A DNA stretch of 64,000 nt from Bacteroidales bacterium (GTDB lineage Bacteria > Bacteroidota > Bacteroidia > Bacteroidales > ML635J-15). How positions within the stretch are numbered: the first letter of the stretch is position 1; every line of letters starts with the position of its first letter. The notes under the pieces were generated by a model. It was not told the origin of the DNA. It worked only from the letters and a program-made list of their open reading frames with translations, and ran no database searches. This document shows, piece by piece, positions 1 through 64,000 of the stretch. A program made the translations under genes and the position numbers. The stretch spans positions 7,864-71,863 of the forward strand of contig JAFZLK010000052.1 in assembly GCA_017551515.1 (NCBI GenBank), in the 5' to 3' direction.

Positions 1-1361
1 AAACAAAGCCATGGTTGTCATTCTTTGCAGATATGGATGCCTATCAGGAAGTTCAGTCTTTGAAGTGGACAAACTGGATAAGGACTGGAACATTCAGGTA
101 TCCTAACCACGACGCAGGTCAGTATGATGACGATTTGCAGGATTTCACTGGTGATGAAAACCAGAATATGGAAAAGATTTGTGGTGGAAAATGGGGACCT
201 GCTTTCTATGTCAACAATACAAAGTTTGGCTTATTGCCGAAGCAGGCTCGTACATATATGACAATAAATGACAAGCACCCGATGACTTCTGTAGATATTG
301 TTATAACAGCTGATAAGTCGAAGTGGTCGCGTTGCTGTGTTGTCGAAATGAACGAAAACGAATGGTCAACCGATGACTATGGATTCGACAAGGAGGACAC
401 AAGGGTTAACTATACAAGTTATGAAAGAGCCTTGAAGTTCGGATTGAGAAAGAGTCCGTCAGTTGACAAAGAAGGAAATCCATTGAACGATGGCACTCAC
501 GGTCTAGGTTGGTTCCCGGGTTATGCAATTGATATTACAACAGGTGAACGACTAAACATAATGTTCGGTGAAGATTCATGGATGACTGGTGAGAATGGTT
601 GCGATATGATTTGGAATCCGACTTCAGATATTATGGATATTCACAGTAATCCTATCCTCGGTGGTAAGCATTATATATATGTAATGGGTAACGAGCGTGA
701 ATCTGGTGAAGACGGTGATCCTACTGGTTCAAACGCAAATGCACCTGCTTATGATTCTTGTAAGTACATTTATGAAAAGCTGTTGAAGTACGAAGAGACT
801 GGCGCAGTTTCTCACATGAGAAATGTTTACAAGAGTGTAATGTGGTGTGCAATACCATTGCATAATGAAAAGTATGATTACCTTGCATCTGATGTTTCAA
901 TTAAAATTAGGGTTGCAACTCCGTATCATGTTGCAAAGAAGGAATTTGGAATTGCAAATCCAGAAAATGGCAATGCTCCTTTCTTCAAGTTCTCAACATC
1001 AGATATCAAGACAATTCACGATGATCAGGAAACAGCAGAGAATGCACTTGACCTTATAAGAGTTGTTCCTAATCCATACTACGGGTCGTCATACTACGAG
1101 TCGAACCAATTGGATAATAAGGTAAGAATTACCAACTTGCCAAAGACTTGTACAATCTCGATTTACAATATTAACGGTACTATGGTTAGACGGTTCGACA
1201 AGGATACCGAGACTACATTCATTGAATGGGATCTTACGAACTCTGCAAACATCGTCATCTCAAGTGGTGTATATCTGATTCATGTAAAAGCTCCCGGTAT
1301 AGGCGAGAAAGTGGTTAAGTGGTTCGGAGCACTTCGTCCAACAGATTTGAATAACTTCTAA
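1..1361 (+). CDS. Secreted protein, C-terminal part only (5' end lies left of the window), ending in a T9SS type-A / FlgD-Ig-like sorting domain
   Basis: The frame stays open back to nt 3, so the TTG at 15 in the ORF track is unlikely to be the real start. The last ~95 aa (VVPNPYYG..ISIYNINGTMVRRF..WDL..GVYLIHVKA) fit the T9SS C-terminal sorting-domain pattern. Stop at 1359-1361. Confidence 0.6.
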   Translation, partial: TKPWLSFFADMDAYQEVQSLKWTNWIRTGTFRYPNHDAGQYDDDLQDFTGDENQNMEKICGGKWGPAFYVNNTKFGLLPKQARTYMTINDKHPMTSVDIVITADKSKWSRCCVVEMNENEWSTDDYGFDKEDTRVNYTSYERALKFGLRKSPSVDKEGNPLNDGTHGLGWFPGYAIDITTGERLNIMFGEDSWMTGENGCDMIWNPTSDIMDIHSNPILGGKHYIYVMGNERESGEDGDPTGSNANAPAYDSCKYIYEKLLKYEETGAVSHMRNVYKSVMWCAIPLHNEKYDYLASDVSIKIRVATPYHVAKKEFGIANPENGNAPFFKFSTSDIKTIHDDQETAENALDLIRVVPNPYYGSSYYESNQLDNKVRITNLPKTCTISIYNINGTMVRRFDKDTETTFIEWDLTNSANIVISSGVYLIHVKAPGIGEKVVKWFGALRPTDLNNF

Positions 1362-1375
1362 AATAATAGCTCGAT

Positions 1376-2527
1376 ATGAAAAGAATATATTTGGTATCAA
1401 TATTACTAATTACGGTATTTGGATTAATTAGTACAGATTTATTTGCCGGAAACTGGCAAAGGGCTGGTCAGAGTGGTGCATCGCAACTGCTGGTCAATCC
1501 GTGGGCAAGAAGTTCGGGCTTTGGTGAAGCTAATGTGGCTTGTATAACAGGCTATGAAAGTATGCACTTGAATGTTGCAGGTCTGGCTTTCACCAAGAAG
1601 TTGGAAGTTGGTTTTAATAATTCGCAGTACCTTGTAGGTTCTGGCATACAGGTCAATGCAGCTGCATTGGCAGTAAGAGTAGGCGAGAACAGCGTACTTG
1701 GTGCAATGGTTGATGTTTTCAACTGGGGCGAGATTATTAAGACTTCTGAAGATATGCCGGAAGGCGGTTTCGGAACGTTTAAGCCGAATTATACTGTTAT
1801 AGGACTTTCGTATGCACGCGAATTCTCAAATAGTATTTTCGGTGGTATCACGGTAAAAGTGATTAACGAGCAGATTGATAACCTGAGTGCATCTGGATTC
1901 GCTATTGATGCTGGTATCCAGTACATAACAGGTTTTGGTAAGGATAAGGCCGGCAATAGAAACCGTGATAATATACATTTCGGTATAACAATGAAGAATG
2001 TTGGAACAACAATGAAGTATTCGGGCGATGGTATGTCTTTCGTTGGTGTTTCCCCGACAGGAACAAGCATGAGTGTTGAAAACAGAAGTCAGGAATTCGA
2101 GCTTCCGTCTTTGATTAAGATCGGTTTCTCATACCACATTAGATTGGCTGCTAAGATTGATGAAGATGACGAAACGGTTTATTCAAACCATAATCTTGCA
2201 ATCGCACTCAACTTTACTTCCAATTCCTTTACTAAGGACCAGTTCCATTTCGGTCTAGAATACTCGTTTATGGAATATTTGTTCATCCGTGCAGGTTATA
2301 CTTTCGAGAAGGGCTTGTATTCTGTATCTGATTGCACAACGGTATTCTCCGGACCATCTGCGGGCATAACCTTGCAGGCTCCGCTTAAGAAGAAGGAAGA
2401 AGGAGCAAAATATGGTTTGAATACTACTTCGGTAAGTACAAGACCTGTTGTTGGTGTTGATTACTCATACAGGTTTACGAACATACTTGGTGGTGTTCAC
2501 ACATTTGGTTTGCGTGTTACAATGTAA
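1376..2527 (+). CDS. PorV/PorQ-family (FadL-like) outer-membrane beta-barrel protein
   Basis: The ATG lies 14 nt after the upstream stop. It has a signal peptide (LLITVFGLISTDLFA). The motif GASQLLVNPWARSSGFGEANVA...NVAGLAF resembles the conserved N-terminal motif of the PorV/PorQ family. The sequence shows an alternating beta-strand-like pattern, and a terminator hairpin follows. Confidence 0.55.
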   Translation: MKRIYLVSILLITVFGLISTDLFAGNWQRAGQSGASQLLVNPWARSSGFGEANVACITGYESMHLNVAGLAFTKKLEVGFNNSQYLVGSGIQVNAAALAVRVGENSVLGAMVDVFNWGEIIKTSEDMPEGGFGTFKPNYTVIGLSYAREFSNSIFGGITVKVINEQIDNLSASGFAIDAGIQYITGFGKDKAGNRNRDNIHFGITMKNVGTTMKYSGDGMSFVGVSPTGTSMSVENRSQEFELPSLIKIGFSYHIRLAAKIDEDDETVYSNHNLAIALNFTSNSFTKDQFHFGLEYSFMEYLFIRAGYTFEKGLYSVSDCTTVFSGPSAGITLQAPLKKKEEGAKYGLNTTSVSTRPVVGVDYSYRFTNILGGVHTFGLRVTM

Positions 2528-2552
2528 AATGTTTTAAGTTAATACTTCTTGT

Positions 2553-2581
2553 CGGAAAGCCCATTTCAAATGGGCTTTCCG
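2553..2581 (+). terminator. Intrinsic terminator hairpin after the PorV-like gene
   Basis: CGGAAAGCCCA-tttcaaa-TGGGCTTTCCG forms a perfect 11-bp stem and is followed by an A/T-rich tract. Confidence 0.6.
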
Positions 2582-2613
2582 ATTAAAATTATTTTCCAAA
2601 GCAAAAAAATTAT

Positions 2614-2621
2614 TACCTTTG
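2614..2621 (+). promoter_or_regulatory. Bacteroidota-type -7 box (TAnnTTTG) upstream of greA
   Basis: TACCTTTG lies 66 nt upstream of the ATG at 2688. Confidence 0.4.
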
Positions 2622-2687
2622 CATTGGAAATCCCTGAGAGAAAAGGGGATTTCTTTTTGTTTGTATAACTTTAATAATTAAATAATT

Positions 2688-3161
2688 ATGTCTGATATTT
2701 CATATTTGACCGAAGAAGGTCTTAAGAAACTAAAAGATGAATTGGATAGAATGGTGAATGTTGAGAGACCTAATATCTCGAAGCAAATTGCAGAAGCCCG
2801 CGATAAAGGTGACTTGTCGGAAAATGCTGAATACGATGCAGCAAAAGAAGCTCAGGGACTTCTGGAAATGAAGATTAGTAAATTGCAGGAAACCATAAGG
2901 AATGCACGTATTATTGATCCATCGCAGATAAATACAAATGCAGTACAGATTCTTAACAAGGTGAAACTTAGAAATGTGAAGACAAATCAGGAGATGGAAT
3001 ATACTATTGTTTCGGAATCTGAGGCTGATTTGAAGGCAAAGAAAATCTCCGTTTCAACTCCTATAGCAAAGGGACTGCTTGGTAAGAAAGTGGGCGAAGT
3101 TGTTGATATACAGGTTCCAAGCGGTATGGTTTCATTCGAGATAGTTAACATTTCAATTTAA
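2688..3161 (+). CDS. greA: Transcription elongation factor GreA
   Basis: 157 aa. It has the N-terminal coiled coil (LTEEGLKKLKDEL...GDLSENAEYDAAKEAQ) and a C-terminal FKBP-like domain typical of GreA. Confidence 0.9.
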   Translation: MSDISYLTEEGLKKLKDELDRMVNVERPNISKQIAEARDKGDLSENAEYDAAKEAQGLLEMKISKLQETIRNARIIDPSQINTNAVQILNKVKLRNVKTNQEMEYTIVSESEADLKAKKISVSTPIAKGLLGKKVGEVVDIQVPSGMVSFEIVNISI

Positions 3162-3167
3162 TTGGTC

Positions 3168-3560
3168 ATGGCAACATTATTTACAAAGATTATCAATGGT
3201 GAAATCCCATGCTACAAAGTGGCAGAGGATGATAAGTTCATAGCTTTTCTTGATATTAATCCTTTGAAGAAAGGACATACGCTTGTTGTTCCAAAAGAAG
3301 AGAAAGACTATATCTTTCGCAATTCGGATGAGGTGTTGTCTGAAATCTTAATATTTGCCAAGAAGGTAGCTGCGGCATTGGAAAAAACAATAGAGTGTGA
3401 GCGCATTGGTCTAATGGTTCTTGGCTTGGAAGTTCCACATACACATATACATCTTATACCGATAAGCAAGGAGGGAGACATGTTGTTGTCGAATACTCGC
3501 GTAAAGCTTACCGATGAGGAGTATAAAAAACTAGTTGAAGATATTAGGAAGAATATGTAA
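3168..3560 (+). CDS. HIT-family (histidine triad) nucleotide hydrolase
   Basis: It carries the HTHIHLIP histidine-triad motif. The ATG at 3168 is preferred over the TTG at 3162 listed in the track. The gene directly follows greA. Confidence 0.85.
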   Translation: MATLFTKIINGEIPCYKVAEDDKFIAFLDINPLKKGHTLVVPKEEKDYIFRNSDEVLSEILIFAKKVAAALEKTIECERIGLMVLGLEVPHTHIHLIPISKEGDMLLSNTRVKLTDEEYKKLVEDIRKNM

Positions 3561-3583
3561 ATTAGGTTTATATAAACATTTGA

Positions 3584-3607
3584 GGCGGAATTCGTTCCGC
3601 CTTTTTT
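3584..3607 (+). terminator. Intrinsic terminator after the HIT gene
   Basis: GGCGGAA-ttcg-TTCCGCC is followed by TTTTTT. Confidence 0.65.
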
Positions 3608-3701
3608 ATATTCACAGCTCAAGTTTAATAAACTGCCTAAAACTTTTGCTGTGTTCTTTATTAAAAACGTTATACTCGCAGAGTAATAAAAATTTTGTAA
3701 G

Positions 3702-5054
3702 ATGAGAATACATTTCATAGCAATTGGCGGTGCTGCAATGCACAACTTGGCGATAGCGCTGCACAAAAAAGGTTACAACATAACAGGTTCAGACGATGAG
3801 ATTTTCGAGCCATCGCGCTCACGCCTCGAAGCATGCGGACTTTTGCCCAAAGACTTTGGCTGGCATCCAGAAAACATAACAAATGATATCGATATTGTAA
3901 TACTTGGAATGCACGCCCGCAAGGACAATCCCGAACTCGTCCGCGCTCAGGAACTCGGACTGAAAATTTGCTCCTACCCCGAATACCTCTACGAACAGAC
4001 AAAGTCGAAAATGCGCGTAGTAGTTGGCGGAAGCCACGGCAAGACAACCATAACTTCGATGATTATGCACGTGCTAAAAAACGCTAACCTCGGCTTCGAT
4101 TACATGGTGGGCGCAAACATCAAAGGATTTGACACTATGGTAAACCTCGAGGACAAAAACCGCGTGGCAATCTTCGAAGGCGATGAATACCTGTCGTCAC
4201 CAATTGACCTCACGCCAAAATTTCACTGGTACAAACCACATATTGCAGTGCTTACTGGCATAGCATGGGACCACATAAACGTTTTCCCGACTTTCCCGAA
4301 ATACGTCGAGCAGTTCGAGATTTTTGTAAAGTCAATTCAGTACGGTGGAAACCTTTTCTGGTTCGAAGGCGATGAAAACCTAAAGAAAATAAGTCGTGTA
4401 AACCACGACATTAAGTCGGAATCGTACGGTAAGATTGATGTTATTGAAGAAGACGGGAAATTCTGCGTTGAGCGTAACGGCAAGAAATATGTCCTTAACG
4501 TGTTTGGCGATCACAACTTCCAGAACATAAATGCAGCTTACAAAGTTTGCCAGAAACTCGGCATCAAGGATGACATTTTCTGGTCTGCAATGGAAACCTT
4601 TGAAGGTGCGGCAAAACGCTTGCAGTTGGTTAAGGAAACCGACGATTCGGCATTATACATCGACTTTGCACACGCACCTAGCAAGCTGAAAGCCACAGTA
4701 AACGCCTTGAAGCAGAAATATCCGAAACGCAAACTTATAGCCTGCATCGAACTACACACATTCAGCAGTTTGCAGAAGAATTTCATCCCACAATACAAAG
4801 GAGCAATGGACAAGGCCGACACCGCCATCGTATATTATAACCGCGAAGTATTGAAACACAAGCAATTGCCCGATATTCCCGAAGAATATGTAAAGGAATG
4901 TTTCGGCGGAAACGTAACCGTATATACCGACACCAACAAGTTGCAGGACTATCTCCGCTCCACCGACTGCTACGGCACAAACTACCTGATGATGAGCAGC
5001 GGAAACTTCAATGGAGTTGACTTCAAGAAACTTGCCGACGAAATAATAAGGTAA
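3702..5054 (+). CDS. mpl: Mur-ligase family enzyme, Mpl-like (UDP-MurNAc:tripeptide ligase / peptidoglycan recycling)
   Basis: 450 aa. The N-terminus IHFIAIGGAAMHNLAIAL and the P-loop GGSHGKTTITSM are typical of the MurC/Mpl ligase family. Confidence 0.75.
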   Translation: MRIHFIAIGGAAMHNLAIALHKKGYNITGSDDEIFEPSRSRLEACGLLPKDFGWHPENITNDIDIVILGMHARKDNPELVRAQELGLKICSYPEYLYEQTKSKMRVVVGGSHGKTTITSMIMHVLKNANLGFDYMVGANIKGFDTMVNLEDKNRVAIFEGDEYLSSPIDLTPKFHWYKPHIAVLTGIAWDHINVFPTFPKYVEQFEIFVKSIQYGGNLFWFEGDENLKKISRVNHDIKSESYGKIDVIEEDGKFCVERNGKKYVLNVFGDHNFQNINAAYKVCQKLGIKDDIFWSAMETFEGAAKRLQLVKETDDSALYIDFAHAPSKLKATVNALKQKYPKRKLIACIELHTFSSLQKNFIPQYKGAMDKADTAIVYYNREVLKHKQLPDIPEEYVKECFGGNVTVYTDTNKLQDYLRSTDCYGTNYLMMSSGNFNGVDFKKLADEIIR

Positions 5055-5070
5055 AACATGTATTTACGAT

Positions 5071-5099
5071 AAAAAAGCGGCCTTCTAAGCCGCTTTTTT
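5071..5099. terminator. Bidirectional terminator between convergent mpl-like and UDP-glucuronate decarboxylase genes
   Basis: AAAAAAGCGGC-cttctaa-GCCGCTTTTTT has an A-run and a T-run flanking a GC stem. Confidence 0.7.
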
Positions 5100-5101
5100 A
5101 T

Positions 5102-6040
5102 TTATTGCACAATCTTTCTGAAATAGTCTATCGTATTTTTCAAGCCTTCTTCAAGGTGTATTTTTGGTCGCCAACCGCCCAAAAGTTCTCCTGCTTTTGT
5201 AATATCAGGCTTGCGTTGCATCGGGTCGTCTTCAGGTAGCTCGTGGAATTCGATTTTACTCTTCGAGCCAGTAAGTGCAATCACCTTCTGTGCAAGTTCG
5301 AGAATCGTAAATTCACCCGGATTGCCAATATTCACTGGTCCAGTAACCTCATCGGGAGTATTCATCATACGAATCATACCTTCCACAAGGTCGTCAACAT
5401 ACTGGAAACTGCGTGTCTGGCTGCCGTCACCGTAAATGGTGATAGGCTTGTCCTGCAATGCTTGCACAATGAAATTTGATACCACACGGCCATCGTTTGG
5501 ATGCATGTTGGGTCCGTAGGTGTTGAAAATGCGCACAATCTTAATACGGACATTGTTTTGCTTGTGGTAGTTTACAAACAACGACTCGGCGCAACGCTTG
5601 CCTTCGTCGTAGCACGAGCGCGAGCCTATCGGATTCACCTTGCCCCAGTAGGTTTCGGGTTGAGGATGCACATCGGGGTCACCGTAAACTTCGCTGGTTG
5701 ACGCCTGCAATATCTTGGCCTTAATACGTTTCGCCAAACCGAGCATATTTATCGCACCCATAACAGACGTCTTAATGGTCTTTATCGGATTGTACTGGTA
5801 GTGGATTGGCGATGCGGGGCATGCAAGATTGTAGATTTCGTCCACTTCGATGAAGAACGGCATGGTGACATCATGGCGGATTAACTCGAAATATGGATTG
5901 TCAAGCAAATGAATTATGTTGTTTTTCGAGCCTGTGAAATAATTGTCGAGGCAAATGACTTCGTTGCCTTCGTTGAGCAAACGCTCGCACAAATGCGAAC
6001 CTATGAATCCGGCTCCACCGGTGACCAATATCTTTTTCAT
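5102..6040 (-). CDS. UDP-glucuronate decarboxylase (UDP-xylose synthase), SDR family
   Basis: [21 protein letters not shown] provides the Rossmann motif, and the YDEGKR catalytic region is present. The ATG at 6040 is preferred over the TTG at 6064. Confidence 0.85.
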
Positions 6041-6061
6041 GCAGTATTGTTTTTCGAATTG

Positions 6062-6069
6062 CAAAGGTA
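6062..6069 (-). promoter_or_regulatory. -7 box (TACCTTTG on minus strand) for the decarboxylase gene
   Basis: caaaggta on the plus strand lies 21 nt upstream of the ATG at 6040. Confidence 0.45.
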
Positions 6070-6345
6070 AGAATTTTTTTGTTTCTAGGTTTCTACGGCT
6101 TCGCCGTTTCTAAGTTTAACTTCGTTGAGGGCTTCGCCGTTCAAGTTGTTTTTGGCTGTTTGATGGTTCCTTTTTTTGAGCATAGCGAAAAAACATTCGT
6201 GAAATTCGTGTTATTGGCTACACCGAGCTAAAGGTTCGTGGTTATTCCGCTGTTCGAACCTGTGAGAACATTTTTGCATCTTGTCGGGAAATCGTCTATC
6301 GTAAATCCCAATTCGTAAATAAAATTGTATTTTTGCAAAAATTTT
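6070..6345. repeat. Mosaic intergenic repeat block (GTTTC heptads plus shared 25- and 28-nt modules plus TCGTAAAT units)
   Basis: GTTTCTAGGTTTCTACGGCTTCGCCGTTTCTAAGTTT is present. The stretch 6116-6143 is the reverse complement of 63058-63085 (27/28 identical). The stretch 6213-6237 matches 50024-50048 (24/25). Confidence 0.75.
6328..6335 (+). promoter_or_regulatory. -7 box (TATTTTTG) upstream of tsaB
   Basis: It lies 14 nt upstream of the ATG at 6350. Confidence 0.45.
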
Positions 6346-6349
6346 TCGC

Positions 6350-7048
6350 ATGGCACGAATTCTCAACATAGAAACCTCGACCGACTATTGCTCGGTATCA
6401 ATATCTAACGACGGCAAATGCACCAACATTCGTCTGATGCAACCCGACAACACCCGTAAGGCTGCTCATTCCGAAAAGCTTGCCGTATTCGTAAAAGAAG
6501 TCCTTGATGAAGCCACACTGAAAGTCTCTGATTTGGACGCTGTAGCATTGAGCGGTGGACCAGGATCTTATACAGGTCTGCGCATTGGTGCAAGCACAAG
6601 CAAAGGTCTTTGCTTCGGCGGCGATATTCCTTTGATTTCTGTAAACACTCTTTTGGTAATCGCTGCTATGGCAAAAGCCAAACACAATGCCGACTACGAT
6701 TTGATTGTCCCGATGATTGACGCACGCCGAATGGAAGTATATACCATGCTTACCAATGAAAAACTCGAAAAACTGTCGGAAGTGGATGCAAAAATCATTG
6801 ATACGGAATCATTTTCGGAACACAAAGGCAAAAAGTTGCTTTTCTGCGGAAACGGAGCCCCAAAATGCAAAGATGTTCTTGCTCACGAAGGCTTCACTTT
6901 CATCGACGACATTTATCCATCGGCAGAATTTATGGGCGAACTTTCTGAAACCGCCTTCCGCGCAGGCGAATTTGAGGATTTGGTATATTACGAACCATTC
7001 TATCTAAAGGAATTCATTGCCACAACATCAAAAAAATCACTGTTCTAA
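6350..7048 (+). CDS. tsaB: tRNA t6A37 threonylcarbamoyl-transfer complex protein TsaB (YeaZ)
   Basis: ILNIETST...SVSI at the N-terminus and GPGSYTGLRIG are typical of TsaB. Confidence 0.85.
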   Translation: MARILNIETSTDYCSVSISNDGKCTNIRLMQPDNTRKAAHSEKLAVFVKEVLDEATLKVSDLDAVALSGGPGSYTGLRIGASTSKGLCFGGDIPLISVNTLLVIAAMAKAKHNADYDLIVPMIDARRMEVYTMLTNEKLEKLSEVDAKIIDTESFSEHKGKKLLFCGNGAPKCKDVLAHEGFTFIDDIYPSAEFMGELSETAFRAGEFEDLVYYEPFYLKEFIATTSKKSLF

Positions 7049-7060
7049 AAACTATACATT

Positions 7061-7969
7061 ATGCCATACAGAGCAAAAAAGAACTACAAGCGCTTCGAAA
7101 AGCCCAAAGTTACTAACTTGGAAGTCACCGAACCCGACGATCTCATCAACTTTTTGATGAAAAAATTTCCCGACCGCAGTCACAACAAAGTTAAGTCGTG
7201 GTTGCGTAACAAAACAGTGGAACTCAATGGCGCCGTTGTAACTTTGTACAACCAGAAGCTCATCCCTGGCGACAAGATTTCGATTCACTGGAAGCGAATT
7301 GCATCGGGACGCGACCTGAAAGGTATAACGATAGTTTACGAGGACAGCGACATAATTGTCATAAACAAGCCTGCAGGAATGCTATCGGTTGCTACAGCCA
7401 AGAGCAACGAAACCGCATACAGCATACTTAGCAAGCACATCAAGGAGCAGAATCCCAACAACCGCATCTTCATCGTCCATCGCCTAGACCGCGAAACTTC
7501 GGGACTGATGATGTTCGCCAAGAGCGAAGAGGTACAGGCTCTGTTGCAGGAAGATTGGAAAACCAACATCTACGACCGCCGTTATATTGCCGTAACTTCG
7601 GGCAACGAACCTATAGGCGACGGAGTTTATGAGTCGTACCTTGCACAAAACAAGGCATACGTCGTCTATTCGACCAAAGACCGCGAAAACGGACAGTTGG
7701 CGGTAACTCACTACAAAACTTTGAAAACCAAAGGACGCTATTCGCTTATGGAAATCAATCTTGAAACTGGTCGCAAAAACCAGATTCGCGTGCACATGAG
7801 CGACCTCGGACAACCAATTATTGGTGACAAGAAATATGGTTCAAGGGAAAACTTGTTCAATCGCATTGGCCTGCACGCTTGGATTCTCGGATTCACGCAT
7901 CCTCGCACTCACGAACAAATGCATTTCGAAAGCAATATACCAAACGAATTCTTAAGAGTATTTGAATAA
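7061..7969 (+). CDS. RluA-family 23S rRNA pseudouridine synthase with N-terminal S4 domain
   Basis: It has the catalytic motif HRLDRETSGLMMFAKS and the KNQIRVHM region. Confidence 0.85.
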   Translation: MPYRAKKNYKRFEKPKVTNLEVTEPDDLINFLMKKFPDRSHNKVKSWLRNKTVELNGAVVTLYNQKLIPGDKISIHWKRIASGRDLKGITIVYEDSDIIVINKPAGMLSVATAKSNETAYSILSKHIKEQNPNNRIFIVHRLDRETSGLMMFAKSEEVQALLQEDWKTNIYDRRYIAVTSGNEPIGDGVYESYLAQNKAYVVYSTKDRENGQLAVTHYKTLKTKGRYSLMEINLETGRKNQIRVHMSDLGQPIIGDKKYGSRENLFNRIGLHAWILGFTHPRTHEQMHFESNIPNEFLRVFE

Positions 7970-7970
7970 A

Positions 7971-7995
7971 AAAGCCCCTCAGTTAGAGAGGCTTT
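7971..7995. terminator. Hairpin between convergent genes
   Basis: AAAGCCCCTC-agtta-GAGAGGCTTT forms a 10-bp stem with 1 mismatch. Confidence 0.5.
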
Positions 7996-7999
7996 CCAT

Positions 8000-10900
8000 T
8001 TATCGCATAATTAGTATCTTTCGCGTTAGCAATCCGTATTCGGTTTCGATGCGTAAGAAATATTCGCCAGATGGAACGTCAAGTTCAATTTCTATTCTGT
8101 TCAAATTTGCTGGTATAGTCTTGACAGTCTTGCCGTTCAAATCTACGACATCCACCGAAATCATATTTTCGCTTTCGACGAACACAACGCCATTGGATGG
8201 AATAGGGTAGATGTTGATTGTCGATTGTATTCCATCAATACCAGTTAATTCATTGATGATAACTTCCACTGTATCGGCACAATTGTATTCGCTGTAGCCA
8301 ATAACCCATATTGTGTCGTTTGCCGCTTCAACTGTTATGCTCGGGGTTGTTTCGCCTGTTTCCCATTCGTAGGTCAAAGCACCTTCGGCAGTAATGGTAA
8401 TTTCGTTGTCATTTGTAGTCTGGCTTACCGAAATTTCAGGCGAATTGTGAACATTAAGCACAAGGGTTATAACGCTGTCGCATGATGTGCTTGAAAATCT
8501 GAAAGAGTAAGTTCCTGCTTCATTCAATGTACTATCTCCAAAGGTATATGGCATATCATATTCACAGATATCCACATTTATTGTTTCTTGATATTCTTCA
8601 TAAACATTAAGCACAAGAGTAACAACACTGTCACACGGTGTGCTTGGTAAGATGAATGTATATGTTCCAGCTTCGTTCAATGTGCTGTCACCGAAGGTAT
8701 ATGGCATATCGAATTCGCAGACATTTACATTTATTGTTTCGTGAATTTCTTCATTAACATTAAGCACAAGGGTTACAACGCTGTCACACAGCGCGCCTGA
8801 GAGAATGAATGTATATGTGCCAGTTTCGTTCAACGAAGTGTCGTTAAATATATATGGCAAATCGTTTTCGCAGACATCCACATTTATGGTTGTATTAAAA
8901 CCTTCATATACATTCAGCGTAAGCGTAACAATGCTGTCGCAACCGTTTTCGGCAGAGAGATGTACGTCGTATGTGCCTGCCTCAGTGAACAGTTGTTCGT
9001 TGTATTCGTATGGCAATTCGCTTGGGCAAATGCTTATTTCATCGGTTGTCGATTCTGAATGCAATATTGTCAAATTTAGTGTTACAATGCTGTCGCATCC
9101 GTTGGCATTAATTAGAGTGAATGTCGGCTCATTGGTCGATTCGAAGTATGTGTTACCGTCGATCCATGTGTACGAGTTGCAAGCCGATTGAACATCTGTT
9201 CCATATGAGGCTTCGTTTACTGTTATGTTAATGCTTGCTGATATGTCGCAGTTTGTTTCATCGTTATGAACTATAAGCTGATATACTCCGGCATTTTCGG
9301 TTGTTGCATTTGGAATTACATTTTGATTATTTATACTTGTATAGCCGTTTGGTCCAGTCCACGAATACGATATGTTATTTCCTTCGGATGAGCCTTCTGC
9401 AGAGAGTATCAAATTTTCACCTTCACATATTATTTCTGTTGATTCGCTTATTATTGCAGTCGGGCGAATAACCAGGGATTCCACAACAAAATCTGCCTCG
9501 TTTGTACAATTACCGTTTCTAACAATAAGAGTATAAGTGCCTTCTCTAACATTCGTGAACTCTGGACTGCTTTGGAAGTTAACACCGTCAATTGAATATT
9601 CGTAGTTGTCGTTTATTGGAGAAGTTACTATAATCGACCCATCGCTTCCTCCTGAGCATAATGTGTTGGGAGTTGTGGTTGCCTGTGGTGCAGCTGGAGT
9701 ATAATATACAGTAAGATGCAAAGTGTCAGTCTTATAGCAGCCATACGGTGTCATATACACTATGGGATAATCGCCAGAATCATAGTAGGTATAACCATTG
9801 TATACATACTCACCACACGACACCTCATAGATATTGTCATGATGATCACCGATAACGACCAAACGGATTGCGACTATGCTATCGCAACCATTGGCTGAAT
9901 ACAGATTATTATAATAGGTTCCCGATGCTGTATATGTTTGTTGTCCATGTATTGGATTGTTATATGTATAATATAAACATACTGTGTCATCGATGAAAGT
10001 TGTATCGGAACTATGTACTGTAAGGTGCAGGGTTACAATGCTGTCGCAACCAGCAACAGAAGTGAGGGTTTGGGTATAGTCGCCACTAACTGTATATGTA
10101 GTTCCGTTCCATTCGTAGCTGTCGCATTGCGCGATAGTATAATCATTGTATATAGTTAGGATTTCAAACATTGGTGAATTTTCGTTGAGAACGAGTACAT
10201 AGTTGTCGCCAGCATCGAGAGTGCCGAGAGTATAATGGTATGTACCAACCGATTCACCTTCCTCGCGTGAAATTACACCGCTTATGCCATCAATATTTTC
10301 AGAAAGCGAATACTGAAATATCGGGTCGGCATGACCGCAATTCTTGTGCTGGTTTGTCTCTGGAGTTACAGTTACGGTTATTGGTAATACTGTGACTGCA
10401 ATATTTACAATGCTATCGCAGTCACCAGCGTTGTGGAATGTCCATTGCAGGTCGAATTCACCAGCATTGTTGAATACAGCAGTGCTATCGCGATATGTAA
10501 ACGACTGTCCGAGTTCTACGGTAGCGGTTGCGTTGCCGATCTGCTGAGGCGTTACGGCTACGGTACGTGTGTCGTTTGCACGGCAAGTTGCCGAATTGCG
10601 GAAGTTAATCAGGTCTGAATATATGAATGCAGTCACAGGGCGAACGATGTGCGAAGTGGCCTTGCTGTCGTCTTGAGTGCCTGTTCCTAATGATGCCCAT
10701 GCGCGGTCTGCCGTTTTTTCGGTTACCGACCAGTAGTACGAATTGGCATCTACTTCTGTTCCTCCGACCATTGAAATTGCGTAGTTGACATTTGCAAGAT
10801 TGTTTTCCATTGTGAAAAGTTCGCCTTCGGCTGGCAAGTACCAGTTTTCTCCTTTTTCGCGAGCCTTCAATGCTGCAACATAGTTTGCTTCGGTTGGATT

Positions 10901-12721
10901 TGTTTGTGAATTGTTGTATGCCACAATAGCATCGGTCATTGCCTTGCCGTTCATCTTGGTTCTGGCTTCGGAATATGTGGCGGCATATTGACTTGTTGTA
11001 AAGCGCGATGCTCCCCACGGAATGTTGGTATATTCGTCAAGACTTACAACGCGAACAGAATCGTTGTTCTTGGCATATACAACGCCAATTGCCTCCAAGT
11101 TCTGTATTTCGGCTTCCATCCACATAGATGGTCTTACTACTATATTGTTGCTTGTCACAATGTCGCCAACGAAAACATTGTCGACGCTTGGAGCAACACC
11201 GGATGTCTTTACAGCATTTACAATGAATTGTGAATTTTCGTAGAGATTTGCTGTCGAAATAGAGTTTTGTGTACCGAGCATTTCGTTGTTTTCGCCATTG
11301 AACCAAGTGTATGTTACCATTTCGTTGCTACTTGGCGTTGCCACTAGATTGGCATTTTCACCATAGCAAACCGAGTTGTCTCCATTAATGGAGACTGAAA
11401 ATTCTGGTGCAACATTAACCGTTATGCTTCCTGTACCAGTACAAGTTCCCCCGCTAACGCTGACAGCGTAAGTCGTCGGTGTGGTAAGGTTTGATGTAGT
11501 GTATGTGCTTCCTGTGCCAAGATGATTGTCGGGCGCTGATGGCTGATACCACACATATTCTAGGTTATCGTCATCGGGCACGCTCAATGTTTCGGATGAA
11601 TTGTAGCAAACAATTCCTCCTCCGCTTATTGCCACATCGGTTTCGATGACTGATATTTCAAACGGTGTGTTTGCTGCACAATATCTTTGCACCTGTTCAA
11701 AATATTGACCTACCGTTACCGAATACTGGTGTCCTTCAGTTACATTTGTCAAAGAGAGCGAACTGCTTGTCCCTATTGGTTCATTGGGATTAAGTTCATC
11801 CTTCCATGCATAATTAAAAGGTCCTGCGCCATGAGTTACCGATATTTCCGTGTTCAACCCCATGCACACGAGCATATTTCCTGCCAATGCGTATTCTGGT
11901 TCAAGAATATGGATATTTACGTGTACAATACTATCGAATCCCTGATATGATGTGTAAGTTCGAGAAATAAGCGTATCGTTTTCGGCATAAAACTCGTAAC
12001 CCAAATCTACAACCTTATCGCCACGGCAGTAGTATTTATCTTTTGTAATGTCGCTCACAAATCCAAAATTGCGAATTGTACGAACATAATAGGAACCGCT
12101 GATATGCGATGGTTCCAATCGTCCAATATTTCCTCTCAAAGTAATTGGACAGGAATCGTTTGCAACTGTTGCTGTCCAATATTTTCTTCCTTGTAGCCAT
12201 CTGCCACCAAGACCAATAATTGTGTTTTTGACTAGGACTTCCGATGAATATAGTTTCCTCATCTGGCCTGCAGTAGGAATGTACCATCCGTTGTTGAAAT
12301 TTCCGGCATAAAATGCGGGATACATTCCGTATGCACCGTCACTATACCTTGCATCAGCAGAATCGTGCAGTTCCTTCGAAACCATCCAGCCTTCAATATT
12401 TTCCAAGTATGGAGAATAACCATATACGGTGTTTGCAGAAACTGGGATTCTTGGAAAATAAAGCGGAATAATCGGGTCTGTGGCTGGACGCTCTGGAGTC
12501 CACTGAACACCAACAGTAATACAATTTCCTGCGACTGACCAGAATTTTGTATCAAGGCAATCTGTAAGAGAAACTGCCCAGCCGTGGTTCCCATCATCGA
12601 AGACATAAAAAACGACTGCTTTTTCGTTTGCTGGAGAATATACGGTATCTCCGATGTGATATCTTTGTGAAAATGCCAGAATTGGCATCAAAAACGTGAT
12701 TGCGAATAATATTTTTTTCAT
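8000..12721 (-). CDS. 1,573-aa T9SS-secreted adhesin-like protein: two DUF1566-like domains, Ig-like modules, an array of two-cysteine modules, and a type-A CTD
   Basis: It has a signal peptide (FLMPILAFSQ). DUF1566-like signatures are present (GWYIPTAGQMRKLY..YWTAT..YVRTIRNF and NWYLPAEGELF..YYWSVTE..IVRPV). Modules ending GCDS[IV][IV]TL.L.V are repeated. The C-terminus INIYPIPSNGVVFVE..VVDLNGKTV..GEYFLRIE fits a type-A CTD. Confidence 0.8.
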   Translation of the reverse strand: MKKILFAITFLMPILAFSQRYHIGDTVYSPANEKAVVFYVFDDGNHGWAVSLTDCLDTKFWSVAGNCITVGVQWTPERPATDPIIPLYFPRIPVSANTVYGYSPYLENIEGWMVSKELHDSADARYSDGAYGMYPAFYAGNFNNGWYIPTAGQMRKLYSSEVLVKNTIIGLGGRWLQGRKYWTATVANDSCPITLRGNIGRLEPSHISGSYYVRTIRNFGFVSDITKDKYYCRGDKVVDLGYEFYAENDTLISRTYTSYQGFDSIVHVNIHILEPEYALAGNMLVCMGLNTEISVTHGAGPFNYAWKDELNPNEPIGTSSSLSLTNVTEGHQYSVTVGQYFEQVQRYCAANTPFEISVIETDVAISGGGIVCYNSSETLSVPDDDNLEYVWYQPSAPDNHLGTGSTYTTSNLTTPTTYAVSVSGGTCTGTGSITVNVAPEFSVSINGDNSVCYGENANLVATPSSNEMVTYTWFNGENNEMLGTQNSISTANLYENSQFIVNAVKTSGVAPSVDNVFVGDIVTSNNIVVRPSMWMEAEIQNLEAIGVVYAKNNDSVRVVSLDEYTNIPWGASRFTTSQYAATYSEARTKMNGKAMTDAIVAYNNSQTNPTEANYVAALKAREKGENWYLPAEGELFTMENNLANVNYAISMVGGTEVDANSYYWSVTEKTADRAWASLGTGTQDDSKATSHIVRPVTAFIYSDLINFRNSATCRANDTRTVAVTPQQIGNATATVELGQSFTYRDSTAVFNNAGEFDLQWTFHNAGDCDSIVNIAVTVLPITVTVTPETNQHKNCGHADPIFQYSLSENIDGISGVISREEGESVGTYHYTLGTLDAGDNYVLVLNENSPMFEILTIYNDYTIAQCDSYEWNGTTYTVSGDYTQTLTSVAGCDSIVTLHLTVHSSDTTFIDDTVCLYYTYNNPIHGQQTYTASGTYYNNLYSANGCDSIVAIRLVVIGDHHDNIYEVSCGEYVYNGYTYYDSGDYPIVYMTPYGCYKTDTLHLTVYYTPAAPQATTTPNTLCSGGSDGSIIVTSPINDNYEYSIDGVNFQSSPEFTNVREGTYTLIVRNGNCTNEADFVVESLVIRPTAIISESTEIICEGENLILSAEGSSEGNNISYSWTGPNGYTSINNQNVIPNATTENAGVYQLIVHNDETNCDISASINITVNEASYGTDVQSACNSYTWIDGNTYFESTNEPTFTLINANGCDSIVTLNLTILHSESTTDEISICPSELPYEYNEQLFTEAGTYDVHLSAENGCDSIVTLTLNVYEGFNTTINVDVCENDLPYIFNDTSLNETGTYTFILSGALCDSVVTLVLNVNEEIHETINVNVCEFDMPYTFGDSTLNEAGTYTFILPSTPCDSVVTLVLNVYEEYQETINVDICEYDMPYTFGDSTLNEAGTYSFRFSSTSCDSVITLVLNVHNSPEISVSQTTNDNEITITAEGALTYEWETGETTPSITVEAANDTIWVIGYSEYNCADTVEVIINELTGIDGIQSTINIYPIPSNGVVFVESENMISVDVVDLNGKTVKTIPANLNRIEIELDVPSGEYFLRIETEYGLLTRKILIMR
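8451..9063 (-). repeat. Tandem 153-bp (51-codon) coding repeat, 4 copies with decaying identity
   Basis: The anchor string ACATTAAGCACAAG recurs at 8451, 8604 and 8757, with a diverged copy at 8910, giving an exact 153-nt period. The protein units are VCE[NFY]D[LM]PY[IT]F[GN]D[ST][ST]LNE[AT]GTY.F....CDSV[VI]TLVLNV. Confidence 0.85.
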
Positions 12722-12732
12722 AGTTCTAGGTT

Positions 12733-13368
12733 TTAAAAGTTTCTAATCGCTCTTACATTTGCAGAGGTTCCTTTTGGCGTTGCAATGGCAGCTCCGTCAT
12801 AATTTAGCACCCAAGCACTTTCTACGCCGTAATTTTCTTCGGTGCATGACCAGTATTGCCGTCCGTTCATCTTACTGCTGTTGTCAATTACATCTAATGC
12901 TGCATTTACTTCGGTCATATTGCCGTATAGAACAGCAAGTTGTCCCATTGCTGGCAGATACCAGCCTGTTCCGCATTGCATGGAGGCATTTACTGCAGTT
13001 GCATAATCTGCTAGATCCCAACTCAGTCCTTGTGCAGTACGCACAATAGAATCGCAACGAACAGAGCCAATGGTATCGGTATTTACCAATTGGGGATTGT
13101 TGTTGTAGCTGTTCAGGTAGCAAAGGCTTCCTCCATCGCCCCATGTCATGGTTCCCAAACCTGCATCATTAAGGGCAAGTGCCCAACCGTGCTGCTGCGA
13201 ATTGTCAACAAAAAATACCACACCAAGGGCGGTTTTGCCACTTGCGGCAAAGTCTTCTGGCGACACCGTTGTGTTGTCGGTGCAATAAATGTCGCCCACA
13301 TGAACGTGTTCCTGCGCAAAAACCGCAAGGCTCACGAGCATCATTAAAATTGTAACAAGTTGTCTCAT
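12733..13368 (-). CDS. Small secreted DUF1566-like (Lcl C-terminal-like) protein
   Basis: It has a signal peptide (LVSLAVFAQE) and the signature GWYLPAMGQLAVLY...YWSCTE...NVRAIRNF. Its stop lies 11 nt upstream of the start of the 1,573-aa gene, so co-transcription is likely. Confidence 0.7.
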   Translation of the reverse strand: MRQLVTILMMLVSLAVFAQEHVHVGDIYCTDNTTVSPEDFAASGKTALGVVFFVDNSQQHGWALALNDAGLGTMTWGDGGSLCYLNSYNNNPQLVNTDTIGSVRCDSIVRTAQGLSWDLADYATAVNASMQCGTGWYLPAMGQLAVLYGNMTEVNAALDVIDNSSKMNGRQYWSCTEENYGVESAWVLNYDGAAIATPKGTSANVRAIRNF

Positions 13369-13392
13369 AATATATTATCTTTTAACTATTTG

Positions 13393-13400
13393 CAAAAATA
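13393..13400 (-). promoter_or_regulatory. -7 box (TATTTTTG on minus strand) for the DUF1566 operon
   Basis: caaaaata on the plus strand lies 24 nt upstream of the ATG at 13368. Confidence 0.45.
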
Positions 13401-13414
13401 TAAAATTATCCAAT

Positions 13415-13455
13415 ATATATGACAACTGTAAACACTTTTTCGTTGTCTGAGGAAA
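13415..13455 (-). promoter_or_regulatory. Conserved ~41-nt upstream motif (copy 1), shared with 62685-62726
   Basis: About 33/41 positions are identical in a hand alignment. The core on the plus strand is TGACAA-N12-TTTTCGTTG[CT]CTGA[AG]GAAA. Confidence 0.5.
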
Positions 13456-13490
13456 GAAAAAAATTGGGGCAGTATGAATACCAGCCCCAA
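13452..13490 (-). terminator. Intrinsic terminator after the FAH-family gene
   Basis: On the minus strand, TTGGGGC-13 nt-GCCCCAA is followed by TTTTTTTC. Confidence 0.7.
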
Positions 13491-13496
13491 ATTTTA

Positions 13497-14108
13497 TCAT
13501 TTCACCTTCATGTCGATTAATTTTAAATCGCCCATGTAGGCTTTCAGTTTATCGTTGATTTCGAGTTTTCCAACACCCAAAGGAGTTCCTGTATAAATTA
13601 GGTCTCCAATTTTCAGAGTCATAAATTTCGAAACATGCTCAATGATGTCATCAATGCTGAAAAGCATGTCGGAAGTATTGCCGTGCTGTACCTCTATGTC
13701 GTTTCGTTGCAAGCGGAAATCAATGTTGTTCTTGTCGGGGAGTTCATCAAGCGAAACGAATTCCGAAAGCACAGCCGAACCATCAAACGCCTTGCAAATC
13801 TCCCACGGTAGTCCGCGCTGTCGACATTCGTTCTGCAGGTCACGGGCGGTAAGGTCAAGTCCAAGAGCCACAGCATCGTAGTAGCGATATGCAAATTTCT
13901 TCTGTATGTGCTTTCCCAGACGGCATATACGATACACAACCTCCACTTCGTATTGCAGGTCGTTGGTCCAGTCGGGGATGAAGAAAACCTTGTTGCTCTT
14001 CAGTAGTGAAGAATCGGGCTTCATGAAGAATATAGGCGCTTCTGGGTACGGAAGGTTAAGTTCCGCAATGTGCGCCTTGTAGTTCATTCCTATGCAGATA
14101 ATTTTCAT
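13497..14108 (-). CDS. Fumarylacetoacetate hydrolase (FAH) family protein
   Basis: 203 aa. MKIICIGMNYKAHIAEL and the ..GTPLGVG.. region are typical of the FAH/2-keto-4-pentenoate hydratase family. Confidence 0.85.
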   Translation of the reverse strand: MKIICIGMNYKAHIAELNLPYPEAPIFFMKPDSSLLKSNKVFFIPDWTNDLQYEVEVVYRICRLGKHIQKKFAYRYYDAVALGLDLTARDLQNECRQRGLPWEICKAFDGSAVLSEFVSLDELPDKNNIDFRLQRNDIEVQHGNTSDMLFSIDDIIEHVSKFMTLKIGDLIYTGTPLGVGKLEINDKLKAYMGDLKLIDMKVK

Positions 14109-14120
14109 CGCGCTAGCTTT

Positions 14121-15320
14121 TTATTCGTTTACAACAACCTTCATGTCAACTTTTTTGTTGGCATTGTCGATTTCCACCTCAATGTGCCCTTTGTCGAAAT
14201 TGTCGGTACAATAACCTGCCACATATTCATCAAGTGTTAATTGCTGTCCAGGAACGGGCGGGAAGAGGCTTGCCGGCAACGAGCCAAACACACCTGTAGG
14301 CATTCCATCGGAGCCAAGCACAAGGTTTTCTCCCATCTTGAATCCTGCCTTGTCAATTAGCATCCTGAACGGGTCGTTGCGTTCGCAGTACGACTTTGTC
14401 AGTCGGTCGGAATAGTCGATGCTGTCCATATTGAAGTTTGGCTGCATGCTCAATGTGAGGTTCAGGTCGCGTGCTTTTTTGGCCTGCTGTTCGGTGATAA
14501 ATTGTGTGTGTTCAAGACGAATAAACATATCGGGCGAGTGTCTCAAAACTCCATCTAGGCATTTTAGCACCTGTTCTATTGCATTTTCGCCGATGCAGTG
14601 TATTGCCATTGCACTGCGGTACGAAACTATTTGTTCGAGAAGTTCTGTAAGTTCAGCATCGGTATAGGTCATAAACGGATTTCCACCATTGCGATATTCG
14701 GAGATTGCTGCAGTTGATGCTCCGCAGGCGCCATCGGCAAAGAGTTTTACGCCACGGCAGACTTTCTTGTACTTTTCGGGCAGTAGCGGATAGTTTTGCG
14801 GCGATGTCCATACCTCGGTAACATTGGAGCAGTCGTTTGTAGCAAGAAACTCAAAAATGTCGTTGTTGCACACATACATGTCGGCGGCGAAGCACACGCC
14901 GAGCGAAAGGTTCCTTTTGATGCTACGCTCAAAAGTTTCGCGGTTGAATCCGAATATCTTTGCAATGAAAGTCAGCACCTGCATGGTGTTGCGTTCTATC
15001 CAGTTCTGGTTTTTGCAGTTCACAAACCATTCGTTGTACTGCTCCTCAATGACTTTTCCTGCCTCGGTGTTGAAAATGTAGTTGTGCAACGAATTATTGC
15101 AGATTATTATCGGAGGAAGTTTGTCGAGGTTTTCCTTCGAGAATGTGAAATACGAATCGAACCATCCCATTGCGACATTAATTCTGTCGTGCGGAAGTTG
15201 CGACAGTTGCCTTATGGCATCTTCCTCTGTCCTTACCTTGAACAGGTCGGTTGCCGTAGCAAGCGAACCATACGAAAAAAGGTGGTTATGACGGTCTTTC
15301 AATAATGGTATGCGGATCAT
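14121..15320 (-). CDS. Amidohydrolase-3 (YtcJ-like) metal-dependent hydrolase
   Basis: The motifs DRHNHL, KLFADGACGASTA, HCIGENAI, RLEHTQ and GSDGMP match amidohydrolase family landmarks. Confidence 0.75.
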   Translation of the reverse strand: MIRIPLLKDRHNHLFSYGSLATATDLFKVRTEEDAIRQLSQLPHDRINVAMGWFDSYFTFSKENLDKLPPIIICNNSLHNYIFNTEAGKVIEEQYNEWFVNCKNQNWIERNTMQVLTFIAKIFGFNRETFERSIKRNLSLGVCFAADMYVCNNDIFEFLATNDCSNVTEVWTSPQNYPLLPEKYKKVCRGVKLFADGACGASTAAISEYRNGGNPFMTYTDAELTELLEQIVSYRSAMAIHCIGENAIEQVLKCLDGVLRHSPDMFIRLEHTQFITEQQAKKARDLNLTLSMQPNFNMDSIDYSDRLTKSYCERNDPFRMLIDKAGFKMGENLVLGSDGMPTGVFGSLPASLFPPVPGQQLTLDEYVAGYCTDNFDKGHIEVEIDNANKKVDMKVVVNE

Positions 15321-15408
15321 AAATTTTAAGTTTCTTGGTTTCTAAGTTTCTTGTTTCTATGTTTTCGAGTTGTTTGAGGTTATTTATATGTTTAATAGTT
15401 GGATGTAC
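15321..15408. repeat. GAAAC-heptad array (minus-strand sense) filling the mfd/amidohydrolase spacer
   Basis: The minus strand reads ..CATAGAAACAAGAAACTTAGAAACCAAGAAACTTAAAATTT-ATG. This is the same word family as 49805-50209 and 62815-63121. Confidence 0.7.
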
Positions 15409-18400
15409 TTATGAATTTGGAGATGTTACTTCTTTTTCCATTCTTGTCATAAAGTCCACAATTTGCGACAGGTTGCTGATACCTTCCAACCTCATAATCA
15501 GTCGTTCGTTGTGTTGTTTTACTGTAAGGTTGCGCGGATTGTTCTGGGCAAACTGCAATATGGAAATGAAAAGTTGGGATGAGTAATATTCCGACTTCTG
15601 GTCTTGTGGGAAATAACCAAGGAAAACGCCGTTTTTTATGGCAATCTTTTGGAAACCAAGGCGTACCGCAGTCCAGCGTAATTTCACCATATCGAACATT
15701 TTCTCAGTTTCATCTGGAATCTTGCCGAATCTGTCAACAAGCATGTCGCGGAATTTCTCCAACTCCTGCATGTCTTTCAGTTCGTCCATCTGGCGGTACA
15801 GCTTTATTCGTTCCGATGTGCTTGATACATAGTAATCTGGAATCATGAGGTCGAGGTCGGTTTCCATTATGCAGTCGCGTACGACAGGCTTGCTGGCATT
15901 TTCCTCGTCCTTGAAAACATCGTGGAATTCAGTCTCTTTCAGTTCATCAATGGCTTCGTTCAGAATCTTGTTGTAGGTTTCGAACCCAATGTCGGCAATG
16001 AATCCAGACTGCTCGCTACCGAGGATATTTCCTGCTCCGCGAATGTCTAAATCCTGTAGGGCGATGTTTATTCCGCTTCCGAGTTCACAGAACTCCTCGA
16101 TTGCCTTCAAGCGGCGGCGTGCATCGGGCGTGAGCAAATCCAGTGGAGGTGTAAGCAAATAGCAGAAAGCCTTGCGGTTGCTTCGTCCCACTCGTCCGCG
16201 AAGCTGATGCAAGTCGCTGAGACCAAAATTGTTGGCATTGTTGATTATGATAGTATTGGCGTTTGGAATGTCAACTCCGTTTTCTACAATTGCGGTACTA
16301 ATTAGCACATCGTAGTCACCACGCATGAAATCGAGGATTATCTTTTCAAGTTCTTCTCCGCCCATCTGTCCGTGCGCTACAACGGTTTTGACCTCGGGAC
16401 AAATCCTAGCAATCTGGTTCTGAACCTCATATATGTTCTGTATGCGGTTGTGAACGAAGAAAACCTGTCCGTTGCGACCAACCTCGTAGTATATTGCATT
16501 GCGAATTGTGTCGTTGTTGAAGGCGTGAAGTTCGGTTGCTATTGGCTGGCGGTTGGGTGGGGGAGTTGTTATCACCGACAAGTCCCTTGCTCCCATAAGC
16601 GAAAACTGCAAAGTTCGCGGAATAGGTGTCGCTGTAAGAGTCAGAGTATCAATATTTACCTTCAACTGCTTGATTTTCTCCTTTACCGAAACACCGAACT
16701 TCTGTTCTTCGTCCACCACAAGAAGCCCCAAGTCCTTAAATTCCACCGACTTGCCGACTAACTTGTGCGTACCTATGATAATATCTATCTTGCCTGACTT
16801 TAGGTCGGCAAGTGTTTCACGGATTTCCTTTGCAGATTTCAAACGACTTATGTACGAAACTGTTACTGGGAAATTCTTCAGTCGCTCCGAGAATGTCTGA
16901 TAGTGTTGCAAAGCGAGAATTGTTGTCGGCACAAGCACTGCCACCTGTTTTCCATCCACCACAGCCTTGAAAGCCGCACGGATTGCAAGTTCGGTCTTTC
17001 CAAAACCTACATCTCCGCAGACAAGGCGGTCCATCGGCACTTCCGATTCCATATCGGCCTTTATCAGGTCGTTGGTCTTGCTCTGGTCGGGCGTATCCTC
17101 GTACATAAACGATGATTCCAACTCGACCTGCATGTACGAATCGGGCGAAAACGCATAGCCCTTTTGTTCGCGCCGTTTTGCGTAAAGCAAAATTAAGTCG
17201 CGTGCTATGTCCTTTATATTCTTCTTAGTGCGTTCCTTCAATCGCTTCCAATGTCCGGAACCAAGCCGATGTATTACAGGCGGCTCGCCATCCTTATCGC
17301 GGTACTTGGATATGCGGTGCAAAGAATGTATGTTGACATACAGCAAATCGTTTTCGCCATACGACAGAGTGACAACTTCCTGTATACGCCCGTTGTGATT
17401 AATCTTCTGCAGTCCAACGAAACGCCCAATTCCATTGTCCACGTGCACAATGTAATCACCTGGATTCAAGGTTTTTAAATCTTGGATTGTTAGCGCATTA
17501 GGTTTTGATATGCTCTTTGTTGTATAGCGGTGGTAACGCTCGAAAATCTGATGGTCGGTATAAACGCAGGTCTTGGTGTCGCTATCGACAAAGCCTTCGT
17601 GCAACGATGCGCCAATTCCTTTGAAATCAGGATTTTCGCCCTTGTCGGTAAAAATGTCGCGCAGACGTTGCAACTGTTTTTCGTTGGTACTTAATATATA
17701 GGTGTCGAATCCGTTTTCGGCATTTTGCTTCAAGTTGGAAATAAGCAGGTCGAACTGCTTGCTGAATGCAGGTTGCGGTTCGGTGGCAAACTGGATTTCA
17801 TTTGTTGCCGAGAAAAACGACCGCGATGACATTTCCACAACAGTACGGCTATTTGCTTCTGCCTCAAATTGTTTCCGGTCAATTAGGTTTGACTTTGGAT
17901 TGATGATATAGGTTTCCTCATCCAAAATTTCTTTTTCAGAAATTTCTGCATAACGGGTTTCCGCCAGCTTGTAATTCTTTTCTATACTGTCTGTTACATA
18001 GTCGGGTGAATCAATCCAAAGCGAAAAATCCCTATTCATGAATTCGAAAAACGAAATTCTATCCTCTACAGTCTGCTTGTCGTATATGTTGGGTATGATG
18101 CGGATTTTGCGCAACTTGTCTGTCGAACTTTGGGTTTCTGGATCAAATTCGCGAATCTTTTCGATTATATCATCATCAAAATCAATGCGGTAAGGCTTTT
18201 CTGCTCCATACGAGAACACATCGATGAGGCTACCGCGCACAGCAAAACTTCCTGGCTCGAACACAAAGTCGTCGCGACTGAAATTCCAGTCGTTCAGCAT
18301 ATCGATGAGTTTTTCCATCGATAGGTTGTCGCCAGTGCTGATGTTAAGAGTGTTGCGTGTGAGTTCGCGGGTGCGGATTACCTTCTCCATCACGGCCTCG

Positions 18401-18771
18401 GGGTAAGTAACGATAACAAATCCTTTGCGAGTGGCGTTGAGGCGCGAAAGCACTTCGGTCTGCATCACGATGTTGGACTTGTTTTCCTTCATATACTCGA
18501 TAGAACGGCGGAATGCACTTGGGTAGAACATTACCGATTCGTCGCCTAGTATGCTCACAAGGTCGTCGTACGAATACGATGCGCTTTCCTTGTCGGGAAG
18601 TAGTACGCAGATTGTCCCGCCTGTACGGGCGAATGTTGCTGCCACAGCAAACGACTTTGCCGAACCTGCAAGTCCTTTGAGCAACAACTTTTTAGGTTCG
18701 TCTTTTGTCAGCAAGTCCGACAGCAAGTCGAAGTTGGCATTTCGCGAAATTCTTTCAAGCAGGGATTTCAT
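15409..18771 (-). CDS. mfd: Transcription-repair coupling factor Mfd
   Basis: 1,120 aa. It has a UvrB-like N-terminus, a CarD-like domain, Walker A (GDVGFGKTE), a DEEQ box (VVDEEQKFG) and a C-terminal TRG region. Confidence 0.95.
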   Translation of the reverse strand: MKSLLERISRNANFDLLSDLLTKDEPKKLLLKGLAGSAKSFAVAATFARTGGTICVLLPDKESASYSYDDLVSILGDESVMFYPSAFRRSIEYMKENKSNIVMQTEVLSRLNATRKGFVIVTYPEAVMEKVIRTRELTRNTLNISTGDNLSMEKLIDMLNDWNFSRDDFVFEPGSFAVRGSLIDVFSYGAEKPYRIDFDDDIIEKIREFDPETQSSTDKLRKIRIIPNIYDKQTVEDRISFFEFMNRDFSLWIDSPDYVTDSIEKNYKLAETRYAEISEKEILDEETYIINPKSNLIDRKQFEAEANSRTVVEMSSRSFFSATNEIQFATEPQPAFSKQFDLLISNLKQNAENGFDTYILSTNEKQLQRLRDIFTDKGENPDFKGIGASLHEGFVDSDTKTCVYTDHQIFERYHRYTTKSISKPNALTIQDLKTLNPGDYIVHVDNGIGRFVGLQKINHNGRIQEVVTLSYGENDLLYVNIHSLHRISKYRDKDGEPPVIHRLGSGHWKRLKERTKKNIKDIARDLILLYAKRREQKGYAFSPDSYMQVELESSFMYEDTPDQSKTNDLIKADMESEVPMDRLVCGDVGFGKTELAIRAAFKAVVDGKQVAVLVPTTILALQHYQTFSERLKNFPVTVSYISRLKSAKEIRETLADLKSGKIDIIIGTHKLVGKSVEFKDLGLLVVDEEQKFGVSVKEKIKQLKVNIDTLTLTATPIPRTLQFSLMGARDLSVITTPPPNRQPIATELHAFNNDTIRNAIYYEVGRNGQVFFVHNRIQNIYEVQNQIARICPEVKTVVAHGQMGGEELEKIILDFMRGDYDVLISTAIVENGVDIPNANTIIINNANNFGLSDLHQLRGRVGRSNRKAFCYLLTPPLDLLTPDARRRLKAIEEFCELGSGINIALQDLDIRGAGNILGSEQSGFIADIGFETYNKILNEAIDELKETEFHDVFKDEENASKPVVRDCIMETDLDLMIPDYYVSSTSERIKLYRQMDELKDMQELEKFRDMLVDRFGKIPDETEKMFDMVKLRWTAVRLGFQKIAIKNGVFLGYFPQDQKSEYYSSQLFISILQFAQNNPRNLTVKQHNERLIMRLEGISNLSQIVDFMTRMEKEVTSPNS

Positions 18772-18848
18772 TTTTCGAAATTTTTATCTCCAGCCAAAAT
18801 ATTTGGAATAAGAAAGATTCGTTTTGAGTTTTCGATTTTTAATCATTT

Positions 18849-20504
18849 CTACACCTCACTGTCGTAGTCGATTCCCTGTTTTTTCAAAATTCTTTTTACA
18901 TACATTGCAAAGAAAGCCAAGAATGCAAAGCACAGCACCGGAATTACATACGAGTAATGTATTCCGAAGCCATCAGTTGAAGAAAGAGTCTGCATATAGT
19001 CTGCCAGCTTGCCTTGAATTGGTGGGATTACAGCGCCACCAAGAATCATCATCACGAGGAAAGCAGAGCCTTGAGTAGTGTATTTGCCAAGTCCTGCAAG
19101 TGCAAGGTTGAAAATAGATGACCACATTATGGAGCAGAACAAACCGCCAGCCATAATTGTATATACAGAAACCATTCCTTCGGTGCAAATGCCTACAATC
19201 ATCATGCAGACGGCAAGCACTGCGAAAATAAACAAGGTGCGTGCCGGTTTGTTCTTTGTGAAGAAGAATGCTGCAATCTGTATTGCTATTAGTGCAATGT
19301 AGGGGAGGAGAGCCGTTATACTATACTGTGAAATTGCATTTACGCCCAAAACTACGCCGAAAGCAACTAGTGGCACAACTATGGTAAGAATCTTTTTAGT
19401 AGTCGATTTGAAGTCAAATGCGGCAACTGCACCAGTCCAGCGTCCAATCATTAGACTTCCCCAGTACATCGAAATGAAAGGAGCAACCTCGTTGGCAGCA
19501 AAACCTCCAAAATCGGGCTTCTGCAATAGTTCACCAAAGTTACTTACGGTCGAAACTTCAACGCCTACATATACGAATATCGCCAGCATACCGAATACAA
19601 GTTGCGGATATTTCATTGCTCCCCAGCCTTCCGAATTTTTGCCAGCCCTGCTCTTTACGGCAAGCAATGTAGCAAAGACAATGACAAGAGCTGCCAATAG
19701 GAATATCACCCTGAAAATTTCAACATTTTCCATGTCGGCAAAACTTTCTCGGTAGCTCATAAATACGGGTATGAACATTGCAACGAGCAGTATCGTCATC
19801 ACGGACAGGGCAATAAGTGCCTTGCTAGACCTCTCTGTCTTTTCGTTTGATGTGTCGTTTGGCAGTTTCTTTGAGAAGAAGAATATTGCTGCGGCAATCA
19901 GGAACAATATACCTACACCAGCATAAAGTATCTGTGCCTTACTGATTTCGAGGTTGGCAATTTCCTCATCCGTTACTGCTGCCGTAGTGCCGAAAAGCAA
20001 TAGTGCAACAATTATGGGACCGATAGCAGTTCCAAAGGAGTTAAGTCCTCCGCAAAGGTTAATTCGCGAAGCTCCTGTTGCTGGTGGTCCAAGGGTTATA
20101 GCAAAAGGATTTCCAGCTGTCTGTTGCAATGAGAATCCAAGTGCCACAACAAACAAACCGATGAGCATTCCCATGAAACTGTTTGCACCAACAGCAACAA
20201 TCATTGCAGCCGCACCAACAGCCGAGAATAGCAGTCCGAACACTATGGATTTCTTGTAGCCGAACCGTGCTATGAAGTCGTTGCGTCTGACAACTGAATA
20301 TGCGAAAAGTATCAATGCCCCGACGTAGTATGCCAGGTAAAATGCAAAGTCGATGAGCTGGCTTTGGAACTGGTCGAGGTTGAAATAATGCTTACAGAAC
20401 GGAATGAAAATGCTGTTTCCTGCAGCCATGAAGCCCCAGAAGAAGAATACTATTATAAGTATCGACAAGGCTCCGTAGTTGGTTTTTGAATTGTTGTCTG
20501 TCAT
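18849..20504 (-). CDS. MFS sugar:H+ symporter (glucose/galactose-fucose permease-like)
   Basis: It has about 12 or more hydrophobic helices and the N-terminus [22 protein letters not shown], typical of the FucP/GluP family. The ATG at 20504 is preferred over the TTG at 20522. Confidence 0.75.
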
Positions 20505-20519
20505 AAATTTATTTTTTTG

Positions 20520-20527
20520 CAAAGTTA
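20520..20527 (-). promoter_or_regulatory. -7 box (TAACTTTG on minus strand) for the MFS gene
   Basis: It lies 15 nt upstream of the ATG at 20504. Confidence 0.45.
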
Positions 20528-20647
20528 TCTTTTACAATGGTTGCAAATTTAAAAAATAAGATTTTTTGTAACAGTATGTATTTGATATTTTTGATTAGAG
20601 CATTACGGAGGCTAAAATTCGAATTTCTGATCGAATTTATGCGACAA

Positions 20648-20684
20648 CAAAAACAGAAAAATTGTAGTCTATTGTCTGTTTTTG
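20648..20684 (-). terminator. Hairpin after lpxA
   Basis: CAAAAACAGA-17 nt-TCTGTTTTTG forms a perfect 10-bp stem 20 nt downstream of the lpxA stop. Confidence 0.5.
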
Positions 20685-20704
20685 AGCTATTTCAAGGGCG
20701 AAAA

Positions 20705-21490
20705 CTATTCTTTTTCGCCTGTTCCCTTGATAATGCCTCGGTTTGAATTGCGGATAAAAAGAACAATTTCATCGCGTTCCTTTGTTGCTGGCAATTCGTT
20801 TTCTATGTATTCAAGTGCCTGAGTTACATTTAGTCCCTTGTTGTAGAGAACTCTATATACATCCTGGATGTTGTTTATCATCTCGTTGGTAAATCCACGA
20901 CGGCGGAGTCCAATTGAATTGACGCCAGAATATGCTAGCGGATTTCTTGCAGCGCGTATGTATGGTGGTACATCTTTTCCAACAAGAGAATTGCCAGCAA
21001 ACATGGTATGTGCACCTATGTGGCAGAACTGATGTACAAGCGTATTTGCACTGAGGATTGCAAAGTCGTCAACAATAACTTCGCCAGCAAGTGTTGCTCC
21101 GTTGACCAATATAACATTGTTTCCTACAACGCAGTCGTGTGCGACATGGCAATAAGCCATTATCAGACAGTTGGAACCAATTATGGTGCGTCCTTTTGCC
21201 AAAGTTCCTCGGCTTACTGTTACACATTCGCGAATCATTGTGTTGTCACCGATTTCGGCAGTGGTCTTTTCTCCTTTGAACTTTAAGTCCTGTGGAATTG
21301 CAGCGATGACAGCTCCCGGAAAAATCTTGCAGTTCTTGCCAATCTTTGCGCCTTCTAATATAGTGGTGTGAGGTCCAATCCATGTTCCTTCTCCTATTTC
21401 GACATTCTTCTCAATGTATGCAAACGGTTCGATTATAACATTTTCAGCGATTTTAGCCGATGGATGAACAAATGCAAGAGGTTGATTCAT
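20705..21490 (-). CDS. lpxA: Acyl-ACP:UDP-GlcNAc O-acyltransferase LpxA
   Basis: 261 aa. It has hexapeptide-repeat left-handed beta-helix sequence plus a C-terminal helical domain. Confidence 0.9.
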   Translation of the reverse strand: MNQPLAFVHPSAKIAENVIIEPFAYIEKNVEIGEGTWIGPHTTILEGAKIGKNCKIFPGAVIAAIPQDLKFKGEKTTAEIGDNTMIRECVTVSRGTLAKGRTIIGSNCLIMAYCHVAHDCVVGNNVILVNGATLAGEVIVDDFAILSANTLVHQFCHIGAHTMFAGNSLVGKDVPPYIRAARNPLAYSGVNSIGLRRRGFTNEMINNIQDVYRVLYNKGLNVTQALEYIENELPATKERDEIVLFIRNSNRGIIKGTGEKE

Positions 21491-21496
21491 GTTAAA

Positions 21497-22402
21497 TTAT
21501 CTTGTTTTAAAATATTGTCTTAGTTGCTTTGAAAACTGTGTGTTGGCGAAATGACCAGGACGGGTGGCTTCTATCCTTGCATTGAACCTGAATCCGCATA
21601 GTGCAAGGTCACCAATTATGTCGAGTAACTTATGCCGTGCTGGCTCGTTGTCAAATTGTAATTTCAGGTTGTTCAATATACCGCCTTCCTGTGCTTTCAT
21701 GCTTTCCTTTCCGCAAAGAGCTGCTATGCGGTCGTATTCGCTTTGTGGTAAAACCTTGTCAACAACAACAATTGCATTGTCAAGGTCGCCACCCTTAATT
21801 AAATTCATCTTGAGTAATGGTTCTATTTCGCTGAGGAATACAAAAGTCCTGCAACTTGCCATTTCGGTCGCAAAATCTGAAATGTCAGTAAGTTCTGCAG
21901 TTTGGGGAGGCATTGCTTTCCCATAGTCAACAAGAACCTTTACTGAATATTTGTCGTCAGGGAGTAGCGTTATTTCCGTTCCGTTTTCGTTGGAATATTT
22001 CAAAGGTTCTTCAATGTTAAGAACCTTTAGGTCGGCATCTTGTTCAACAAGTCCAACCTTTTTGTATTCTTCAACATATAGTCTCGAACTGCCGTCAAGA
22101 ATTGGAATTTCTGGTCCATCAACATGAAATTCGGCATTGTCGATGCCCATAGCGTAGGTTGCTGCCATAAGGTGTTCGATTGTGCTTATGCTAACACCGT
22201 TTTCCTCTAAGGTCGTTCCTCTTGATGTTGCATTTACATTGTCGGCAATAGCCCTGACATGTGGCATTCCTTCCAAGTCAGTCCTTACAAAAATATATCC
22301 ACTATTGGGTTTGGCAGGCTTTACGGTAACAGTTGACATCTTTCCGAGATGCAATCCTGTTCCGCTTAGGCTTATTTCTCCAGCTACAGTCTTCTGCTTC
22401 AT
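21497..22402 (-). CDS. lpxC: UDP-3-O-acyl-GlcNAc deacetylase LpxC (stand-alone, no FabZ domain)
   Basis: The sequence TLEENGVSISTIEHLMAA...HKLLDIIGDLAL..GHF is typical of LpxC. The ATG at 22402 is preferred over the TTG at 22426. The ORF ends 6 nt before lpxA. Confidence 0.9.
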   Translation of the reverse strand: MKQKTVAGEISLSGTGLHLGKMSTVTVKPAKPNSGYIFVRTDLEGMPHVRAIADNVNATSRGTTLEENGVSISTIEHLMAATYAMGIDNAEFHVDGPEIPILDGSSRLYVEEYKKVGLVEQDADLKVLNIEEPLKYSNENGTEITLLPDDKYSVKVLVDYGKAMPPQTAELTDISDFATEMASCRTFVFLSEIEPLLKMNLIKGGDLDNAIVVVDKVLPQSEYDRIAALCGKESMKAQEGGILNNLKLQFDNEPARHKLLDIIGDLALCGFRFNARIEATRPGHFANTQFSKQLRQYFKTR

Positions 22403-22423
22403 TCCAAGTTTTAAAAAATCGTG

Positions 22424-22431
22424 CAAAGTTA
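22424..22431 (-). promoter_or_regulatory. -7 box (TAACTTTG on minus strand) for lpxC-lpxA
   Basis: It lies 21 nt upstream of the ATG at 22402. Confidence 0.45.
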
Positions 22432-22471
22432 GTATTTATTTGCGAATACTAAAAAACTTTTTTCAGGAAGG

Positions 22472-23191
22472 CTATTCCCTGCCCAAGAATTTAAGTGCTT
22501 CGTATGATGCTTTTTGCTCGGCTTCTTTCTTCGTCCAACCTTTGCCTGTTGATACGAACTTATCGTTTATGCAGATTTCTGTAACAAAATGGTATAGTTT
22601 TTCGCATGACTCCATGCTCTCAAAAGTGTCGATTACGAGTGGAAATTTTTCTTTTTGCGAATATTGCAATAGTCGTGACTTGTAATCGCTGTTATGTTTC
22701 ATCAGGTTATCGACATCGAAGAAGCGGATGAAAATATTTCTTACGAATTTTTCACATTCCATATAGCCACGGTCGACGTATATTGCACCGACCAAAGCTT
22801 CGAATGAATTGCCGGATATGTTTTTCTCGTCATTGTTTTTCGATTCCTTGTATTGCATGAACTTTTTTAGTTCAAGTTCAGACGCAACGCGGTTTAGGCT
22901 TTTACGGCTTACAAGCATGGAACGTAGCACTGTTAGTATGCCTTCGGGTGCATTGGGGTATTTTTCGTAAAGCATCGAACTGGCAATCGTGCTTATCACC
23001 GAATCTCCCAAAAATTCTAGGCGTTCGTTGTTGTAACGGATTTCCTTTTGTTTCAAGTTCGCAGAAGCGTGGCGCAAAGCCATCTTATAGTGCATAATTT
23101 CTTTGGGCTTGAAACCAAGAAACCTTTCGAGTTGCTTTTTTAGCTTTTCATCCTTGGGATTTTTCTTCTTGAAAAGAAAGGATAGAAACAT
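22472..23191 (-). CDS. rnc: Ribonuclease III
   Basis: It has the NERLEFLGDSV signature and a C-terminal dsRBD. Its ATG overlaps the fabF stop by 1 nt (TAATG). Confidence 0.9.
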   Translation of the reverse strand: MFLSFLFKKKNPKDEKLKKQLERFLGFKPKEIMHYKMALRHASANLKQKEIRYNNERLEFLGDSVISTIASSMLYEKYPNAPEGILTVLRSMLVSRKSLNRVASELELKKFMQYKESKNNDEKNISGNSFEALVGAIYVDRGYMECEKFVRNIFIRFFDVDNLMKHNSDYKSRLLQYSQKEKFPLVIDTFESMESCEKLYHFVTEICINDKFVSTGKGWTKKEAEQKASYEALKFLGRE

Positions 23192-24441
23192 TATTTGTCC
23201 ATTTTTTTGAAAATGATGGATGTGTTATGTCCGCTGAAACCGAAAGCATTTGACATTGCGTAGTCAACAATACGGTTTTGAGCCTTATGCAGAGTTAGGT
23301 TCAAGTTGCGGTCAATTTTCTCGTCAAATTGCTTGTGGTTTATTGTTGGAGGTACAATGTTCTCGTTTATTGAGAAAATGCAGAACATTGACTCGATTGC
23401 GCCTGCAGCTCCAAGCAGGTGTCCCACTTCCGACTTAGTTGAACTAATATTCAGTTTGTATGCGTGTTCGCCAAAAACTTTCTGGATTGCAATTATTTCT
23501 GGCAAGTCGCCTATGGGTGTTGATGTTGCGTGAGCATTGATATAGTCGATTTTATCGGGGTTGATACCTGCATTTTTCAATGCATTTGTCATTGCAATCA
23601 CGCCGCCAAGTCCTTCGGGATGAGGAGCAGTAATATGGTAGGCGTCGGCAGAAAGGCCAACACCCACTATTTCTGCATAAATTTTAGCACCGCGCTCCAA
23701 TGCATGTTCGTATTCTTCAAGCACTAAGGCGCAGCCACCTTCGCCCATCACAAATCCGTCGCGTGTTGCGCAGAACGGACGTGATGCCGATTGGTATTCG
23801 TCGTTGTTTTTCGAAATAGCCTGCATCGACTGGAATCCTTCCATTCCAACTTCGTTAACCGAAGCCTCGGATCCTCCAGTAACTATCATGTCGGCCATAC
23901 CGAGTCGGATTAGGTTTACAGAATCGATGATGGCATTAGCCGATGAAGCACACGCAGATACTGTATTGTAGTTCGGCCCCATAAGTCCATACCTTATAGA
24001 TATAGTTCCGGCAGCAATGTCGGCAATCATTTTCGGTATGAAGAAAGGGGAGAACCGGGAAACCGCGCTGCCAGCATAATCAAAAATTTCTCCGAAAATG
24101 GTGTTAGATCCACCAATTCCCGATGCCCAGATGACTCCAGCTCTTGTCTTGTCTATGCTGTCAAAATTTATATTGCTGTCCTTTATTGCTTCGTCGGATG
24201 AAATCAGTGCAAACTGGCAGAATCTGTCGAGCTTGCGGAGTTCCTTGCGGTCGAAATAAAGTTCTGGCTTGAAGTTCTTTACTGTGCAGGCAAACTTGGT
24301 TTTTGAAGTAGAGGTGTCGTATGTATCTATAAGCGCAGCACCACTGACACCGTCCTTGACATTTTTCCATGTCTCCCGACTTGTCAGACCAACGGGCGAT
24401 ATTGCGCCCATGCCGGTTACAACAACCCTCTTTAACTCCAT
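23191..24441 (-). CDS. fabF: Beta-ketoacyl-ACP synthase II
   Basis: 416 aa. It has the active-site context ACASSANAI, two His regions (HATSTP, GHLLGAAG) and the C-terminus FGFSGHN. Confidence 0.95.
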   Translation of the reverse strand: MELKRVVVTGMGAISPVGLTSRETWKNVKDGVSGAALIDTYDTSTSKTKFACTVKNFKPELYFDRKELRKLDRFCQFALISSDEAIKDSNINFDSIDKTRAGVIWASGIGGSNTIFGEIFDYAGSAVSRFSPFFIPKMIADIAAGTISIRYGLMGPNYNTVSACASSANAIIDSVNLIRLGMADMIVTGGSEASVNEVGMEGFQSMQAISKNNDEYQSASRPFCATRDGFVMGEGGCALVLEEYEHALERGAKIYAEIVGVGLSADAYHITAPHPEGLGGVIAMTNALKNAGINPDKIDYINAHATSTPIGDLPEIIAIQKVFGEHAYKLNISSTKSEVGHLLGAAGAIESMFCIFSINENIVPPTINHKQFDEKIDRNLNLTLHKAQNRIVDYAMSNAFGFSGHNTSIIFKKMDK

Positions 24442-24444
24442 AAA

Positions 24445-24684
24445 TTATTTTTGCATGTGAGCTTCGATGTAGGCTATTGCAGCTCCTACTGTTGTGAGAT
24501 TTTCAGCCTCTGTATCAGGAATTTCAACGCCAAATTCTTTTTCGAATTCCATTGTCAATTCAACTGTATCCAATGAATCAGCACCCAAATCGGAAATGAA
24601 ACTAGCTTCAGGTGTTACTTCGGCTTCGTCAACGCCTAATTTTTCAACGATAATACTTTTTACTCTAGATGCAATGTCTGACAT
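24445..24684 (-). CDS. acpP: Acyl carrier protein
   Basis: 79 aa with the phosphopantetheine attachment motif [11 protein letters not shown]. Confidence 0.95.
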
Positions 24685-24839
24685 AAAACATTAATTTTAG
24701 TTAATAAAAATCATTAAAAAAAAATCGGTGCAAAATAACTAAATACATTTCAGATAGTCAAACTTTTTTAATTCTTTTTTGCCATTGCCATTTTTTTTAA
24801 TGTACTTTGCATTGATAATCAAACATAAAGGACACTACT

Positions 24840-25421
24840 ATGGATAAAATTGTAAGAATAGCTTTATTTGCTTCTGGCTCAGGTACTAATGTCGAAAATA
24901 TAGCAAATTATTTTAATAATAAAACTATTGTAAAACCAGTCTGCGTACTCTGCAATAGGCCCGATGCTTTCGTTTTAGAGCGAGCAAAACGTCTCGGACT
25001 CGATTCTATGACATTCAACCGAGCCGATTTTAACGATGGGAAAAATATAATGGAATATCTTCGTAAAAATGAAATTGACATGATCGTTCTCGCAGGTTTT
25101 CTTTGGCTCGTTCCGCAGTACTTGATTGATGCTTATCCAAGTCGAATCGTGAATATACATCCAGCCCTATTGCCAAAGTTTGGCGGAAAGGGAATGTACG
25201 GCATGCATGTACATGAGGCTGTAAAACAAAGCGGAGAAACCGAGACTGGAATTACCATACACCTAATCGATGACAACTACGACAAAGGCAGTACGGTCTT
25301 CCAGGCAAAGGTCGCCATCGACCCGACGGATTCTCCCGACGACATAGCCAATAAGGTTCATGCGCTTGAGTACAAATATTATCCGGAGGTTATAGAGAAG
25401 ATTGCGAAGGGAATTCAATGA
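24840..25421 (+). CDS. purN: Phosphoribosylglycinamide formyltransferase
   Basis: FASGSGTN, NIHPALLPKFGG and a D-containing catalytic region are typical of PurN. Confidence 0.9.
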   Translation: MDKIVRIALFASGSGTNVENIANYFNNKTIVKPVCVLCNRPDAFVLERAKRLGLDSMTFNRADFNDGKNIMEYLRKNEIDMIVLAGFLWLVPQYLIDAYPSRIVNIHPALLPKFGGKGMYGMHVHEAVKQSGETETGITIHLIDDNYDKGSTVFQAKVAIDPTDSPDDIANKVHALEYKYYPEVIEKIAKGIQ

Positions 25422-25545
25422 TTTGTTTATGGTTGTTTAAAATGGTTTGAGTTTGTTTTGGATGATTTGATGATTCGAAAATTTGAAGATTCGAAGAATC
25501 AAAATTCAATCGTAAATCTAAAATCGTAACTCGTAAATTAGTTTT
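25422..25545. repeat. Low-complexity word repeats (GTTTG/GATTTGA then TCGAA / TCGTAAAT units)
   Basis: ggttgtttaaaatggtttgagtttgttttgg resembles 49851-49890. The string caatcgtaaatctaaaatcgtaactcgtaaatta resembles 6296-6322. Confidence 0.5.
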
Positions 25546-25552
25546 ACCTTTG
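25545..25552 (+). promoter_or_regulatory. -7 box (TACCTTTG) upstream of the endonuclease gene
   Basis: It lies 17 nt upstream of the ATG at 25570. Confidence 0.45.
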
Positions 25553-25569
25553 CAAAAAATATTTTACTG

Positions 25570-26634
25570 ATGAGATTTTGGAATAAAGTCCTACTTGTGA
25601 TTGCATGCCTCTGTGCCACAACGACATTTGCGCAGATGCCCAATGACTATTACAATTCCACTCGCGACCTTTGCGGGGAGGAGCTGAGGCAAAAGCTATA
25701 CACCATCATTTCTTCACACACAGCGGTAAGTTACAATGAACTTTGGTCTGCTTATCATCAGACCGACCTTCGCGACAATGGTAAAATATGGGACATATAC
25801 TCCGACTGCGACTTTACATACTCAACCGACCAGTGCGGAAGCTACAGCCGTGAATGTGACTGTTATAACCGCGAACATTCGGTGCCGCAAAGCTGGTTTG
25901 GCGAAGCATCTCCAATGAAAACCGACCTTTTCCATGTGTATCCAACCGACGGTTGGGTAAACAATAAGCGAGGAAATCTGCCACTTGGCGAAGTTTCAAA
26001 TCCTACATATACATCTGGCAACGGTAGCAAGGTAGGTCCATGCTCATATTCAGGTTACACAGGTACGGTTTTCGAACCTGTTGACGAATACAAAGGCGAC
26101 CTCGCGCGTACCTATTTCTATATGAGCGTATGCTACAAAGACAAGAATCTCGGGCAGGATTCAGGATCGATGTTCGAGGGAAGCCAACTGAAACCTTGGG
26201 CGTTGCGTATGCTTATCGAATGGCACTATGCCGACCCTGTGTCGCAAAAAGAAATAGACCGCAATAATGCTGTTTATGCAATCCAACGCAACCGTAATCC
26301 TTTCATCGACTGTCCATACTTTGTTGATGCCATCTGGAACGATCATTGCGATTTCGAATCGTGCTTAAGTCCGCAGGTAGATGTGGAGTCGGAGGATAAT
26401 TCTCCAAAATTCTTTATAGCGCCAAATCCTACAAATGGTATAGTTGAAATATCTTCAGACAGAACAATGACATCTGTGTCGATTTTCAATATTCTTGGTG
26501 AAAAAACTTTATTTTGTAACATAGAAACTAATTTTGCAACGATAAATTTGGAACAGTTGGAGAATGGAATGTACTTTGTGCGCATCGAGTTTTCCGATGA
26601 TAGTTCTGTAACAACAAAGATTATAAAGTATTAG
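25570..26634 (+). CDS. Secreted endonuclease I family nuclease with T9SS type-A CTD
   Basis: It has a signal peptide and the endonuclease-I landmarks YNREHSVPQSWF and NRNPFID. The C-terminus FFIAPNPTNGIVEI..ILGEK..NGMYFVRIEF fits a type-A CTD. Confidence 0.8.
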   Translation: MRFWNKVLLVIACLCATTTFAQMPNDYYNSTRDLCGEELRQKLYTIISSHTAVSYNELWSAYHQTDLRDNGKIWDIYSDCDFTYSTDQCGSYSRECDCYNREHSVPQSWFGEASPMKTDLFHVYPTDGWVNNKRGNLPLGEVSNPTYTSGNGSKVGPCSYSGYTGTVFEPVDEYKGDLARTYFYMSVCYKDKNLGQDSGSMFEGSQLKPWALRMLIEWHYADPVSQKEIDRNNAVYAIQRNRNPFIDCPYFVDAIWNDHCDFESCLSPQVDVESEDNSPKFFIAPNPTNGIVEISSDRTMTSVSIFNILGEKTLFCNIETNFATINLEQLENGMYFVRIEFSDDSSVTTKIIKY

Positions 26635-26635
26635 G

Positions 26636-27583
26636 ATGAAAAATTTTATAGTAAACACGCTAAAGGGCGTGGCTATGGGCGTGGCAAATGTGATTGCAGG
26701 AGTTTCGGGAGGAACAATCGCACTCATAGTTGGCATATTTGAAAGACTTATAAATTCGCTCAAATCGTTCAACTTTATTGCAATAAAACTGCTTTTCACA
26801 GGCAAGTTCAAGGCGTTTGCAAAGCATACTGACTTTGTTTTCCTGTTCGAGGTGTTATTCGGTATAGCCGTGGCAATGATTTCTGTGGCGAAATTGTTCA
26901 AGTACCTGTTCGAGCATTACCCTACATATATATGGGCGCTTTTCTTCGGCTTGTTGATAGCGTCAATCTTTTATGTCGGGAAGACCATCAAGAAATGGAA
27001 TTTGTGGGTAATTGTAGCATTTTTGATAGGAATAGGTGTTTCGCTGCTGATTGCCTTTGGAACCACAGCACAAGAAAATGATAATTTCTTCTACTTGGTG
27101 CTTTGCGGTGCGATAGGTTCAAGCGGAATGATACTGCCCGGAATTTCGGGTTCATACATACTTGTGCTTATGGGCGATTACTCTCTTGTAATCAACGCCA
27201 TCGACATGCTTACAAAAAATCCAATGGAGGCAATGAAAGTAATCGTGCCAGTAATGATTGGTGTGGTTGTCGGAATCATAGCATTCGCCCATGTGCTTGC
27301 TTGGATTTTCAAGCATTACCACGACATGACGATTTCGCTTCTCACAGGTTTTATAGTCGGAAGCCTTCCAATTATATGGCCGTGGAAAATCTATGAGAAC
27401 GGCGCGCTTCCTATGGCAAAAGACAACATCCTACCGGAAATGAACGCAGAATTTTTCATCGCAGTCGCTATTATTATATTAGGTGCAGGATTAATAATTG
27501 TGACAGAAACCATTGCAAATAGGATGAAGTCTAAGAAAGAAGAAACAACAGATGATAATGAACAATTGACAATGGATAATTGA
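26636..27583 (+). CDS. DUF368 family membrane protein (family recently linked to undecaprenyl-phosphate recycling)
   Basis: The N-terminus KGVAMGVANVIAGVSGGTIALIVGIFERL and about 8 TM helices are typical of DUF368. It starts 2 nt after the nuclease stop. Confidence 0.8.
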   Translation: MKNFIVNTLKGVAMGVANVIAGVSGGTIALIVGIFERLINSLKSFNFIAIKLLFTGKFKAFAKHTDFVFLFEVLFGIAVAMISVAKLFKYLFEHYPTYIWALFFGLLIASIFYVGKTIKKWNLWVIVAFLIGIGVSLLIAFGTTAQENDNFFYLVLCGAIGSSGMILPGISGSYILVLMGDYSLVINAIDMLTKNPMEAMKVIVPVMIGVVVGIIAFAHVLAWIFKHYHDMTISLLTGFIVGSLPIIWPWKIYENGALPMAKDNILPEMNAEFFIAVAIIILGAGLIIVTETIANRMKSKKEETTDDNEQLTMDN

Positions 27584-27646
27584 TAATGGACAATTTGTGG
27601 CATCGTTGCGCGCAACGACTCCACTAGAAACAAAAAAATATCTCTC

Positions 27647-28411
27647 ATGCCAACTCACAAACGACAATTCGGACTTATAGGCGGCTCGCTGGGCCACTCG
27701 CTTTCGCAGAAATATTTCACCAAGAAATTTGCGGAACTTGGACTAACGAACTGCAAGTACACACTTTTCCCCATTTCGGAAGTATCGAAAGTGACGAACA
27801 TTATTTCGGGAAATCCGAATCTGATCGGACTGAATGTAACATCGCCATACAAGGAGACCATAATCCCTTTCCTTGATGAACTTGATCCTACAGTGCTGAA
27901 ACTCGGTACGGTGAATGTTATAAAGATAACCCGCAACGGTGACTACACGACTTTGAAGGGTTACAACACCGACATTTTTGGTCTCCGCAAGACTTTCGAT
28001 ATGCTTGAACTTCCTTCGGGGTGTAAGGCTTTGATTCTCGGTAGTGGAGGTTCTGCAAAAACAGCAAAGTTTGTTCTTACGGAAATGGGTGTAAAGTCAA
28101 CAAATGTGTCGCGACTGCCGTCCACACTCGACGAACTTCCATATAGCAAGCTTACCCCTCGCATAATGAATGACTACAAACTGATAATAAATGCCACACC
28201 AGTCGGAATGTTCCCCAATGTGTCGAATTTCCCAAAGATACCATACGAGGGAATAACTAGCAACCACATTTGTCTGGATTTGGTGTATAATCCTGCAAAG
28301 ACAAAATTCATTGAAAAATGCGAGGCACAGGGAGCAAGAACGGCAAACGGACTGACAATGCTGTACGAGCAAGCAGACAAGGCGTGGGAAATTTGGAACG
28401 AAAATAATTAA
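27647..28411 (+). CDS. aroE: Shikimate 5-dehydrogenase
   Basis: FGLIGGSLGHSLS, GLNVTSPYK, NTD and GSGGSAK landmarks are present. Confidence 0.85.
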   Translation: MPTHKRQFGLIGGSLGHSLSQKYFTKKFAELGLTNCKYTLFPISEVSKVTNIISGNPNLIGLNVTSPYKETIIPFLDELDPTVLKLGTVNVIKITRNGDYTTLKGYNTDIFGLRKTFDMLELPSGCKALILGSGGSAKTAKFVLTEMGVKSTNVSRLPSTLDELPYSKLTPRIMNDYKLIINATPVGMFPNVSNFPKIPYEGITSNHICLDLVYNPAKTKFIEKCEAQGARTANGLTMLYEQADKAWEIWNENN

Positions 28412-28416
28412 GCAAG

Positions 28417-29103
28417 ATGGAAGACGAAAAGAAATACATATTGTTCAGGGTATTCCGCAACGAGGAAGACATGAAATTTTTCACCGATGTGTTTGATGAC
28501 TGCGGAATCGACTATACCATTGAAAATCCACGAGCTGACAGCAACGATGTGTTGTCATCGGCGTATGGGGTGCAGGTTGCCGAAGATGCCATGCAGTACA
28601 AGTTTATGCTTATGGTTGCGGAGGATGATTTCGAGCGCTCACAGACCGAACTTCGCAGTCATATAGCCGAATATTTCGGCAATGCAGGAAGCGAAGAAAA
28701 CACATTGCTCAATGAGTTCAGTGATGATGAACTTTTGGATGTGATAAAGAAACCAGATGAATGGGCTGTCGAAGACATTGTAATGGCTCAAACTCTGCTC
28801 GACAAGCGTGGCAAGCATGTGTCCGATGAGGTGGTGGACGCATATCGCCAGAAACGCCTTGAAGAAGTTCGCAAGCCTAAGTTTGGTGGCTATGGCACAA
28901 TCATTATCGGCTATATCTTTGCATTCCTTGGTGGTATAATCGGCATTTTCCTAGCTGCATCGTTGCTTGGGAAAAAACAATTATTCAATGGAGAGAAAGT
29001 TGTCATGTACGACCGTAAAACTAGAATAAATGCGATTGTATATCTGATAATTTCTATAGTCGTAATAATTGTTGGAACGATATATCTGATAATGAAACTA
29101 TAG
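28417..29103 (+). CDS. Hypothetical protein with an acidic soluble N-terminal half and two C-terminal TM helices
   Basis: The ORF has good coding character and TM segments IIIGYIFAFLGGIIGIFLAA and IVYLIISIVVIIVGTIYLI. No family was recognised. Confidence 0.5.
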   Translation: MEDEKKYILFRVFRNEEDMKFFTDVFDDCGIDYTIENPRADSNDVLSSAYGVQVAEDAMQYKFMLMVAEDDFERSQTELRSHIAEYFGNAGSEENTLLNEFSDDELLDVIKKPDEWAVEDIVMAQTLLDKRGKHVSDEVVDAYRQKRLEEVRKPKFGGYGTIIIGYIFAFLGGIIGIFLAASLLGKKQLFNGEKVVMYDRKTRINAIVYLIISIVVIIVGTIYLIMKL

Positions 29104-30816
29104 TTACTCCTTGTTTTCCCAAGTAACTTCGTGTTCCCAGCTGCTGCGGATTTCGTATTGCTGTGGATAATAGAATACTTTTTCGGGCTGTAGGTGAATG
29201 CTGTAATCTCCTGTGTCCCAACGACCATTTTGGTTTTCGTCCTCAACTACCCTAATGTCATATTTGCCCGGAGTAAGATACACAAACGAAGCTTCTTTTC
29301 CGCTAACTGATGCATGTGCCATTACCTTATCGCCTTGAATTAGTTCTACAAAATATGGTCTATCGTCTTGAAATATAACTTTTAGTGCACCAAAATCAGT
29401 TTCGCGCATAGGCACAATATCAACACTGTCGGCTTTGTTGGCATATCCGTATATGCAAGTTGCAAAAGCCGAATCGACAGCAATCCTGTACTTTCGTCCC
29501 TCAGCAATTTCGGCGACAACCCTTAAGCGCAAGGGATTGAGCGAATCCTTTTCCACGCGAGAATCCATCTTTTCAAACAAAGTGTCAACAGCACCGAAAA
29601 GTGTCAGCTTGCTGGTATCAAATGTTTCAATGGGTTGCGAAAACAAAATACTGTAGTCGGCATCGGGACGCTTTTCCTTTGAAAGTTTCATGGTAAGCAG
29701 AGTGTCGGGGAACAGTTTATCCTGCTTGCGGAACTTTAACGTATCGTAATGTATCGAATCTGGGAAAGCGGGATCAATGTATTCGGCAAAAATTTTCAGC
29801 GTATCGGAAGCAATCAGTGATGTATCTTTCAGCCAAATTCTTACCGTATCTGGATTGTCGGTTGCCCATACAAAAGCGGCACTATCACCGGGAACTGCAA
29901 AGTTGTATTTTTCGTATTGTGTGAAATTGAAAACCAACTCGAAGTAGTTGCGTTTCACTCGCTTGGATGACTTGAAAAACTGCGGAGTCTTGTTTTCCTT
30001 GAATAGCAAGAGTTTTATGTCATCGGGCGTATAGTTGTACTTTGTGACAATGGAATCCAGTTTTAATGAATCTTTCGTCTTCACAGTATCGTATGATACT
30101 TCAACTTTAGGACGGAAAACCGTGTCGATGAATGCAATACCTTCTTCAGGCAGGTTGAACATGAAATCGGAATTGTTGTCGCGCAAGGCAAAGACTTTGT
30201 AGTCGTTTTCGGCAACGAAGTTAATATAGAAGTTGCCTTTTTTATCAACCTTTGTAATGTAGTCGGGGATTTTGGTCGCTACTGCTGTGTCTGAGAAATC
30301 TTTATAAAGCATAACCCACGCATCGTCAACAGGTTTGCGCGTATAAGAATCGAAGACCGTGCCAGCAAAACGCATAGAGTCTATTTCGGGACCAGTGGAA
30401 AATGCATACACGAAACTATTCAGGGCATTATTTTCGTTGATGTCGGCAATTGCATCGTTGAAGTTGAGACAATAAGTTGTATTGGGCTTCAGTTGTGTGG
30501 TATTCAGCTTGATTTTCAGATTCTTGCCACTTACTACCGCTACGGGTTTGTCTTCCATTGGTGGCGACACAATCAGTTTGGATGAGACATCGTTCAGTTT
30601 GATATACTCGTTGAATTTCACAACTATGTACTTCGACTTGTGCTTCGATGAGAAATTTGTGGATCCATTTTCGGGAGAACTTACCTTTGCCTCGGGGGGT
30701 GTTACATCCTTGGTTCCGCCAGTTAGCGCAACCTGCTTGGCGCATGCAAGCACAAGAATACCTGCAAGCACAGCAACCAATATGCTGAAAATCCGTCCCT
30801 TCATCAGACTAAACAA
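29104..30816 (-). CDS. Ig-like (SbsA/Big_5-like) domain lipoprotein, function unknown
   Basis: It has a lipobox-like signal (GILVLAC). An N-terminal DVTPPEAKVSSPENGSTNF..IVVKFNEYI module is typical of Ig-like domain lipoproteins. Confidence 0.55.
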   Translation of the reverse strand: MFSLMKGRIFSILVAVLAGILVLACAKQVALTGGTKDVTPPEAKVSSPENGSTNFSSKHKSKYIVVKFNEYIKLNDVSSKLIVSPPMEDKPVAVVSGKNLKIKLNTTQLKPNTTYCLNFNDAIADINENNALNSFVYAFSTGPEIDSMRFAGTVFDSYTRKPVDDAWVMLYKDFSDTAVATKIPDYITKVDKKGNFYINFVAENDYKVFALRDNNSDFMFNLPEEGIAFIDTVFRPKVEVSYDTVKTKDSLKLDSIVTKYNYTPDDIKLLLFKENKTPQFFKSSKRVKRNYFELVFNFTQYEKYNFAVPGDSAAFVWATDNPDTVRIWLKDTSLIASDTLKIFAEYIDPAFPDSIHYDTLKFRKQDKLFPDTLLTMKLSKEKRPDADYSILFSQPIETFDTSKLTLFGAVDTLFEKMDSRVEKDSLNPLRLRVVAEIAEGRKYRIAVDSAFATCIYGYANKADSVDIVPMRETDFGALKVIFQDDRPYFVELIQGDKVMAHASVSGKEASFVYLTPGKYDIRVVEDENQNGRWDTGDYSIHLQPEKVFYYPQQYEIRSSWEHEVTWENKE

Positions 30817-30870
30817 ATATTAGGAAACATGTATAAACACATTTCCCAATTTATTGGCAGACGATAGCTT

Positions 30871-31125
30871 TTACTTTACTTCTGCTACGGTGAACTCGTA
30901 CGATTCGATTATCGGGTTTACGAGAACCTTGCTGCAGAATTCATCTATCTTCTTGCTTGCCTCTGCTTCGGATGCTGCTTCTATTTCAACATCTATGTGC
31001 TTGCCAATGCGGACATTGCGAAGAGTTTCGAATCCAGTCTTAACTGCGCTGTTCAATACAGCCTTTCCCTGTGGGTCCAACAATGCCTTAAGCGGCATAA
31101 CATTGATTTGAGCGTAAAATTTCAT
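30871..31125 (-). CDS. purS: Phosphoribosylformylglycinamidine synthase subunit PurS
   Basis: 84 aa. The sequence V.PLKALLDPQGKAV...G....VR.GK is typical of PurS. Confidence 0.85.
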   Translation of the reverse strand: MKFYAQINVMPLKALLDPQGKAVLNSAVKTGFETLRNVRIGKHIDVEIEAASEAEASKKIDEFCSKVLVNPIIESYEFTVAEVK

Positions 31126-31137
31126 TGTTATATTTTT

Positions 31138-31869
31138 TTAGTTTCTTGTTGAGACGCAAGGCCTTGCGTCTTTACTATTTATTATATTTCTGATTATCGA
31201 TAATATTACGTAAAAAATAATCGTGAATGCCAATCCGAGAACACCGAACAAGCATACAAAGGCAATCAGCGATGCGACAAGTATCAATTGCCAGATTATT
31301 GCCTTAATTTTGAACGATTTGATTTTCAGCGAGAGCAACCGAAGGTTCACGACCATCATTATGCAAACAAAAGCTACGATAGCGATAACGGCAGCTTGTG
31401 ATGTAAGTGCTTGTGCCAAAGTTGATTCGCTAGTTTTGCAATAGTAGCAAACCGAAATTACAAATAATGCCGATGCAGGAGTTGGCAGTCCTTTGAATTC
31501 GGTTGTCTGTTCGGGGTCGATGTTGAATTTTGCAAGTCTAAGACCAGAAAAAACGGCAATCAGCAAGACGAAAAGTGCAACATAGTGCGAAAAAAGTCCG
31601 TTTGTCACGGCAAATTCGTACATTATGACTGATGGTGCAACGCCAAAACTTATTAGGTCAGAAAGCGAGTCCATCTGCTTGCCGAATTCCGATACGGAGT
31701 GTAGCAATCTTGCCACAAAACCATCGCAGAAATCGAATACGGCAGCCATTAGTATAAGCACCACGGCAAGCTTTGTCTCGCCTTGCAGGGCAAGCACCGA
31801 TGCGCACACTCCGCAGACCATGTTCATCGAAGTTACAAACGATGGAATTGCCGCTTTTATCTTTTTCAT
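31138..31869 (-). CDS. pssA: CDP-diacylglycerol-serine O-phosphatidyltransferase
   Basis: It has the CDP-alcohol phosphatidyltransferase motif DFCDGFVARL...G...DSLSDLISFG and is multi-TM. Confidence 0.85.
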   Translation of the reverse strand: MKKIKAAIPSFVTSMNMVCGVCASVLALQGETKLAVVLILMAAVFDFCDGFVARLLHSVSEFGKQMDSLSDLISFGVAPSVIMYEFAVTNGLFSHYVALFVLLIAVFSGLRLAKFNIDPEQTTEFKGLPTPASALFVISVCYYCKTSESTLAQALTSQAAVIAIVAFVCIMMVVNLRLLSLKIKSFKIKAIIWQLILVASLIAFVCLFGVLGLAFTIIFYVILSIIRNIINSKDARPCVSTRN

Positions 31870-31938
31870 ACCTTTTTTTTAAAATAAATAATAAGTTGTC
31901 GTTTAAATTCGTTTTCTTTGCATCGTAAAAATTGACTG

Positions 31939-33039
31939 ATGAAAACGACTGCAAAATTAGCATTATTTGTGTTATTGGCAACCGCTGTAAATTTTTTAAA
32001 TGCACAGGGTGTGTCGAAATACAGCAACGAGTTCCTGTCGATAGGCGTTGGCGCAAGGGCTTTGGGCATGGGAACGTCGGTGATTTCCTCCACCAACGAC
32101 ATTTCTGCAACATATTGGAACCCAGCCTCGCTTATAAACCTTGACAAGCAAATAGAAATAGGTGCAATGCACTCCGAATATTTTGCCGGCATTTCAAAAT
32201 ACGACTATGTAGGTGCTGGTTATAAGATTGACGACAAATCGGCTGTGGGACTTTCGATGGTGCGCTTCGGAGTAGATGATATTCCCAACACACTGAACCT
32301 TATAGATGCCAACGGAAACATAAACTACGACAACATTACCTCTTTTTCTATAGCCGACTATGCATTCATGGCTTCCTATTCGCGTAAACTTCCCGTTGAG
32401 GGACTTAGCGTTGGTGGAAATGTGAAGATTATCTACCGCAATGTTGGCGAGTTTGCACATGCTGTCGGCTTCGGACTTGATTTCGCTGCAAAATACGACT
32501 ACAAGGCATGGCGTTTCGGTGCAGTTCTTCGTGATGGAATTGGAACTTTCAACGCATGGAACTACAACCGCGAGTTACTCGAAGAAGTTTTCACCGAAAC
32601 TGGCAACGAAATTCCTGTTAATGGCGTTGAAGTTACCGTTCCTCGCCTAATGCTTGGCGCTGGTTATTTGTTTACGATAAAGGAAAAGTTCACTATTTAT
32701 CCCGAAATCGACCTTGCAATGACTTTCGATGGCAAGCGTAGCACTCTAATCCGTAGCAAGGCATTGAGCATTGACCCGACTTTCGGACTTGAACTCGGGT
32801 ATGGCGACTTGGTTTTCCTGCGTTGCGGATTCAACAATTTCCAGACGGTTCCGGACTTTGATGGCAAGAAAACTTTTTCGTGGCAACCTAACCTCGGCAT
32901 CGGCGTAAAATTCTACGGAGTACGAATAGACTATGCTTTCACCGATGTCGGAAACCAGAGCATTGCTTTGTATTCGCATGTTTTTTCGCTTAGCTATTGC
33001 TTCAACATAAAGAAAAAGGAATCGCACTCCAGATTGTAA
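31939..33039 (+). CDS. PorV/PorQ-family outer-membrane beta-barrel protein
   Basis: It has a signal peptide (LLATAVNFLNAQ) and a strong family motif, SNEFLSIGVGARALGMGTSVISSTNDISATYWNPASL. Its stop lies 3 nt before the ATG of the C25 gene. Confidence 0.7.
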   Translation: MKTTAKLALFVLLATAVNFLNAQGVSKYSNEFLSIGVGARALGMGTSVISSTNDISATYWNPASLINLDKQIEIGAMHSEYFAGISKYDYVGAGYKIDDKSAVGLSMVRFGVDDIPNTLNLIDANGNINYDNITSFSIADYAFMASYSRKLPVEGLSVGGNVKIIYRNVGEFAHAVGFGLDFAAKYDYKAWRFGAVLRDGIGTFNAWNYNRELLEEVFTETGNEIPVNGVEVTVPRLMLGAGYLFTIKEKFTIYPEIDLAMTFDGKRSTLIRSKALSIDPTFGLELGYGDLVFLRCGFNNFQTVPDFDGKKTFSWQPNLGIGVKFYGVRIDYAFTDVGNQSIALYSHVFSLSYCFNIKKKESHSRL

Positions 33040-33042
33040 ACC

Positions 33043-36000
33043 ATGAGCTGCTTCAAAATCAGATACCTATTGCTTTTTTTCATCGCAATAATTTTGTCGA
33101 TGAGGCTTGGTGCGCAGGAAAATTCATGGATAAATTATGACCAGCAATATTTTAAGATTCAAGTAGTTAAAACTGGAATGTACAGGGTTTATGCTTCGGA
33201 ACTTGTTTCGTCCGATGTGCCGATTAACCTGATAAATGCCAATCATATACAATTATTCCACAATGGCGAGGAGCAATACATTTATGTGTCGGGAACAAAC
33301 AGCGACGGAACGCTTGCTAACAATGGATATATTGAGTTTTACGGAGAAAAGAACAACGGTCACGATGAATACGACTTCTATAATTCGCGCGAGAGCATGA
33401 TAAATCCGGAAGTCAGCTTGTACAACGACACTGCTGCATACTTTCTTACATGGAATTTTCATACAGGCAATCGCCGAATGGTAGAATCGGGTGATACAGA
33501 TTTTGATACTCATTATCCAAATAGGCAGGATTACTGCATAAGGCACAAACGGGCGAACTATACAGGAAAGTACTACGCTGGCGACACACGAAGCTTGTTT
33601 ACTCAGTCGGAAGGCTGGCTGGATGCAACTACAATAACCGCTGGCGGAATCAGCAAAACAGTCGCAACGGCTGGAGTTTTCTCTAATGGTCCAGATACCG
33701 AGATAGAAATCGCTGTGGGCGGAATCAATGCAAGCAACTCGTCGTATTACAATGCCCTGCACCAATTGACTGTGACAATGCAAAGCACTACTTGGGTAGA
33801 TACGACTTTCAACGGATACGGTTTTGTACGATCAAGATTCTTGGTGCCAAGTTCGGTTATGCCAGCATCTTCAGTACTGACGTTCAAGTCAAGTGCCAGC
33901 GAAACCGACAAAACCGTCGTTTCATACATTGACATCAAGTATCCTCATAACTGGAATTTCGAGGGCGCAACAGCATTTGGATTTAACCTTCCTGTCAATA
34001 GTTCCGATAGTAAGGATTTCTTGGAAATCAGTAACTTTTCATCTGGAAGCGGAACTTTTTTGTACGACCTTACCAACCATGAGCGCATAACTCCAACAAT
34101 TGGCAACACGATAAAAGCCCTTGTCGGAAATACCGCAGGCGAAAGGCAGATGATTCTTGTTGGTTCCGATGGTTATCAGTCGGTGGCAGGGATAAAGAAG
34201 GTGTCTGCCGACAACAAGTTTATTGATTATATTTCGCAAAAGCCCAATGCCGACTATATAATTGTCACCAATAGCAAATACCTTTCTGTTTGCAACGAAT
34301 ATGCATCATACAGGAACATGACTGGTTATAAGGCGTTGGTAGTGGATGTCGTCCAGCTTTACGATCAGTATGCGTACGGAGTGAACAGGAATCAGGCTGC
34401 AATTAGGCGATTCTGCAAGGCAATGTATGAGTCGTCTCCTTCGGAAAAGTACTTGTTCCTTGTAGGTAGGTCGCTAGAGGCTAGCCAGTACAAGGCAAAT
34501 GCTTCGAATGCCACTTATACGACTGTCCCATCGGCAGGACAACCTGCTAGTGACCAACTATTTACTGTGGGGTTGTGCGGAACAACAGTCGAGCCTTTGT
34601 ATTCTACAGGAAGGTTGGCGGTGACATCGGCAACGCAAGTTTCAACCTACTTGAATAAGGTGAGAACCTACGAATCGGCTTTGCCTGAACTTTGGAACAA
34701 GGAAGTGATGCATTTCGGTGGAGGAAACAACATTTCGGAACAAAGTCGAATCGAAAATTACCTCAATTCGTACAGGGAAATTATTGAGGACACTCTTTTC
34801 GGAGGCCATGTTCATACCTTTCTGAAAAATTCATCTGCTGCCGTGACAACCACAAACAGCGATTCAATCGACAATCTTATAAATAGCGGAATTTCGATGA
34901 TGCTGTTTTTCGGACATGGTTCGTCAACAACTTTCGACCACGAAATAAAGGCCCCTGAGTTTTATACCAACGATGGCAAATTTCCGTTTATGATTGGAAA
35001 TTCATGTTATGTCGGAGCTATACATTCCACAACCAACACTCTGAGTGACATTTGGATTAGGTCGCAGAAAGGTGCAATTGGATTCATGTCGTCGATGGAT
35101 CAGGGAAATACGAGTTACCTGAACACATACACGCTCGAATTGTACAAGAACTTTTCGTATAGCAATTACAGTCGTCCTATTGGAATGCAGATTAAGAACA
35201 CTCTCAAGAATGTGCTTACCGACAGTTGGAGTATTAGCACCGATATTACAAGTTATCAGATAACTTTGCAAGGCGATCCTGCAATAGTAATCGGTCCGAA
35301 AGAAAAGCCAGACCTGATGATTGACAATTCATCACTAAGCCTTTCGCCACAGGAAATTACAACAGTACTTGATAGTTTTGATGTTAATGTTGATATAAGG
35401 AATCTCGGGCGGGCTGTTTCGGATAATTTTCACTTGTATGTTGAGCGTACTCTTCCCGATGGCAACGAAACTCACTACGAAGCCATAGTAGACGGATGTT
35501 TTTATCGTAAGTCCGTAAGCGTAAGAATTCCTACTAATATCATTGACGGAACGGGAATGAATAGTGTCCGCGTTTTTGTTGACGGCATGAATGAAGTCGA
35601 TGAGATTTCGGAAACGAACAATTACGCGACGATTGACTTTATGATAAGGTCAAGCGATGTATTTCCAATATATCCGTACGAATATGCTATTTATCCTTAC
35701 GATACAGTATCGCTTGTGGCATCAACCGGTGACCCTTTCCTCGGCACTGTTAACTATAGTTTCCAGATTGATACTACCGATAGGTTCAACAGTCCGCTGA
35801 TGCGAGAAACTACAGTCAGTAGCGAAGGGGGAATCGTTAGATGGAAAGTTCCGTTTGTACTGACGGAAAATACTGTCTATTATTGGCGAGTATCGGCGGC
35901 GTCCAATGAAGGTCAGTATTCGTGGAAAGAATCATCGTTCATATACATCGATGGTGAGGAAGGCTGGTCGCAGGCGCACTACTATCAGTTCAAGAAGGAC

Positions 36001-37986
36001 AAATTCAATTTTATCGAATACAACAGAAACACACAGGTTTTCACTTATTCCCAGGGGCAAAGACAACTTAATTGTCACAATCGCGCTAATGTAGGCACCA
36101 GTACATTCAATGTAGTGCGGTGGACCATCGATAATACCACAGGTCAGCAGTCGGGGGGCTACGGAAACTGCAACACAGGTTCGGCAATGGCAGTCGCCGT
36201 AATTGACCCAATGACATTGCTTGCATGGCAGTCGAATAAACATAATTACGGACATAGGAACTATCCTAAATGTTTTTCTTCATCTGTCCCTCAGCCGTAT
36301 TTTACATTCGACATAACAGCAACTGCTTTGAACGGGATGGTAAATCTTCTGAATGATGTTCCCAACGGATATTACATACTTATATACTCTTGGCGAACAG
36401 TTGCATTCTCATCGTTACCGGAAGCTTTGAAGCAAACAATGGAAAGTCTTGGTTCCGTGCAGATACGAACAGTTCCCAACAACAAGGCATACATTTTCTG
36501 CACATGCAAAGGCGATCCATCAATACACAGGGAAATTTTTGGCGATGATATTGATATGGATCCGCTAAACCTTGTCTCAGACTTTACATATGGCTACATG
36601 ACAAGTACGGTAGTCGGTCCGTCCAAGCAATGGCGGTCGCTACAATGGCAGCACGAGAGCGAAGATGGTGACGAATTGAAACTTGAGGTATATGGCATTC
36701 GTCCGTCTGGCGAGGAGGAACTTGTAATCGACAGCATTGGGGCAGACTTTCCCTTGCTTTCTGCACTTGGAAATCTCATAGACTATCGCACATATCCGAA
36801 CTTGCGGTTGAACCTCTTCACTCGCGATACGGTAAACCGAACTCCGCCTCAGCTGAAGAAATGGCAACTTAGATTCGATGGTGTTCCCGAAACAGCCATA
36901 GACCCCAAACTCGGATATTTCTTCCATTCGGATACAATCGAGCGTGGCGACGAACTTGTCTTTGCTATTTCAACGCACAATGTAAGCAATAGCGACATGG
37001 ACAGTCTGGTGGTAAAATACTGGATTCGCGACAGCCACAACAACGAAACTCCAATTGGCATACGCACTTTGCGTCCGCATCCTGCACACGACATCCTAAG
37101 CGATACTATACGCTATTCAACGCTCGGACTTTCGGGTCTTAATAGCATCTGGGTGGAATTCAATCCTATAAACGAAGCAACAGGAACTTATTATCAGCCA
37201 GAGCAATACCATTACAACAACATAGCATCAAAGTATTTCTACATAACCAACGATAAAACCAATCCTTTGCTCGAAGTAAGTTTCGATGGAAAATTCATCA
37301 TGAATGGTGAAATCGTTTCAGCAAAGCCAGAGATTCTGATAACATTGAAGGATGAAAACAAATATCTTGCACTAAACGACACCTCTTTGTTCGAGATGCA
37401 TCTTACAAATCTTACTACAGGACAAGCAAAGAGAATAAGTTTTGGTATTCAGGAAAATCCTTTGGAAACAGTGGAGTGGGTTCCAGCCGAGTTGCCCGAC
37501 AACAGCTGCAAGATAATATATCGTCCTATATTCACCGAGGATGGTACATATAGGCTTCAGGTGCAGGCGAAGGATGCAACTGGAAACTTGTCGGGAGATA
37601 ATTCGTATATTATTGATTTCTGCATTATTACAAAATCGACGATTACAAATCTGATTAACTATCCGAATCCTTTCAGTTCGCAGACAAGGTTCGTATTTGA
37701 ACTTACTGGCAGTGAAATTCCCGATGAACTCGAAATAGAAATCTTTACGATTACGGGCAAGATTGTCAAGCGCATATATATGGAAGAACTAGGTCCTATT
37801 ACTATTGGTCGCAATATTACTGAATATGCTTGGGATGGTTGCGATACATACGGAGACAGGCTGGCAAATGGGGTTTACTTCTATACCGTTAAGGCGAAGA
37901 TAAACGGAGAGGAAATCGAGAAGCGCGATGTCGGTACCGACAAGTATTTCAAGCGCGAAGTCGGAAAGATGTATTTATTAAGGTAG
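33043..37986 (+). CDS. 1,647-aa peptidase C25 family protein, PorU-like (putative T9SS sortase paralogue)
   Basis: It has a signal peptide and a gingipain-like His/Cys dyad spacing: FFGHGSS (His codon 34915-34917) ...FPFMIGNSC (Cys codon 35005-35007). A CARDB-like module is present (PDLMID..NLGRA..ETNNYATIDF). The C-terminus LINYPNPFSSQTRFVFEL..ITGKIVKRI..WDG..NGVYFYTVKA fits a T9SS/FlgD-Ig-like CTD. Confidence 0.75.
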   Translation: MSCFKIRYLLLFFIAIILSMRLGAQENSWINYDQQYFKIQVVKTGMYRVYASELVSSDVPINLINANHIQLFHNGEEQYIYVSGTNSDGTLANNGYIEFYGEKNNGHDEYDFYNSRESMINPEVSLYNDTAAYFLTWNFHTGNRRMVESGDTDFDTHYPNRQDYCIRHKRANYTGKYYAGDTRSLFTQSEGWLDATTITAGGISKTVATAGVFSNGPDTEIEIAVGGINASNSSYYNALHQLTVTMQSTTWVDTTFNGYGFVRSRFLVPSSVMPASSVLTFKSSASETDKTVVSYIDIKYPHNWNFEGATAFGFNLPVNSSDSKDFLEISNFSSGSGTFLYDLTNHERITPTIGNTIKALVGNTAGERQMILVGSDGYQSVAGIKKVSADNKFIDYISQKPNADYIIVTNSKYLSVCNEYASYRNMTGYKALVVDVVQLYDQYAYGVNRNQAAIRRFCKAMYESSPSEKYLFLVGRSLEASQYKANASNATYTTVPSAGQPASDQLFTVGLCGTTVEPLYSTGRLAVTSATQVSTYLNKVRTYESALPELWNKEVMHFGGGNNISEQSRIENYLNSYREIIEDTLFGGHVHTFLKNSSAAVTTTNSDSIDNLINSGISMMLFFGHGSSTTFDHEIKAPEFYTNDGKFPFMIGNSCYVGAIHSTTNTLSDIWIRSQKGAIGFMSSMDQGNTSYLNTYTLELYKNFSYSNYSRPIGMQIKNTLKNVLTDSWSISTDITSYQITLQGDPAIVIGPKEKPDLMIDNSSLSLSPQEITTVLDSFDVNVDIRNLGRAVSDNFHLYVERTLPDGNETHYEAIVDGCFYRKSVSVRIPTNIIDGTGMNSVRVFVDGMNEVDEISETNNYATIDFMIRSSDVFPIYPYEYAIYPYDTVSLVASTGDPFLGTVNYSFQIDTTDRFNSPLMRETTVSSEGGIVRWKVPFVLTENTVYYWRVSAASNEGQYSWKESSFIYIDGEEGWSQAHYYQFKKDKFNFIEYNRNTQVFTYSQGQRQLNCHNRANVGTSTFNVVRWTIDNTTGQQSGGYGNCNTGSAMAVAVIDPMTLLAWQSNKHNYGHRNYPKCFSSSVPQPYFTFDITATALNGMVNLLNDVPNGYYILIYSWRTVAFSSLPEALKQTMESLGSVQIRTVPNNKAYIFCTCKGDPSIHREIFGDDIDMDPLNLVSDFTYGYMTSTVVGPSKQWRSLQWQHESEDGDELKLEVYGIRPSGEEELVIDSIGADFPLLSALGNLIDYRTYPNLRLNLFTRDTVNRTPPQLKKWQLRFDGVPETAIDPKLGYFFHSDTIERGDELVFAISTHNVSNSDMDSLVVKYWIRDSHNNETPIGIRTLRPHPAHDILSDTIRYSTLGLSGLNSIWVEFNPINEATGTYYQPEQYHYNNIASKYFYITNDKTNPLLEVSFDGKFIMNGEIVSAKPEILITLKDENKYLALNDTSLFEMHLTNLTTGQAKRISFGIQENPLETVEWVPAELPDNSCKIIYRPIFTEDGTYRLQVQAKDATGNLSGDNSYIIDFCIITKSTITNLINYPNPFSSQTRFVFELTGSEIPDELEIEIFTITGKIVKRIYMEELGPITIGRNITEYAWDGCDTYGDRLANGVYFYTVKAKINGEEIEKRDVGTDKYFKREVGKMYLLR

Positions 37987-38079
37987 AAAAAGGTAATGGG
38001 CTTATTGTCTAAAAGTCGAATTCCATGCTTTAGCTGAGAATCAATAAATTAGGGAATGGTGGAACCTTCCCCTAATTAT

Positions 38080-41000
38080 TTATTCCTTTACGAATTTTCG
38101 TTGGACAACAACCGTACCTTGAGTTTGTTGAAGTGAGCTTGTAGAAGATGTGTGGATACGAACAACATATACACCGTTTGGTAAATATCTGACATTGCAT
38201 ATTGCATTGTCGTTGTTGACATCCAAGCTATAAACAACCTGACCAATAATGTTTACAATTTCGACAGATGAGATTATTTCCGATGAGGTGATGTTCAGAA
38301 TATCATTTGCTGGGTTTGGATATATGTCAATGTTGTTTTCTGTTTCGTCTATTCCTGTTACGATTGCGGTTACAGTTTCTGATGCTTCAGATGTGCTGCC
38401 GTTTGCACAGTTTGTAATTATATAATATGCGTTGCCTTCATGTCCTTGCAGGTCGATTGTCGAAGAGTTCGTCTCTGTTGAAATCCAGTTGCCATTGCGG
38501 TAGATTTCGTAGGAAGTTGCATTTTCGGCAGCATTCCACGACAATACCACTCCGTACGGTTCAACTTGTGCTGTAAGGTTGGTGACAGTATTGCAAATCG
38601 CTTCTGCTTCGGCAGTTACTGTTTCTGAAGCATTTGAAGATCCTCCGTTTTCACAGTTGGTGATGATATAATAGGAATCGCCTACTTGTCCTTGCATGTC
38701 GATTGATGAGGTGTTGGTTTCGGTTGCGATTCTTTCACCGTTGCGGTAAACTTCGTAGGAAATTGCATTCTCGGCAGCTGTCCACGAAATCAAGTTTCCG
38801 TATGATTCAACCGAAACTTCTAGGTCTGAAATCGTATTACATTGTTCTGTTACAGGCGAAACAACCGTTTCTGATGGTTCCGAAAAATTGTTCGGCCCAC
38901 AATTGGTAACAACATAGTATTCAATGTTTTGACCACCTTCAATATCAAAGTAGATTGTTTCTGTATTAGTAGAAACAAGAATACCATTACGGTAAACCGA
39001 GTATGAATCTGCATTTTCGGCTGCTGTCCACGAAAGGAGATTTCCATCTGTGTTGTAAGCATTTGGTTCAATTGTAAGATTTGTAACACTATAACATATT
39101 GGAACTATAGCTATTTCATTGAAAGATGCATAAATGCTATGTCCATTTTCTGTTACATTGCTGAATGTATAGTTTTCAACAGCACCGACGTTTTGTCCAT
39201 CAACGGTAACATCGGCAATTTCGTAGCCTTCATTTGCTTCTATTGCGAAAGTTTTGCTTTCGCCGCAGTTAACCTCTATATCCCCACTGGGTGTTATAGT
39301 GCCACCATTTCCAGCGCTTGCAGTAATGATATAGGTAATTGGGTTGAATGTTACATTTATGTTTTGTGGCTCGGTTACATTTTCTATTGTGTAGGAGTTG
39401 TTTGCATCAAGCGTTACTGCTGTTCCGTTAACTGTTACACTACCGATTTCGTAGCAGTTGTCGGGAGTAACGGTGAAAGTGAAGTCATTTCCTTCTGAAA
39501 TTGTTTGTGCGCCAGTTGGAGAAACTGAGCCGCCTTCAGGGTCAGTGTTTACAACAATCACAATTTCTCCTGCTGGAATTACTTCGAATGTTGCAGATAT
39601 GCTGTGATTTGCATCAACATTTGTGAATGAGAACGAACTTTGCGAACCAACACTTTGTCCATCAACAAGTACATCGGAAATAATATAGCCCTCGTTTGCT
39701 GCAATAGCAAAGGTCTTATTTTCTCCGCAGTTTACGTTAACATTTCCAATAGGATTAATTGTTCCGCCATTTCCAGCATTTGCAGTTATTGTGTAGCTGA
39801 TTCGGTTGAATGTTGCATTAATTGTTTGTTCGGTGGTTACATTCTGTATTGTATATGAATTGTTCGCATTGAGTATTACTTCATTCCCGTTGACGGTAAC
39901 AATTCCTATTTCGTAGCAATCGTCGGGGATGACGGTAAATGTGTAGTTGCCATTGTAATTCACAGAGTTTGCACCAGTTATGCTTCCGTTTTCGGTGTCG
40001 GCAATGCTGATGTTTATTTCTGGCATTGCAATGTTTGCACAATCCGATGCGCTACAACCGTTGGTGTCGGTTGCGGTGACGCAATAGTTGTCGTCTGCTG
40101 TTACATTTATGCTTTGTGTTTGTTCGTTGGTTGACCAAATGTAATTATAGTTGCCAACGCCAGCGGTTGCATTTGCGGTAAGTGTGTTGCCATTTGTTGT
40201 TATCGCGACTGATGGAACAGGATTTATTGTTACAACAACAGAACCCTCGACTTCGCACGCACCATTGCTTGCTGTCACTGTGTATGTTCCGCTTTGTGAT
40301 ACTGTTATTGCCTGAGTATGCTGACCGTTGCTCCAGTTGTAGCTGTTAAAACCGCTTCCCGCATCCAATGTTGCAGTACCACCGCATTGGGTTATCGGTT
40401 CTCCAAGGTTGATGCTTCCCGATTCTATTACAGTTGCGGTTACTGCTGTACGTTCGCTTGTACAGATGCTTCCTGTCTTTATCACCCAGTTGTAGAAGGT
40501 ATAGTAGTAGGTGGAATATGATGAGGTGGCATATTGCCCTGTTATACTGATTACATTGTCAACAGTGTATGGGAAACTCGGTGTCTGTCTGTATGTGTTT
40601 TGTACGTTGGTGTAGATATTATATGTTCCAGCCGACAATTCTGCGTTTAATGTCAATGTGTTAAGACCGGATGTCAAATTGTGTTCTTGCGAATACACTT
40701 GTTGATTTGAACTGTTTGATATGGTTATTGTCTTGCTTTGGTTGTTCTGCGAGCAATATACATCTATCGAAACCAATGTAAGGTTTTGTGATACAGTAAA
40801 TGTAAGGCCTCTGTTTTGTCCATTATTAGTATATGCAGTTGCAGCCGTGTTGTCGGTGACACCTACATTGTAGTATTGTTCCGAACCTTGCTGTGCTTCG
40901 ACGTATAATGTTGTTGTTTCTGCGAAGTTTGCTGAATATGATTCGCCTGTTCCAAGTTCGGTTCCGTCGGTTGCAGAATCAAACCAGTGGAGAGTGCCGC

Positions 41001-43662
41001 TTCCTGTTGCCGAAAGGGTGATGTTGGCGTTTCTGCATCCGTTGGCTGGTGTTACCGAAGCAATCTCTGGAACGGAAACTTCTATTTGCTGGGTAGCAGT
41101 GCTATTGCCGATGGCATTTGTAGCGGTAAGTGTGATTGTGTATGTTCCGTTTGCAGTGTAGGTGTGTGTGGGTTCTGCTTCGGTAGAGGTTGTTCCATCC
41201 CCAAATGCCCAAAGGTAGGAGGTCGCGTGTTCAGATTCGTTGGTAATGCTTATGTTTCTTGTGCAGGATTCTGCGATAACTGCTGAAAATTCTGCTACAG
41301 GTTCGGGTTGGTAGCAACTTATTTCGGCTTCCCAACCAGTATTTACTGTTGAGGTGTTTGAGTAAAAGTAAATGGTAAGAGCACCATCGCTGTTTGTGGC
41401 TGTTACAACACCGTTTGTCCCTATCGAAGATGGGTTGGTTCCGCAATATTGTCCGATTTGCGTTGCCGATGTGCTTGTGCCGTCGTATATTGTGATATAG
41501 TTGTTGCAAGTTGTTGAACCCCAGTTTGTTGTCTGCTGTAATCCAAGTTGTGTGAATGTAAGTCTTAAATATGCGCCATCGGTGCTTGGATAGATTGTCT
41601 GCGTAACTCTGGCGTTGTTACCATAATTGCCATCGCTTCCTGGGTCTCTGTATGTGCCTGAACATGCGTAAATTGTTCCATCGCTCATGTTGATTACCGA
41701 AGTAACTTCAATGTATGCAGTCTTTGTTTCGGTATTGGAACCAAAGGCATTAGAAGCGACCAATGTAACTGAGTATAATCCTGATTCGTTGTATGTTACG
41801 GTTGGGTTCTGTTCATTTGATGTTGCTGGAGTTCCTCCTTCAAAAGTCCATTGCCACGATGTAGGCATATTTGTTGAAAGGTCGGTGAAAGTTACAGGAC
41901 TACTTATAGATACAGATGTTTCGGATGCTGAAAAGTCGGCTACTGGTGGTATTGCCTCATGAACTATGATTTGTTCTGTGGTGGATGTCGAGCATCCGTT
42001 TTCGCTTACAATAGAAAGTGTGACATTGTATGAGCCGGGAGTGTTGTAAGTTACGGTTGGATTTGCGGATGTGCTAGTTGCTGGCGAACCGCCCTCGAAA
42101 GTCCATGATGTCGAATTATTGCATCCAGTAGTATTGATAAATTGTATGCTTCTGCCTTCGTATGCTTCTGCAGGATTTGTAGTAAATGTCGGTTCTGGAC
42201 ATAGGCTTACATCCAAGCGTGTACTTGCCATATTCTGGGTTGTTACCGTTAATGTTTTTGGCAAATAGCCTTCCTTAGAGAAGGTTACGCTGTATGTGCC
42301 TGCATAAATCGGGCGTTGGTAGTCGCCGACTGGTGTTTTGGTGTAAACTTCCGAATTGTCGGTGTCGTGGTTGTTGACGAAAACCTTTACGCTGTCCAAA
42401 GGCTGGTTGGTACAAGCATCTGTAACAATGCCACGGAAACCGTATAAAGCCTGTTCTGTATAATTGAGCATTGCCTGCTTGTAGTATCCCCAGTATGCGT
42501 TAAGGTATTCTGTCCCTAGTTCCTTGGTGGTAGTGAATTCTACGGTTGTTTCCTTGATGTTCTTGTAGTAGTTCATATAATCTTGACGACCACCATCAAT
42601 AGAATACCATTCTGAGCCTTTTGTTACACCGTTTGATCCTGATACATTTGAAGGACCTGTGAATCTGCTGGAGTTGATTGCGTGTACAGTATCGACAAAC
42701 ATCCAAGAAATGTATTCCCACCAATCGTCATCTGCATTTGGACGGTCAACATGTGTCCATCCGTCCTCGTCCCACGGATAGTTCATGCATTCGTCTCCGC
42801 CGTGGCAGTTTGCCGACATTATGAAGTGGTGCTTGTTGGCGAAAGTGTACATCATCGTGATTTCTGGTTCGTCGGGATATTCTGCTGTATGATTAGGTCC
42901 ATCGGTAACGAACTTGAAGTTACGGTTAAGGTCAACTCCGTGTTGGTTGTATCTTCTTGCACTTTGTATGCTTGTGCCGTTGCTCGACTGGTAGAATGTA
43001 CCATCGGGGTTGGTGTTGGGCGATATGCAAATTTCCATGTTGTTTACAAGGTTGGTGACTTGCGGGTCGGTGCCGTAGTTTGTAAGCAGATGGTCGATAA
43101 GACGGATTAGGAAGTACCATCCCGAAGTTTCGTCACCATGCATAGTACTGCTCCACCAGAATTCAGGTTCGTCCTCGTCAACGCCAACATTATCGGAGAT
43201 TGTAATATTGACAATTGGTCGCTCATTTACAGAAAAACCTATTGTGTCGAGTTTGCATATTGATGGATAATTGGTTGCGTAGTTCTGCATCATTTGCAGA
43301 TATACAGCGTAGGTGGGGTAACGGTCCCAGTTTGCCATCTGTGCAACTGTGGTAGCCATGTTGAGTGCACGAGTCCGATTATAGTACTCATATACTGGCG
43401 CATATTCAATACCGTATGACTTGAATTGCTCATACTCTCTTCGGTTGGCGTATGCTACAACCATCGAATCATTAATCTTGTCGATTGAAATTATGCGCCC
43501 GAGTTCGCGTACTAGTTCACGATTGTTGTTATGTGGAAACCTAAACACTATTTCTCCACGATTTTCAAGAGTCTGCTCTATGAATTGAAGGTCGGATTTC
43601 GTCTGCCCTAAAACTGCCGATACTACTAGTATCCATGCAATTGCAATGATGACTTTTTTCAT
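38080..43662 (-). CDS. 1,860-aa T9SS-secreted M14 zinc carboxypeptidase with long PKD/CUB-like/Ig/Fn3-like extension
   Basis: It has a signal peptide and the M14 zinc-binding context WWSSTMHGDETSG. It also has a carboxypeptidase-regulatory-like domain, PKD modules, a CUB-like module and internal duplications. The C-terminus IDIYPNPANDILNI..IIGQVVYS..NGVYVVRIH fits a type-A CTD. Confidence 0.8.
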   Translation of the reverse strand: MKKVIIAIAWILVVSAVLGQTKSDLQFIEQTLENRGEIVFRFPHNNNRELVRELGRIISIDKINDSMVVAYANRREYEQFKSYGIEYAPVYEYYNRTRALNMATTVAQMANWDRYPTYAVYLQMMQNYATNYPSICKLDTIGFSVNERPIVNITISDNVGVDEDEPEFWWSSTMHGDETSGWYFLIRLIDHLLTNYGTDPQVTNLVNNMEICISPNTNPDGTFYQSSNGTSIQSARRYNQHGVDLNRNFKFVTDGPNHTAEYPDEPEITMMYTFANKHHFIMSANCHGGDECMNYPWDEDGWTHVDRPNADDDWWEYISWMFVDTVHAINSSRFTGPSNVSGSNGVTKGSEWYSIDGGRQDYMNYYKNIKETTVEFTTTKELGTEYLNAYWGYYKQAMLNYTEQALYGFRGIVTDACTNQPLDSVKVFVNNHDTDNSEVYTKTPVGDYQRPIYAGTYSVTFSKEGYLPKTLTVTTQNMASTRLDVSLCPEPTFTTNPAEAYEGRSIQFINTTGCNNSTSWTFEGGSPATSTSANPTVTYNTPGSYNVTLSIVSENGCSTSTTEQIIVHEAIPPVADFSASETSVSISSPVTFTDLSTNMPTSWQWTFEGGTPATSNEQNPTVTYNESGLYSVTLVASNAFGSNTETKTAYIEVTSVINMSDGTIYACSGTYRDPGSDGNYGNNARVTQTIYPSTDGAYLRLTFTQLGLQQTTNWGSTTCNNYITIYDGTSTSATQIGQYCGTNPSSIGTNGVVTATNSDGALTIYFYSNTSTVNTGWEAEISCYQPEPVAEFSAVIAESCTRNISITNESEHATSYLWAFGDGTTSTEAEPTHTYTANGTYTITLTATNAIGNSTATQQIEVSVPEIASVTPANGCRNANITLSATGSGTLHWFDSATDGTELGTGESYSANFAETTTLYVEAQQGSEQYYNVGVTDNTAATAYTNNGQNRGLTFTVSQNLTLVSIDVYCSQNNQSKTITISNSSNQQVYSQEHNLTSGLNTLTLNAELSAGTYNIYTNVQNTYRQTPSFPYTVDNVISITGQYATSSYSTYYYTFYNWVIKTGSICTSERTAVTATVIESGSINLGEPITQCGGTATLDAGSGFNSYNWSNGQHTQAITVSQSGTYTVTASNGACEVEGSVVVTINPVPSVAITTNGNTLTANATAGVGNYNYIWSTNEQTQSINVTADDNYCVTATDTNGCSASDCANIAMPEINISIADTENGSITGANSVNYNGNYTFTVIPDDCYEIGIVTVNGNEVILNANNSYTIQNVTTEQTINATFNRISYTITANAGNGGTINPIGNVNVNCGENKTFAIAANEGYIISDVLVDGQSVGSQSSFSFTNVDANHSISATFEVIPAGEIVIVVNTDPEGGSVSPTGAQTISEGNDFTFTVTPDNCYEIGSVTVNGTAVTLDANNSYTIENVTEPQNINVTFNPITYIITASAGNGGTITPSGDIEVNCGESKTFAIEANEGYEIADVTVDGQNVGAVENYTFSNVTENGHSIYASFNEIAIVPICYSVTNLTIEPNAYNTDGNLLSWTAAENADSYSVYRNGILVSTNTETIYFDIEGGQNIEYYVVTNCGPNNFSEPSETVVSPVTEQCNTISDLEVSVESYGNLISWTAAENAISYEVYRNGERIATETNTSSIDMQGQVGDSYYIITNCENGGSSNASETVTAEAEAICNTVTNLTAQVEPYGVVLSWNAAENATSYEIYRNGNWISTETNSSTIDLQGHEGNAYYIITNCANGSTSEASETVTAIVTGIDETENNIDIYPNPANDILNITSSEIISSVEIVNIIGQVVYSLDVNNDNAICNVRYLPNGVYVVRIHTSSTSSLQQTQGTVVVQRKFVKE
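38330..39110 (-). repeat. Three tandem 246-bp (82-codon) Fn3-like coding repeats
   Basis: The anchor encoding SWTAAENA recurs at 38519, 38765 and 39011, giving an exact 246-nt period. Confidence 0.75.
39120..40050 (-). repeat. Internal 462-bp (154-codon) tandem duplication (two Ig/B-repeat-like modules per unit)
   Basis: The CYEIG codon string lies at 39443-39456 and 39905-39918, exactly 462 nt apart. The protein units are about 60-70% identical by eye. Confidence 0.75.
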
Positions 43663-43869
43663 AAGTGAAAAATTTTCAAATTCGAGGTCAAATATAATAA
43701 AAAAATGTTAATAGCAAAATATTATTTGACGGTTTTAGATAAAAATGATTTATAAACGCAGTAAATGCTAATTTGTACTTTGAAACAGATAATATTTTTG
43801 ACTCCCTGAATGTTATTGCTGTTTGCTATAAATAACGGTATTTATTTAGTGAAAAATCCTTTTTTTCAG

Positions 43870-43890
43870 ATCTTGAAACAAGTTCAAGAT
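43870..43890. repeat. Hairpin module ATCTTGAA-ACAAG-TTCAAGAT followed by GACA (member of a dispersed family)
   Basis: It has a perfect 8-bp stem. The same loop and flank occur with a different but still complementary stem at 62998-63018, and a degraded copy lies at about 50044-50068. Confidence 0.65.
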
Positions 43891-43937
43891 GACAAAAAAA
43901 GGAGAGTGTTTGTATATTTAGCGGACAAAAGTTTTTG

Positions 43938-43945
43938 TAATTTTG
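43938..43945 (+). promoter_or_regulatory. -7 box (TAATTTTG) upstream of the oxidoreductase gene
   Basis: It lies 34 nt upstream of the ATG at 43980. Confidence 0.45.
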
Positions 43946-43979
43946 CGCTGAATTTCCGCATAATGTCAAAGGTTAATTT

Positions 43980-46897
43980 ATGGATTTCAGTGCTTTAAAG
44001 TCGAACTTCAAGGGTGAAGTTTTCACCGACAACATACATAGGATAATTTATGCTACCGATGCATCAGCCTACCGCGAAATGCCGTTGGCGGTCTGTGTGC
44101 CAATGGATAACGAAGATATTCGTGCTGTAATATGCTTTGCTCACGACAACGGACTAAGCATAATTCCTCGTGCATCAGGAACATCCATTGCCGGTCAGGT
44201 TGTTGGAAACGGAATCGTGGTTGATGTATCGAAGAACTTCGGCAAAGTGCTGGAACTCAACGAGGAAGGAAAATGGATTCGCATACAGCCCTGCGTGGTT
44301 CTTGATGAACTGAACAAATATCTTGCACCTCACAATCTGTTTTTTGGTCCCGAAACTTCCACATCTAACCGATGCATGATTTCGGGTATGGTGGGCAACA
44401 ATTCCTGTGGTTCGCATTCGCTGATTTATGGCAGTACTCGTGACCATTTGCTCGAGGTAAATGCATATTGTCAGATGGTTCGGATGTTACTTTTGGAGAA
44501 CTATCGCGCGAGGAATTCAATGCAAAATGCGAACTTCAGTCGCTTGAGGGCGACATATACCGCCATATCCGCGGTTTGCTTTCGCAAAAGGAGGTGGTTG
44601 ATGAAATAAAAACACACTATCCCGACCCCGAAATCCGTCGTCGCAATACAGGATATGCCCTTGATTGCCTTCTTGACAACGAAATCTTTGGCGATTCCGA
44701 CAAGAAATTCAACTTCTGCAAACTGATTGCAGGTTCGGAAGGCACTTTGGCTTTCATCACCGAAATAAAGTTGAATCTTGTTGATAAACCATCTGTCAAC
44801 AAGGCACTTATGTGCGTACACACCGCTACGCTCGATGAGGTTTTCGAGGCAAATCTTGTCGCACTGAAGTATTCACCATCATCGATAGAACTGATGGACA
44901 AGAAGGTGCTTGACCTTACAAAGGAGAACATTGCTCAGCGGCAAAACCGCTTTTTCGTGGAAGGCGACCCCGAAGGTGTGCTGATTGTGGAGTGGGTTAA
45001 CGATGACGAAAACTGGATTCAGAAGCAGATTGCCGATCTTGAAGCCGATTTGCGCTCTCACAATTATGGCTATTGCTATCCGATAGTGCGCGGTGCCGAC
45101 ATCCCAAAGGTTTGGGCTTTGCGAAAGGCGGGACTTGGTGTGCTCGGCAATATGCCAGGTGACCGTAAGCCTGCGCCAGTAATTGAAGATACCGCTGTGA
45201 ATCCTAAGGATTTGCCTGCATATATGAAGGATTTCCGCGAAATGCTTGACAGACTTGGCTTGGAGTGCGTTTACTATGCACACATAAGCACCGGCGAACT
45301 TCATCTGCGTCCGATTCTCAACCTGAAAGATACTCACGATGTTGAACTTTTCCACACTGTTGCGCTTGAAACGGCAAAACTTGTAAAGAAATATCGCGGT
45401 TCGCTCAGTGGCGAGCACGGCGATGGGAGGTTGCGCGGAGAGTTTATCCCGCTGATGCTAGGCGACAGGATTTACGAAATGTTTGTTGAGCTGAAAAAAG
45501 TCTGGGATAAGGACAATGTATTCAATGCCAACAAGATAATAGGCACACCGAAGATGAATACGCATTTGCGTTACAAGCCTGGTCAGCAAACTCGTGAGAT
45601 TGAAACCTACTTCGATTTTTCGCGTACTGGCGGTTATCTGCGCACGGCAGAAAAATGCAATGGCGCAGGCGACTGCCGCAAGTCGCACATCATTGGCGGA
45701 ACGCTTTGTCCAAGTTTTCAGGCAACACGCAACGAGCAGAACTCAACTCGCGCTCGTGCTAATATTCTCCGCGAACTTATAACAAACTCCACCAAGGCAA
45801 ATCCATTTATGGAAAAGGAAGCCTACGAAGTGCTCGACCAGTGCCTTTTGTGCAAGGCGTGTAAGTCGGAATGTCCATCGGGTGTGGATGTTGCCAAGTT
45901 GAAAATGGAATTTTTGCAGCATTACTATGACAATTACGGTGTTCCGATGCGTAGTAGGGCAGTGGCTTTGCAGCCGAGGTTGTATAAATTGGCATCATTG
46001 GTTCCACACATTTCAAATTTCTTCTTCAAAAACAGATTCTTCTCGAAAATAATTCAGAAATCCATCAATTTCAGCACAGAAAGGAGCATTCCGCTGATGA
46101 GTACGGTAAATCTCAAAAAGCAGGTTCGCAGAATTGCTGAAAGTCAGTCGCAAAATCCTAAAAAGACCATATATCTGTTTGTCGATGAATTTTCGCGCTA
46201 TCTTGACACTCACATTGCCGTTGATGCGGTTTCGCTGTTTACCAAGTTGGGTTACGAAGTGAAACTTGCCAAGTCGAAGGAAAGTGCGCGTACATGGCTC
46301 AGTAAGGGGCTTGTGCGCAAGGCGAAGAAAATAGCAAATGCCAATATTGAAATGCTTGGCGATATAATTACAGCCGAAACTCCGCTTGTGGGCATCGAAC
46401 CGTCGGCAATACTTGCCTTCCGTGACGAATATCCCGACCTTGCCTACGAAGCAAACCACGCAAAAGCCGAAAACCTAGCGAAGAATGCACTTCTGTTCGA
46501 TGAGTTTATATGCCGAGAAATAGATTGTGGTAACATCACATCGGAAATGTTTACCGATGAGGTTGCAAGCATAATGTTCCACGGACATTGCCAGCAGAAG
46601 GCGCTTGTCGGAACAAAATTCACATTGAAGGCCTTGTCGTTGCCGAAGAATTTCACCGTAAAGGAAATTCCTAGCGGTTGCTGTGGCATGGCAGGTTCAT
46701 TTGGCTACGAGAAGGAGCACTACGACCTTTCGATGAAGATAGGAAATCTTGTGCTTTTCCCGACAATCCGCAATGCCGAGCAAAATACAATTATTTCAGC
46801 CGTTGGCACAAGTTGCCGCTGTCAGATAAAGGATGGCACTGGGGTAGATGCTTTGCATCCGCTGGAGATACTGAATAGGGCGGTAAAGGGTAGGTAA
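43980..46897 (+). pseudogene. FAD-binding (PCMH) + 4Fe-4S + CCG-domain oxidoreductase (GlcD/GlcF-like fusion) interrupted by a 1-nt frameshift near 44465
   Basis: Two overlapping ORFs lie in different frames (43980-44609 and 44468-46897). The N-terminal part carries the FAD-binding domain. The C-terminal part carries CLLCKACKSECP (CxxCxxCxxxCP) and C-terminal Cys-rich regions. Reading ..aat gca then ata ttg tca gat gives a continuous ..EVNAILSDGSDV.. only if one base is restored. Confidence 0.65.
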
Positions 46898-46900
46898 TAA

Positions 46901-47172
46901 ATTATTAGTGTCCGCTAAATCTCCAGCCTGTCCGGAAAGCTGAACGAACAGCAAAAGGAACGTTGCTTGTGAGTTCGCTTGTCCGGAATCTGCTTTGTAA
47001 TAATCCGTTAGCAGATTACGGACAGCAGTCTTCACAACGCTCTCCATTTTGTATCGCGTGTTACGACTAGCTTCCGAAATGACAAGCCCTGTTTTATAAA
47101 TATTTGTGTAAATAAGTGATAATAATTGATTTACGGCATTATTGTGCTTTTTTGGCGGACACCAATAGTAAT
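46901..47172. mobile_element. MITE-like 272-bp non-coding element with imperfect terminal inverted repeats and an internal long hairpin
   Basis: The left end is ATTATTAGTGTCCGC (46901-46915). The right end GCGGACACCAATAGTAAT (47155-47172) is its reverse complement apart from 1 substitution and a 3-nt insertion. The internal hairpin is TGTCCGGAATCTGC (46980-46993) / GCAGATTACGGACA (47011-47024), 13/14 bp. There are five TGTCCG[CG]-type words. The element fills the spacer between convergent genes. Confidence 0.35.
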
Positions 47173-47179
47173 AAATCCC

Positions 47180-48205
47180 TTACAGCCACTTCCCCAATTC
47201 GCACAAATCTTCTTCTGTCGTTGACCAGCTTGTTGCGAAGCGGACAATCGTATGCGAATCGTCGTATTTCTCCCAGAAACTAAAGCATACATTTTGTGCG
47301 AGTTTGCTCATTTGTTCGTTTTCAAGGATTATAAACTGCTGGTTGGTAGGCGATTCCAAATAGAAGCGGTAACCTTTTCCTTTTAGCAATGATTTTAGTT
47401 TTTCTGCCATCTCAATTGCATGACGGCTGATTTCCATATAAAGATTGTTGGTGAAAAGCGTGTCGAATTGTATGCCGAGCAGACGACCTTTAGCGAGCAA
47501 GGCACCGCGTTGTTTCATCTTGGTAATGAAATGCTTAGGCATATTGTTGTGTGTAAAGACAACCGCTTCACCGCACAGCGCACCTACTTTTGTTCCACCG
47601 ATGTAGAAAACATCGCATAGTTCGGCAATGTCGGGTAGAGTGACATCAGTTTGCTTGCTTGCAAGTCCGTATCCGAGGCGTGCACCGTCTATAAACAACG
47701 GAATATTATGCTTTTTGCAAACATTGGAAATATCAGTCAGTTCGCTTTTGCTGTAAAGTGTGCCGTATTCGGTAGGGTGGGAGATATACACCATTCCTGG
47801 GAAAACCATGTGCTCGTGGTTGCCGTCATTGTAAAAAGTGGTGACATATTCGTCGATGTCATGTGCGTTCAGTTTTCCGTCTGTACCTTGGAGAGTAAGA
47901 ACTTTATGGCCAGTAAATTCTATTGCTCCGCCCTCGTGTACGCTTATGTGTCCCGATTTGGCCGCAATTACGCCCTCGTAGTCTGCAAGCATACTGCTAA
48001 TGACAACTTGGTTTGTCTGTGTTCCGCCCACAAGAAAATGTACTTTTGCATCGGAGCGGTTGCAAGCCTTTTTGATTTTTTCTTCAGCCATCTGGCAATA
48101 CTTGTCCTCGCCATATCCGACAAGCGCTTCCATGTTTGTTTCTGCCAGTCGTTTAAGTATTTTGGGATGCGCACCTGCTATGTAGTCGCTTTCAAATGAA
48201 ATCAT
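47180..48205 (-). CDS. PLP-dependent threonine aldolase / beta-eliminating lyase family protein
   Basis: 341 aa. The sequence FESDY..GAHP..L..., GGTQTN and the PLP-lysine context GGTKVG are typical of low-specificity threonine aldolases. Confidence 0.8.
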   Translation of the reverse strand: MISFESDYIAGAHPKILKRLAETNMEALVGYGEDKYCQMAEEKIKKACNRSDAKVHFLVGGTQTNQVVISSMLADYEGVIAAKSGHISVHEGGAIEFTGHKVLTLQGTDGKLNAHDIDEYVTTFYNDGNHEHMVFPGMVYISHPTEYGTLYSKSELTDISNVCKKHNIPLFIDGARLGYGLASKQTDVTLPDIAELCDVFYIGGTKVGALCGEAVVFTHNNMPKHFITKMKQRGALLAKGRLLGIQFDTLFTNNLYMEISRHAIEMAEKLKSLLKGKGYRFYLESPTNQQFIILENEQMSKLAQNVCFSFWEKYDDSHTIVRFATSWSTTEEDLCELGKWL

Positions 48206-48264
48206 ATCCGAGAAATTTAGTCGTGCAAAAAATTATTTGCGTTTATGTAAGAAAATCATTGCTA

Positions 48265-48672
48265 TTATGAGTTTTTCTCGTTTGTCAGTGCAATTATTTT
48301 CTCGACAAGTGTTTCTACCTTTGGAAAAAGTTGTTCGACATCTTCTTTCGTTGCATCAATAAAGTCATCATAATCGCTACCTTGTCTAAATGCAAAGACC
48401 AGACCGAACAAATGTCCGTCTTCTTTAGTAAGAATATCAGTCTTTACATAATATTGATTAACTAATGAAAGGGCTCCTTTGTGTGTGTTTACTGGATGCG
48501 AATCTTTTGTTAGTAATGCCGAAACTGCATAATATAGTGCGTAGTACATTCTGTTTGCTATTATGCTCCAAACTTCCAATGGCATTACCTTTTTTATCTC
48601 ATCCAATGCCATACGAGCTTTTTCTGTCCGATATGCTACTATTGCATTGCGTTCTTCCTGTGATAGACTCAT
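48265..48672 (-). CDS. HEPN-domain protein (putative toxin of an MNT-HEPN pair)
   Basis: The ATG at 48672 (MSLSQEERNAI..) is preferred over the upstream start in the track. It is all-helical and has an FRQGSDYDD (R-x4-DY) HEPN-type motif. It shows a 4-nt ATGA start/stop overlap with the upstream nucleotidyltransferase gene. Confidence 0.7.
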   Translation of the reverse strand: MSLSQEERNAIVAYRTEKARMALDEIKKVMPLEVWSIIANRMYYALYYAVSALLTKDSHPVNTHKGALSLVNQYYVKTDILTKEDGHLFGLVFAFRQGSDYDDFIDATKEDVEQLFPKVETLVEKIIALTNEKNS

Positions 48673-49007
48673 AATTGTATTCCTTCCTCTTTTACATTGT
48701 GCTTGAATAATGATGGTGGGGCAGAATTCCATTGGTCAATGGTATAAACGAGCGTATTTATCTCTTCACCTATGTCAAAACCTTTGTCCCATAATTCGCA
48801 AGCAATTTCATATCTTTCGATGTGAGGCATAGGTGGCTTGTTAAGCAGGACAATTATATCCCAATCGGAATCCTCGTGATTGTCGCCACGTGCGCGTGAA
48901 CCGTACAGAATTATTTGCGCATCGGGTTCTTTGTCACGAATCGTAGAACGAATCATGTCCAGTACCATATCTCTGCTTTGCCGTTCCATTATATGTTTAT
49001 TAAGCAT
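48669..49007 (-). CDS. Minimal nucleotidyltransferase (MNT) domain protein (putative antitoxin)
   Basis: It has the Pol-beta-type NTase motif YGSRARGD...DSDWDIIV. Confidence 0.8.
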   Translation of the reverse strand: MLNKHIMERQSRDMVLDMIRSTIRDKEPDAQIILYGSRARGDNHEDSDWDIIVLLNKPPMPHIERYEIACELWDKGFDIGEEINTLVYTIDQWNSAPPSLFKHNVKEEGIQL

Positions 49008-49094
49008 ATTTCAATGGCAAATATACAACATTTTATTCAAAATCAAATGCCGAATGATTTTTGTAAACCTCTGCCAATGTTCAAATAAAAGTCG

Positions 49095-49102
49095 TATATT
49101 TG
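49095..49102 (+). promoter_or_regulatory. -7 box (TATATTTG) upstream of clpP
   Basis: It lies 21 nt upstream of the ATG at 49124. Confidence 0.45.
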
Positions 49103-49123
49103 CACCTCTAAAAAAAATGACAA

Positions 49124-49804
49124 ATGAACTTTAATAACGATTTTCGCAAATACGCCGTAAAGCACAGAGGCGTAAACGGTCTTGTTTTCGACCAGTACAC
49201 AAGTATTTACAACGGATACATTAATCCGACAATTATAGAGGAGCGCACTCTTAATGTTGCACAGATGGATGTGTTCTCTCGCTTGATGATGGACAGGATT
49301 ATTTTCCTTGGAACACCAATCAACGATGATGTTGCAAACATAATTCAGGCACAGTTGCTTTTCCTCGAAAGCAGTGATCCGAACAAGGACATCCAGATAT
49401 ATTTCAACTCGCCGGGCGGTTCGGTTTATGCAGGACTTGGCATTTACGACACCATGCAGTACATTCGTTCCGATGTCGCCACCATCTGCACTGGTATGGC
49501 TGCTTCGATGGCTGCCGTTCTGCTTTGCGCTGGCGCACACGGAAAGCGTTCGGCTCTCAAGCATTCGCGCGTGATGATTCACCAGCCTATGGGCGGTGCC
49601 GAAGGGCAGGCTTCCGACATTGAAATCACTGCAAAGGAAATCTTGAAGCTTCGCGAGGAATTATACGAAATCATTGCCAACCACTCGCATCAGGACATCG
49701 AAAAGGTGCGTCTCGATTCCGACCGCGACCACTGGATGATTGCCGAGGAAGCAAAGGAATATGGAATGATTGACGAAATTCTGTATAGGGAAATCGAATA
49801 CTAA
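49124..49804 (+). CDS. clpP: ATP-dependent Clp protease proteolytic subunit
   Basis: The sequence [22 protein letters not shown], the catalytic Ser context GMAASMAA and MIHQP are present. Confidence 0.95.
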
Positions 49805-50209
49805 TTGAGAAAATTGTTTCAAGTTTCTGGTTTCTGAGTTTCTGGTTTCTAGTTGTTTGAAGTTGTTTAAGGTAGTTTGAAATGGTTTTAATAAAACAAC
49901 CATAAACGGCTTTAGCCATTGAAACAGCGAAGCGTAGAAATTTAGAAACTAGAAACATATAAACGGCGTCAGCCATAGAAACTCAGAAACGAGAAACATA
50001 GAAACAAAAAAACGCGGAATCAGATTGGCTACGCCGAGCTAAAGGTTCTGAAACAAGTCCAGCATGACATTCCGCGTTTTTTAGAAACAGCGAAGCGTAG
50101 AAATTTAGGAACTAGAAACATATAAACGGCGTAGCCACAGAAACAGCGAAGCGTAGAAACTTAGAAACGTGAAACTTATAAACGGCGTTAGCCAAAGAAA
50201 CTAAACTTT
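49805..50209. repeat. 405-nt repeat-laden clpP-clpX spacer (GTTTC heptads, then GAAAC heptads, 54-57-nt tandem/dispersed units, 14-bp perfect inverted repeat)
   Basis: The unit 49921-49975 recurs at 50084-50137 with 1 substitution and 1 indel, and a diverged third copy lies at 50138-50194. The inverted repeat is AAAAAACGCGGAAT (50007-50020) / ATTCCGCGTTTTTT (50069-50082). Confidence 0.85.
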
Positions 50210-51427
50210 ATGGACAAAAACGATAGATGCTCGCTATGCGGTCGCCCGCGCAAGGATGTTGGAATCCTGTTTCAGGGTGTCAACGGAAATGTTTGCGATG
50301 ACTGCATAAGACGAGGATACGAAATATTGAAAGAGGAAGAGCAGTTTAAGAAAGAAAAGCCGACTAAGGCAATTAAACTTAAGAAGCCTAAAGAGATAAA
50401 AGCATTCCTCGATGACTATGTAATTGGTCAGGACTTTGCAAAGAAGGTGCTGTCGGTGGCCGTATACAACCACTACAAGCGTATAAGTCAGGAGAAAAAC
50501 GATGTTGACATTGAAAAATCGAACATAATAATGGTTGGCGAGACTGGTACAGGCAAAACATTGCTGGCTAAGACTATAGCCAAGATGCTCAATGTGCCTT
50601 TCGCTATCGTTGATGCAACGGTTCTTACCGAAGCAGGTTATGTAGGCGAGGACATCGAAAGTCTTCTTACACGACTTTTGCAGGCAGCCGACTACGATGT
50701 GGCATCGGCGGAACAGGGCATTGTTTTCATAGATGAGATTGACAAGATTGCCCGCAAAGGCGACAATCCGAGCATTACCCGTGATGTGTCGGGCGAAGGC
50801 GTTCAGCAGGGTCTTTTGAAACTCCTCGAAGGATCGATTGTAAATGTTCCCCCGCAGGGCGGACGCAAGCATCCAGAGCAGAAGATGATTGCCGTTGATA
50901 CAAAGAACATTCTGTTTATCTGCGGTGGTGCGTTCGAGGGACTTGACAAAATCATCGCCCGTCGTATGAACACACAGGTAGTAGGTTACGGAACGCAGAA
51001 GAACATAGAGAAAATCGACAGCAAGAATATGTTGCAGTATGTCATTCCCGAGGACATTCGCAAGTTCGGTCTTATCCCCGAAATTGTTGGTCGTCTGCCA
51101 GTGCTTGCCTACCTAAATCCACTTGACCGCGAAGCATTGAGAATGATACTTACTGAACCGAAGAACTCCATTGTAAACCAGTACATAAAGTTGTTCAAGA
51201 TTGATGGAATCGACATTAAGTTCGAGGAGGAAGCCCTGAATTATATCGTTGACCAGGCAATATCGTTCAAACTTGGTGCTCGTGGACTGCGTTCTATTTG
51301 CGAGTCGATAATGCTTGAGGCCATGTTTGAAATGCCATCTGAAAACAAGAAGTCGTTTACGGTGACTAAGGAGTACGCCGAAAGCAAACTCGACAAGACT
51401 GCCGCTATAAAGTTTAGAAATGCGTAA
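50210..51427 (+). CDS. clpX: ATP-dependent Clp protease ATP-binding subunit ClpX
   Basis: It has an N-terminal zinc finger (CSLCGR...CDDC), Walker A (GETGTGKT) and Walker B (IVFIDEIDK). Confidence 0.95.
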
Positions 51428-51500
51428 AAAAGGCTGGCAGGCTTACAGGCCGACAGCCCTGAAGCCTTGCTTAATGTAGAAGCTGTTTATTAAAAATAAT

Positions 51501-51508
51501 TATTTTTG
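51501..51508 (+). promoter_or_regulatory. -7 box (TATTTTTG) upstream of the GT2 gene
   Basis: It lies 17 nt upstream of the ATG at 51526. Confidence 0.45.
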
Positions 51509-51525
51509 CATCAACAATTAATTGA

Positions 51526-52296
51526 ATGCTAATGCAGAAAACCGCCAACATAAGCGCAGTAATACTTGTAAAGAATGCCGAGAAGACAATCGCTGAATGT
51601 CTTGAGTCGCTTCGTGCGTTTGGCGAAGTGATTCTGCTTGATAACGGTAGCACCGACCGAACCCTTGAAATCGCTGGTGATTTTCAAAATGTAAAGGTTT
51701 ACAGCGAACTGAATTTTTATGGTTTCGGCAAAATGAAAAACATAGCGGTAAGCCATGCTACCAACGACTGGGTATTGAGCATTGATTCCGATGAGGTTCT
51801 TATGCCCGATGTAGTTGGCAAGATAAATTCCATGCAATTGAACGACAATACAGTTGTTGCTTTGTCTAGGCTCAACTACTACAACGGACGATGCATGAAA
51901 TGTTGCGGCTGGTATCCCGACTATGTATGGCGCATCTTCAATCGGAAATATACACGCTTCAACGAAAATATGGTTCACGAGAGCATCGAAATTTTGCCCG
52001 ACACCGAAAAGGTTTACATCAAGGATGCAATAAAGCATTATACTTCCGAAAATATAAGTTCGCTAATAGCAAAGATGGAAAGCTATTCTACGCTTGCTGC
52101 TCAGCAAAAGTTTAAAGCAGGCAAGAAAACAAGCGTTGTTGCAGCGATATTCAAGTCGTTGCATACATTCAACAGGGACTATTTTTTTCGCAAAGGCATA
52201 TTCTACGGTTATCGCGGACTGGTGATTTCGGCGATAAATGCTGCTACAACCTTCCTAAAGTACATGAAGTTGTACGAAATGGGAATTAAGAAATAG
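51526..52296 (+). CDS. Family-2 glycosyltransferase (LPS-core/KdtX-like)
   Basis: ISAVILVKNAEKTIAECLESL....LLDNGSTD and SIDSDE (DxD-like) are typical of small GT2 enzymes. Confidence 0.8.
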   Translation: MLMQKTANISAVILVKNAEKTIAECLESLRAFGEVILLDNGSTDRTLEIAGDFQNVKVYSELNFYGFGKMKNIAVSHATNDWVLSIDSDEVLMPDVVGKINSMQLNDNTVVALSRLNYYNGRCMKCCGWYPDYVWRIFNRKYTRFNENMVHESIEILPDTEKVYIKDAIKHYTSENISSLIAKMESYSTLAAQQKFKAGKKTSVVAAIFKSLHTFNRDYFFRKGIFYGYRGLVISAINAATTFLKYMKLYEMGIKK

Positions 52297-52318
52297 TATT
52301 TAGAGCGAGTTTTCTTTT

Positions 52319-53548
52319 CTACCTCTCTACAAAAACCAAATAATACGCATCGTATGGGTCACCAACTCCAACGCTCGGCTGGTATAGAAATACCGCAACC
52401 TTCTTCGATGTCTGCTCATAGTACGACATAAACTCTTCCTGTCCGGACAATGTCTGCCAGATATAGCCCAAATCATTATCAGATTCGTCAACATCTTGGA
52501 CATAATGTCCATCAACATCTATGTAAGAAATTCTGTCTCTTGGGAAAGACAAACTATATTTCATCGTATATTCAGGCACGTATGTGTCTACATTTCCACC
52601 TTTTACGAAAGTGTCTGGAAAATTAAGGGCACCGCATCCGGCCCATATTATTGAACCATCCATAAGAAGATTATCGGTGTCATGATAGTAAAATTTAATG
52701 TAACCGAAATCGTGAGGAGACATGTAGTCTGCAAGGAAAGGAATTTCGTTTCCTTCGTTCTGCTTGTTTGTAACATTCATAGAGTAAAAACCTCCGTATT
52801 CAAACGTCATGTAATCGACCTTGGCAATAAGAATGTCCTTGTCCAAATATTCATCGGTGAGGTTTACGGTAGGGACTTCTGGAAGCGGATTGTTCACTCG
52901 TTCGTTGATAATCTGCATACATACCGACGGATTCCATTGTCCATAACTCAAATGCAAACTATATTTGTATGCTTGACTATCATTTGCTGAAAACGAAAAA
53001 CTAATATTATCAGAAGATGGGTCAACTGATTCCAATGCCTCCAAGATTTGTTCGGGTGTATCAACATACTGATATCCATTATTACCAATTTTCATAGAAT
53101 AACTTTCCCTGACCAGCAATGGATATGAACTGGATTGCAATATCTCTAAAAGCCATTTCTTAAAGATTGCCGACAATGTATCAATGTCGCTGCTTTCCAA
53201 TTTCATTTCTACATTCGGAACCCTATCGTCATATCCGAAATGAACAAACAAATATTTTGATATGCTGTCAACCCTTGTGTCTGTATATTTCGCACTAAGA
53301 TTGTTGTTGTATTCACATTCCTCGTATCCGTTTGTCGTCAAATATTCATTATATGCAGTAACTTCCATGCCAATCAACGACTTCAAAAACACAAAGTCTC
53401 CACCATCGGTTTCGTAATCCTGCAAGATTGTTCTTGAACCGCCAATTGGGTTTTCTTCAGGATCAAATTTAATGCGTTCGCATGAAGCAAAGGAAAACGC
53501 AAATGCGATTCCAATGAATATTACCGAAAGTTTCAAGTTAGTTTTCAT
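52319..53548 (-). CDS. Hypothetical lipoprotein (409 aa), no family recognised
   Basis: It has a lipobox (AFSFASC) and good coding character. It sits 79 nt downstream of the type-B CTD gene array. Confidence 0.5.
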   Translation of the reverse strand: MKTNLKLSVIFIGIAFAFSFASCERIKFDPEENPIGGSRTILQDYETDGGDFVFLKSLIGMEVTAYNEYLTTNGYEECEYNNNLSAKYTDTRVDSISKYLFVHFGYDDRVPNVEMKLESSDIDTLSAIFKKWLLEILQSSSYPLLVRESYSMKIGNNGYQYVDTPEQILEALESVDPSSDNISFSFSANDSQAYKYSLHLSYGQWNPSVCMQIINERVNNPLPEVPTVNLTDEYLDKDILIAKVDYMTFEYGGFYSMNVTNKQNEGNEIPFLADYMSPHDFGYIKFYYHDTDNLLMDGSIIWAGCGALNFPDTFVKGGNVDTYVPEYTMKYSLSFPRDRISYIDVDGHYVQDVDESDNDLGYIWQTLSGQEEFMSYYEQTSKKVAVFLYQPSVGVGDPYDAYYLVFVER

Positions 53549-53574
53549 ACTGAATTTTTTTAATGTTTATGCCA

Positions 53575-53582
53575 CAAAGATA
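53575..53582 (-). promoter_or_regulatory. -7 box (TATCTTTG on minus strand) for the lipoprotein gene
   Basis: It lies 26 nt upstream of the ATG at 53548. Confidence 0.4.
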
Positions 53583-53627
53583 ATTAATTAAATTTATGTA
53601 CAAAAAAATCACATTAAATATACAAAA

Positions 53628-56600
53628 TTATTTTATTAGCATAAGGTTCCCCTTCTTCGTTCTTATGCTACCATCGTACATTTCGGCTTCCACATAGTAG
53701 GAATAGGTGTCGATGTTCTGTACTTTGCCTTTAAGTCTGCCGTCCCAGCCTCGGTTAAGGTCATCGGAGAAGAAGACTTCTTCGCCCCAGCGGTTGAAAA
53801 TGCGGAACTGCAACAGCCGCTTTATGCCAAGTCCACGCACATATACAATGTTGTTGCCGTCACCTTCGCTGAGCGGAGTGAAAGCGCCCGGCACATCGAG
53901 CGAAAACTTCATTTCAACATCTATGTGTATGTCGAAACTCTTTTCGTAGCAACCAAGCGAATCGCTGAGCCAAACAATATAATTGGTAGTTGCGTTGGGG
54001 AAGAAAAACAAAGTGTCGCAACCGATGGAAATAACGCTGTCAAGAGGCAACCATCGGCAATTCAGGTCGGTTTCGGAAAGTATCACAGCGACAACGGTAT
54101 CGCCAATGTTTATGGATGCGTAATCGGGTTCTATCTCCGCTTCAACAGGCGCAATTACATCAATATGTACCGAATCGGTTGCCGAACATAAATGTTCTGT
54201 GTAAACATTGACATGGTATGTCGTGTTTTCGATTGGCGCTACCCTTTGGATGGGTCTGCTGTCGTTAATAGGCGCATCCCAGTAGTACGAAGCTCCGCCT
54301 ACAACAATAATGTCGGTTTCGTCTCCCAAGCATAATACGGTGTCCTTGTTTGTTAATGGGTGCGGACTTGGGAAAAGTACATATTCGTGCGAAACGCTGT
54401 CGTAGCAGTTGTGCTCGTTGGTTACGGCAAGCGAAACTACAAATGTAGAGTCGTTGTGTGATGGATTGGTCCAGTAAACAGGGACTTCCTCTTCCGATTC
54501 GTCAAGTCTGTGCCCGTTCTGGTACCATCTGAATTGTGCTTCTTCCGACGATTGGTTTACTAATGTCGCCGATAAAGGTTCGCACAAACCAGCATTAATC
54601 TCAACGCTATCGGCATATAGTCCGAAACGTGCGTCAACTTCGTAAACATATATCATTTCGGTTATGTCAATATTACATTCTCCACTTGTAAGACTCAGTA
54701 CTACAGGGAAATATCCTGATTGTGGAACATAATCGTAAGTATGCGTAACATTCGGCGTTGTATAGTTATATCCGCCTCCAACTACCCATTGGAACGACTG
54801 CACATTTTGGGCATTAAGCATACGGAAATTAACATTGTCGCCTGCACAAATTGCTGTATCGCTGATGTATATTTCGGCAGTTGGTCCACTTATCCATACA
54901 TTTGTATTTTTTGCCACACGGCAACCTGCTGGAGTTGTTATTTCGACTGATATTGTATAGTAACCTGGGGTATTGTAAAGGTATTCGGGATTCTCCACAT
55001 ACAGGTTGTCGCCGTTTCCCATGTTCCAGTGGAATAACGGATCTACGCCATCGGGCCAAGCAGTTGCCGAAACATCAAAGATGGGTTGGGCAGGGTAGCA
55101 ACTGAAATTTTGGTTTTGTGGCGAAAGGCTTGTGTTAAGACTTTCCACATACACGCCATTTTGATAATCGACTGCATCGGTACACCCGACACCACCGCTT
55201 ATATTAAGCGAAACAGAATACAAGCCCGGGGCAGAATAGCGGTGAGTAACAACAGGTCCGCTGTTATCCCATACCTCGCCGTCACCAAAGTCCCACGTGT
55301 AGCTGAAATCAGGATTTTCAACATTTGATGTAAATATAACCAAATCGGTACTACAAATGCTGTCGTCAAAATCCACTACAAGTTCTGGAATTGCTAATGC
55401 ATGCAAGTGATTTTCAAAAGATTGCTGGTCGTGGCAGCCATGTTTGGTAGTTACCATGTAGTATATCGAATATAAGCCAGTGTCGGCATATTCGTGCGAG
55501 ACGGGATTCCCTTGTATAGTTTCGTTGTGCCCGAAATTCCACTGCACATTGCGAATAGGGTCGTTTGTATTGGTGAGTATGCATTCGAATTCGACCGTAG
55601 TTGGTGCGCATACATTCTGGGGTGGAGGCATTATGGTCGATGTTGGGTCTACAACATATATCGGTTTTGTATAAATCGATATGCACTCGTCGTCTCCTTT
55701 TAGATATACGGTTACAGTATAGTCGCCTGGCTCTTCGAACCTATGTGGGTGCGATGTGTTAGAGGAAAATTCAAACCATTCGAGGTTCTCTACGGGCATA
55801 TCGTTAATTCCCCAGTTGTAGGCAATCCATTCATCCCCGCCATAGTCGACTTCAACCGATGAGTATTGTCCCATGCATACCGTATCGGGATCCAAATGCC
55901 AAATAAAATCTCTCATCGGGAGCTCAACTGTAACATAATCTCTGAATGTACACCCAGAATCATCATTATATCCAATAATGTTGCATTCATACACACCATA
56001 TCCTGGGAGGGAGACATGAATGGTTGATGCAGTGGAGTGCGATTCTGAGTATACTTGGGTGCCTTGCCCTCCGCCACTACTCCAAGTACTACCAGTGATA
56101 GACCAGTCCCAGTATTGCGCTCCTTGATTATTGGTAATATAGAATGTGTAGTCGAATGGAGTTGTGCATGGCGGAGATTGATATGAGACATGCAAAATAG
56201 GAGGCAGAACATAAACTCTGTCCTGATAGTATGAGTCTGATTCGCAATTCAGGTATTCTGTCATTATGCCGACATTATTCCAACCAGTATGAACATCAAA
56301 CATAAATCCGTTATACATGTTATTGGCAGGTCCATGTTCTCCATCTACCAGAATAGTAAAGTCTATGCTATCGGAACTTTCGTACATTGAGTTGTATAGA
56401 AGATACAAATCCTGCGGGCATACCGTATCGCCGTTTATACGGATGTGGTTTGTGTCGGTCGCCCAGAAATCCTCGGGTGGAATCTGTATGCCGACTTCAA
56501 TAGTATCGCATCTGTTCGAATCGAATTTGTGCAAGGTGCGAGTATCGGTGCATCCGTTGCGGTCGGTTATCGTAAGTGTAGGAATGTAAGCTCCCGGTAC

Positions 56601-58082
56601 AGTATAATTGTGGCTAACAGGTGTATAAGTGGTGTGAAGTGTGGTCCCGTCACCGAAATCCCAGAAGTAGTCAACGATTTCGCTGTTTTCGGTATAAACA
56701 ACATAATGGTTAAACTGAATGTTTTTCGGAACGCAGTCACCGCAAGAATTTGATTCTATGTTGGCTTCGGGATGGTTAACGATTATAGTCGGACCTTCAA
56801 ACGTGTCGAAACATCCGGCACTTGTATAAGCTGTCATTGATGTGGGGTAAACACCATTCTCTGTGTATCTTTTGTTTGGATTTTCGGCTGACCCTAGGGT
56901 CTCGTCCCCAAAATCGTATCGGTACGAAACAGCATCGCCTGTAGATGTGTTTGTAAAATGTGCCGTAAATGGATAGTCGCACGAAAAAGTCTCGTCAACT
57001 GCAAATGAAGCTTCGACATGCTGTACGGTTACCTCAAAAGTTTCGGAGCGCTCGCATGGACCGCCTGGGTCGGCGGTAAATGTTCCTGTGTATGTGCCTG
57101 CATTTTGATAGGCGTGATATGCAGTTTGGTCGTTCGAAACTGGTGTGCCATCGCCGAAATCCCATTGGCAATTGGTTCGAGGCATATGGCTATGGAAGGC
57201 AGTAGATACTCTTTTGCAAACAACCGATGGCGTATCAAAGCGCGGTACTAATTGTGCAATGGAAATCATGTCTGGATAAAACATCGTGGTGGAGCATCCG
57301 TAGCTGTCGGTGGCAGTTACACTTACATCGAAATGTCCATGCGAAGTATAGGTGTGACTTGGATTGTCGCCTGTGCCAGTCTGTCCGTCACCAAAATTCC
57401 AAGTCAAAGTGCATGCTGTGGAAACATTTGGTGCGGTTGTGACTTCCGAATGGAAAGGCACTTGCAATGGAGGTTCGCACCACTGTTCAATTTCTGGTGT
57501 TACCGAAAGCGATGGTGACGACGACACATTTACAATCTGCGCATAATGCTCGTCAATGCAACCGTTGTTATCGACAATTCGCAACGAAACAGTCAGAAGT
57601 CCCGAATTAAGGTAGGTATGCGATACATATTGACCTGTAGATGTTTGTCCGTCGCCCCAGTACCACAGCCAACTGTTAATCGGTGCATCGCCTTGAATTG
57701 ACATGTCGTTTAGCGTGAAGTCGAATGGGGTACAGCCCGAAACGGGTGTTTCGTTGAATCGAGCATGTGGAGATTGGAAAATAACTATTTCGTGGTTGGC
57801 GGTTGCTGTCTGCCCGCTACTTGTAACAGTCACCGATATGGTATATGTCCCGCCTTCGAGATAAGAGAATGTTGGGGTAGCCAGTTGCGATACATCACCG
57901 TTGCCCGACGACCACGAATAAGCCACATTAGGTCCTGCTCCAGTAACATTACAGCCAAAAGTAAGGTTTTGCGGTGAGCAACCACTGAACGAATCGCCAA
58001 TGATGGTAACGGAAAGCTGCGCCTTTGCGGCAAATGCCGAAAGCAAAACCAATATTGTTAATATGCAGACTTTCCTAAACAT
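53628..58082 (-). CDS. 1,484-aa PKD-repeat protein with T9SS type-B (gliding-motility-associated) C-terminal domain, paralogue 1
   Basis: It has a signal peptide and at least eight W.FGDG-type PKD modules. The C-terminus is GAFTPLSEGDGNN..FRIFNRWGEEVFF..WDG..DTYSYYVEAEMYDGSIRTKKGNLMLIK. Confidence 0.8.
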   Translation of the reverse strand: MFRKVCILTILVLLSAFAAKAQLSVTIIGDSFSGCSPQNLTFGCNVTGAGPNVAYSWSSGNGDVSQLATPTFSYLEGGTYTISVTVTSSGQTATANHEIVIFQSPHARFNETPVSGCTPFDFTLNDMSIQGDAPINSWLWYWGDGQTSTGQYVSHTYLNSGLLTVSLRIVDNNGCIDEHYAQIVNVSSSPSLSVTPEIEQWCEPPLQVPFHSEVTTAPNVSTACTLTWNFGDGQTGTGDNPSHTYTSHGHFDVSVTATDSYGCSTTMFYPDMISIAQLVPRFDTPSVVCKRVSTAFHSHMPRTNCQWDFGDGTPVSNDQTAYHAYQNAGTYTGTFTADPGGPCERSETFEVTVQHVEASFAVDETFSCDYPFTAHFTNTSTGDAVSYRYDFGDETLGSAENPNKRYTENGVYPTSMTAYTSAGCFDTFEGPTIIVNHPEANIESNSCGDCVPKNIQFNHYVVYTENSEIVDYFWDFGDGTTLHTTYTPVSHNYTVPGAYIPTLTITDRNGCTDTRTLHKFDSNRCDTIEVGIQIPPEDFWATDTNHIRINGDTVCPQDLYLLYNSMYESSDSIDFTILVDGEHGPANNMYNGFMFDVHTGWNNVGIMTEYLNCESDSYYQDRVYVLPPILHVSYQSPPCTTPFDYTFYITNNQGAQYWDWSITGSTWSSGGGQGTQVYSESHSTASTIHVSLPGYGVYECNIIGYNDDSGCTFRDYVTVELPMRDFIWHLDPDTVCMGQYSSVEVDYGGDEWIAYNWGINDMPVENLEWFEFSSNTSHPHRFEEPGDYTVTVYLKGDDECISIYTKPIYVVDPTSTIMPPPQNVCAPTTVEFECILTNTNDPIRNVQWNFGHNETIQGNPVSHEYADTGLYSIYYMVTTKHGCHDQQSFENHLHALAIPELVVDFDDSICSTDLVIFTSNVENPDFSYTWDFGDGEVWDNSGPVVTHRYSAPGLYSVSLNISGGVGCTDAVDYQNGVYVESLNTSLSPQNQNFSCYPAQPIFDVSATAWPDGVDPLFHWNMGNGDNLYVENPEYLYNTPGYYTISVEITTPAGCRVAKNTNVWISGPTAEIYISDTAICAGDNVNFRMLNAQNVQSFQWVVGGGYNYTTPNVTHTYDYVPQSGYFPVVLSLTSGECNIDITEMIYVYEVDARFGLYADSVEINAGLCEPLSATLVNQSSEEAQFRWYQNGHRLDESEEEVPVYWTNPSHNDSTFVVSLAVTNEHNCYDSVSHEYVLFPSPHPLTNKDTVLCLGDETDIIVVGGASYYWDAPINDSRPIQRVAPIENTTYHVNVYTEHLCSATDSVHIDVIAPVEAEIEPDYASINIGDTVVAVILSETDLNCRWLPLDSVISIGCDTLFFFPNATTNYIVWLSDSLGCYEKSFDIHIDVEMKFSLDVPGAFTPLSEGDGNNIVYVRGLGIKRLLQFRIFNRWGEEVFFSDDLNRGWDGRLKGKVQNIDTYSYYVEAEMYDGSIRTKKGNLMLIK

Positions 58083-58151
58083 CCCTATATTTTTATATTC
58101 GTTTTCGTATTTTTACCAAAATAATTCATTTTTATGCCAATTATTTCATTT

Positions 58152-58180
58152 GTAGGGGTTGGTTTCAAACCGCCCCCTAC
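58152..58180 (-). terminator. Hairpin between paralogue 2 and paralogue 1
   Basis: GTAGGGGTTGG-tttcaaa-CCGCCCCCTAC begins 6 nt downstream of the paralogue-2 stop. No clear U-tract follows. Confidence 0.45.
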
Positions 58181-58185
58181 AAATT

Positions 58186-61100
58186 TTATTTCAACAACAT
58201 TATATTCCCCTTCTTCGTCCTTATGCTGCCATCGTACATTTCTGCTTCCACATAATAGGAATATGTGTCCATGTTTTGCACTATTCCGCTGATTGTTCCG
58301 TCCCAGCCGGTATGCAGGTCGTTGGTAAAGAAAACCTCTTCGCCCCAGCGGTTGTAAATACGGAACTGGCGCAACTCCTTTATGCCAAGCCCTCGCACAT
58401 AAACTACGCTATTTTCGTCATCGCTCAATGGAGTGAACGCACCTGGGACATCAAGCGTATATTTAATGTCAACATCGACATGAATGTTGATATTTGTTTC
58501 GTAGCAGCCGAGCGTATCTTTCAGGATAAGTGTGAAATCGGTATTTTCGAGCGGATAAAGCAACAAAGTGTCGCAATTTCCTGCAAAAGCGTATTCCGCA
58601 GGCGAAATGTAGCAGTCAAGCGCTTCCATGTCGGAAAATACCAATGTCATAGCCGTATCACCTATATTTATGGTAAACGACTGCTCGTCAGTTTCTGCCT
58701 CAAATGGCTGAAACACATCAATTGCGACCGAATCCGTAGTCATGCACATTTTTTCATTAAAAGCATCAACATAGTAAATGGTTGCCTCGGTTGGAGAAAT
58801 AATTTGACTTTGTGTGCTGTTGCCGATAGGAGGATGCCAGTAGTAGGAATTTCCGCCATATACAGAAATGTGAGCCTCACTGCCTTTGCAAATCAAAGTG
58901 TCGCCAATGGTATATACTTCGGGATTTTTGTAAACCAGATATTCATGCGAAATGCTGTCGATACAGCCAAGCGAATCGGTAATTGCAAGTGAAACCACAT
59001 ATAACGAGTCCGTCTGCGTGGAAGAATTTGTCCATATCACTGTGCCTTCTGAGTATGTTTCACCGTTCACATACCAGCGTTGTTCCACGCCGTTGGTTCC
59101 TGAATATGCTAAATCTCCTTCCAATGGAGAACAAGTACCTTCGAGGATAGCATTTCCGCTCAAATCCAAAAGGCTAAAGTCAGAATTTATCCTATACACA
59201 TAAACCTGTTCGGTCAAGTCAATCATGCAGTTGCCATTTCGTATCGAAAGCGTCACCGGGAAATATCCCGATTCGGGAACATAGCCGTACTGGTGCGTAA
59301 CTTCCTCTGTATAATAGTTGTATCCGCCACCTACAACCCACATGAAACTTTCAACATCAACTGCATCTGTCATTGAGAAATGCACTTCGCCGCCTGCGCA
59401 AACTATAGTGTCGCTCAACGAAATGTTTGCCTCGGGACCAGTAATCGCCACACTATGCGACATTGAGGCGCTGCAACCGCTGTATGTTGTTACTTCAAGA
59501 TTAATAGTGTAGTTGCCAGGTGCTGTATATAAGTATTGCGGATTTGCCACATGTAAAATGTCACCGTTGCCCATGTCCCAGTGGTAGCGCAGGTTGACAT
59601 AATCGGGTTCAGTAACTATCGCAGTATTTATTGTCGGGCTTACAGGATAGCAGTTGTATGCCGAACTGTCTATGGTAAAATCTGCCGAGACAATTCTTTC
59701 AATGTTTATGCAATCTTCGCATGGAAGAGTATCGCTACACACTGCTCCGCCATCGCCACGTACCGATACAATATGTGTAAACGAATAGATGCCCGCCTGT
59801 TCGTAAAGGTGTGTAAGTGTGCTGTTTGTTCCCGAAATCACAGTGCCGTCACCAAAATCCCATTCGTGCCAAATGAAATTATCTGACTCGTTCGATACAA
59901 ATGTCTGTATTGTGCCAAGACAAACGTTGTAACTAAAATCTACATAGGCGTATGGGAAATCAAGGACTTTCACCCTATTGCGGAATGTTTCAGAATACTG
60001 GCAGCCGTGCCAAGTCATAATGCTTAAGGAAACATCGTAAATGCCTGCTTCTTCGAAAGTATGGGTTACATTTTCGCCCGATACATTTTCAGTGCCGTCG
60101 CCGAAGTTCCATGTCGCAGAGTAAATTGCATCGTCGGTGTTGGTGATATTGTGAAATTCGAATGTGGCTGGATTGCAACCTACGACAAGATTTGTCGGTG
60201 ATATTGTGGAATGTGGGTCAACTACATACAACTGCTTGGTAAATACCGAAATGCATCCATCGAACTGGCGGGCGTAAGCAATTACTTCGTAGTTGCCTCC
60301 GCTTTCGTATGTGTAGCGTGAGTCGGTGATTCCGTTGATTTGAATCCATTCGAGTGCATTGATTGGCAAACCTCTGCCTTCCCAGTCGAAAGCAACTTCG
60401 GCAAAGGCTGGTGCGTTAAGAACTACTGCAGTAAGCCTGTTCCCAAGACACAATGTGTCGGTTGAAATTTCCCAGTTAAATATAGGCGGTCTAATGGCGC
60501 AAACGATTTCCTGCACGAATTCGCAATCCGATCCATCATTATGTGCGGTAAGTTTACAATGGTAGTTGCCGTAGTCGGGAAATACAAACGAAATCGAATC
60601 GGCGGTTGAATGATTGACATTCATAAGAATGTTGTTGTTATCGGTGTTCCATATCAACCATTCCCAGTATTCCGCGCCAAGATTTTCGGTAATTTTGAAC
60701 GAATAAACAAAGGGCGCGTTGCAGTCGGAATACGAAGCAAGATGTACGATTGGCGGTTTCACATAAACGCTGTCCCAGAGATATACTGACGACAGGCAGT
60801 TACGGTATTCAACCGTGAATCCCACCTTGTTCCAGCCGGTGTCAACCTTGAATGAATAAGGAGTGTATTCGGCTCCTGTATTAACATCCCAGTTCTTACC
60901 TGCAGAATTTATTACGAAGAAGTAGTTGTAGTCGGCGGAACTTCCGCTCATCGAATTGTATAGATACACTACATCCGTTGGACAAATAGTATCGCCAGGA
61001 ATGTAATCGTGCATATCATTTGTTACTCCGAATTGTTCTGGTGAAACTGGAGTGCCTGTAATTATGCTTGCCAGCGGTCTGTCATCGAGTATGCTAGTGG

Positions 61101-62661
61101 CGGTACAGCCGGAAGTATCGGTAATCGTAAGTGTTGGGGGGAAGATGCCAAATTCGGAATATTCATGTAGTACCGATGATGTTGTAGTATGGGTAGATGT
61201 GCCATCACCGAAATCCCAAAAGAAATCCACAACTGCCGAATTGCTTGTGTGTTCTGGGTCATTGTAAAGTCCAACTGTTGCAGGTACGCAGTCGCCTGCC
61301 GTAGTGGAATGAAGTGATGCGTCGGGCTGGTTGACAACAATTTCCGTTCCTGTATATCTTGATACGCATCCGCCTGGGGATGTTACTGTTAGCGTAGGTG
61401 TAAATCTGCCGTTCTGCGAATACGAATGCATCGTAATCCCATCAAAGCCAATGTAGCTGTCATCAAAATTGTATGAATAAGTAAGGTTTTCGCCGATAGA
61501 GGTGCTTATAAACCTCACTTCGAAAGGGTAGGTGCATGAAAACAGGTCCTCGGGTTCGGTGCGGAACGATGCATGAACGTCAACAACATTGACATTAAAA
61601 ACCTGCGTTTGCCTGCATGGTCCATTGGGGTCAATAGTGAATGTCACTGAATAGTTTCCCTCCTGCGAATAAGAGTGGCTTGCCTCTGTTCCCGACTGTA
61701 CAGGTGTTCCGTCGCCAAAGTTCCAGTAGCAGGTAATGTCATCGTCAACATCGCTGCGGAAAAGAAATGGTATATTTAGGCACATTTCGGCAGGAACTGT
61801 GCATGTTGGTGTTAGTGTTCCTATTACTACCATGTTGTTTTTGCGCACTACCGACTGGCAACCATACGAATCAACCACAGTTAGCGATACATTATAGCTG
61901 CCAGTATTGTCGTATGTATGCGATGGATTGTCCTCGTTGCTTTCTGAGCCATCGCCAAAATCCCATGTTGCCGTGTAGGGTCCGCCAAGTCCTACATCGG
62001 TGGATATTTCCGATGAGAAATTGACCTCGTGCGGAGCCACGCACCATTGAGCATCGTTGGCAGAAATAGACACGTTTGGTCGCTTCGATAGCGTCAGCAT
62101 CTGCGAGTGGTATTCATCGCGACAACCGTTGGCATCGGTTACCTCGAGCGACACCGTGAATATTCCAGGCGATGTGTATGTATGTGCCCTGTTGCGTCCT
62201 TGAGCCGAAACGCCATCACCGAAATACCATAGCCAGCTTGTAATTTCTGCATCGCCTTCGGTAGCACTGCTTTTGAACAAATAGCCTCTTGAGACGCAAC
62301 CAACAATGGAACTGTCGTTGAACGATGCTGTAGGTCCGTTGAATACTACAATTTCGTGGCTGTCGGTGGCTGTCTGTCCGCCACTTTCTATTGTAACGGA
62401 AATTGTGTATCGTCCTGGTGAAAGATAGGAAAATGTAGGTTCTGCAAGTACCGACATATCACCGTTTCCCGATGACCACGAATACGACACTTCGTCTGTA
62501 GCTCCGCTCACATTGCACCCAAAAGCGAGAATTTGTGGTGCACAGCCTTCGAAACTGCCGGTTATCGAAACCGACAATTGTGCTACCGATGTAAAGTGTA
62601 ACAGTAAGGCAACGAGTAATAGTGGTATGTATTTTAGTATCTTGAGAATATCTCTTTTCAT
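58186..62661 (-). CDS. 1,491-aa PKD-repeat protein with T9SS type-B C-terminal domain, paralogue 2
   Basis: It is collinear with 53628-58082 along its whole length. The C-terminus is GAFTPLSDDENS..FRIYNRWGEEVFF..WDG..DTYSYYVEAEMYDGSIRTKKGNIMLLK. Confidence 0.8.
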   Translation of the reverse strand: MKRDILKILKYIPLLLVALLLHFTSVAQLSVSITGSFEGCAPQILAFGCNVSGATDEVSYSWSSGNGDMSVLAEPTFSYLSPGRYTISVTIESGGQTATDSHEIVVFNGPTASFNDSSIVGCVSRGYLFKSSATEGDAEITSWLWYFGDGVSAQGRNRAHTYTSPGIFTVSLEVTDANGCRDEYHSQMLTLSKRPNVSISANDAQWCVAPHEVNFSSEISTDVGLGGPYTATWDFGDGSESNEDNPSHTYDNTGSYNVSLTVVDSYGCQSVVRKNNMVVIGTLTPTCTVPAEMCLNIPFLFRSDVDDDITCYWNFGDGTPVQSGTEASHSYSQEGNYSVTFTIDPNGPCRQTQVFNVNVVDVHASFRTEPEDLFSCTYPFEVRFISTSIGENLTYSYNFDDSYIGFDGITMHSYSQNGRFTPTLTVTSPGGCVSRYTGTEIVVNQPDASLHSTTAGDCVPATVGLYNDPEHTSNSAVVDFFWDFGDGTSTHTTTSSVLHEYSEFGIFPPTLTITDTSGCTATSILDDRPLASIITGTPVSPEQFGVTNDMHDYIPGDTICPTDVVYLYNSMSGSSADYNYFFVINSAGKNWDVNTGAEYTPYSFKVDTGWNKVGFTVEYRNCLSSVYLWDSVYVKPPIVHLASYSDCNAPFVYSFKITENLGAEYWEWLIWNTDNNNILMNVNHSTADSISFVFPDYGNYHCKLTAHNDGSDCEFVQEIVCAIRPPIFNWEISTDTLCLGNRLTAVVLNAPAFAEVAFDWEGRGLPINALEWIQINGITDSRYTYESGGNYEVIAYARQFDGCISVFTKQLYVVDPHSTISPTNLVVGCNPATFEFHNITNTDDAIYSATWNFGDGTENVSGENVTHTFEEAGIYDVSLSIMTWHGCQYSETFRNRVKVLDFPYAYVDFSYNVCLGTIQTFVSNESDNFIWHEWDFGDGTVISGTNSTLTHLYEQAGIYSFTHIVSVRGDGGAVCSDTLPCEDCINIERIVSADFTIDSSAYNCYPVSPTINTAIVTEPDYVNLRYHWDMGNGDILHVANPQYLYTAPGNYTINLEVTTYSGCSASMSHSVAITGPEANISLSDTIVCAGGEVHFSMTDAVDVESFMWVVGGGYNYYTEEVTHQYGYVPESGYFPVTLSIRNGNCMIDLTEQVYVYRINSDFSLLDLSGNAILEGTCSPLEGDLAYSGTNGVEQRWYVNGETYSEGTVIWTNSSTQTDSLYVVSLAITDSLGCIDSISHEYLVYKNPEVYTIGDTLICKGSEAHISVYGGNSYYWHPPIGNSTQSQIISPTEATIYYVDAFNEKMCMTTDSVAIDVFQPFEAETDEQSFTINIGDTAMTLVFSDMEALDCYISPAEYAFAGNCDTLLLYPLENTDFTLILKDTLGCYETNINIHVDVDIKYTLDVPGAFTPLSDDENSVVYVRGLGIKELRQFRIYNRWGEEVFFTNDLHTGWDGTISGIVQNMDTYSYYVEAEMYDGSIRTKKGNIMLLK

Positions 62662-62684
62662 GTCACGATATTTTACAATTCATA

Positions 62685-62726
62685 ATATTATGACAATTAA
62701 AAATACATTTTCGTTGCCTGAAGAAA
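62685..62726 (-). promoter_or_regulatory. Conserved ~41-nt upstream motif (copy 2), overlapping a perfect 12-bp hairpin (62701-62734)
   Basis: The hairpin is AAATACATTTTC-gttgcctgaa-GAAAATGTATTT. The motif aligns with 13415-13455 (about 33/41). Confidence 0.5.
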
Positions 62727-62814
62727 ATGTATTTAACTGTAATTTAACATAATTTTAAGAGATGGGGGTGTTGTTCTGCTAGACATCCTTTTTTGAATTT
62801 AAGTATAGACGCAA

Positions 62815-63121
62815 TTCGTTGAGCCTCAGTGGTTTCAAATAATATGAAATCCAGAAACAGCGCAGCCATTCAAACCTAGAAACAGCGTAGCGTATAAACG
62901 CCGAAGCCGTAGAAACTTAGAAACAGCGTAGCGTATAAACGCCGTAGGCATAGAAACGTGAAACCTTCAAACGGCGTAGCCATTCATTCGTCAACAGACC
63001 CTGAAACAAGTTCAGGGTGACATTAGGGAGAGTGCCTAGAAATGGGCGACAGCCCACTGAACGGCAAAGCCCTCAACGAAGTTAACCCAGAAACTTATAA
63101 ACTGGCGCAAGCCCACACTGC
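62815..63121. repeat. Mosaic intergenic repeat block (GAAAC heptads, 27-nt perfect direct repeat, hairpin module, 28-nt shared module)
   Basis: TAGAAACAGCGTAGCGTATAAACGCCG occurs at 62877-62903 and 62918-62944. The hairpin lies at 62998-63018. The stretch 63058-63085 is the reverse complement of 6116-6143 (27/28). Confidence 0.85.
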
Positions 63122-64000
63122 CTATCTTATGAGCATTATGTTTCCTTTTTTGCTTTGTACGCTTCCGTCGAACATTTCTGCTTCAACATAATAAGAATAT
63201 GTATCGCTGTTCTGCACCTTTCCGTTTACTGTTCCGTCCCAGCCTGTATGCAGGTCGTCGGTAAAGAATACTTCTTCGCCCCAGCGGTTGTAAATGCGGA
63301 ATTGCAATAGTTGTTTAATGCCAAGTCCTCGTGCATAGACTATATTATTGCCGTCGTTTTCGCTAAGAGGTGTGAAAGCTCCAGGTACATCAAGTGTAAA
63401 TATCTTTTCAACATCAATATGTATGTCGAACTTGTGGTCGGGGCAGAAAGTAGTATCCTTCATAACAAGCACATAGTCGGTGCTTTCATCGGGGAAGAAT
63501 ACTATTGTGTCGCAACCGCTCATAGTGAGGTTTTCCTCAGGTGTAATATAGCATTCGATGGCATTGTTGTCGTAGGTGATTAAAGCCATAGCAGTATCGC
63601 CCATATTTATCTTGAAATATTCGTCCGACAATGATACTTCGTATGTTGGAATTACAATCACAGTTATTGAATCGGCGATTGAACACCTGTGTTCAGTGTA
63701 GGCTTCAACATGGTAAACCGTTGTTTCTTCGGGTATAACACTTTGGTTAGGAAGACTGTCGTCGATTGGGGTGTCCCAATAGTAAGAATATGCATCCATT
63801 GCCGACATATTTACCGTATCGCCGTAGCATATGGTAGTGTCGTTGCTTACTCTAAGTGTAGGCATATGGTAAACATAATACTGGTGCGAAACGCTGTCGG
63901 TGCAACCAAGTGTATCGGTGGCAATAAGCTTAACGGTGAACAGTGAGTCAACCTGCAATGAATTGTTCTGCCAATTTACATTTTCTACAGTCTGCTGGTT
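63122..64000 (-). CDS. Type-B CTD PKD-family protein, paralogue 3 (C-terminal part only; the gene continues beyond the right edge)
   Basis: The frame stays open from 63958 to nt 64000 (..NQQTVENVNWQNNS-LQVDS..), and the sequence aligns with the equivalent region of paralogues 1 and 2. The C-terminus is GAFTPLSENDGNN..FRIYNRWGEEVFF..KKGNIMLIR. Confidence 0.75.
   Translation of the reverse strand, partial: NQQTVENVNWQNNSLQVDSLFTVKLIATDTLGCTDSVSHQYYVYHMPTLRVSNDTTICYGDTVNMSAMDAYSYYWDTPIDDSLPNQSVIPEETTVYHVEAYTEHRCSIADSITVIVIPTYEVSLSDEYFKINMGDTAMALITYDNNAIECYITPEENLTMSGCDTIVFFPDESTDYVLVMKDTTFCPDHKFDIHIDVEKIFTLDVPGAFTPLSENDGNNIVYARGLGIKQLLQFRIYNRWGEEVFFTDDLHTGWDGTVNGKVQNSDTYSYYVEAEMFDGSVQSKKGNIMLIR

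Follow-up and report, generated by a model that had tools for sequence, protein, structure and literature searches.

A PorV2/PorU2 gene pair in a Bacteroidales bacterium, encoding a putative second type IX sortase and its barrel partner

[quoted passage not shown] The locus described here raises the question of whether a PorV-like barrel gene directly followed by a large family C25 peptidase gene is the housekeeping pair of its organism or a separate module, and what such a module might do. It lies within a 64,000-nucleotide stretch of a Bacteroidales contig, referred to below as the window.

The barrel gene (porV2, 31939..33039, + strand) encodes a 366-aa outer-membrane beta-barrel protein of the PorV/PorQ family with the motif SIGVGARALGMGTSV...ATYWNPASL, and the peptidase gene (porU2, 33043..37986, + strand) a cysteine peptidase of family C25 with 1,647 aa, which is a putative second sortase of the T9SS. 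The junction reads TAA-acc-ATG, a gap of 3 nt, and in all these respects the locus is as the preliminary description had it. GenBank labels the two products 'hypothetical protein' and 'PorV/PorQ family protein'. A scan for sigma-70 promoters and for terminators, which does not cover Bacteroidota promoters, gave no more matches than expected by chance.

Profile-HMM searches assigned both proteins to a class. PorU2 scored 693.7 bits (cut-off 450) against NF052324, 'putative type IX secretion system sortase PorU2', with residues 8-860 aligned to positions 4-879 of 879; this model spans the N-terminal ~880 residues of the protein. PorV2 scored 490.9 bits (cut-off 325) against NF052325 (PorVQ2), 'putative type IX sorting system protein PorV2', with residues 12-355 aligned to positions 8-353 of 354. 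The canonical models gave scores below their cut-offs, i.e. 191.3 bits compared to 420 for PorU (NF033707), 48.5 compared to 250 for PorV (NF033710) and 66.9 compared to 220 for PorQ (NF033711), and PorV2 falls inside the PorV/PorQ subfamily model (122.9 bits, cut-off 90). Since the E-values for the pair are 1.8e-147 and 3.7e-208, chance is of no concern for its identity. The locus is thus an orthologue of the PorV2/PorU2 pair, a family which has been catalogued before and is experimentally unstudied, and nothing sets this instance apart. As the family already carries an NCBIfam name, the locus adds one member and is not a discovery. In the literature searched, the names 'PorU2' and 'PorV2' were found in no paper, apparent matches being superscript citations, and neither anything on the function of the proteins, nor experiments on any family member, nor relevant work on PorU/PorV paralogues was found.

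The single 4,633,577-bp chromosome of Fluviicola taffensis DSM 16823 (CP002542.1) contains both a PorU2/PorV2 pair (PorU2, AEA44444.1) and a PorU/PorV pair (PorU, AEA44535.1, Fluta_2550; PorV, AEA44536.1, Fluta_2551), and PorV2/PorU2 can therefore be regarded as an ancient paralogue of PorV/PorU. The models discriminate in both directions: the true PorU, Fluta_2550, scores 1,216.4 bits against its own model and 117 against that of PorU2, and the true PorV, Fluta_2551, scores 404.9 bits on the PorV model. The proposal that the pair is a paralogous, uncharacterised module and not the housekeeping pair is borne out by these results, and the F. taffensis canonical genes lie in the order porU, then porV, that the preliminary description gave as canonical.

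PorU2 is predicted to begin with a Sec signal peptide (33043..33114, + strand; MSCFKIRYLLLFFIAIILSMRLGA, followed by QENSW), with Gln at position +1, as read from the sequence. In the family consensus the N-terminus is likewise hydrophobic and leads into Q…NEWINY, and the shorter, 1,628-aa start annotated in GenBank would remove the predicted signal peptide. For PorV2 a signal peptide of residues 1-22, with cleavage between …NFLNA and QG, was predicted in the same manner. The peptidase C25 catalytic domain of PorU2 (34255..35289, + strand, residues 405-749) matches PF01364 over model positions 1-373 of 374 (183.3 bits, cut-off 23, E=1.1e-53), and when the profile was compared with the PDB it aligned to residues 405-787 of PorU (6ZA2) and 91-371 of gingipain R (RgpB, 1CVR). 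The catalytic dyad consists of His625 in FFGHGSS (34915..34917, + strand) and Cys655 in FPFMIGNSC (35005..35007, + strand). In the alignments His625 falls on gingipain R His211 and on the PorU GH, and Cys655 on gingipain R Cys244 and on the Cys in the 'ITATC' of PorU. Both residues are present without exception in 24 homologues with identities down to 37 %, and recomputing the codon positions returned those first given.

The catalytic domain is followed by a CARDB-type beta-sandwich (35305..35631, + strand, residues 755-863; PF07705, 32.2 bits, cut-off 22.7) and by a PorU2-specific extension (35650..37632, + strand, residues 870-1530), a chain of beta-sandwiches with a FAM3/ILEI-like alpha/beta module (36295..36555, + strand, residues ~1085-1171; ILEI 29 bits, FAM3B 2YOP E=3e-4). 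An AlphaFold2 model of the extension had a pLDDT of 82.6. With the C-terminal half of PorU2, Foldseek returned generic multi-Ig matches, including PorU, at low TM-scores, and a new catalytic fold was not found. The protein ends in a PorU-like Ig domain and C-terminal domain (CTD) (37252..37983, + strand, residues 1404-1647), which is 29 % identical to residues 1075-1288 of F. taffensis PorU (79 bits, BLASTP) and aligns to residues 1039-1139 of PorU 6ZA2 in the profile comparison. Within this block FlgD_ig matches residues 1545-1619 (28.8 bits, cut-off 27), so that the CARDB and FlgD-Ig modules reported earlier are both above their Pfam cut-offs; the type-A CTD model TIGR04183 gave 22.8 bits against a cut-off of 23.

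The large size of the peptidase and the barrel-first gene order had been put forward as peculiar to this locus, but both are family norms. Full-length PorU2 homologues have 1,630-1,740 aa at ~100 % coverage, the extension is found at the equal position in 1,063 representative clusters (E<=1e-30), and the full-length architecture is kept across 30 % to 93 % identity, a length of ~1,650 aa with the C-terminal extension being normal in a family that is found in at least 534 species representatives and comprises more than 1,000 clusters of sequences. In 63 of the 68 informative loci, which come from four Bacteroidota orders (Bacteroidales, Flavobacteriales, Chitinophagales, Saprospiraceae), porV2 lies immediately upstream of porU2 on the same strand. 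The remaining five have no adjoining porV2, and the products of the downstream genes considered there as relocated barrels are a thioredoxin-like protein, one with a type-A CTD and one that is unrelated. No second C25 or PorV-family gene outside the PorU2/PorV2 slot was found in the loci examined, save for a marginal PorV-family match in one locus (L039, E=7e-4). Culturable carriers of porU2 include F. taffensis, Terrimonas ginsenosidimutans and Taibaiella koreensis, with which the function of PorU2 is experimentally accessible. The usual model organisms were not among the best-matching genomes, which may be why PorU2 has remained unstudied.

By analogy with the canonical system, PorU2 is probably a surface C25 peptidase or transpeptidase that is held by its own barrel and acts on T9SS cargo. 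Both proteins would be exported by the Sec pathway, PorU2 would then use the T9SS to cross the outer membrane and, like PorU, retain its CTD, and PorV2 would tether it at the cell surface, as in the PorV-PorU and PorQ-PorZ pairs. There PorU2 could cut the sorting CTDs off some T9SS cargo and may link the C-terminus formed in this way to an acceptor at the surface, with its lectin-like and Ig domains possibly recruiting the substrate or the acceptor. Analogy is the source of the proposed sortase (transpeptidase) chemistry and CTD retention, and equally of the proposed binding to PorV2 and choice of substrates, and the NCBI name is likewise 'putative'. A second catalytically intact and widespread PorU-like enzyme with its own barrel is a candidate for cargo-class-specific processing.

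The window also contains T9SS cargo genes. Type-A CTD matches were found in 8000..12721, 25570..26634 and 38080..43662 and a weaker one in 15..1361, and type-B matches in 53628..58082, 58186..62661 and 63122..63958, so that the count of five type-A-like and three type-B cargo genes made at the outset was about right. The scaffold as a whole has many T9SS cargo genes, together with PorP/SprF and PorE-like genes.

A different reading, which we consider unlikely, is that PorU2 is itself ordinary T9SS cargo, a large gingipain-like surface or secreted C25 protease serving protein degradation or adhesion, with PorV2 as a shuttle or anchor dedicated to it. Family C25 does include true proteases, and RgpB matches the family profile (E=8e-7). 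PorU2 also terminates in a type-A-like CTD, contains numerous modules (Ig-like, CARDB, lectin-like) of a kind typical of surface enzymes, and is adjoined by the gene of a large M14 peptidase cargo protein. That neighbour, however, is kept in only three loci, and the surroundings consist of housekeeping genes of the envelope (pssA, purS, lnt, lpxD) and not of nutrient-acquisition loci. Full-length phmmer of PorU2 against the PDB gave no match, PorU and RgpB being reached by the family profile alone; with this profile the best solved structure was PorU (E=1.8e-12) and not gingipain, and the match takes in the CTD as well as the C25 domain. The region preceding the C25 domain is PorU-like as well, residues 34-751 corresponding to positions 5-733 of the PorU model, and the protein is conserved over its full length in four orders. 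These observations speak against the cargo reading.

Beside the pair, pssA (31138..31869, - strand; CDP-diacylglycerol-serine O-phosphatidyltransferase, TIGR00473, 119 bits, cut-off 107) is divergent from porV2 and is followed by purS (30871..31125, - strand). The divergent pssA recurs in 28 loci of Bacteroidales and Flavobacteriales, the window included, and F. taffensis has the same arrangement of purS-pssA and porV2-porU2. It is a lead to a possible functional tie with porV2-porU2, and nothing relevant was found in the literature searched for a tie between the T9SS, C25 peptidases and phosphatidylserine synthase. The archaeosortase ArtA depends on PssA/PssD. In parallel, PorU2/PorV2 could ligate cargo to an amine-bearing lipid derived from phosphatidylethanolamine or phosphatidylserine instead of anionic LPS, an idea which we regard as doubtful at best. 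Besides the recurrent pssA, it is favoured by lnt (apolipoprotein N-acyltransferase), which in 10 loci is the next gene downstream and has the same orientation, and by a sub-threshold match of the pssA product to the 'protein sorting system archaetidylserine synthase' model. On the other hand, pssA and lnt are housekeeping genes, and the linkage to pssA is missing from Chitinophagales, where a TyrRS-like gene takes its place, and from most Bacteroidales loci. Similarly speculative, and put forward with little confidence, is the wider notion that PorU2/PorV2 forms a self-contained second attachment machine with an acceptor unlike that of PorU/PorV/PorQ/PorZ, in which the FAM3/ILEI and Ig extension would replace acceptor delivery by PorZ and a subset of cargo would be placed on an aminophospholipid-derived lipid. 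If true, this would explain both the recurrent divergent pssA and the downstream lnt.

It is highly improbable that the pair is simply the organism's own diverged and rearranged housekeeping PorU/PorV: the 81 kb of scaffold viewed contained no canonical porU-porV, but the scores are well under the canonical cut-offs and well over those of PorU2/PorV2, the window PorU2 aligns end to end with that of F. taffensis (793 bits) and only in patches with its PorU (79 bits), and F. taffensis has both pairs. The absence of a canonical pair from these 81 kb makes it possible that in this organism PorV2/PorU2 is a replacement rather than an addition. When the C25 fragment of P. gingivalis PorU was used as a query, the matches were for the most part incomplete PorUs belonging to other lineages, and not one could be traced to this MAG.

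Two candidates for a canonical pair were rejected. The ORFs 15409..18771 (1,120 aa) and 14121..15320 (399 aa) resemble porU-porV in size and order, but encode Mfd and an amidohydrolase. The second PorV-family gene noted at 1376..2527 does exist and belongs to the PorV_fam subfamily (144.9 bits), but its use as support for paralogy did not hold, as it fails the PorV, PorQ and PorV2 models and its partner is a non-C25 protein. This partner, in canonical order with the barrel, is a large protein of 1,375 aa without a C25 domain and with only a weak type-A CTD; its gene starts left of the window, and ORF 15..1361 is only its C-terminus. In genome annotation, porV2/porU2 genes should not be mistaken for housekeeping porU/porV.

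Outside its own NCBIfam families, the PorV2/PorU2 pair is closest to canonical PorU, PorV and PorQ and to gingipain R. Canonical PorU (P. gingivalis 6ZA2; Fluta_2550) and PorU2 have in common the N-terminal region, the C25 His/Cys dyad and the C-terminal Ig domain with the CTD (~230 residues of PorU2 being homologous), and each is encoded beside a PorV-family barrel gene. The similarity is nevertheless patchy (72-79 bits, BLASTP), PorU2 has ~500 additional residues (CARDB, beta-sandwiches, FAM3/ILEI-like module) after the C25 domain and before the C-terminal block, and the gene order is reversed, with the barrel gene first. PorV2 belongs to the same subfamily as canonical PorV and PorQ and shares their N-terminal motif region, whereas it fails both equivalog models and is slightly nearer PorQ than PorV by score; its similarity to F. 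johnsoniae PorV (6H3I chain F) is distant (E=2.9e-5) and restricted to the N-terminal half. With gingipain R (RgpB, 1CVR/4IEF), PorU2 shares the catalytic domain of family C25 and the equivalents of His211 and Cys244, but this likeness is weaker than that to PorU, whose similarity to PorU2 extends beyond the catalytic domain while that of gingipain does not.

The PorV-like barrel gene and the oversized C25 peptidase gene that the preliminary description had read from the raw sequence as a paralogous sortase/shuttle module belong to the PorV2 and PorU2 families, and that reading of the locus was correct. Both ORFs are on the forward strand precisely where they had been placed, porV2 at 31939..33039 (366 aa) and porU2 at 33043..37986 (1,647 aa), with a gap of 3 nt at the junction (TAA-acc-ATG), and the motifs quoted for them were found, including the codons of His625 (34915-34917) and Cys655 (35005-35007). 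NCBIfam release 20 holds curated equivalog models for precisely these two proteins. With 490.9 bits the 366-aa protein exceeded the cut-off of 325 set for NF052325, 'putative type IX sorting system protein PorV2', and it was below the cut-offs of PorV (48.5 vs. 250) and PorQ (66.9 vs. 220). The 1,647-aa protein reached 693.7 bits against a cut-off of 450 for NF052324, 'putative type IX secretion system sortase PorU2', and fell below that of canonical PorU (191.3 vs. 420). The models discriminate reciprocally: the PorU model gave genuine PorU (Fluta_2550 of Fluviicola taffensis) 1,216 bits and the PorU2 model 117, and for genuine PorV the PorV and PorV2 models gave 405 and 19 bits, respectively. 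Since NCBI already has named models of this family, the pair adds a new example to a kind that is known but experimentally uncharacterised. The names PorU2 and PorV2, or a second PorU, occurred in no paper of the literature searched.

In GenBank the proteins are labelled 'PorV/PorQ family protein' and 'hypothetical protein', and in public data exactly these proteins lie on a 178.8-kb metagenome scaffold of an uncultured Bacteroidales MAG. The GenBank PorU2 (MBR5983356.1, 1,628 aa) starts 19 codons downstream (33043..33102), which would strip the predicted signal peptide; the 1,647-aa start agrees with the N-terminus of the family and yields the 3-nt gap to porV2. Pfam domains in PorU2 were Peptidase_C25 (residues 405-749, E=1e-53), CARDB (755-863), an ILEI/FAM3-like segment (1088-1157) and FlgD_ig (1545-1619).

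F622-F623-G624-H625 and C655 were invariant among 24 aligned homologues with 37-84 % identity to the PorU2 query. The profile built from this alignment matched PorU of P. gingivalis (6ZA2) at E=1.8e-12 and gingipain R (1CVR/4IEF) at E=8e-7. In the profile alignment FFGH falls on YTGH of RgpB (His211, a position obtained by counting along the printed alignment) and YAGH of PorU, and NSC on DVAC of RgpB (Cys244) and TATC of PorU. Both residues thus align with the dyads of the two peptidases, and the objection that they might not correspond to the C25 dyad falls away.

In the P. gingivalis attachment complex PorU is held by PorV and PorZ by PorQ, and PorU cleaves the CTDs and transfers cargo to A-LPS. 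PorU2 has intact C25 catalytic residues and two PorU-like termini, its dedicated PorV/PorQ-family barrel gene is closely linked to it, with synteny kept across orders, and the surroundings are rich in T9SS genes, with type-A and type-B cargo and, just outside the window, PorP/SprF and PorE-like genes. By analogy, we consider it reasonably probable that PorU2 would be exported, retain its CTD, be anchored to the surface through PorV2 and process the CTDs of some cargo. An ordinary surface protease, for which the linked barrel would be a private anchor, seems an unlikely description of the same features.

Several neighbouring genes also have T9SS features. The start of the window (1..2527) and its left flank (L085:2194-11152) carry a third kind of unit of CTD protein and PorV/PorQ-family barrel, in the order 1,210-aa TonB-dependent-receptor-like gene, 1,375-aa protein and barrel. 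The 1,375-aa protein, of which ORF 15..1361 is only the C-terminus, had a weak type-A CTD as its sole family match. The 383-aa barrel (1376..2527) follows it after 14 nt and met the PorV_fam subfamily model only, being below the PorV, PorQ and PorV2 cut-offs. Convergent with porU2 lies a 1,860-aa M14 carboxypeptidase gene (38080..43662, reverse strand) with PKD/Ig repeats and a type-A CTD; homologues occurred in just three related loci, so it is outside the conserved module. A reverse-strand pair at 48265..49007, a nucleotidyltransferase (NTP_transf_2/Polbeta, 112 aa) and a HEPN protein (135 aa) by Pfam, has an arrangement typical of a toxin-antitoxin module. At the other end (52319..64000 and right flank L088:1666-9540) there are three tandem PKD-repeat proteins of ~1,485-1,491 aa with type-B CTDs (53628..58082, 58186..62661 and a third with its C-terminus at 63122..63958). 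A 409-aa DUF8347 gene (52319..53548) lies on one side of them, and the flank beyond the window has a PorP/SprF-family gene (176 bits) and a PorE-like TPR/OmpA gene.

With one genome scanned per GTDB species, relatives turned up in at least 534 species. Gene order was counted in the best 80 loci, which are spread over Bacteroidales, Salinivirgaceae, Rikenellaceae, Flavobacteriales/Crocinitomicaceae, Chitinophagales and Saprospiraceae. In 63 of them the gene directly upstream of porU2, on the same strand, codes for a PorV2 homologue (41-93 % identity); 12 of the others end at a contig edge and five truly lack PorV2 within 10 kb. The barrel-first order is real, but it is no peculiarity of this locus. 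In the five loci without PorV2 (L020, L039, L057, L061, L080) the immediate upstream genes are on the opposite strand, and L039 has a gene for a 483-aa type-A CTD protein downstream of porU2 on the same strand. Full-length PorV2-PorU2 loci were also seen in MAGs labelled Competibacteraceae (L038), Akkermansia (L044) and Verrucomicrobia (L054), and in the first two the neighbouring pssA is also of the Bacteroidota type. Mis-binning or mislabelling of these contigs is probable.

The pssA gene (31138..31869, reverse strand; TIGR00473, 119 bits vs. cut-off 107) is adjacent to and divergent from porV2 in 28 loci of Bacteroidales and Flavobacteriales, the window and 27 others. The full purS-pssA<>porV2-porU2 block is shared by this rumen-type Bacteroidales MAG (purS and pssA at 30871..31869, reverse strand) and F. 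taffensis (L091:3599-4749). In Chitinophagales a TyrRS-like gene, identified from its N-terminal sequence only, takes the pssA position, and in ten loci lnt lies downstream of porU2 on the same strand. The pssA and lnt neighbours might suggest a sortase whose acceptor is a lipid, which appears improbable; both are housekeeping envelope-lipid genes, and their adjacency may therefore be inherited synteny.

Both kinds of pair occur in one complete genome, that of F. taffensis DSM 16823, where PorU is AEA44535.1 (Fluta_2550) and PorV AEA44536.1 (Fluta_2551) (PMC7323717, supplement). By exact look-up, these and AEA44444.1 (1,732 aa, 709.8 bits on the PorU2 model) are on one 4,633,577-bp contig. In CP002542.1 the canonical order given in the preliminary description was seen, porU (1,294 aa) then porV (420 aa) with 60 nt between them and an adjoining PorP/SprF gene; the second locus is porV2 then porU2. 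F. taffensis PorU2 aligned end to end with the window PorU2 (793 bits, 30 % identity) and only patchily with the PorU of its own genome (72 bits), which makes the two modules ancient paralogues, coexisting in at least this genome. No canonical porU/porV was seen in the window and ~9 kb at each end, and coexistence in this MAG is what we infer. None of the 80 related loci had a second C25 gene. Given the model scores and this coexistence, a diverged housekeeping pair is very improbable. As annotation the instance is unsurprising, yet the gap in T9SS biology to which it points is real and can be tested, with F. taffensis, Terrimonas ginsenosidimutans and Taibaiella koreensis as culturable carriers.

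The large size of PorU2 is likewise real but not peculiar to the locus, since its best 120 homologues are almost all 1,630-1,730 aa at ~100 % coverage; 120 homologues of Fluviicola PorU2 show the same sizes and coverage. Residues 870-1,530 alone had 2,345 matches (1,063 at E<=1e-30) among 1.84 billion representatives. Among the matches listed the extension occupies ~870-1,560 of 1,600-1,740-aa proteins, and shorter matches look like contig-cut fragments. The length, extension and gene order once seen as odd are family norms. The AlphaFold2 model of residues 861-1,647 (pLDDT 82.6) predicts a chain of beta-sandwiches, one alpha/beta module, for which a sequence profile matched FAM3B (E=3e-4), and the CTD; the Foldseek matches were all generic multi-Ig proteins, PorU among them at ranks 4-5. 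Compared with PorU, PorU2 has ~500 additional residues after the C25 domain, whereas its last ~230 residues (Ig domain and CTD) are homologous to the last ~215 of PorU (29 % identity, BLASTP), and PorU2 is thus PorU-like at both ends.

Follow-up and report, generated by a model that had tools for sequence, protein, structure and literature searches.

In an uncultured Bacteroidales bacterium of the rumen, three genes in a row code for similar surface proteins, and together with two genes on their flank they very probably form a type IX secretion system (T9SS) module of type-B cargo, carrier and anchor in which the cargo gene is triplicated. The window (the whole 64,000-nt stretch of DNA that was analysed, C57:7864-71863) holds most of the cargo array, which runs up to its right edge. 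Because genes for a dedicated carrier and a PorE-like anchor lie just outside, the array fits the published type-B cargo model, and the locus is one more ordinary case of a T9SS module already in the literature. The preliminary description had reported an array lacking any PorP/SprF partner; that absence is only apparent and results from where the window ends.

The cargo array and its sorting domains

The three genes follow one another on the minus strand, collinear as first described. Paralogue A (53628..58082) is an ORF of 1484 aa and paralogue B (58186..62661) one of 1491 aa, while paralogue C (63122..64000) is represented in the window by its C-terminal 292 aa, its frame open at the edge. 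The complete gene C of the contig codes for 1491 aa (C57:70985-75460, or L028:1122-5597) and starts 3.6 kb past nt 64000, at an extrapolated window coordinate of 67597. Pfam searches and fold models give all three proteins one domain order: a signal peptide ending AQ|LSV, six PKD domains, a middle segment of ~220–250 aa folding as tandem FN3/Ig-like sandwiches, six further PKD domains, ~160 aa of Ig-like fold and the C-terminal sorting domain. The PKD domains total ~12 per paralogue, with a PKD_4 match in the Pfam search of A at E=3.5e-107, and the modelled middle of B (aa 513-775, pLDDT 82) matches tandem FN3 structures. Since the proteins are composed solely of beta-sandwich domains, they are probably rod-like, non-enzymatic adhesins. 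The common order from signal peptide to C-terminus, originally read from the sequence, is borne out by Pfam, the domain map and the fold models; the shared blocks GAFTPLS, NRWGEEVFF, DTYSYYVEAEM[YF]DGS and KKGN[IL]ML[IL][KR] are all found in the sequences, and the estimate by eye that about half of the residues are identical agrees with the computed 44–51% (A/B 44.6%, A/C 44.3%, B/C 51.0%).

The assignment of the C-terminal domains (CTDs) to type B holds. PF13585 (CHU_C) scores 33.6, 38.7 and 37.3 bits on A, B and C against a cut-off of 27. TIGR04131, with a cut-off of 35 bits, is marginal: the full-length proteins score 31.0, 35.3 and 34.8 bits—a closeness to the threshold that we counted against the module reading—and a six-frame genome search gives 35.7, 40.5 and 40.0 bits. 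The canonical first motif FTPNGDG.ND is absent from all three CTDs, which carry FTPLS(E/D).D.N(N/S) instead, while the 18 other type-B domains of the genome mostly retain PNGDG.ND. Judged by this motif, the FTPLSE.DGNN domains of the array are a variant type-B subclass and still members of the type. They are mutually 77–80% identical and only 18–35% identical to the 18 others, which fits one carrier common to A, B and C. Constraint within each gene is also highest in the sorting domain, where windowed dN/dS is 0.01–0.05, and the sorting domains of the array form a distinct, strongly constrained class.

Does the array represent a diversified surface or adhesion function, as the preliminary description suggested? 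A set of diverged paralogues is certainly present, and in the cargo tree A, B and C each fall in an orthologous clade of their own (SH-aLRT 99–100%). Ongoing diversification finds no such backing in the orthologue dN/dS of 0.09–0.13 overall (0.13 for A and 0.13 for B), ratios that are rough at an orthologue dS of 0.8–1.2, near saturation. Between the paralogues dS is saturated (pS 0.74–0.76) and dN/dS unusable, for which reason only the orthologue values are used. The paralogues diverged long ago, and purifying selection acts on each of them.

Both spacers within the array are structured. In the B-A spacer (58083..58185, minus strand) the stop codon of B is followed directly by a strong stem-loop (-21.5 kcal/mol, z -4.6), and a motif scan found no TAnnTTTG box in this spacer. 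The C-B spacer (62662..63121, minus strand, 460 nt) is made of short repeats dispersed through the genome, including 2.5 copies of a 41-nt unit at 62864-62964; dozens of repeat copies occur on many contigs. It contains a hairpin 24–65 nt upstream of the B ATG (z -4.1), and an Rfam scan of the 460 nt returned no family. Scanning for sigma-70 promoters and terminators turned up no more matches than in shuffled sequences; as the consensus used is also ill-suited to Bacteroidota, TAnnTTTG was taken instead. Single matches to TAnnTTTG are themselves weak evidence, because the box is frequent in this genome (6e-4 per nt per strand).

Carrier and anchor genes beyond the window edge

A six-frame search of the whole genome yields no PF11751 match within the window, which confirms the initial impression that no PorP/SprF ORF is encoded there. 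Just past the edge, a gene for a PorP/SprF-like carrier of 335 aa lies on the plus strand (C57:75685-76692, or L028:5822-6829), scoring 176 bits for TIGR03519 (cut-off 90.55) and 140.3 bits for PF11751 (cut-off 22.3). It starts 3.8 kb past nt 64000 and is divergent from gene C, the two starts being separated by a spacer of 224 bp. Because a PorP/SprF-family gene thus adjoins gene C, neither the lack of a partner nor export through another adaptor, both entertained earlier, is supported. The further suggestion of one distal PorP/SprF for the whole array was right as to the single carrier and wrong as to the distance, and the finding that the preliminary description had itself named as refuting it, a carrier gene just beyond the right edge in the same operon, is in essence made, the gene being adjacent but divergent and hence outside the operon. 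The position of the carrier on the strand opposite to the cargo, unlike the textbook layout of a downstream gene in the same operon, was counted against the module reading; the gene directly downstream of the array encodes not a carrier but a non-barrel lipoprotein.

The anchor gene (L028:6831-8996, plus strand) begins 1 nt after the carrier gene, a gap which suggests that the two are probably translationally coupled. Its 721-aa product has TPR matches and an OmpA domain (PF00691, 71.8 bits), and scores 266.8 bits for NF052230 PorE (cut-off 600) and 298.4 bits for NF053607 (cut-off 620). With both equivalog cut-offs missed, we class the protein as PorE-like in architecture only, and its score well under the PorE equivalog cut-off was likewise counted against the module reading. 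The genome has ~10 PorE-like genes. A missing lipobox was rejected as a mark separating the PorE-like partner from the core PorE, none being obvious in 10 of 10 PorE-like ORFs.

The arrangement of cargo, PorP and PorE-like genes is conserved far beyond this genome, in its genus and in distant Bacteroidota. In every same-genus genome with both genes on one contig (G002, G004, G006, G008, G009, G011, G012, G015, G016, G017 and G018), the orthologous carrier gene neighbours the first cargo gene and is divergent to it, and the same adjacency occurs in other families (G028 and G030). Divergent layouts with full-length homologous cargo are found in ~17 public loci, among them Saprospiraceae, Flavobacteriales and Sphingobacteriales MAGs, in which the identity of the carrier goes down to ~30%. 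Carrier and cargo genes stay adjacent over family and order boundaries, while carrier identity falls from 92% to ~30%. Cargo copies number one, two or three per genome, and the adjacent carrier is always single. In its own genome the carrier has no second close paralogue, the next best sequences being 29% and 28% identical.

How would such a module work? A type-B cargo is known to depend on its cognate PorP/SprF-like shuttle, a single shuttle has been found to serve three of them, and closely related sorting domains show crosstalk (PMC12618676); for modules with an added PorE-like gene, static complexes anchored to the wall have been proposed (PMC9143113, PMC12618676). From this work on Flavobacterium johnsoniae and Porphyromonas gingivalis we infer the binding of CTDs to the carrier, its sharing, the anchoring to peptidoglycan and the adhesive function. 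A, B and C would be exported by Sec and then pass the outer membrane through the T9SS translocon SprA, after which the single dedicated PorP/SprF-like barrel would collect their variant type-B CTDs. The PorE-like protein, with its TPR, beta-propeller and OmpA_C parts, would tie the carrier–cargo complex to peptidoglycan, so that the adhesins would be held at fixed surface positions instead of being moved along a gliding track. The host encodes T9SS parts above their cut-offs, namely SprA (2653.9 bits), PorV (453.7 bits) and PorE (613.5 bits).

Alternative partners and modes of display

Could the adjacent carrier serve another substrate, with A, B and C carried by a distal orphan PorP/SprF (encoded on C34, C61 or C90)? 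The genome offers room for this, with six PorP/SprF genes, four of them without a type-B gene on the same contig, and in F. johnsoniae the orphan shuttle Fjoh_1677 serves several unlinked cargos (PMC12618676). The choice of carrier in this genome is not always set by adjacency, as follows from the 17 of 21 type-B ORFs without a PorP within 10 kb, and the adjacent carrier gene does not share the orientation of the array. Against these points, carriers of this lineage stay next to this cargo family over the whole range of carrier identity given above. Furthermore, the carrier gene is followed by the PorE-like gene, one for a Nudix protein and one for a type-A CTD protein, leaving no other candidate cargo on its flank, and the PorPs of C77 and C23 look like core components because GldK/PorK-like genes adjoin them. 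We therefore regard a distal carrier as improbable.

Slightly less probable still is that the 409-aa lipoprotein encoded directly downstream of A (52319..53548, minus strand) acts as a functional adaptor or partner of the array. Wherever the gene is present, it lies directly downstream of a cargo paralogue: after both A-like and B-like genes in G003, as two tandem copies after a B-like gene in G010, after a B-like gene in G018, and between two cargo paralogues in locus L037. This constancy is offset by its distribution, for it is found in only 4 of the 18 same-genus genomes searched, where the cargo and PorP module is nearly universal, and its linkage to the array is confined to the subclade with several cargo copies. 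It also has its own promoter-like TATCTTTG box at -34. The protein gave no Pfam or NCBIfam match even at E=10; its homologues bear PF27110, and Cys23 is invariant. Its AF2 model (pLDDT 77) is mixed alpha/beta, which rules out a membrane barrel, and finds no PDB match with TM above 0.3. Judged by these features, we take the lipoprotein to be the product of an accessory gene; it could work alongside the adhesins in an accessory role, but as modelled it cannot stand in for an outer-membrane carrier.

That A, B and C are instead mobile SprB-like gliding adhesins, whose carrier is disulfide-bonded to a GldK/PorK-based track, seems the least probable of these explanations: the sorting domain is of the 'gliding-associated' type-B class, and the carrier has a conserved cysteine four residues from its C-terminus, as SprF has C-tail cysteines that bond to GldK (PMC12635249), but the single cysteine of the carrier tail (...ITLPCDRF) is not the SprF-type Cys-x-Cys motif of that study, a PorE-like anchor gene of the kind tied in the literature to static cargos directly follows the carrier, the host is a rumen Bacteroidales, and no GldJ exceeds its cut-off, the best TIGR03524 match (390.7 against 458.2 bits) being an ORF that adjoins a PorP as porK does.

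Known systems and a candidate cell-wall tether

The cargo/carrier/anchor module proposed here is closest to the F. johnsoniae operon Fjoh_3952-3951-3950, which, as far as later papers relate it, likewise combines a putative adhesin with a type-B CTD, an SprF-like barrel and, directly after it, a PorE-like OmpA-domain gene, and has been modelled as a static, cell-wall-anchored adhesin (Kulkarni et al. 2019, via PMC12618676 and PMC9143113). Compared with the operon as summarized there, the cargo genes of our locus are on the opposite strand, divergent from the carrier–anchor pair; there are three diverged cargos per carrier with the variant FTPLSE.DGNN motif. Fjoh_1677 also provides one PorP/SprF-like carrier for several cargos with similar CTDs (PMC12618676), but its substrates are three unlinked 'orphans' that have no relationship beyond the CTD and go to the gliding machinery, whereas here tandem full-length paralogues stand beside a carrier gene that is accompanied by a PorE-like gene. 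In the P. gingivalis PG1035-PorP-PorE complex a type-B cargo sits on the PorP barrel, itself tied to peptidoglycan via PorE (PMC9143113). PorP and PorE are single core T9SS components in that species; here carrier and anchor are dedicated paralogues, and the PorE-like protein, at 267 bits, falls short of the 600 that the equivalog model requires. The SprB-SprF pair of F. johnsoniae likewise joins a type-B cargo to a PorP/SprF-family carrier with a C-tail cysteine. In contrast to it, our locus has no SprB repeats, no sprC or sprD genes, a single tail cysteine and a PorE-like gene, and there is no evidence of gliding genes.

The tail cysteine (Cys332 of the carrier) may have a counterpart in the anchor, at Cys454 and Cys455 of the PorE-like protein. 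Among adjacent carrier/PorE-like pairs in public loci, 42 combine the tail cysteine with a vicinal Cys-Cys insertion in the PorE-like protein, two have neither, one has Cys-Cys only and none has the tail cysteine with an adjacent partner lacking Cys-Cys, though these counts come from related sequences and amount to only ~3 independent contrasts. Within the genome studied, the insertion is confined to the two PorE-like genes that follow genes for Cys-tailed PorP-like proteins (C57 and C61) and absent from the other eight; a PorE-like neighbour is missing beside many Cys-tailed carriers. We tentatively propose that the carrier tail cysteine is disulfide-bonded to the Cys-Cys of its anchor, a possibility that the covariation raises without making it the likelier outcome. 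The cysteine could instead be bonded to PorK/GldK, and a link of the carrier to the PorK/GldK ring, in place of the PorE-like protein or besides it, may exist; we keep this option because the carrier shares a C-tail cysteine with SprF. The literature searched holds no statement of a disulfide between a carrier and a PorE-like protein. If true, the bond would parallel the published SprF-GldK and PorG-PorK disulfides, here joining a carrier to the cell wall, and the covariation of the cysteines offers a testable lead on the tethering of static type-B cargos.

A layout in which the cargo genes diverge from a carrier–anchor pair is thus conserved over several orders, and annotation rules that look for carriers only downstream will wrongly label such cargos as orphans. 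With one to three diverged full-length cargos beside a single carrier, and with nearly identical CTDs on these cargos, the family provides a clean comparative system for the residues that determine carrier specificity.

Three adhesin-like paralogues and their probable divergent carrier

Three consecutive minus-strand ORFs fill the right end of the window: paralogue A (53628-58082, 1484 aa), paralogue B (58186-62661, 1491 aa) and paralogue C, which occupies the sequence from 63122 with its frame open at the window edge and whose whole gene (1491 aa) spans C57:70985-75460 on the contig, corresponding to 1122-5597 of L028, a public locus covering the same region. The preliminary description placed these genes correctly, and all the sequence blocks it quoted are present in the three proteins. 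The array is also complete at exactly three copies, with no fourth after gene C. The window corresponds to C57:7864-71863 in a genome of 119 contigs and 3.55 Mb. Pairwise identities are 44.6% (A/B), 44.3% (A/C) and 51.0% (B/C). Pfam detects 9-10 PKD_4 stretches in each protein, and iterating a PKD profile over all three proteins resolves a layout that is in register throughout, with six PKD domains, a gap of 220-250 aa, six further PKD domains and a tail of ~257 aa. The gap in B (residues 513-775) is modelled as beta-sandwich domains (mean pLDDT 82) that are matched by tandem FN3 structures at a Foldseek probability of 1.0. The PKD map and this FN3-like model together define the paralogues as strings of ~16 beta-sandwich domains without a catalytic domain; as modelled, their build is that of a surface fibre or adhesin. 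Their earlier type-B assignment holds, with CHU_C above its cut-off in all three, but is marginal against TIGR04131 (cut-off 35): A, B and C score 31.0, 35.3 and 34.8 bits as complete proteins, rising to 35.7, 40.5 and 40.0 bits when the six-frame translation is searched.

Searched in all six frames with PF11751, the whole genome yields six PorP/SprF genes, none of them inside the window. The reported lack of a partner is thus true of the window itself, but a PorP/SprF-like carrier gene lies 3.8 kb past nt 64000, at C57:75685-76692 (+; L028:5822-6829), with scores of 176 bits for TIGR03519 (cut-off 90.55) and 140 bits for PF11751. Its start and the ATG of C are 224 bp apart, and the two genes are transcribed divergently. 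Because the partner adjoins the array just beyond the edge, the proposal of a distal carrier or another adaptor is refuted in its essential part by the criterion that the preliminary description itself set, the missing partner being an edge artefact; the carrier is adjacent but divergent, and hence does not share an operon with the cargos. The carrier is followed, 1 nt past its stop codon, by an ORF for a PorE-like anchor of 721 aa (L028:6831-8996, +; carrier and anchor together C57:75685-78859), which combines TPR matches with an OmpA_C domain (71.8 bits) and partially matches PorE (267 bits vs 600) and the CHU_0125 OmpA family (298 vs 620). Next come a Nudix hydrolase gene, CoA pyrophosphatase-like, and, 1.5 kb downstream of the PorE-like gene, a gene for a 1276-aa protein with Listeria-Bacteroides repeats and a type-A T9SS sorting domain (L028:10460-14290, +).

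The genome encodes 21 type-B ORFs, and the array is one of few cargo sets with a partner, since 17 of these ORFs (on C2, where one is 4319 aa long, C25, C38, C44, C49, C85, C87, C108 and other contigs) are without a PorP/SprF gene in the surrounding 10 kb; only A, B, C and one ORF on C90 lie near one. For four of the six PorP/SprF genes, the contig bears no type-B gene. Those on C77 and C23 resemble core components and are neighbours of GldK/PorK-like genes, and on C61 a PorE-like gene comes after an orphan carrier. SprA, PorV and PorE of the T9SS core each score over cut-off in the genome, and the best match to GldJ falls below it. Two PorV/PorQ-family outer-membrane barrels, at 1376-2527 (+; PorV_fam subfamily only, 144.9 bits vs 90) and 31939-33039 (+; PorV2 equivalog, 490.9 bits vs 325), are also encoded inside the window, at a distance of 20-50 kb from the array and with no linkage to it.

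Conservation and history of the pairing

Is the adjacent carrier the cognate carrier of A, B and C? Comparison with 30 related genomes, 18 of the same genus, argues that it is. The cargo family is found in 16 of the 18, and an orthologous carrier also in 16; the two genomes that lack this carrier hold only distant paralogues of ~30% identity. Wherever cargo and carrier share a contig in the genus they are divergent neighbours, as in G002 (C18: cargo 28752-33203(-), carrier 33334-34344(+)), G008 (C4: cargo 6510-10970(-), carrier 11104-12108(+)) and G012 (C30: carrier 37458-38447(-), cargo 38684-43051(+)), and likewise in G004, G006, G009, G011, G015, G016, G017 and G018; the layout extends to two other families of the order (G028, G030). 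Across the public loci the PorE-like gene is nearly always next after the carrier. In about 17 of them, some from Saprospiraceae, Flavobacteriales and Sphingobacteriales MAGs, a full-length cargo homologue stands upstream of the carrier on the opposite strand. Other lineages (L050-L054, L080, L104) follow the textbook arrangement, cargo then carrier then PorE-like gene on a single strand. Relatives among public contigs come from RUG, RGIG, red deer, yak and buffalo MAGs, the organism being an uncultured rumen Bacteroidales. Two loci with a Bacteroidota-type PorP/PorE-like module bear Proteobacteria labels, L046 (JBLIBC010000001.1, Glaciecola sp.) and L084 (Bordetella parapertussis), probably through binning contamination or mislabelling.

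In a maximum-likelihood tree built from 26 full-length cargos, the A, B and C types each form an orthologous clade (SH-aLRT 99-100%), with A branching first and B and C as sisters. Most of the genus has one copy, 33-39% identical to B; L035-L038 have two, of A and B type, and our genome, L030, L039, G003 and G018 have three. The flanking carrier remains single whether there are one, two or three cargos, and our genome holds no second close carrier paralogue, the next best being 29% and 28% identical. Divergence among the paralogues is saturated at synonymous sites, and the duplications are old. The preliminary description saw in the array the diversification of a surface or adhesion function. 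Orthologue dN/dS is 0.13, 0.13 and 0.09 for A, B and C, rough values given a dS of 0.8-1.2, and every 100-codon window is at or below 0.41; we see no trace in the three genes of diversifying selection still under way or of recent gene conversion.

A 409-aa lipoprotein with an invariant lipobox cysteine (Cys23) is encoded directly downstream of the array (52319-53548, -). Its homologues carry PF27110, and its AF2 model is mixed alpha/beta and has no structural match in the PDB; since the model is not a barrel, the protein cannot be an outer-membrane carrier. The gene occurs in four of the 18 same-genus genomes searched, all in the subclade whose members have more than one cargo copy, always immediately downstream of a PKD/type-B paralogue, sometimes after two paralogues or in tandem, and is duplicated in G003 and G010. 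It may encode an accessory partner of the adhesins.

The intergenic sequences offer fainter indications. Possible TAnnTTTG boxes precede three of the genes, at 27 nt for C, 100 nt for the carrier and 34 nt for the lipoprotein, and the 103-nt B-A spacer has none; candidate stem-loops follow the B stop codon (-21.5 kcal/mol, z -4.6) and precede the B ATG by 24-65 nt (z -4.1). The 460-nt C-B spacer (62662-63121) consists of short repeat modules dispersed over dozens of contigs of the genome, with a 41-nt unit in 2.5 copies (62864-62964) and a CACCCTGAA...TTCAGGGT hairpin near 62998-63022, and matches no Rfam family.

Cysteines of carrier and anchor

The carrier ends in ...ITLPCDRF, with a conserved cysteine at -4, and 79 of 84 PorP-like relatives retrieved have a cysteine in their last eight residues. 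The PorE-like partner has a vicinal Cys-Cys at 454-455, kept in 96% of 49 partners. Among adjacent carrier/PorE-like pairs, 42 have both features, two neither, one Cys-Cys only and none the tail cysteine only; in our genome the Cys-Cys insertion is confined to two of ten PorE-like proteins, those following Cys-tailed carriers (C57, C61). This co-occurrence, albeit with few independent contrasts, suggests a possible disulfide between carrier tail and anchor, an idea of which we found no statement in the literature searched. SprF forms its bond with GldK by means of a C-terminal Cys-x-Cys (PMC12635249). The tail cysteine of the carrier could instead bond PorK/GldK, and no PorE-like gene is linked to many of the Cys-tailed carriers.

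A probable shared carrier for three cargos

The last 100 residues of A, B and C are mutually 77-80% identical, against only 18-35% identity with the genome's other 18 type-B domains, and their first motif is the variant FTPLSE.DGNN, not FTPNGDG.ND. Constraint within each gene is strongest over the sorting domain (dN/dS 0.01-0.05). Type-B cargos of F. johnsoniae require cognate PorP/SprF-like shuttles; three cargos share the shuttle Fjoh_1677, and a shuttle also accepts non-cognate cargo with significant homology to its own, Fjoh_3952 being secreted with Fjoh_1646 (PMC12618676). The likeness of the three sorting domains and the single carrier agree with these findings. Modules with a PorE-like gene, such as Fjoh_3952-3951-3950, have been proposed to form static, cell-wall-anchored complexes, and no PorE-like gene is linked to mobile adhesins of the SprB kind (PMC9143113, PMC12618676). 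The locus belongs to this already known kind of module, and we consider it quite probable that A, B and C would be adhesins displayed statically on the cell surface, using in common one dedicated carrier and one peptidoglycan-binding anchor.

Follow-up and report, generated by a model that had tools for sequence, protein, structure and literature searches.

Structure of the spacer and of the linked loci

The spacer at 62,662-63,121 lies between two minus-strand PKD/CHU_C genes in the window, i.e. the whole stretch of 64,000 nucleotides that was analysed. The part upstream of the paralogue at 58186-62661 (62662-62835, minus strand) is AT-rich and has none of the repeats described here, and it holds a 12-nt perfect inverted repeat (62701-62712 and 62723-62734). 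The rest is built from repeats that read on the plus strand. It begins with an array of GAAAC words and mini-hairpins (62845-62986), which includes a 41-nt tandem duplication (2.5 copies of a 41-nt period at 62864-62964, found by Tandem Repeats Finder); the perfect 27-nt direct repeat that a preliminary description had noted inside it (62877-62903 and 62918-62944) is indeed identical in both copies. Then follow a copy of a hairpin module, CAGAC-CC-TGAAACAAGTTCA-GG-GTGAC (62995-63021), which is a separate family inside the mosaic; a hairpin unit, TAGAAAT-GGGC-GACA-GCCC-AC, with a 4-bp stem and a GNNA loop (63037-63057); the 'head' module M1, TGAACGGCAAAGCCCTCAACGAAGTTAACC, made of two mini-hairpins, GGC-AAA-GCC and AAC-GAA-GTT (63058-63087); and the final words (CAGAAAC, TTATAAAC) with a GGC-GCAA-GCC hairpin (63088-63121). 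Since the GAAAC strand of 62845-62986 is the plus strand, the array is antisense to both flanking genes. The 3' end of the GAAAC strand, at 63121, abuts the stop codon of the upstream paralogue (reverse-complement TAG, 63122-63124). The sole minus-strand TAnnTTTG box of the whole spacer sits within the array, at 62878-62871.

The same description had joined this spacer with loci near 6, 15 and 50 kb into a dispersed mosaic intergenic family. This family is real, and about 130 further loci join it. At 6 kb, GAAAC words and M1 (6082-6143, minus strand) lie upstream of, and in sense to, an epimerase gene (5102-6040/6064, minus strand), and 6116-6143 is the reverse complement of 63058-63085 at 27 of 28 positions, as had been stated. 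Module M2, ATTGGCTACACCGAGCTAAAGGTTC (6213-6237, plus strand), likewise has the 24 of 25 positions in common with 50024-50048 that were reported before; its reverse complement, CCTTTAGCTCGGCGTAAGCCAAAC, often comes after M1 elsewhere in the genome. At 15 kb, four GAAAC words (15330-15357, minus strand) occupy the spacer behind the mfd stop, in sense and 9 nt short of the amidohydrolase ATG (15320). The spacer between clpP and clpX carries GTTTC-oriented words from 11 nt past the clpP stop (49816-49895, minus strand), which form an antisense arm, and then sense GAAAC arrays that run up to the clpX ATG at 50210 (49921-50209, plus strand). These are broken at about 50006-50083 by a hairpin-module copy with an outer stem of an A-run and a T-run and by an M2 insert. 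The copies of the hairpin word were correctly placed at 62998 and 43870, with a degraded one at 50044. At 43857-43903 (plus strand) the module has a copy-specific outer stem (tcctttttt / aaaaaagga), and a GAAAC array is absent from this locus.

Size and grammar of the array family

How large is the family? With an array defined as at least three GAAAC words, 177 arrays were found at 137 loci of this uncultured gut Bacteroidales genome; 114 of them have at least four words, while shuffled sequence gave 0 such arrays per Mb. The preliminary description would have been refuted by matches confined to a few spots and free of positional bias, or by a match to a known annotated element or ncRNA family. 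The loci are spread through the genome, the bias is strong, and Rfam and the literature searched gave no match. In particular, the Rfam covariance models had 0 hits in the whole window at the gathering threshold, and two spacers compared with Rfam by E-value gave only miRNA and frameshift-element noise far below threshold. The hairpin word had no match in the literature searched or in the supplements of PMC6006769, and no function, enzyme or published description of the array family was found in the literature and databases searched.

The arrays have a simple grammar. Word units are 7-8 nt long and read N(1-2)AGAAAC; the linkers TTA, ATA, CCA, CA, TCA, CTA and TA give words of 7-8 nt, and AATTA gives a word of 10 nt. 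Hairpin units of 16-18 nt consist of GAAAC, a GC stem of 3-4 bp with a G..A loop, and AYA; examples of the hairpin type are GGCGAAGCC, GCCGAAGGC and GCGAAGC. A perfect stem of at least 3 bp is present in 63% of the long units versus 14% after shuffling (GGC 105, GCC 49 and GGGC 46 times, 3-4 bp), and in about 55 more units the stem is reduced to 2 bp, in the form GCGNAGC. Of 216 perfect stems, 201 come straight after GAAAC and so have AAAC as the four bases on their 5' side, and GAAAC brackets every hairpin. G..A loops are found in 161 of the 216. The closing pair and loop are almost always C-GNA-G or C-GNNA-G, the loop type is unchanged across GGC/GCC, GCC/GGC and GGGC/GCCC stems, and the loops are strand-specific. 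A protein that recognises the hairpins could lie behind both the strict C-GNA-G rule and the strand specificity of the loops. Hairpin units, M1 and M2 are interleaved with the words, among which 260 different inter-word spacers occur. The modules had been thought to be shuffled in orientation between loci; instead, M1 sits in same-strand GAAAC words in the listed copies, module orientation is constant with respect to the words, and what changes is the direction of entire arrays, which obeys a rule linked to the flanking genes.

Although the family is mainly intergenic, 21 of the 177 arrays were classed as coding, mostly runs of only 3-5 words within real genes. Words are also found in frame inside a 556-aa ORF, which shows spread at the DNA level independent of an intergenic role. 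At contig ends, 15 arrays are located.

Might the words be binding sites? A fixed pentamer core, close spacing and more than 130 loci would suit a role of the arrays as DNA platforms, with GAAAC words bound by a nucleoid or regulatory protein. However, the word spacing of 7, 8, 10 and 16-18 nt is without helical phase, the polarity follows gene direction, the strand-specific content of ATG and TAG points to a filter at the RNA level, and spacer content is not conserved between species, so that we consider such platforms very improbable. Even less can be said for small-RNA genes or degenerate CRISPR-like arrays with a hairpin and an 8-nt ATTGAAAC/ATAGAAAC handle. The 'hairpin + AT(A/T)GAAAC' unit does resemble the 3' part of type I CRISPR repeats, and folding z-scores range from -2.0 to -3.1; but the units abut each other with no unique spacers between them, Rfam has no match, and the GAAAC strand is without promoter boxes, and we give this reading hardly any credence. 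A crude genome scan for CRISPR arrays (20-mers recurring at 45-95 nt) gave only tandem repeats.

Polarity and strand content

With genes called by our own ORF heuristic, the orientation of the arrays is strongly biased with respect to genes. In co-oriented spacers there are 76 sense versus 15 antisense arrays (p=5e-11), and both orientations are found together in only three of 67 such spacers. In 100 of 141 arrays (p=7e-7) the end that lies nearer to a gene is the 3' end of the GAAAC strand, and within 30 nt of a gene the 3' end is found in 46 arrays versus the 5' end in 6. A second species (800 kb) gave the same picture, with 12:0 sense to antisense in co-oriented spacers and a gene-proximal 3' end in 14 of 18. 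A polarity of the replication strand was rejected, for array orientation against GC skew is 62:55, without bias. A link to four-helix-bundle PF05635 genes was also dismissed: the two largest arrays flank one, and the other strong copy is unflanked.

The two strands differ in content as well. In 11.5 kb, ATG occurs 16 times on the GAAAC strand versus 273 times on the GTTTC strand, and TAG 591 versus 87 times. As for promoters, the idea that arrays serve as a reservoir was discarded: true TAnnTTTG boxes number 15 on the GTTTC strand, no more than the intergenic background, and 0 on the GAAAC strand. Near-boxes of the form TAnnTTTC number 167 on the GTTTC strand. Among start-abutting arrays, most are probably co-transcribed with the upstream gene, since only four of 23 have a TAnnTTTG box upstream in the spacer.

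Do the arrays then act in translation? They might be functional RNA leaders, namely A-rich, unstructured, ATG-free and stop-rich landing pads that uncouple neighbouring cistrons and recruit bS1 or another RNA-binding protein to start codons without Shine-Dalgarno pairing, with the antisense copies behind stops being terminators or 3'-end protectors. In accordance with this, 25 sense arrays stop no more than 30 nt from an ATG, the distance often being 6-17 nt, and their last AGAAAC lies near the A-patch. The host genome has this A-patch at -14 to -11 and a depletion of ATG before starts, both of which have been published for F. johnsoniae of the Bacteroidota (PMC6847099). The words also persist before the amidohydrolase ATG in three species and before the clpX ATG in five, although the remainder of these spacers has turned over, and 10 of the 15 antisense arrays are within 30 nt of a stop codon, about a tenfold enrichment next to stops relative to their overall share. 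This enrichment could mean a positive role (termination, 3'-end protection) rather than tolerance. On the other hand, GAAAC is not enriched before the starts of array-less genes (ratio 1.12), by which a general translation-initiation motif was rejected; at a given junction, close relatives carry either a short spacer or words of an unrelated family; sister species differ widely in copy number, with between 6 and 178 pattern hits; words also invade coding regions; and the arrays are not promoter-rich on either strand. We take leaders of this kind to be unlikely as the explanation of the family.

Turnover, spread and phyletic range

How do the arrays change with time? Higher-order tandem duplications are present in 35 of 68 array loci versus one of 68 control spacers. 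Simple slippage had been held not to account for the mosaic, a claim that is not supported, because half of the longer arrays, the one at 62845-62986 included, hold recent multi-word tandem duplications. Sharing of sequence between loci is seen as well: 72 loci have an exact block of at least 30 nt in common with another locus, and the ends of shared patches at distant loci fall at word cores. For example, in the single locus pair that was aligned (C77 and C98), a 76-nt block of six units is 100% identical, its ends fall at word cores without inverted termini, and the homology stops inside the arrays.

Comparison with related species gives the rate in relative terms. An ordinary spacer (13368-13497) can be aligned with the orthologous spacers of two related species, the differences being few as judged by eye, whereas the array spacers between clpP and clpX, mfd and amidohydrolase, and epimerase and tsaB are unalignable and have different word families in each species. 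Array-filled spacers are thus shown to turn over faster than ordinary ones. In congeners without arrays the clpP-clpX spacer is under about 30 nt in six and about 30-80 nt in five. Three contigs with identical ClpX, from herbivore-gut metagenomes, are 99.97-100% identical to the window and come from the same strain.

GAAAC words and M1 are restricted to a sub-genus clade; presence and absence of the family are patchy within the genus, of which 12 species bear arrays. The exact 18-mer core of M1 is present 61 times in the genome; the idea that M1 is phylum-wide was rejected, for it is absent from 150 sampled genomes. Between five species whose genes share about 82-85% identity, copies of M1 (37 nt) are 100% identical, which points away from drift and towards constraint or an enzyme that actively copies the module.

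In another explanation the units are ultra-small mobile ssDNA elements moved by a putative HUH (RAYT-like) or other nuclease. The nuclease would read the C-GNA-G hairpin, with GAAAC as the target and insertion on its 3' side; as the unit itself ends in GAAAC, its own target would be regenerated and head-to-tail arrays would be built. The extraordinary stability of C-GNA-G hairpins in ssDNA, the strand-specific loops, the GAAAC bracketing of every hairpin, the identity of M1 across species, the patchy presence in the genus and the seven Y1_Tnp (PF01797) homologues of the genome are all consistent with this. But none of the seven Y1 genes is within 1.5 kb of an array, and the three with repeats (on C78, C112 and C10) sit among their own longer REP palindromes. 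There is also no GC-skew bias, unlike in insertion of the IS200/IS605 type, the shared block of the aligned pair C77 and C98 has no defined termini, and the stems, at 3-4 bp, fall well short of the 7-20 bp reported for REPs (PMC6006769). We judge mobile elements to be a rather improbable source. That the 'hairpin + AYAGAAAC' unit is by itself a self-targeting ssDNA insertion unit of 13-18 nt, placed 3' of GAAAC by a putative enzyme, is more doubtful still; if true, no mobile DNA unit so small would have been described from bacteria before.

An embedded hairpin of another family

The hairpin module had been counted as a shared part of the mosaic, and here a correction is needed, because the CTGAAACAAGTTCAG hairpin belongs to a family of its own, whose phyletic range is not that of the arrays. 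Its exact 21-mer is found in 20 of 89 sampled genera across the phylum. Furthermore, seven copies of one IS110-family element start at an identical position, directly after ...TGAAACAAGTTCAGCATGA. Elements of the IS110 family (IS621, ISPpu9/10) target REP sequences, and the fixed adjoining start of the copies is similar to that behaviour, but the target here would be a phylum-wide Bacteroidota hairpin and not a proteobacterial REP. An alternative is that the hairpin is part of the IS110 element's own end and not its target. This hairpin with the adjoining IS110 starts may offer a natural target for the study of IS110-type site choice in Bacteroidota.

A possible origin of the arrays

What could have produced a family with these features? 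We lean towards a self-expanding DNA satellite that is retained only where its orientation is harmless to gene expression. Arrays grow in place by tandem duplication of multi-word blocks, and stable ssDNA mini-hairpins together with AGAAAC microhomology may drive slippage, template switching or gene conversion between arrays. The sequence would thereby spread as selfish or neutral DNA, and gene expression would filter the arrays that survive. The GAAAC strand, being A-rich, ATG-free and TAG-rich, would be harmless as a 5' leader or intercistronic spacer in Bacteroidota that do without Shine-Dalgarno signals. The complementary strand is ATG-rich and reads as hairpin plus GUUUCU, and would therefore be tolerated only just behind stop codons. 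One point should be noticed, that the orientation filter is deduced from counts, and an insertion bias could give the same counts.

The spacer at 62,662-63,121 is best read accordingly as one copy of a lineage-specific non-coding DNA satellite, as part of this explanation. Its array (62845-63121), antisense and abutting the stop codon of the upstream PKD paralogue, is then in a position where the GTTTC strand would be tolerated, and the AT-rich, repeat-free 174 nt before the next paralogue have been left untouched by it.

To our knowledge, dispersed short repeats are rare in bacteria and a mechanism has been attached only to the REP/RAYT class. The present family fills about 140 spacers and breaks the assembly at contig ends. 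Its gene-pointing polarity and its ATG-free, stop-rich sense strand amount to a natural read-out of what is permitted, and what is not, in a 5' leader where translation starts without Shine-Dalgarno pairing. For work with rumen and gut Bacteroidales MAGs, the arrays are a source of spurious ORFs, of contig breaks and of long 'intergenic' leaders, and they could act as strain markers.

Comparison with known repeat systems

Several known systems have some of these features. The d(C-GNA-G) mini-hairpins of the d(GCGAAGC) type are said, after Hirao and Yoshizawa, to be extraordinarily stable in single-strand DNA, and almost every array hairpin likewise has a C:G closing pair around GNA or GNNA; that motif, however, is reportedly a physico-chemical one, of phage origins and a few promoters, and not a dispersed repeat family. 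The STRRs (short tandemly repeated repetitive sequences), reportedly described by Mazel et al. in 1990 as homogeneous heptanucleotide arrays of heterocystous cyanobacteria, are also tandem 7-nt fixed-core words across many intergenic spacers of one lineage without an assigned function, and the present arrays have in common with such a satellite the head-to-tail, fixed-core units that grow by tandem duplication. But where STRRs are said to be homogeneous, here the words alternate with mini-hairpins, M1 and M2, and the repeat unit is not homogeneous. We know of no report of gene-pointing polarity for STRRs.

REP/BIME/REPIN-RAYT systems are short, palindromic, high-copy intergenic units in mosaic with other motifs, specific to species or clades (PMC3733652, PMC6006769, PMC2817692), and the array family is high-copy, intergenic and mosaic too. 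By definition a REP hairpin has a tetranucleotide tag, GT[AG]G or CGTC, at its foot (PMC6006769, PMC3733652), and this tag is absent from the array stems. The stems are also too short for REPs, the units run head to tail while REPs form inverted or alternating pairs, and no link to a RAYT or REPtron was found. The family thus fails four of the five REP features tested, and the genome has classical RAYT and REP clusters of its own besides. Published REPs are mainly downstream of genes (PMC3733652, PMC6006769, PMC2817692), whereas the GAAAC arrays are mostly upstream, in sense, and run up to start codons.

BrickBuilt, a minisatellite/MITE of Porphyromonas gingivalis, is similarly a strictly intergenic family of spacer-less tandem short units in a Bacteroidales host, with limited host range and a few dozen copies (PMC4596501). 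It has a unit of 23 nt, promoter elements, and leader and tail subunits that end in inverted repeats (PMC4596501). The GAAAC arrays of the aligned pair C77 and C98, in contrast, showed no terminal inverted repeats, and in the arrays TAnnTTTG boxes are absent from the GAAAC strand and fewer than in the background on the GTTTC strand. What is newly characterised here is the grammar of words and hairpins, the gene-pointing polarity, the strand content, the dynamics, the sub-genus range, and the separateness of the CTGAAACAAGTTCAG hairpin.

The flagged spacer and its repeat family

The source assembly of this Bacteroidales genome has 3.55 Mb in 119 contigs with 41.8% GC, and the window corresponds to C57:7864-71863. 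Two paralogous minus-strand genes border the flagged spacer (62662-63121): the stop codon of the upstream one occupies 63122-63124, and position 62661 is the start of the downstream one. Both encode PKD-rich proteins of roughly 1,490 aa that carry a type IX secretion domain (CHU_C). All matches reported in the preliminary description were correct when the sequence was rechecked. The two copies of the 27-nt direct repeat are identical, 6116-6143 is the reverse complement of 63058-63085 (27/28), 50024-50048 matches 6213-6237 (24/25), and the hairpin word is present at 62998 and 43870, with a degraded copy at 50044. Tandem Repeats Finder gives a 41-nt unit in 2.5 copies at 62864-62964. The folding of the flagged stretch is moderately above that of shuffles (z-scores -2.0 to -3.1). 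There was no Rfam match at gathering thresholds across the whole window, and permissive Rfam scans of two spacers gave only noise. The sole gene-strand TAnnTTTG -7 box of the 460-nt spacer is at 62878-62871 on the minus strand (TAGGTTTG), within the flagged array. A variant word with CAAAC gives rise to this box, which stands 210 nt before the ATG of the paralogue. The AT-rich 174 nt adjoining the downstream paralogue hold no such box on the gene strand. The first observation is confirmed, and its reading as a mosaic family with no known function is right in substance; the observation is extended here by a polarity rule, an asymmetry of strand content, evidence of turnover and patch copying, phyletic limits and a link to an IS110-family element.

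With an array defined as at least three GAAAC words with gaps of at most 25 nt, the genome contains 177 arrays at 137 loci, with 959 words in 10.9 kb, while shuffled sequence gave no array of four or more words. The units take two forms. In the first, GAAAC is followed by a short linker (TTA, ATA, CCA, CA, TCA, AATTA, CTA or TA), therefore the real word is N(1-2)AGAAAC. In the second, a mini-hairpin comes after GAAAC and leads into ATA, ACA or ATT. Among the 343 long units, 216 (63%) contain a perfectly paired stem of 3 bp or more that closes a loop of 3-5 nt, versus 14% after shuffling; GGC/GCC was counted 105 times, GCC/GGC 49 and GGGC/GCCC 46. The loop is of the G..A type in 161 of these 216 (GAA, GTCA, GTA, GCA, GCCA, GTTA, GTAA, GCAA), TTTA being the main exception, and about 55 additional units are GCGNAGC. 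Since the halves of the stems swap while the G..A loops stay constant on the GAAAC strand, the mini-hairpin is a maintained, strand-specific feature. C-GNA-G characterises d(GCGAAGC), a type of DNA mini-hairpin known for its exceptional stability; as RNA, such a hairpin is much less stable. That the arrays form a DNA-binding platform is very improbable. A small-RNA or CRISPR-like role deserves hardly any credence, and a crude scan of the genome found no CRISPR array, which speaks against its CRISPR-like form.

Two longer modules occur within the arrays. M1 (AGAACGGCGAAGCCCTCAACGAAGTTAAAC) consists of two mini-hairpins, GGC-GAA-GCC and AAC-GAA-GTT, and its exact 18-mer core is present in 61 copies; in the listed copies it is embedded among GAAAC words on the same strand, and some variants have a longer insert in the first loop. 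M2 (CCTTTAGCTCGGCGTAAGCCAAAC) often follows M1, and is the block at 6213 and 50024 read on the opposite strand. The modules had been described as shuffled in orientation, which is incorrect: orientation is fixed within arrays.

Polarity of the arrays

Genes were called with a longest-ORF heuristic (2,545 ORFs, 89% coding), which reproduced the genes of the window. In spacers of co-oriented genes, 76 arrays are sense, with the GAAAC strand on the gene strand, versus 15 antisense (p=5e-11); by spacer, 51 have exclusively sense arrays, 13 exclusively antisense ones, and 3 contain the two kinds. In all four contexts the GAAAC strand has its 3' end closer to a gene than its 5' end, in 100 of 141 arrays (p=7e-7); the 3' end is at 30 nt or less from the gene in 46 arrays, versus 6 for the 5' end. 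Sense arrays reach start codons, 25 of them within 30 nt (e.g. ...cacagaaacatagaaacATG), and antisense arrays stand directly 3' of stop codons (10/15 within 30 nt). The flagged array (62845-63121) and the left arm of the clpP-clpX spacer are of the latter kind; the clpP-clpX right arm, like the arrays at 6 kb and 15 kb, is sense and start-directed. In 800 kb of the related species G010, picked blindly, there are 12 sense and no antisense arrays, and the GAAAC-strand 3' end is the gene-nearer one in 14 of 18.

What does this polarity follow? Arrays show no preferred direction relative to local GC skew (62:55), so the rule tracks transcription or translation rather than replication.

Strand content and gene starts

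Across 11.5 kb of array sequence, ATG occurs 16 times on the GAAAC strand, or 1.4 per kb versus 14.6 per kb in co-oriented spacers, and TAG occurs 591 times. The complementary strand, which reads hairpin plus GTTTCT, has 273 ATG because of GCCATAG. Gene starts of this genome show the Bacteroidota signature: an A-patch between -14 and -11 together with A at -3, and depletion of ATG just upstream; the same signature has been shown experimentally and genomically in Flavobacterium johnsoniae (PMC6847099). GAAAC as a general initiation motif was rejected, its enrichment before array-less genes being 1.12. Promoter boxes are few on both strands of the arrays. A TAnnTTTG -7 box lies between the upstream stop and the array in only 4 of 23 start-abutting arrays, which argues that most of these must be transcribed through from the upstream gene. 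Array-free congeners have a short clpP-clpX junction: six genomes fall below about 30 nt, and five have about 30-80 nt.

Do the arrays then have a dedicated leader or terminator function? Their places before starts and behind stops may suggest one, but we think it rather unlikely, as the strand, start and promoter evidence taken as a whole is better explained by a filter than by a dedicated signal. Under a filter, a leader would tolerate the sense strand without harm; antisense arrays would bring in upstream AUGs as well as hairpin-U stretches, and would survive only behind stops.

Turnover and distribution

Blocks of several words have recently been duplicated in tandem, at periods of 14-158 nt, in 35 of the 68 array loci of at least 60 nt, compared with 1 of 68 length-matched ordinary spacer pieces. 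The preliminary description took the pattern to be unlike simple slippage; this needs correction, as slippage has a share in it. Exact blocks common to another locus reach at least 30 nt in 72 loci and at least 40 nt in 26. Contigs C77 and C98 have an identical 76-nt, six-unit block, and their homology ends within arrays, at word cores. Such ends indicate that patches were probably copied through template switching or gene conversion, rather than moved as an element with ends of its own. An ordinary spacer (13368-13497) is alignable at full length, with few differences, between this genome and two related species (about 82-89% DNA identity between genes), while the array spacers of the same genomes could not be aligned. 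Outside the window, a real 556-aa gene (C27:28697-30364) has GAAAC words in frame, encoding PETQKLETRNIETEEPESSNLQIFESSN-type low-complexity repeats, therefore the spread is a DNA-level process. Both termini of this ORF are ordinary; its central low-complexity region holds GAAAC words, ATCTTCAAATC words, a acagacgcaaaatattgcgtctcaa hairpin and an M2-like block.

GAAAC arrays fill the clpP-clpX spacer in five species; in five others a REP-like palindrome plus ATCAAAT words takes their place. The palindrome, seen in the sister species G020, G003, G043, G010 and G018 (L004, L002, L008, L009, L010), is tgtagcgacgcgccatggcacgtcgctaca with a 12-bp stem, flanked by runs of ATTGACAATGAATAATGGATAAT and ATCAAATCATCGAAT words; in G011 the spacer has AGACTGNN octads. 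Word-built spacers seem to be a general habit of the clade. The AGAAAC family itself is present in all 11 sampled congeners with ClpX at least 92% identical to that of this genome (6 to 178 pattern hits), and absent from all 16 sampled congeners with full-length ClpX at most 78% identical and from 16 other sampled families of the order. Copies of the 37-nt M1 are 100% identical in five relatives, and a phylum-wide sample of 150 genomes yielded no M1. Some genomes without the family have other words, such as (CGAAACN)n heptads (arrays in G022, G015 and G039), (ACGCAAAG)3 units and AGTACTTA words. G032, from another family of the order, has an unrelated dispersed unit, TTTCACGCAAAGACGCAAAGACGCAAAG plus a T-run, with about 46 pattern hits (L094-L101). 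Lineage-specific word arrays are thus seen repeatedly across the order.

Most likely, though with a good deal of doubt left, the GAAAC arrays are a clade-specific self-expanding DNA satellite. Its units would be mini-hairpins and AGAAAC words; it would grow by tandem duplication, exchange patches between loci, and be retained only in orientations that leave gene expression undisturbed.

Candidate enzymes and the hairpin module

Might the arrays instead be enzyme-driven mini-insertion units? The two largest arrays, of 18 words each, flank in divergent orientation a PF05635 gene outside the window (C16:24591-25484), encoding a 130-aa four-helix bundle (23S rRNA IVS / Avd-like), an arrangement resembling a REPtron. 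A second strong PF05635 copy (C119:131293-131583) has no flanking arrays, and none of the seven Y1-transposase (PF01797) homologues of the genome lies within 1.5 kb of a GAAAC array. We consider the enzyme-driven reading unlikely. Three of the seven Y1 homologues are RAYT-like genes (C78:14720-15214, C112:2102-2581 and C10:11666-12211) that each sit within a separate cluster of longer palindromes of the conventional REP-like kind (gcccgttagggc / accccgtaggggt; gacctcggagaggtc; cggcgtaggctccagcctacgtcg), the classical REPtron arrangement in a Bacteroidales genome.

The hairpin module, with copies at 62995-63021, 43857-43903 and 50006-50083, had been counted among the same modules, but it belongs to a separate family. 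It has the form CAGAT-NN-TGAAACAAGTTCA-NN-ATGAC, and its 13-nt core, with one mismatch allowed, occurs 88 times in the genome. The exact 21-mer was found across the Bacteroidota, in 32 of 151 genomes and 20 of 89 genera, whereas the reversed 21-mer had no match. The inner NN covary (GC/GC 22, CC/GG 11, CT/AG 6, TC/GA 5; 50/56 paired), and in 21 of 56 copies the module is enclosed by an outer stem of 7-8 bp that is particular to the copy, often with an A-run plus a T-run as in a two-way terminator. A gene's stop is faced by 45 of 71 intergenic copies. The module is an unusually conserved element; it has no Rfam match, and no paper in the literature searched contains its word. Seven contigs (C14, C15, C51, C61, C69, C71 and C115) end 83-136 nt into one multicopy sequence, which starts exactly after ...TGAAACAAGTTCAGCATGA. 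A full copy in the related genome G043 (L109:1511-2485) encodes an IS110-family DEDD transposase (PF01548 + PF02371). This element would either target the hairpin module or have the hairpin as part of its own end. Among known elements of this kind, IS621 and ISPpu9/10 target REPs.
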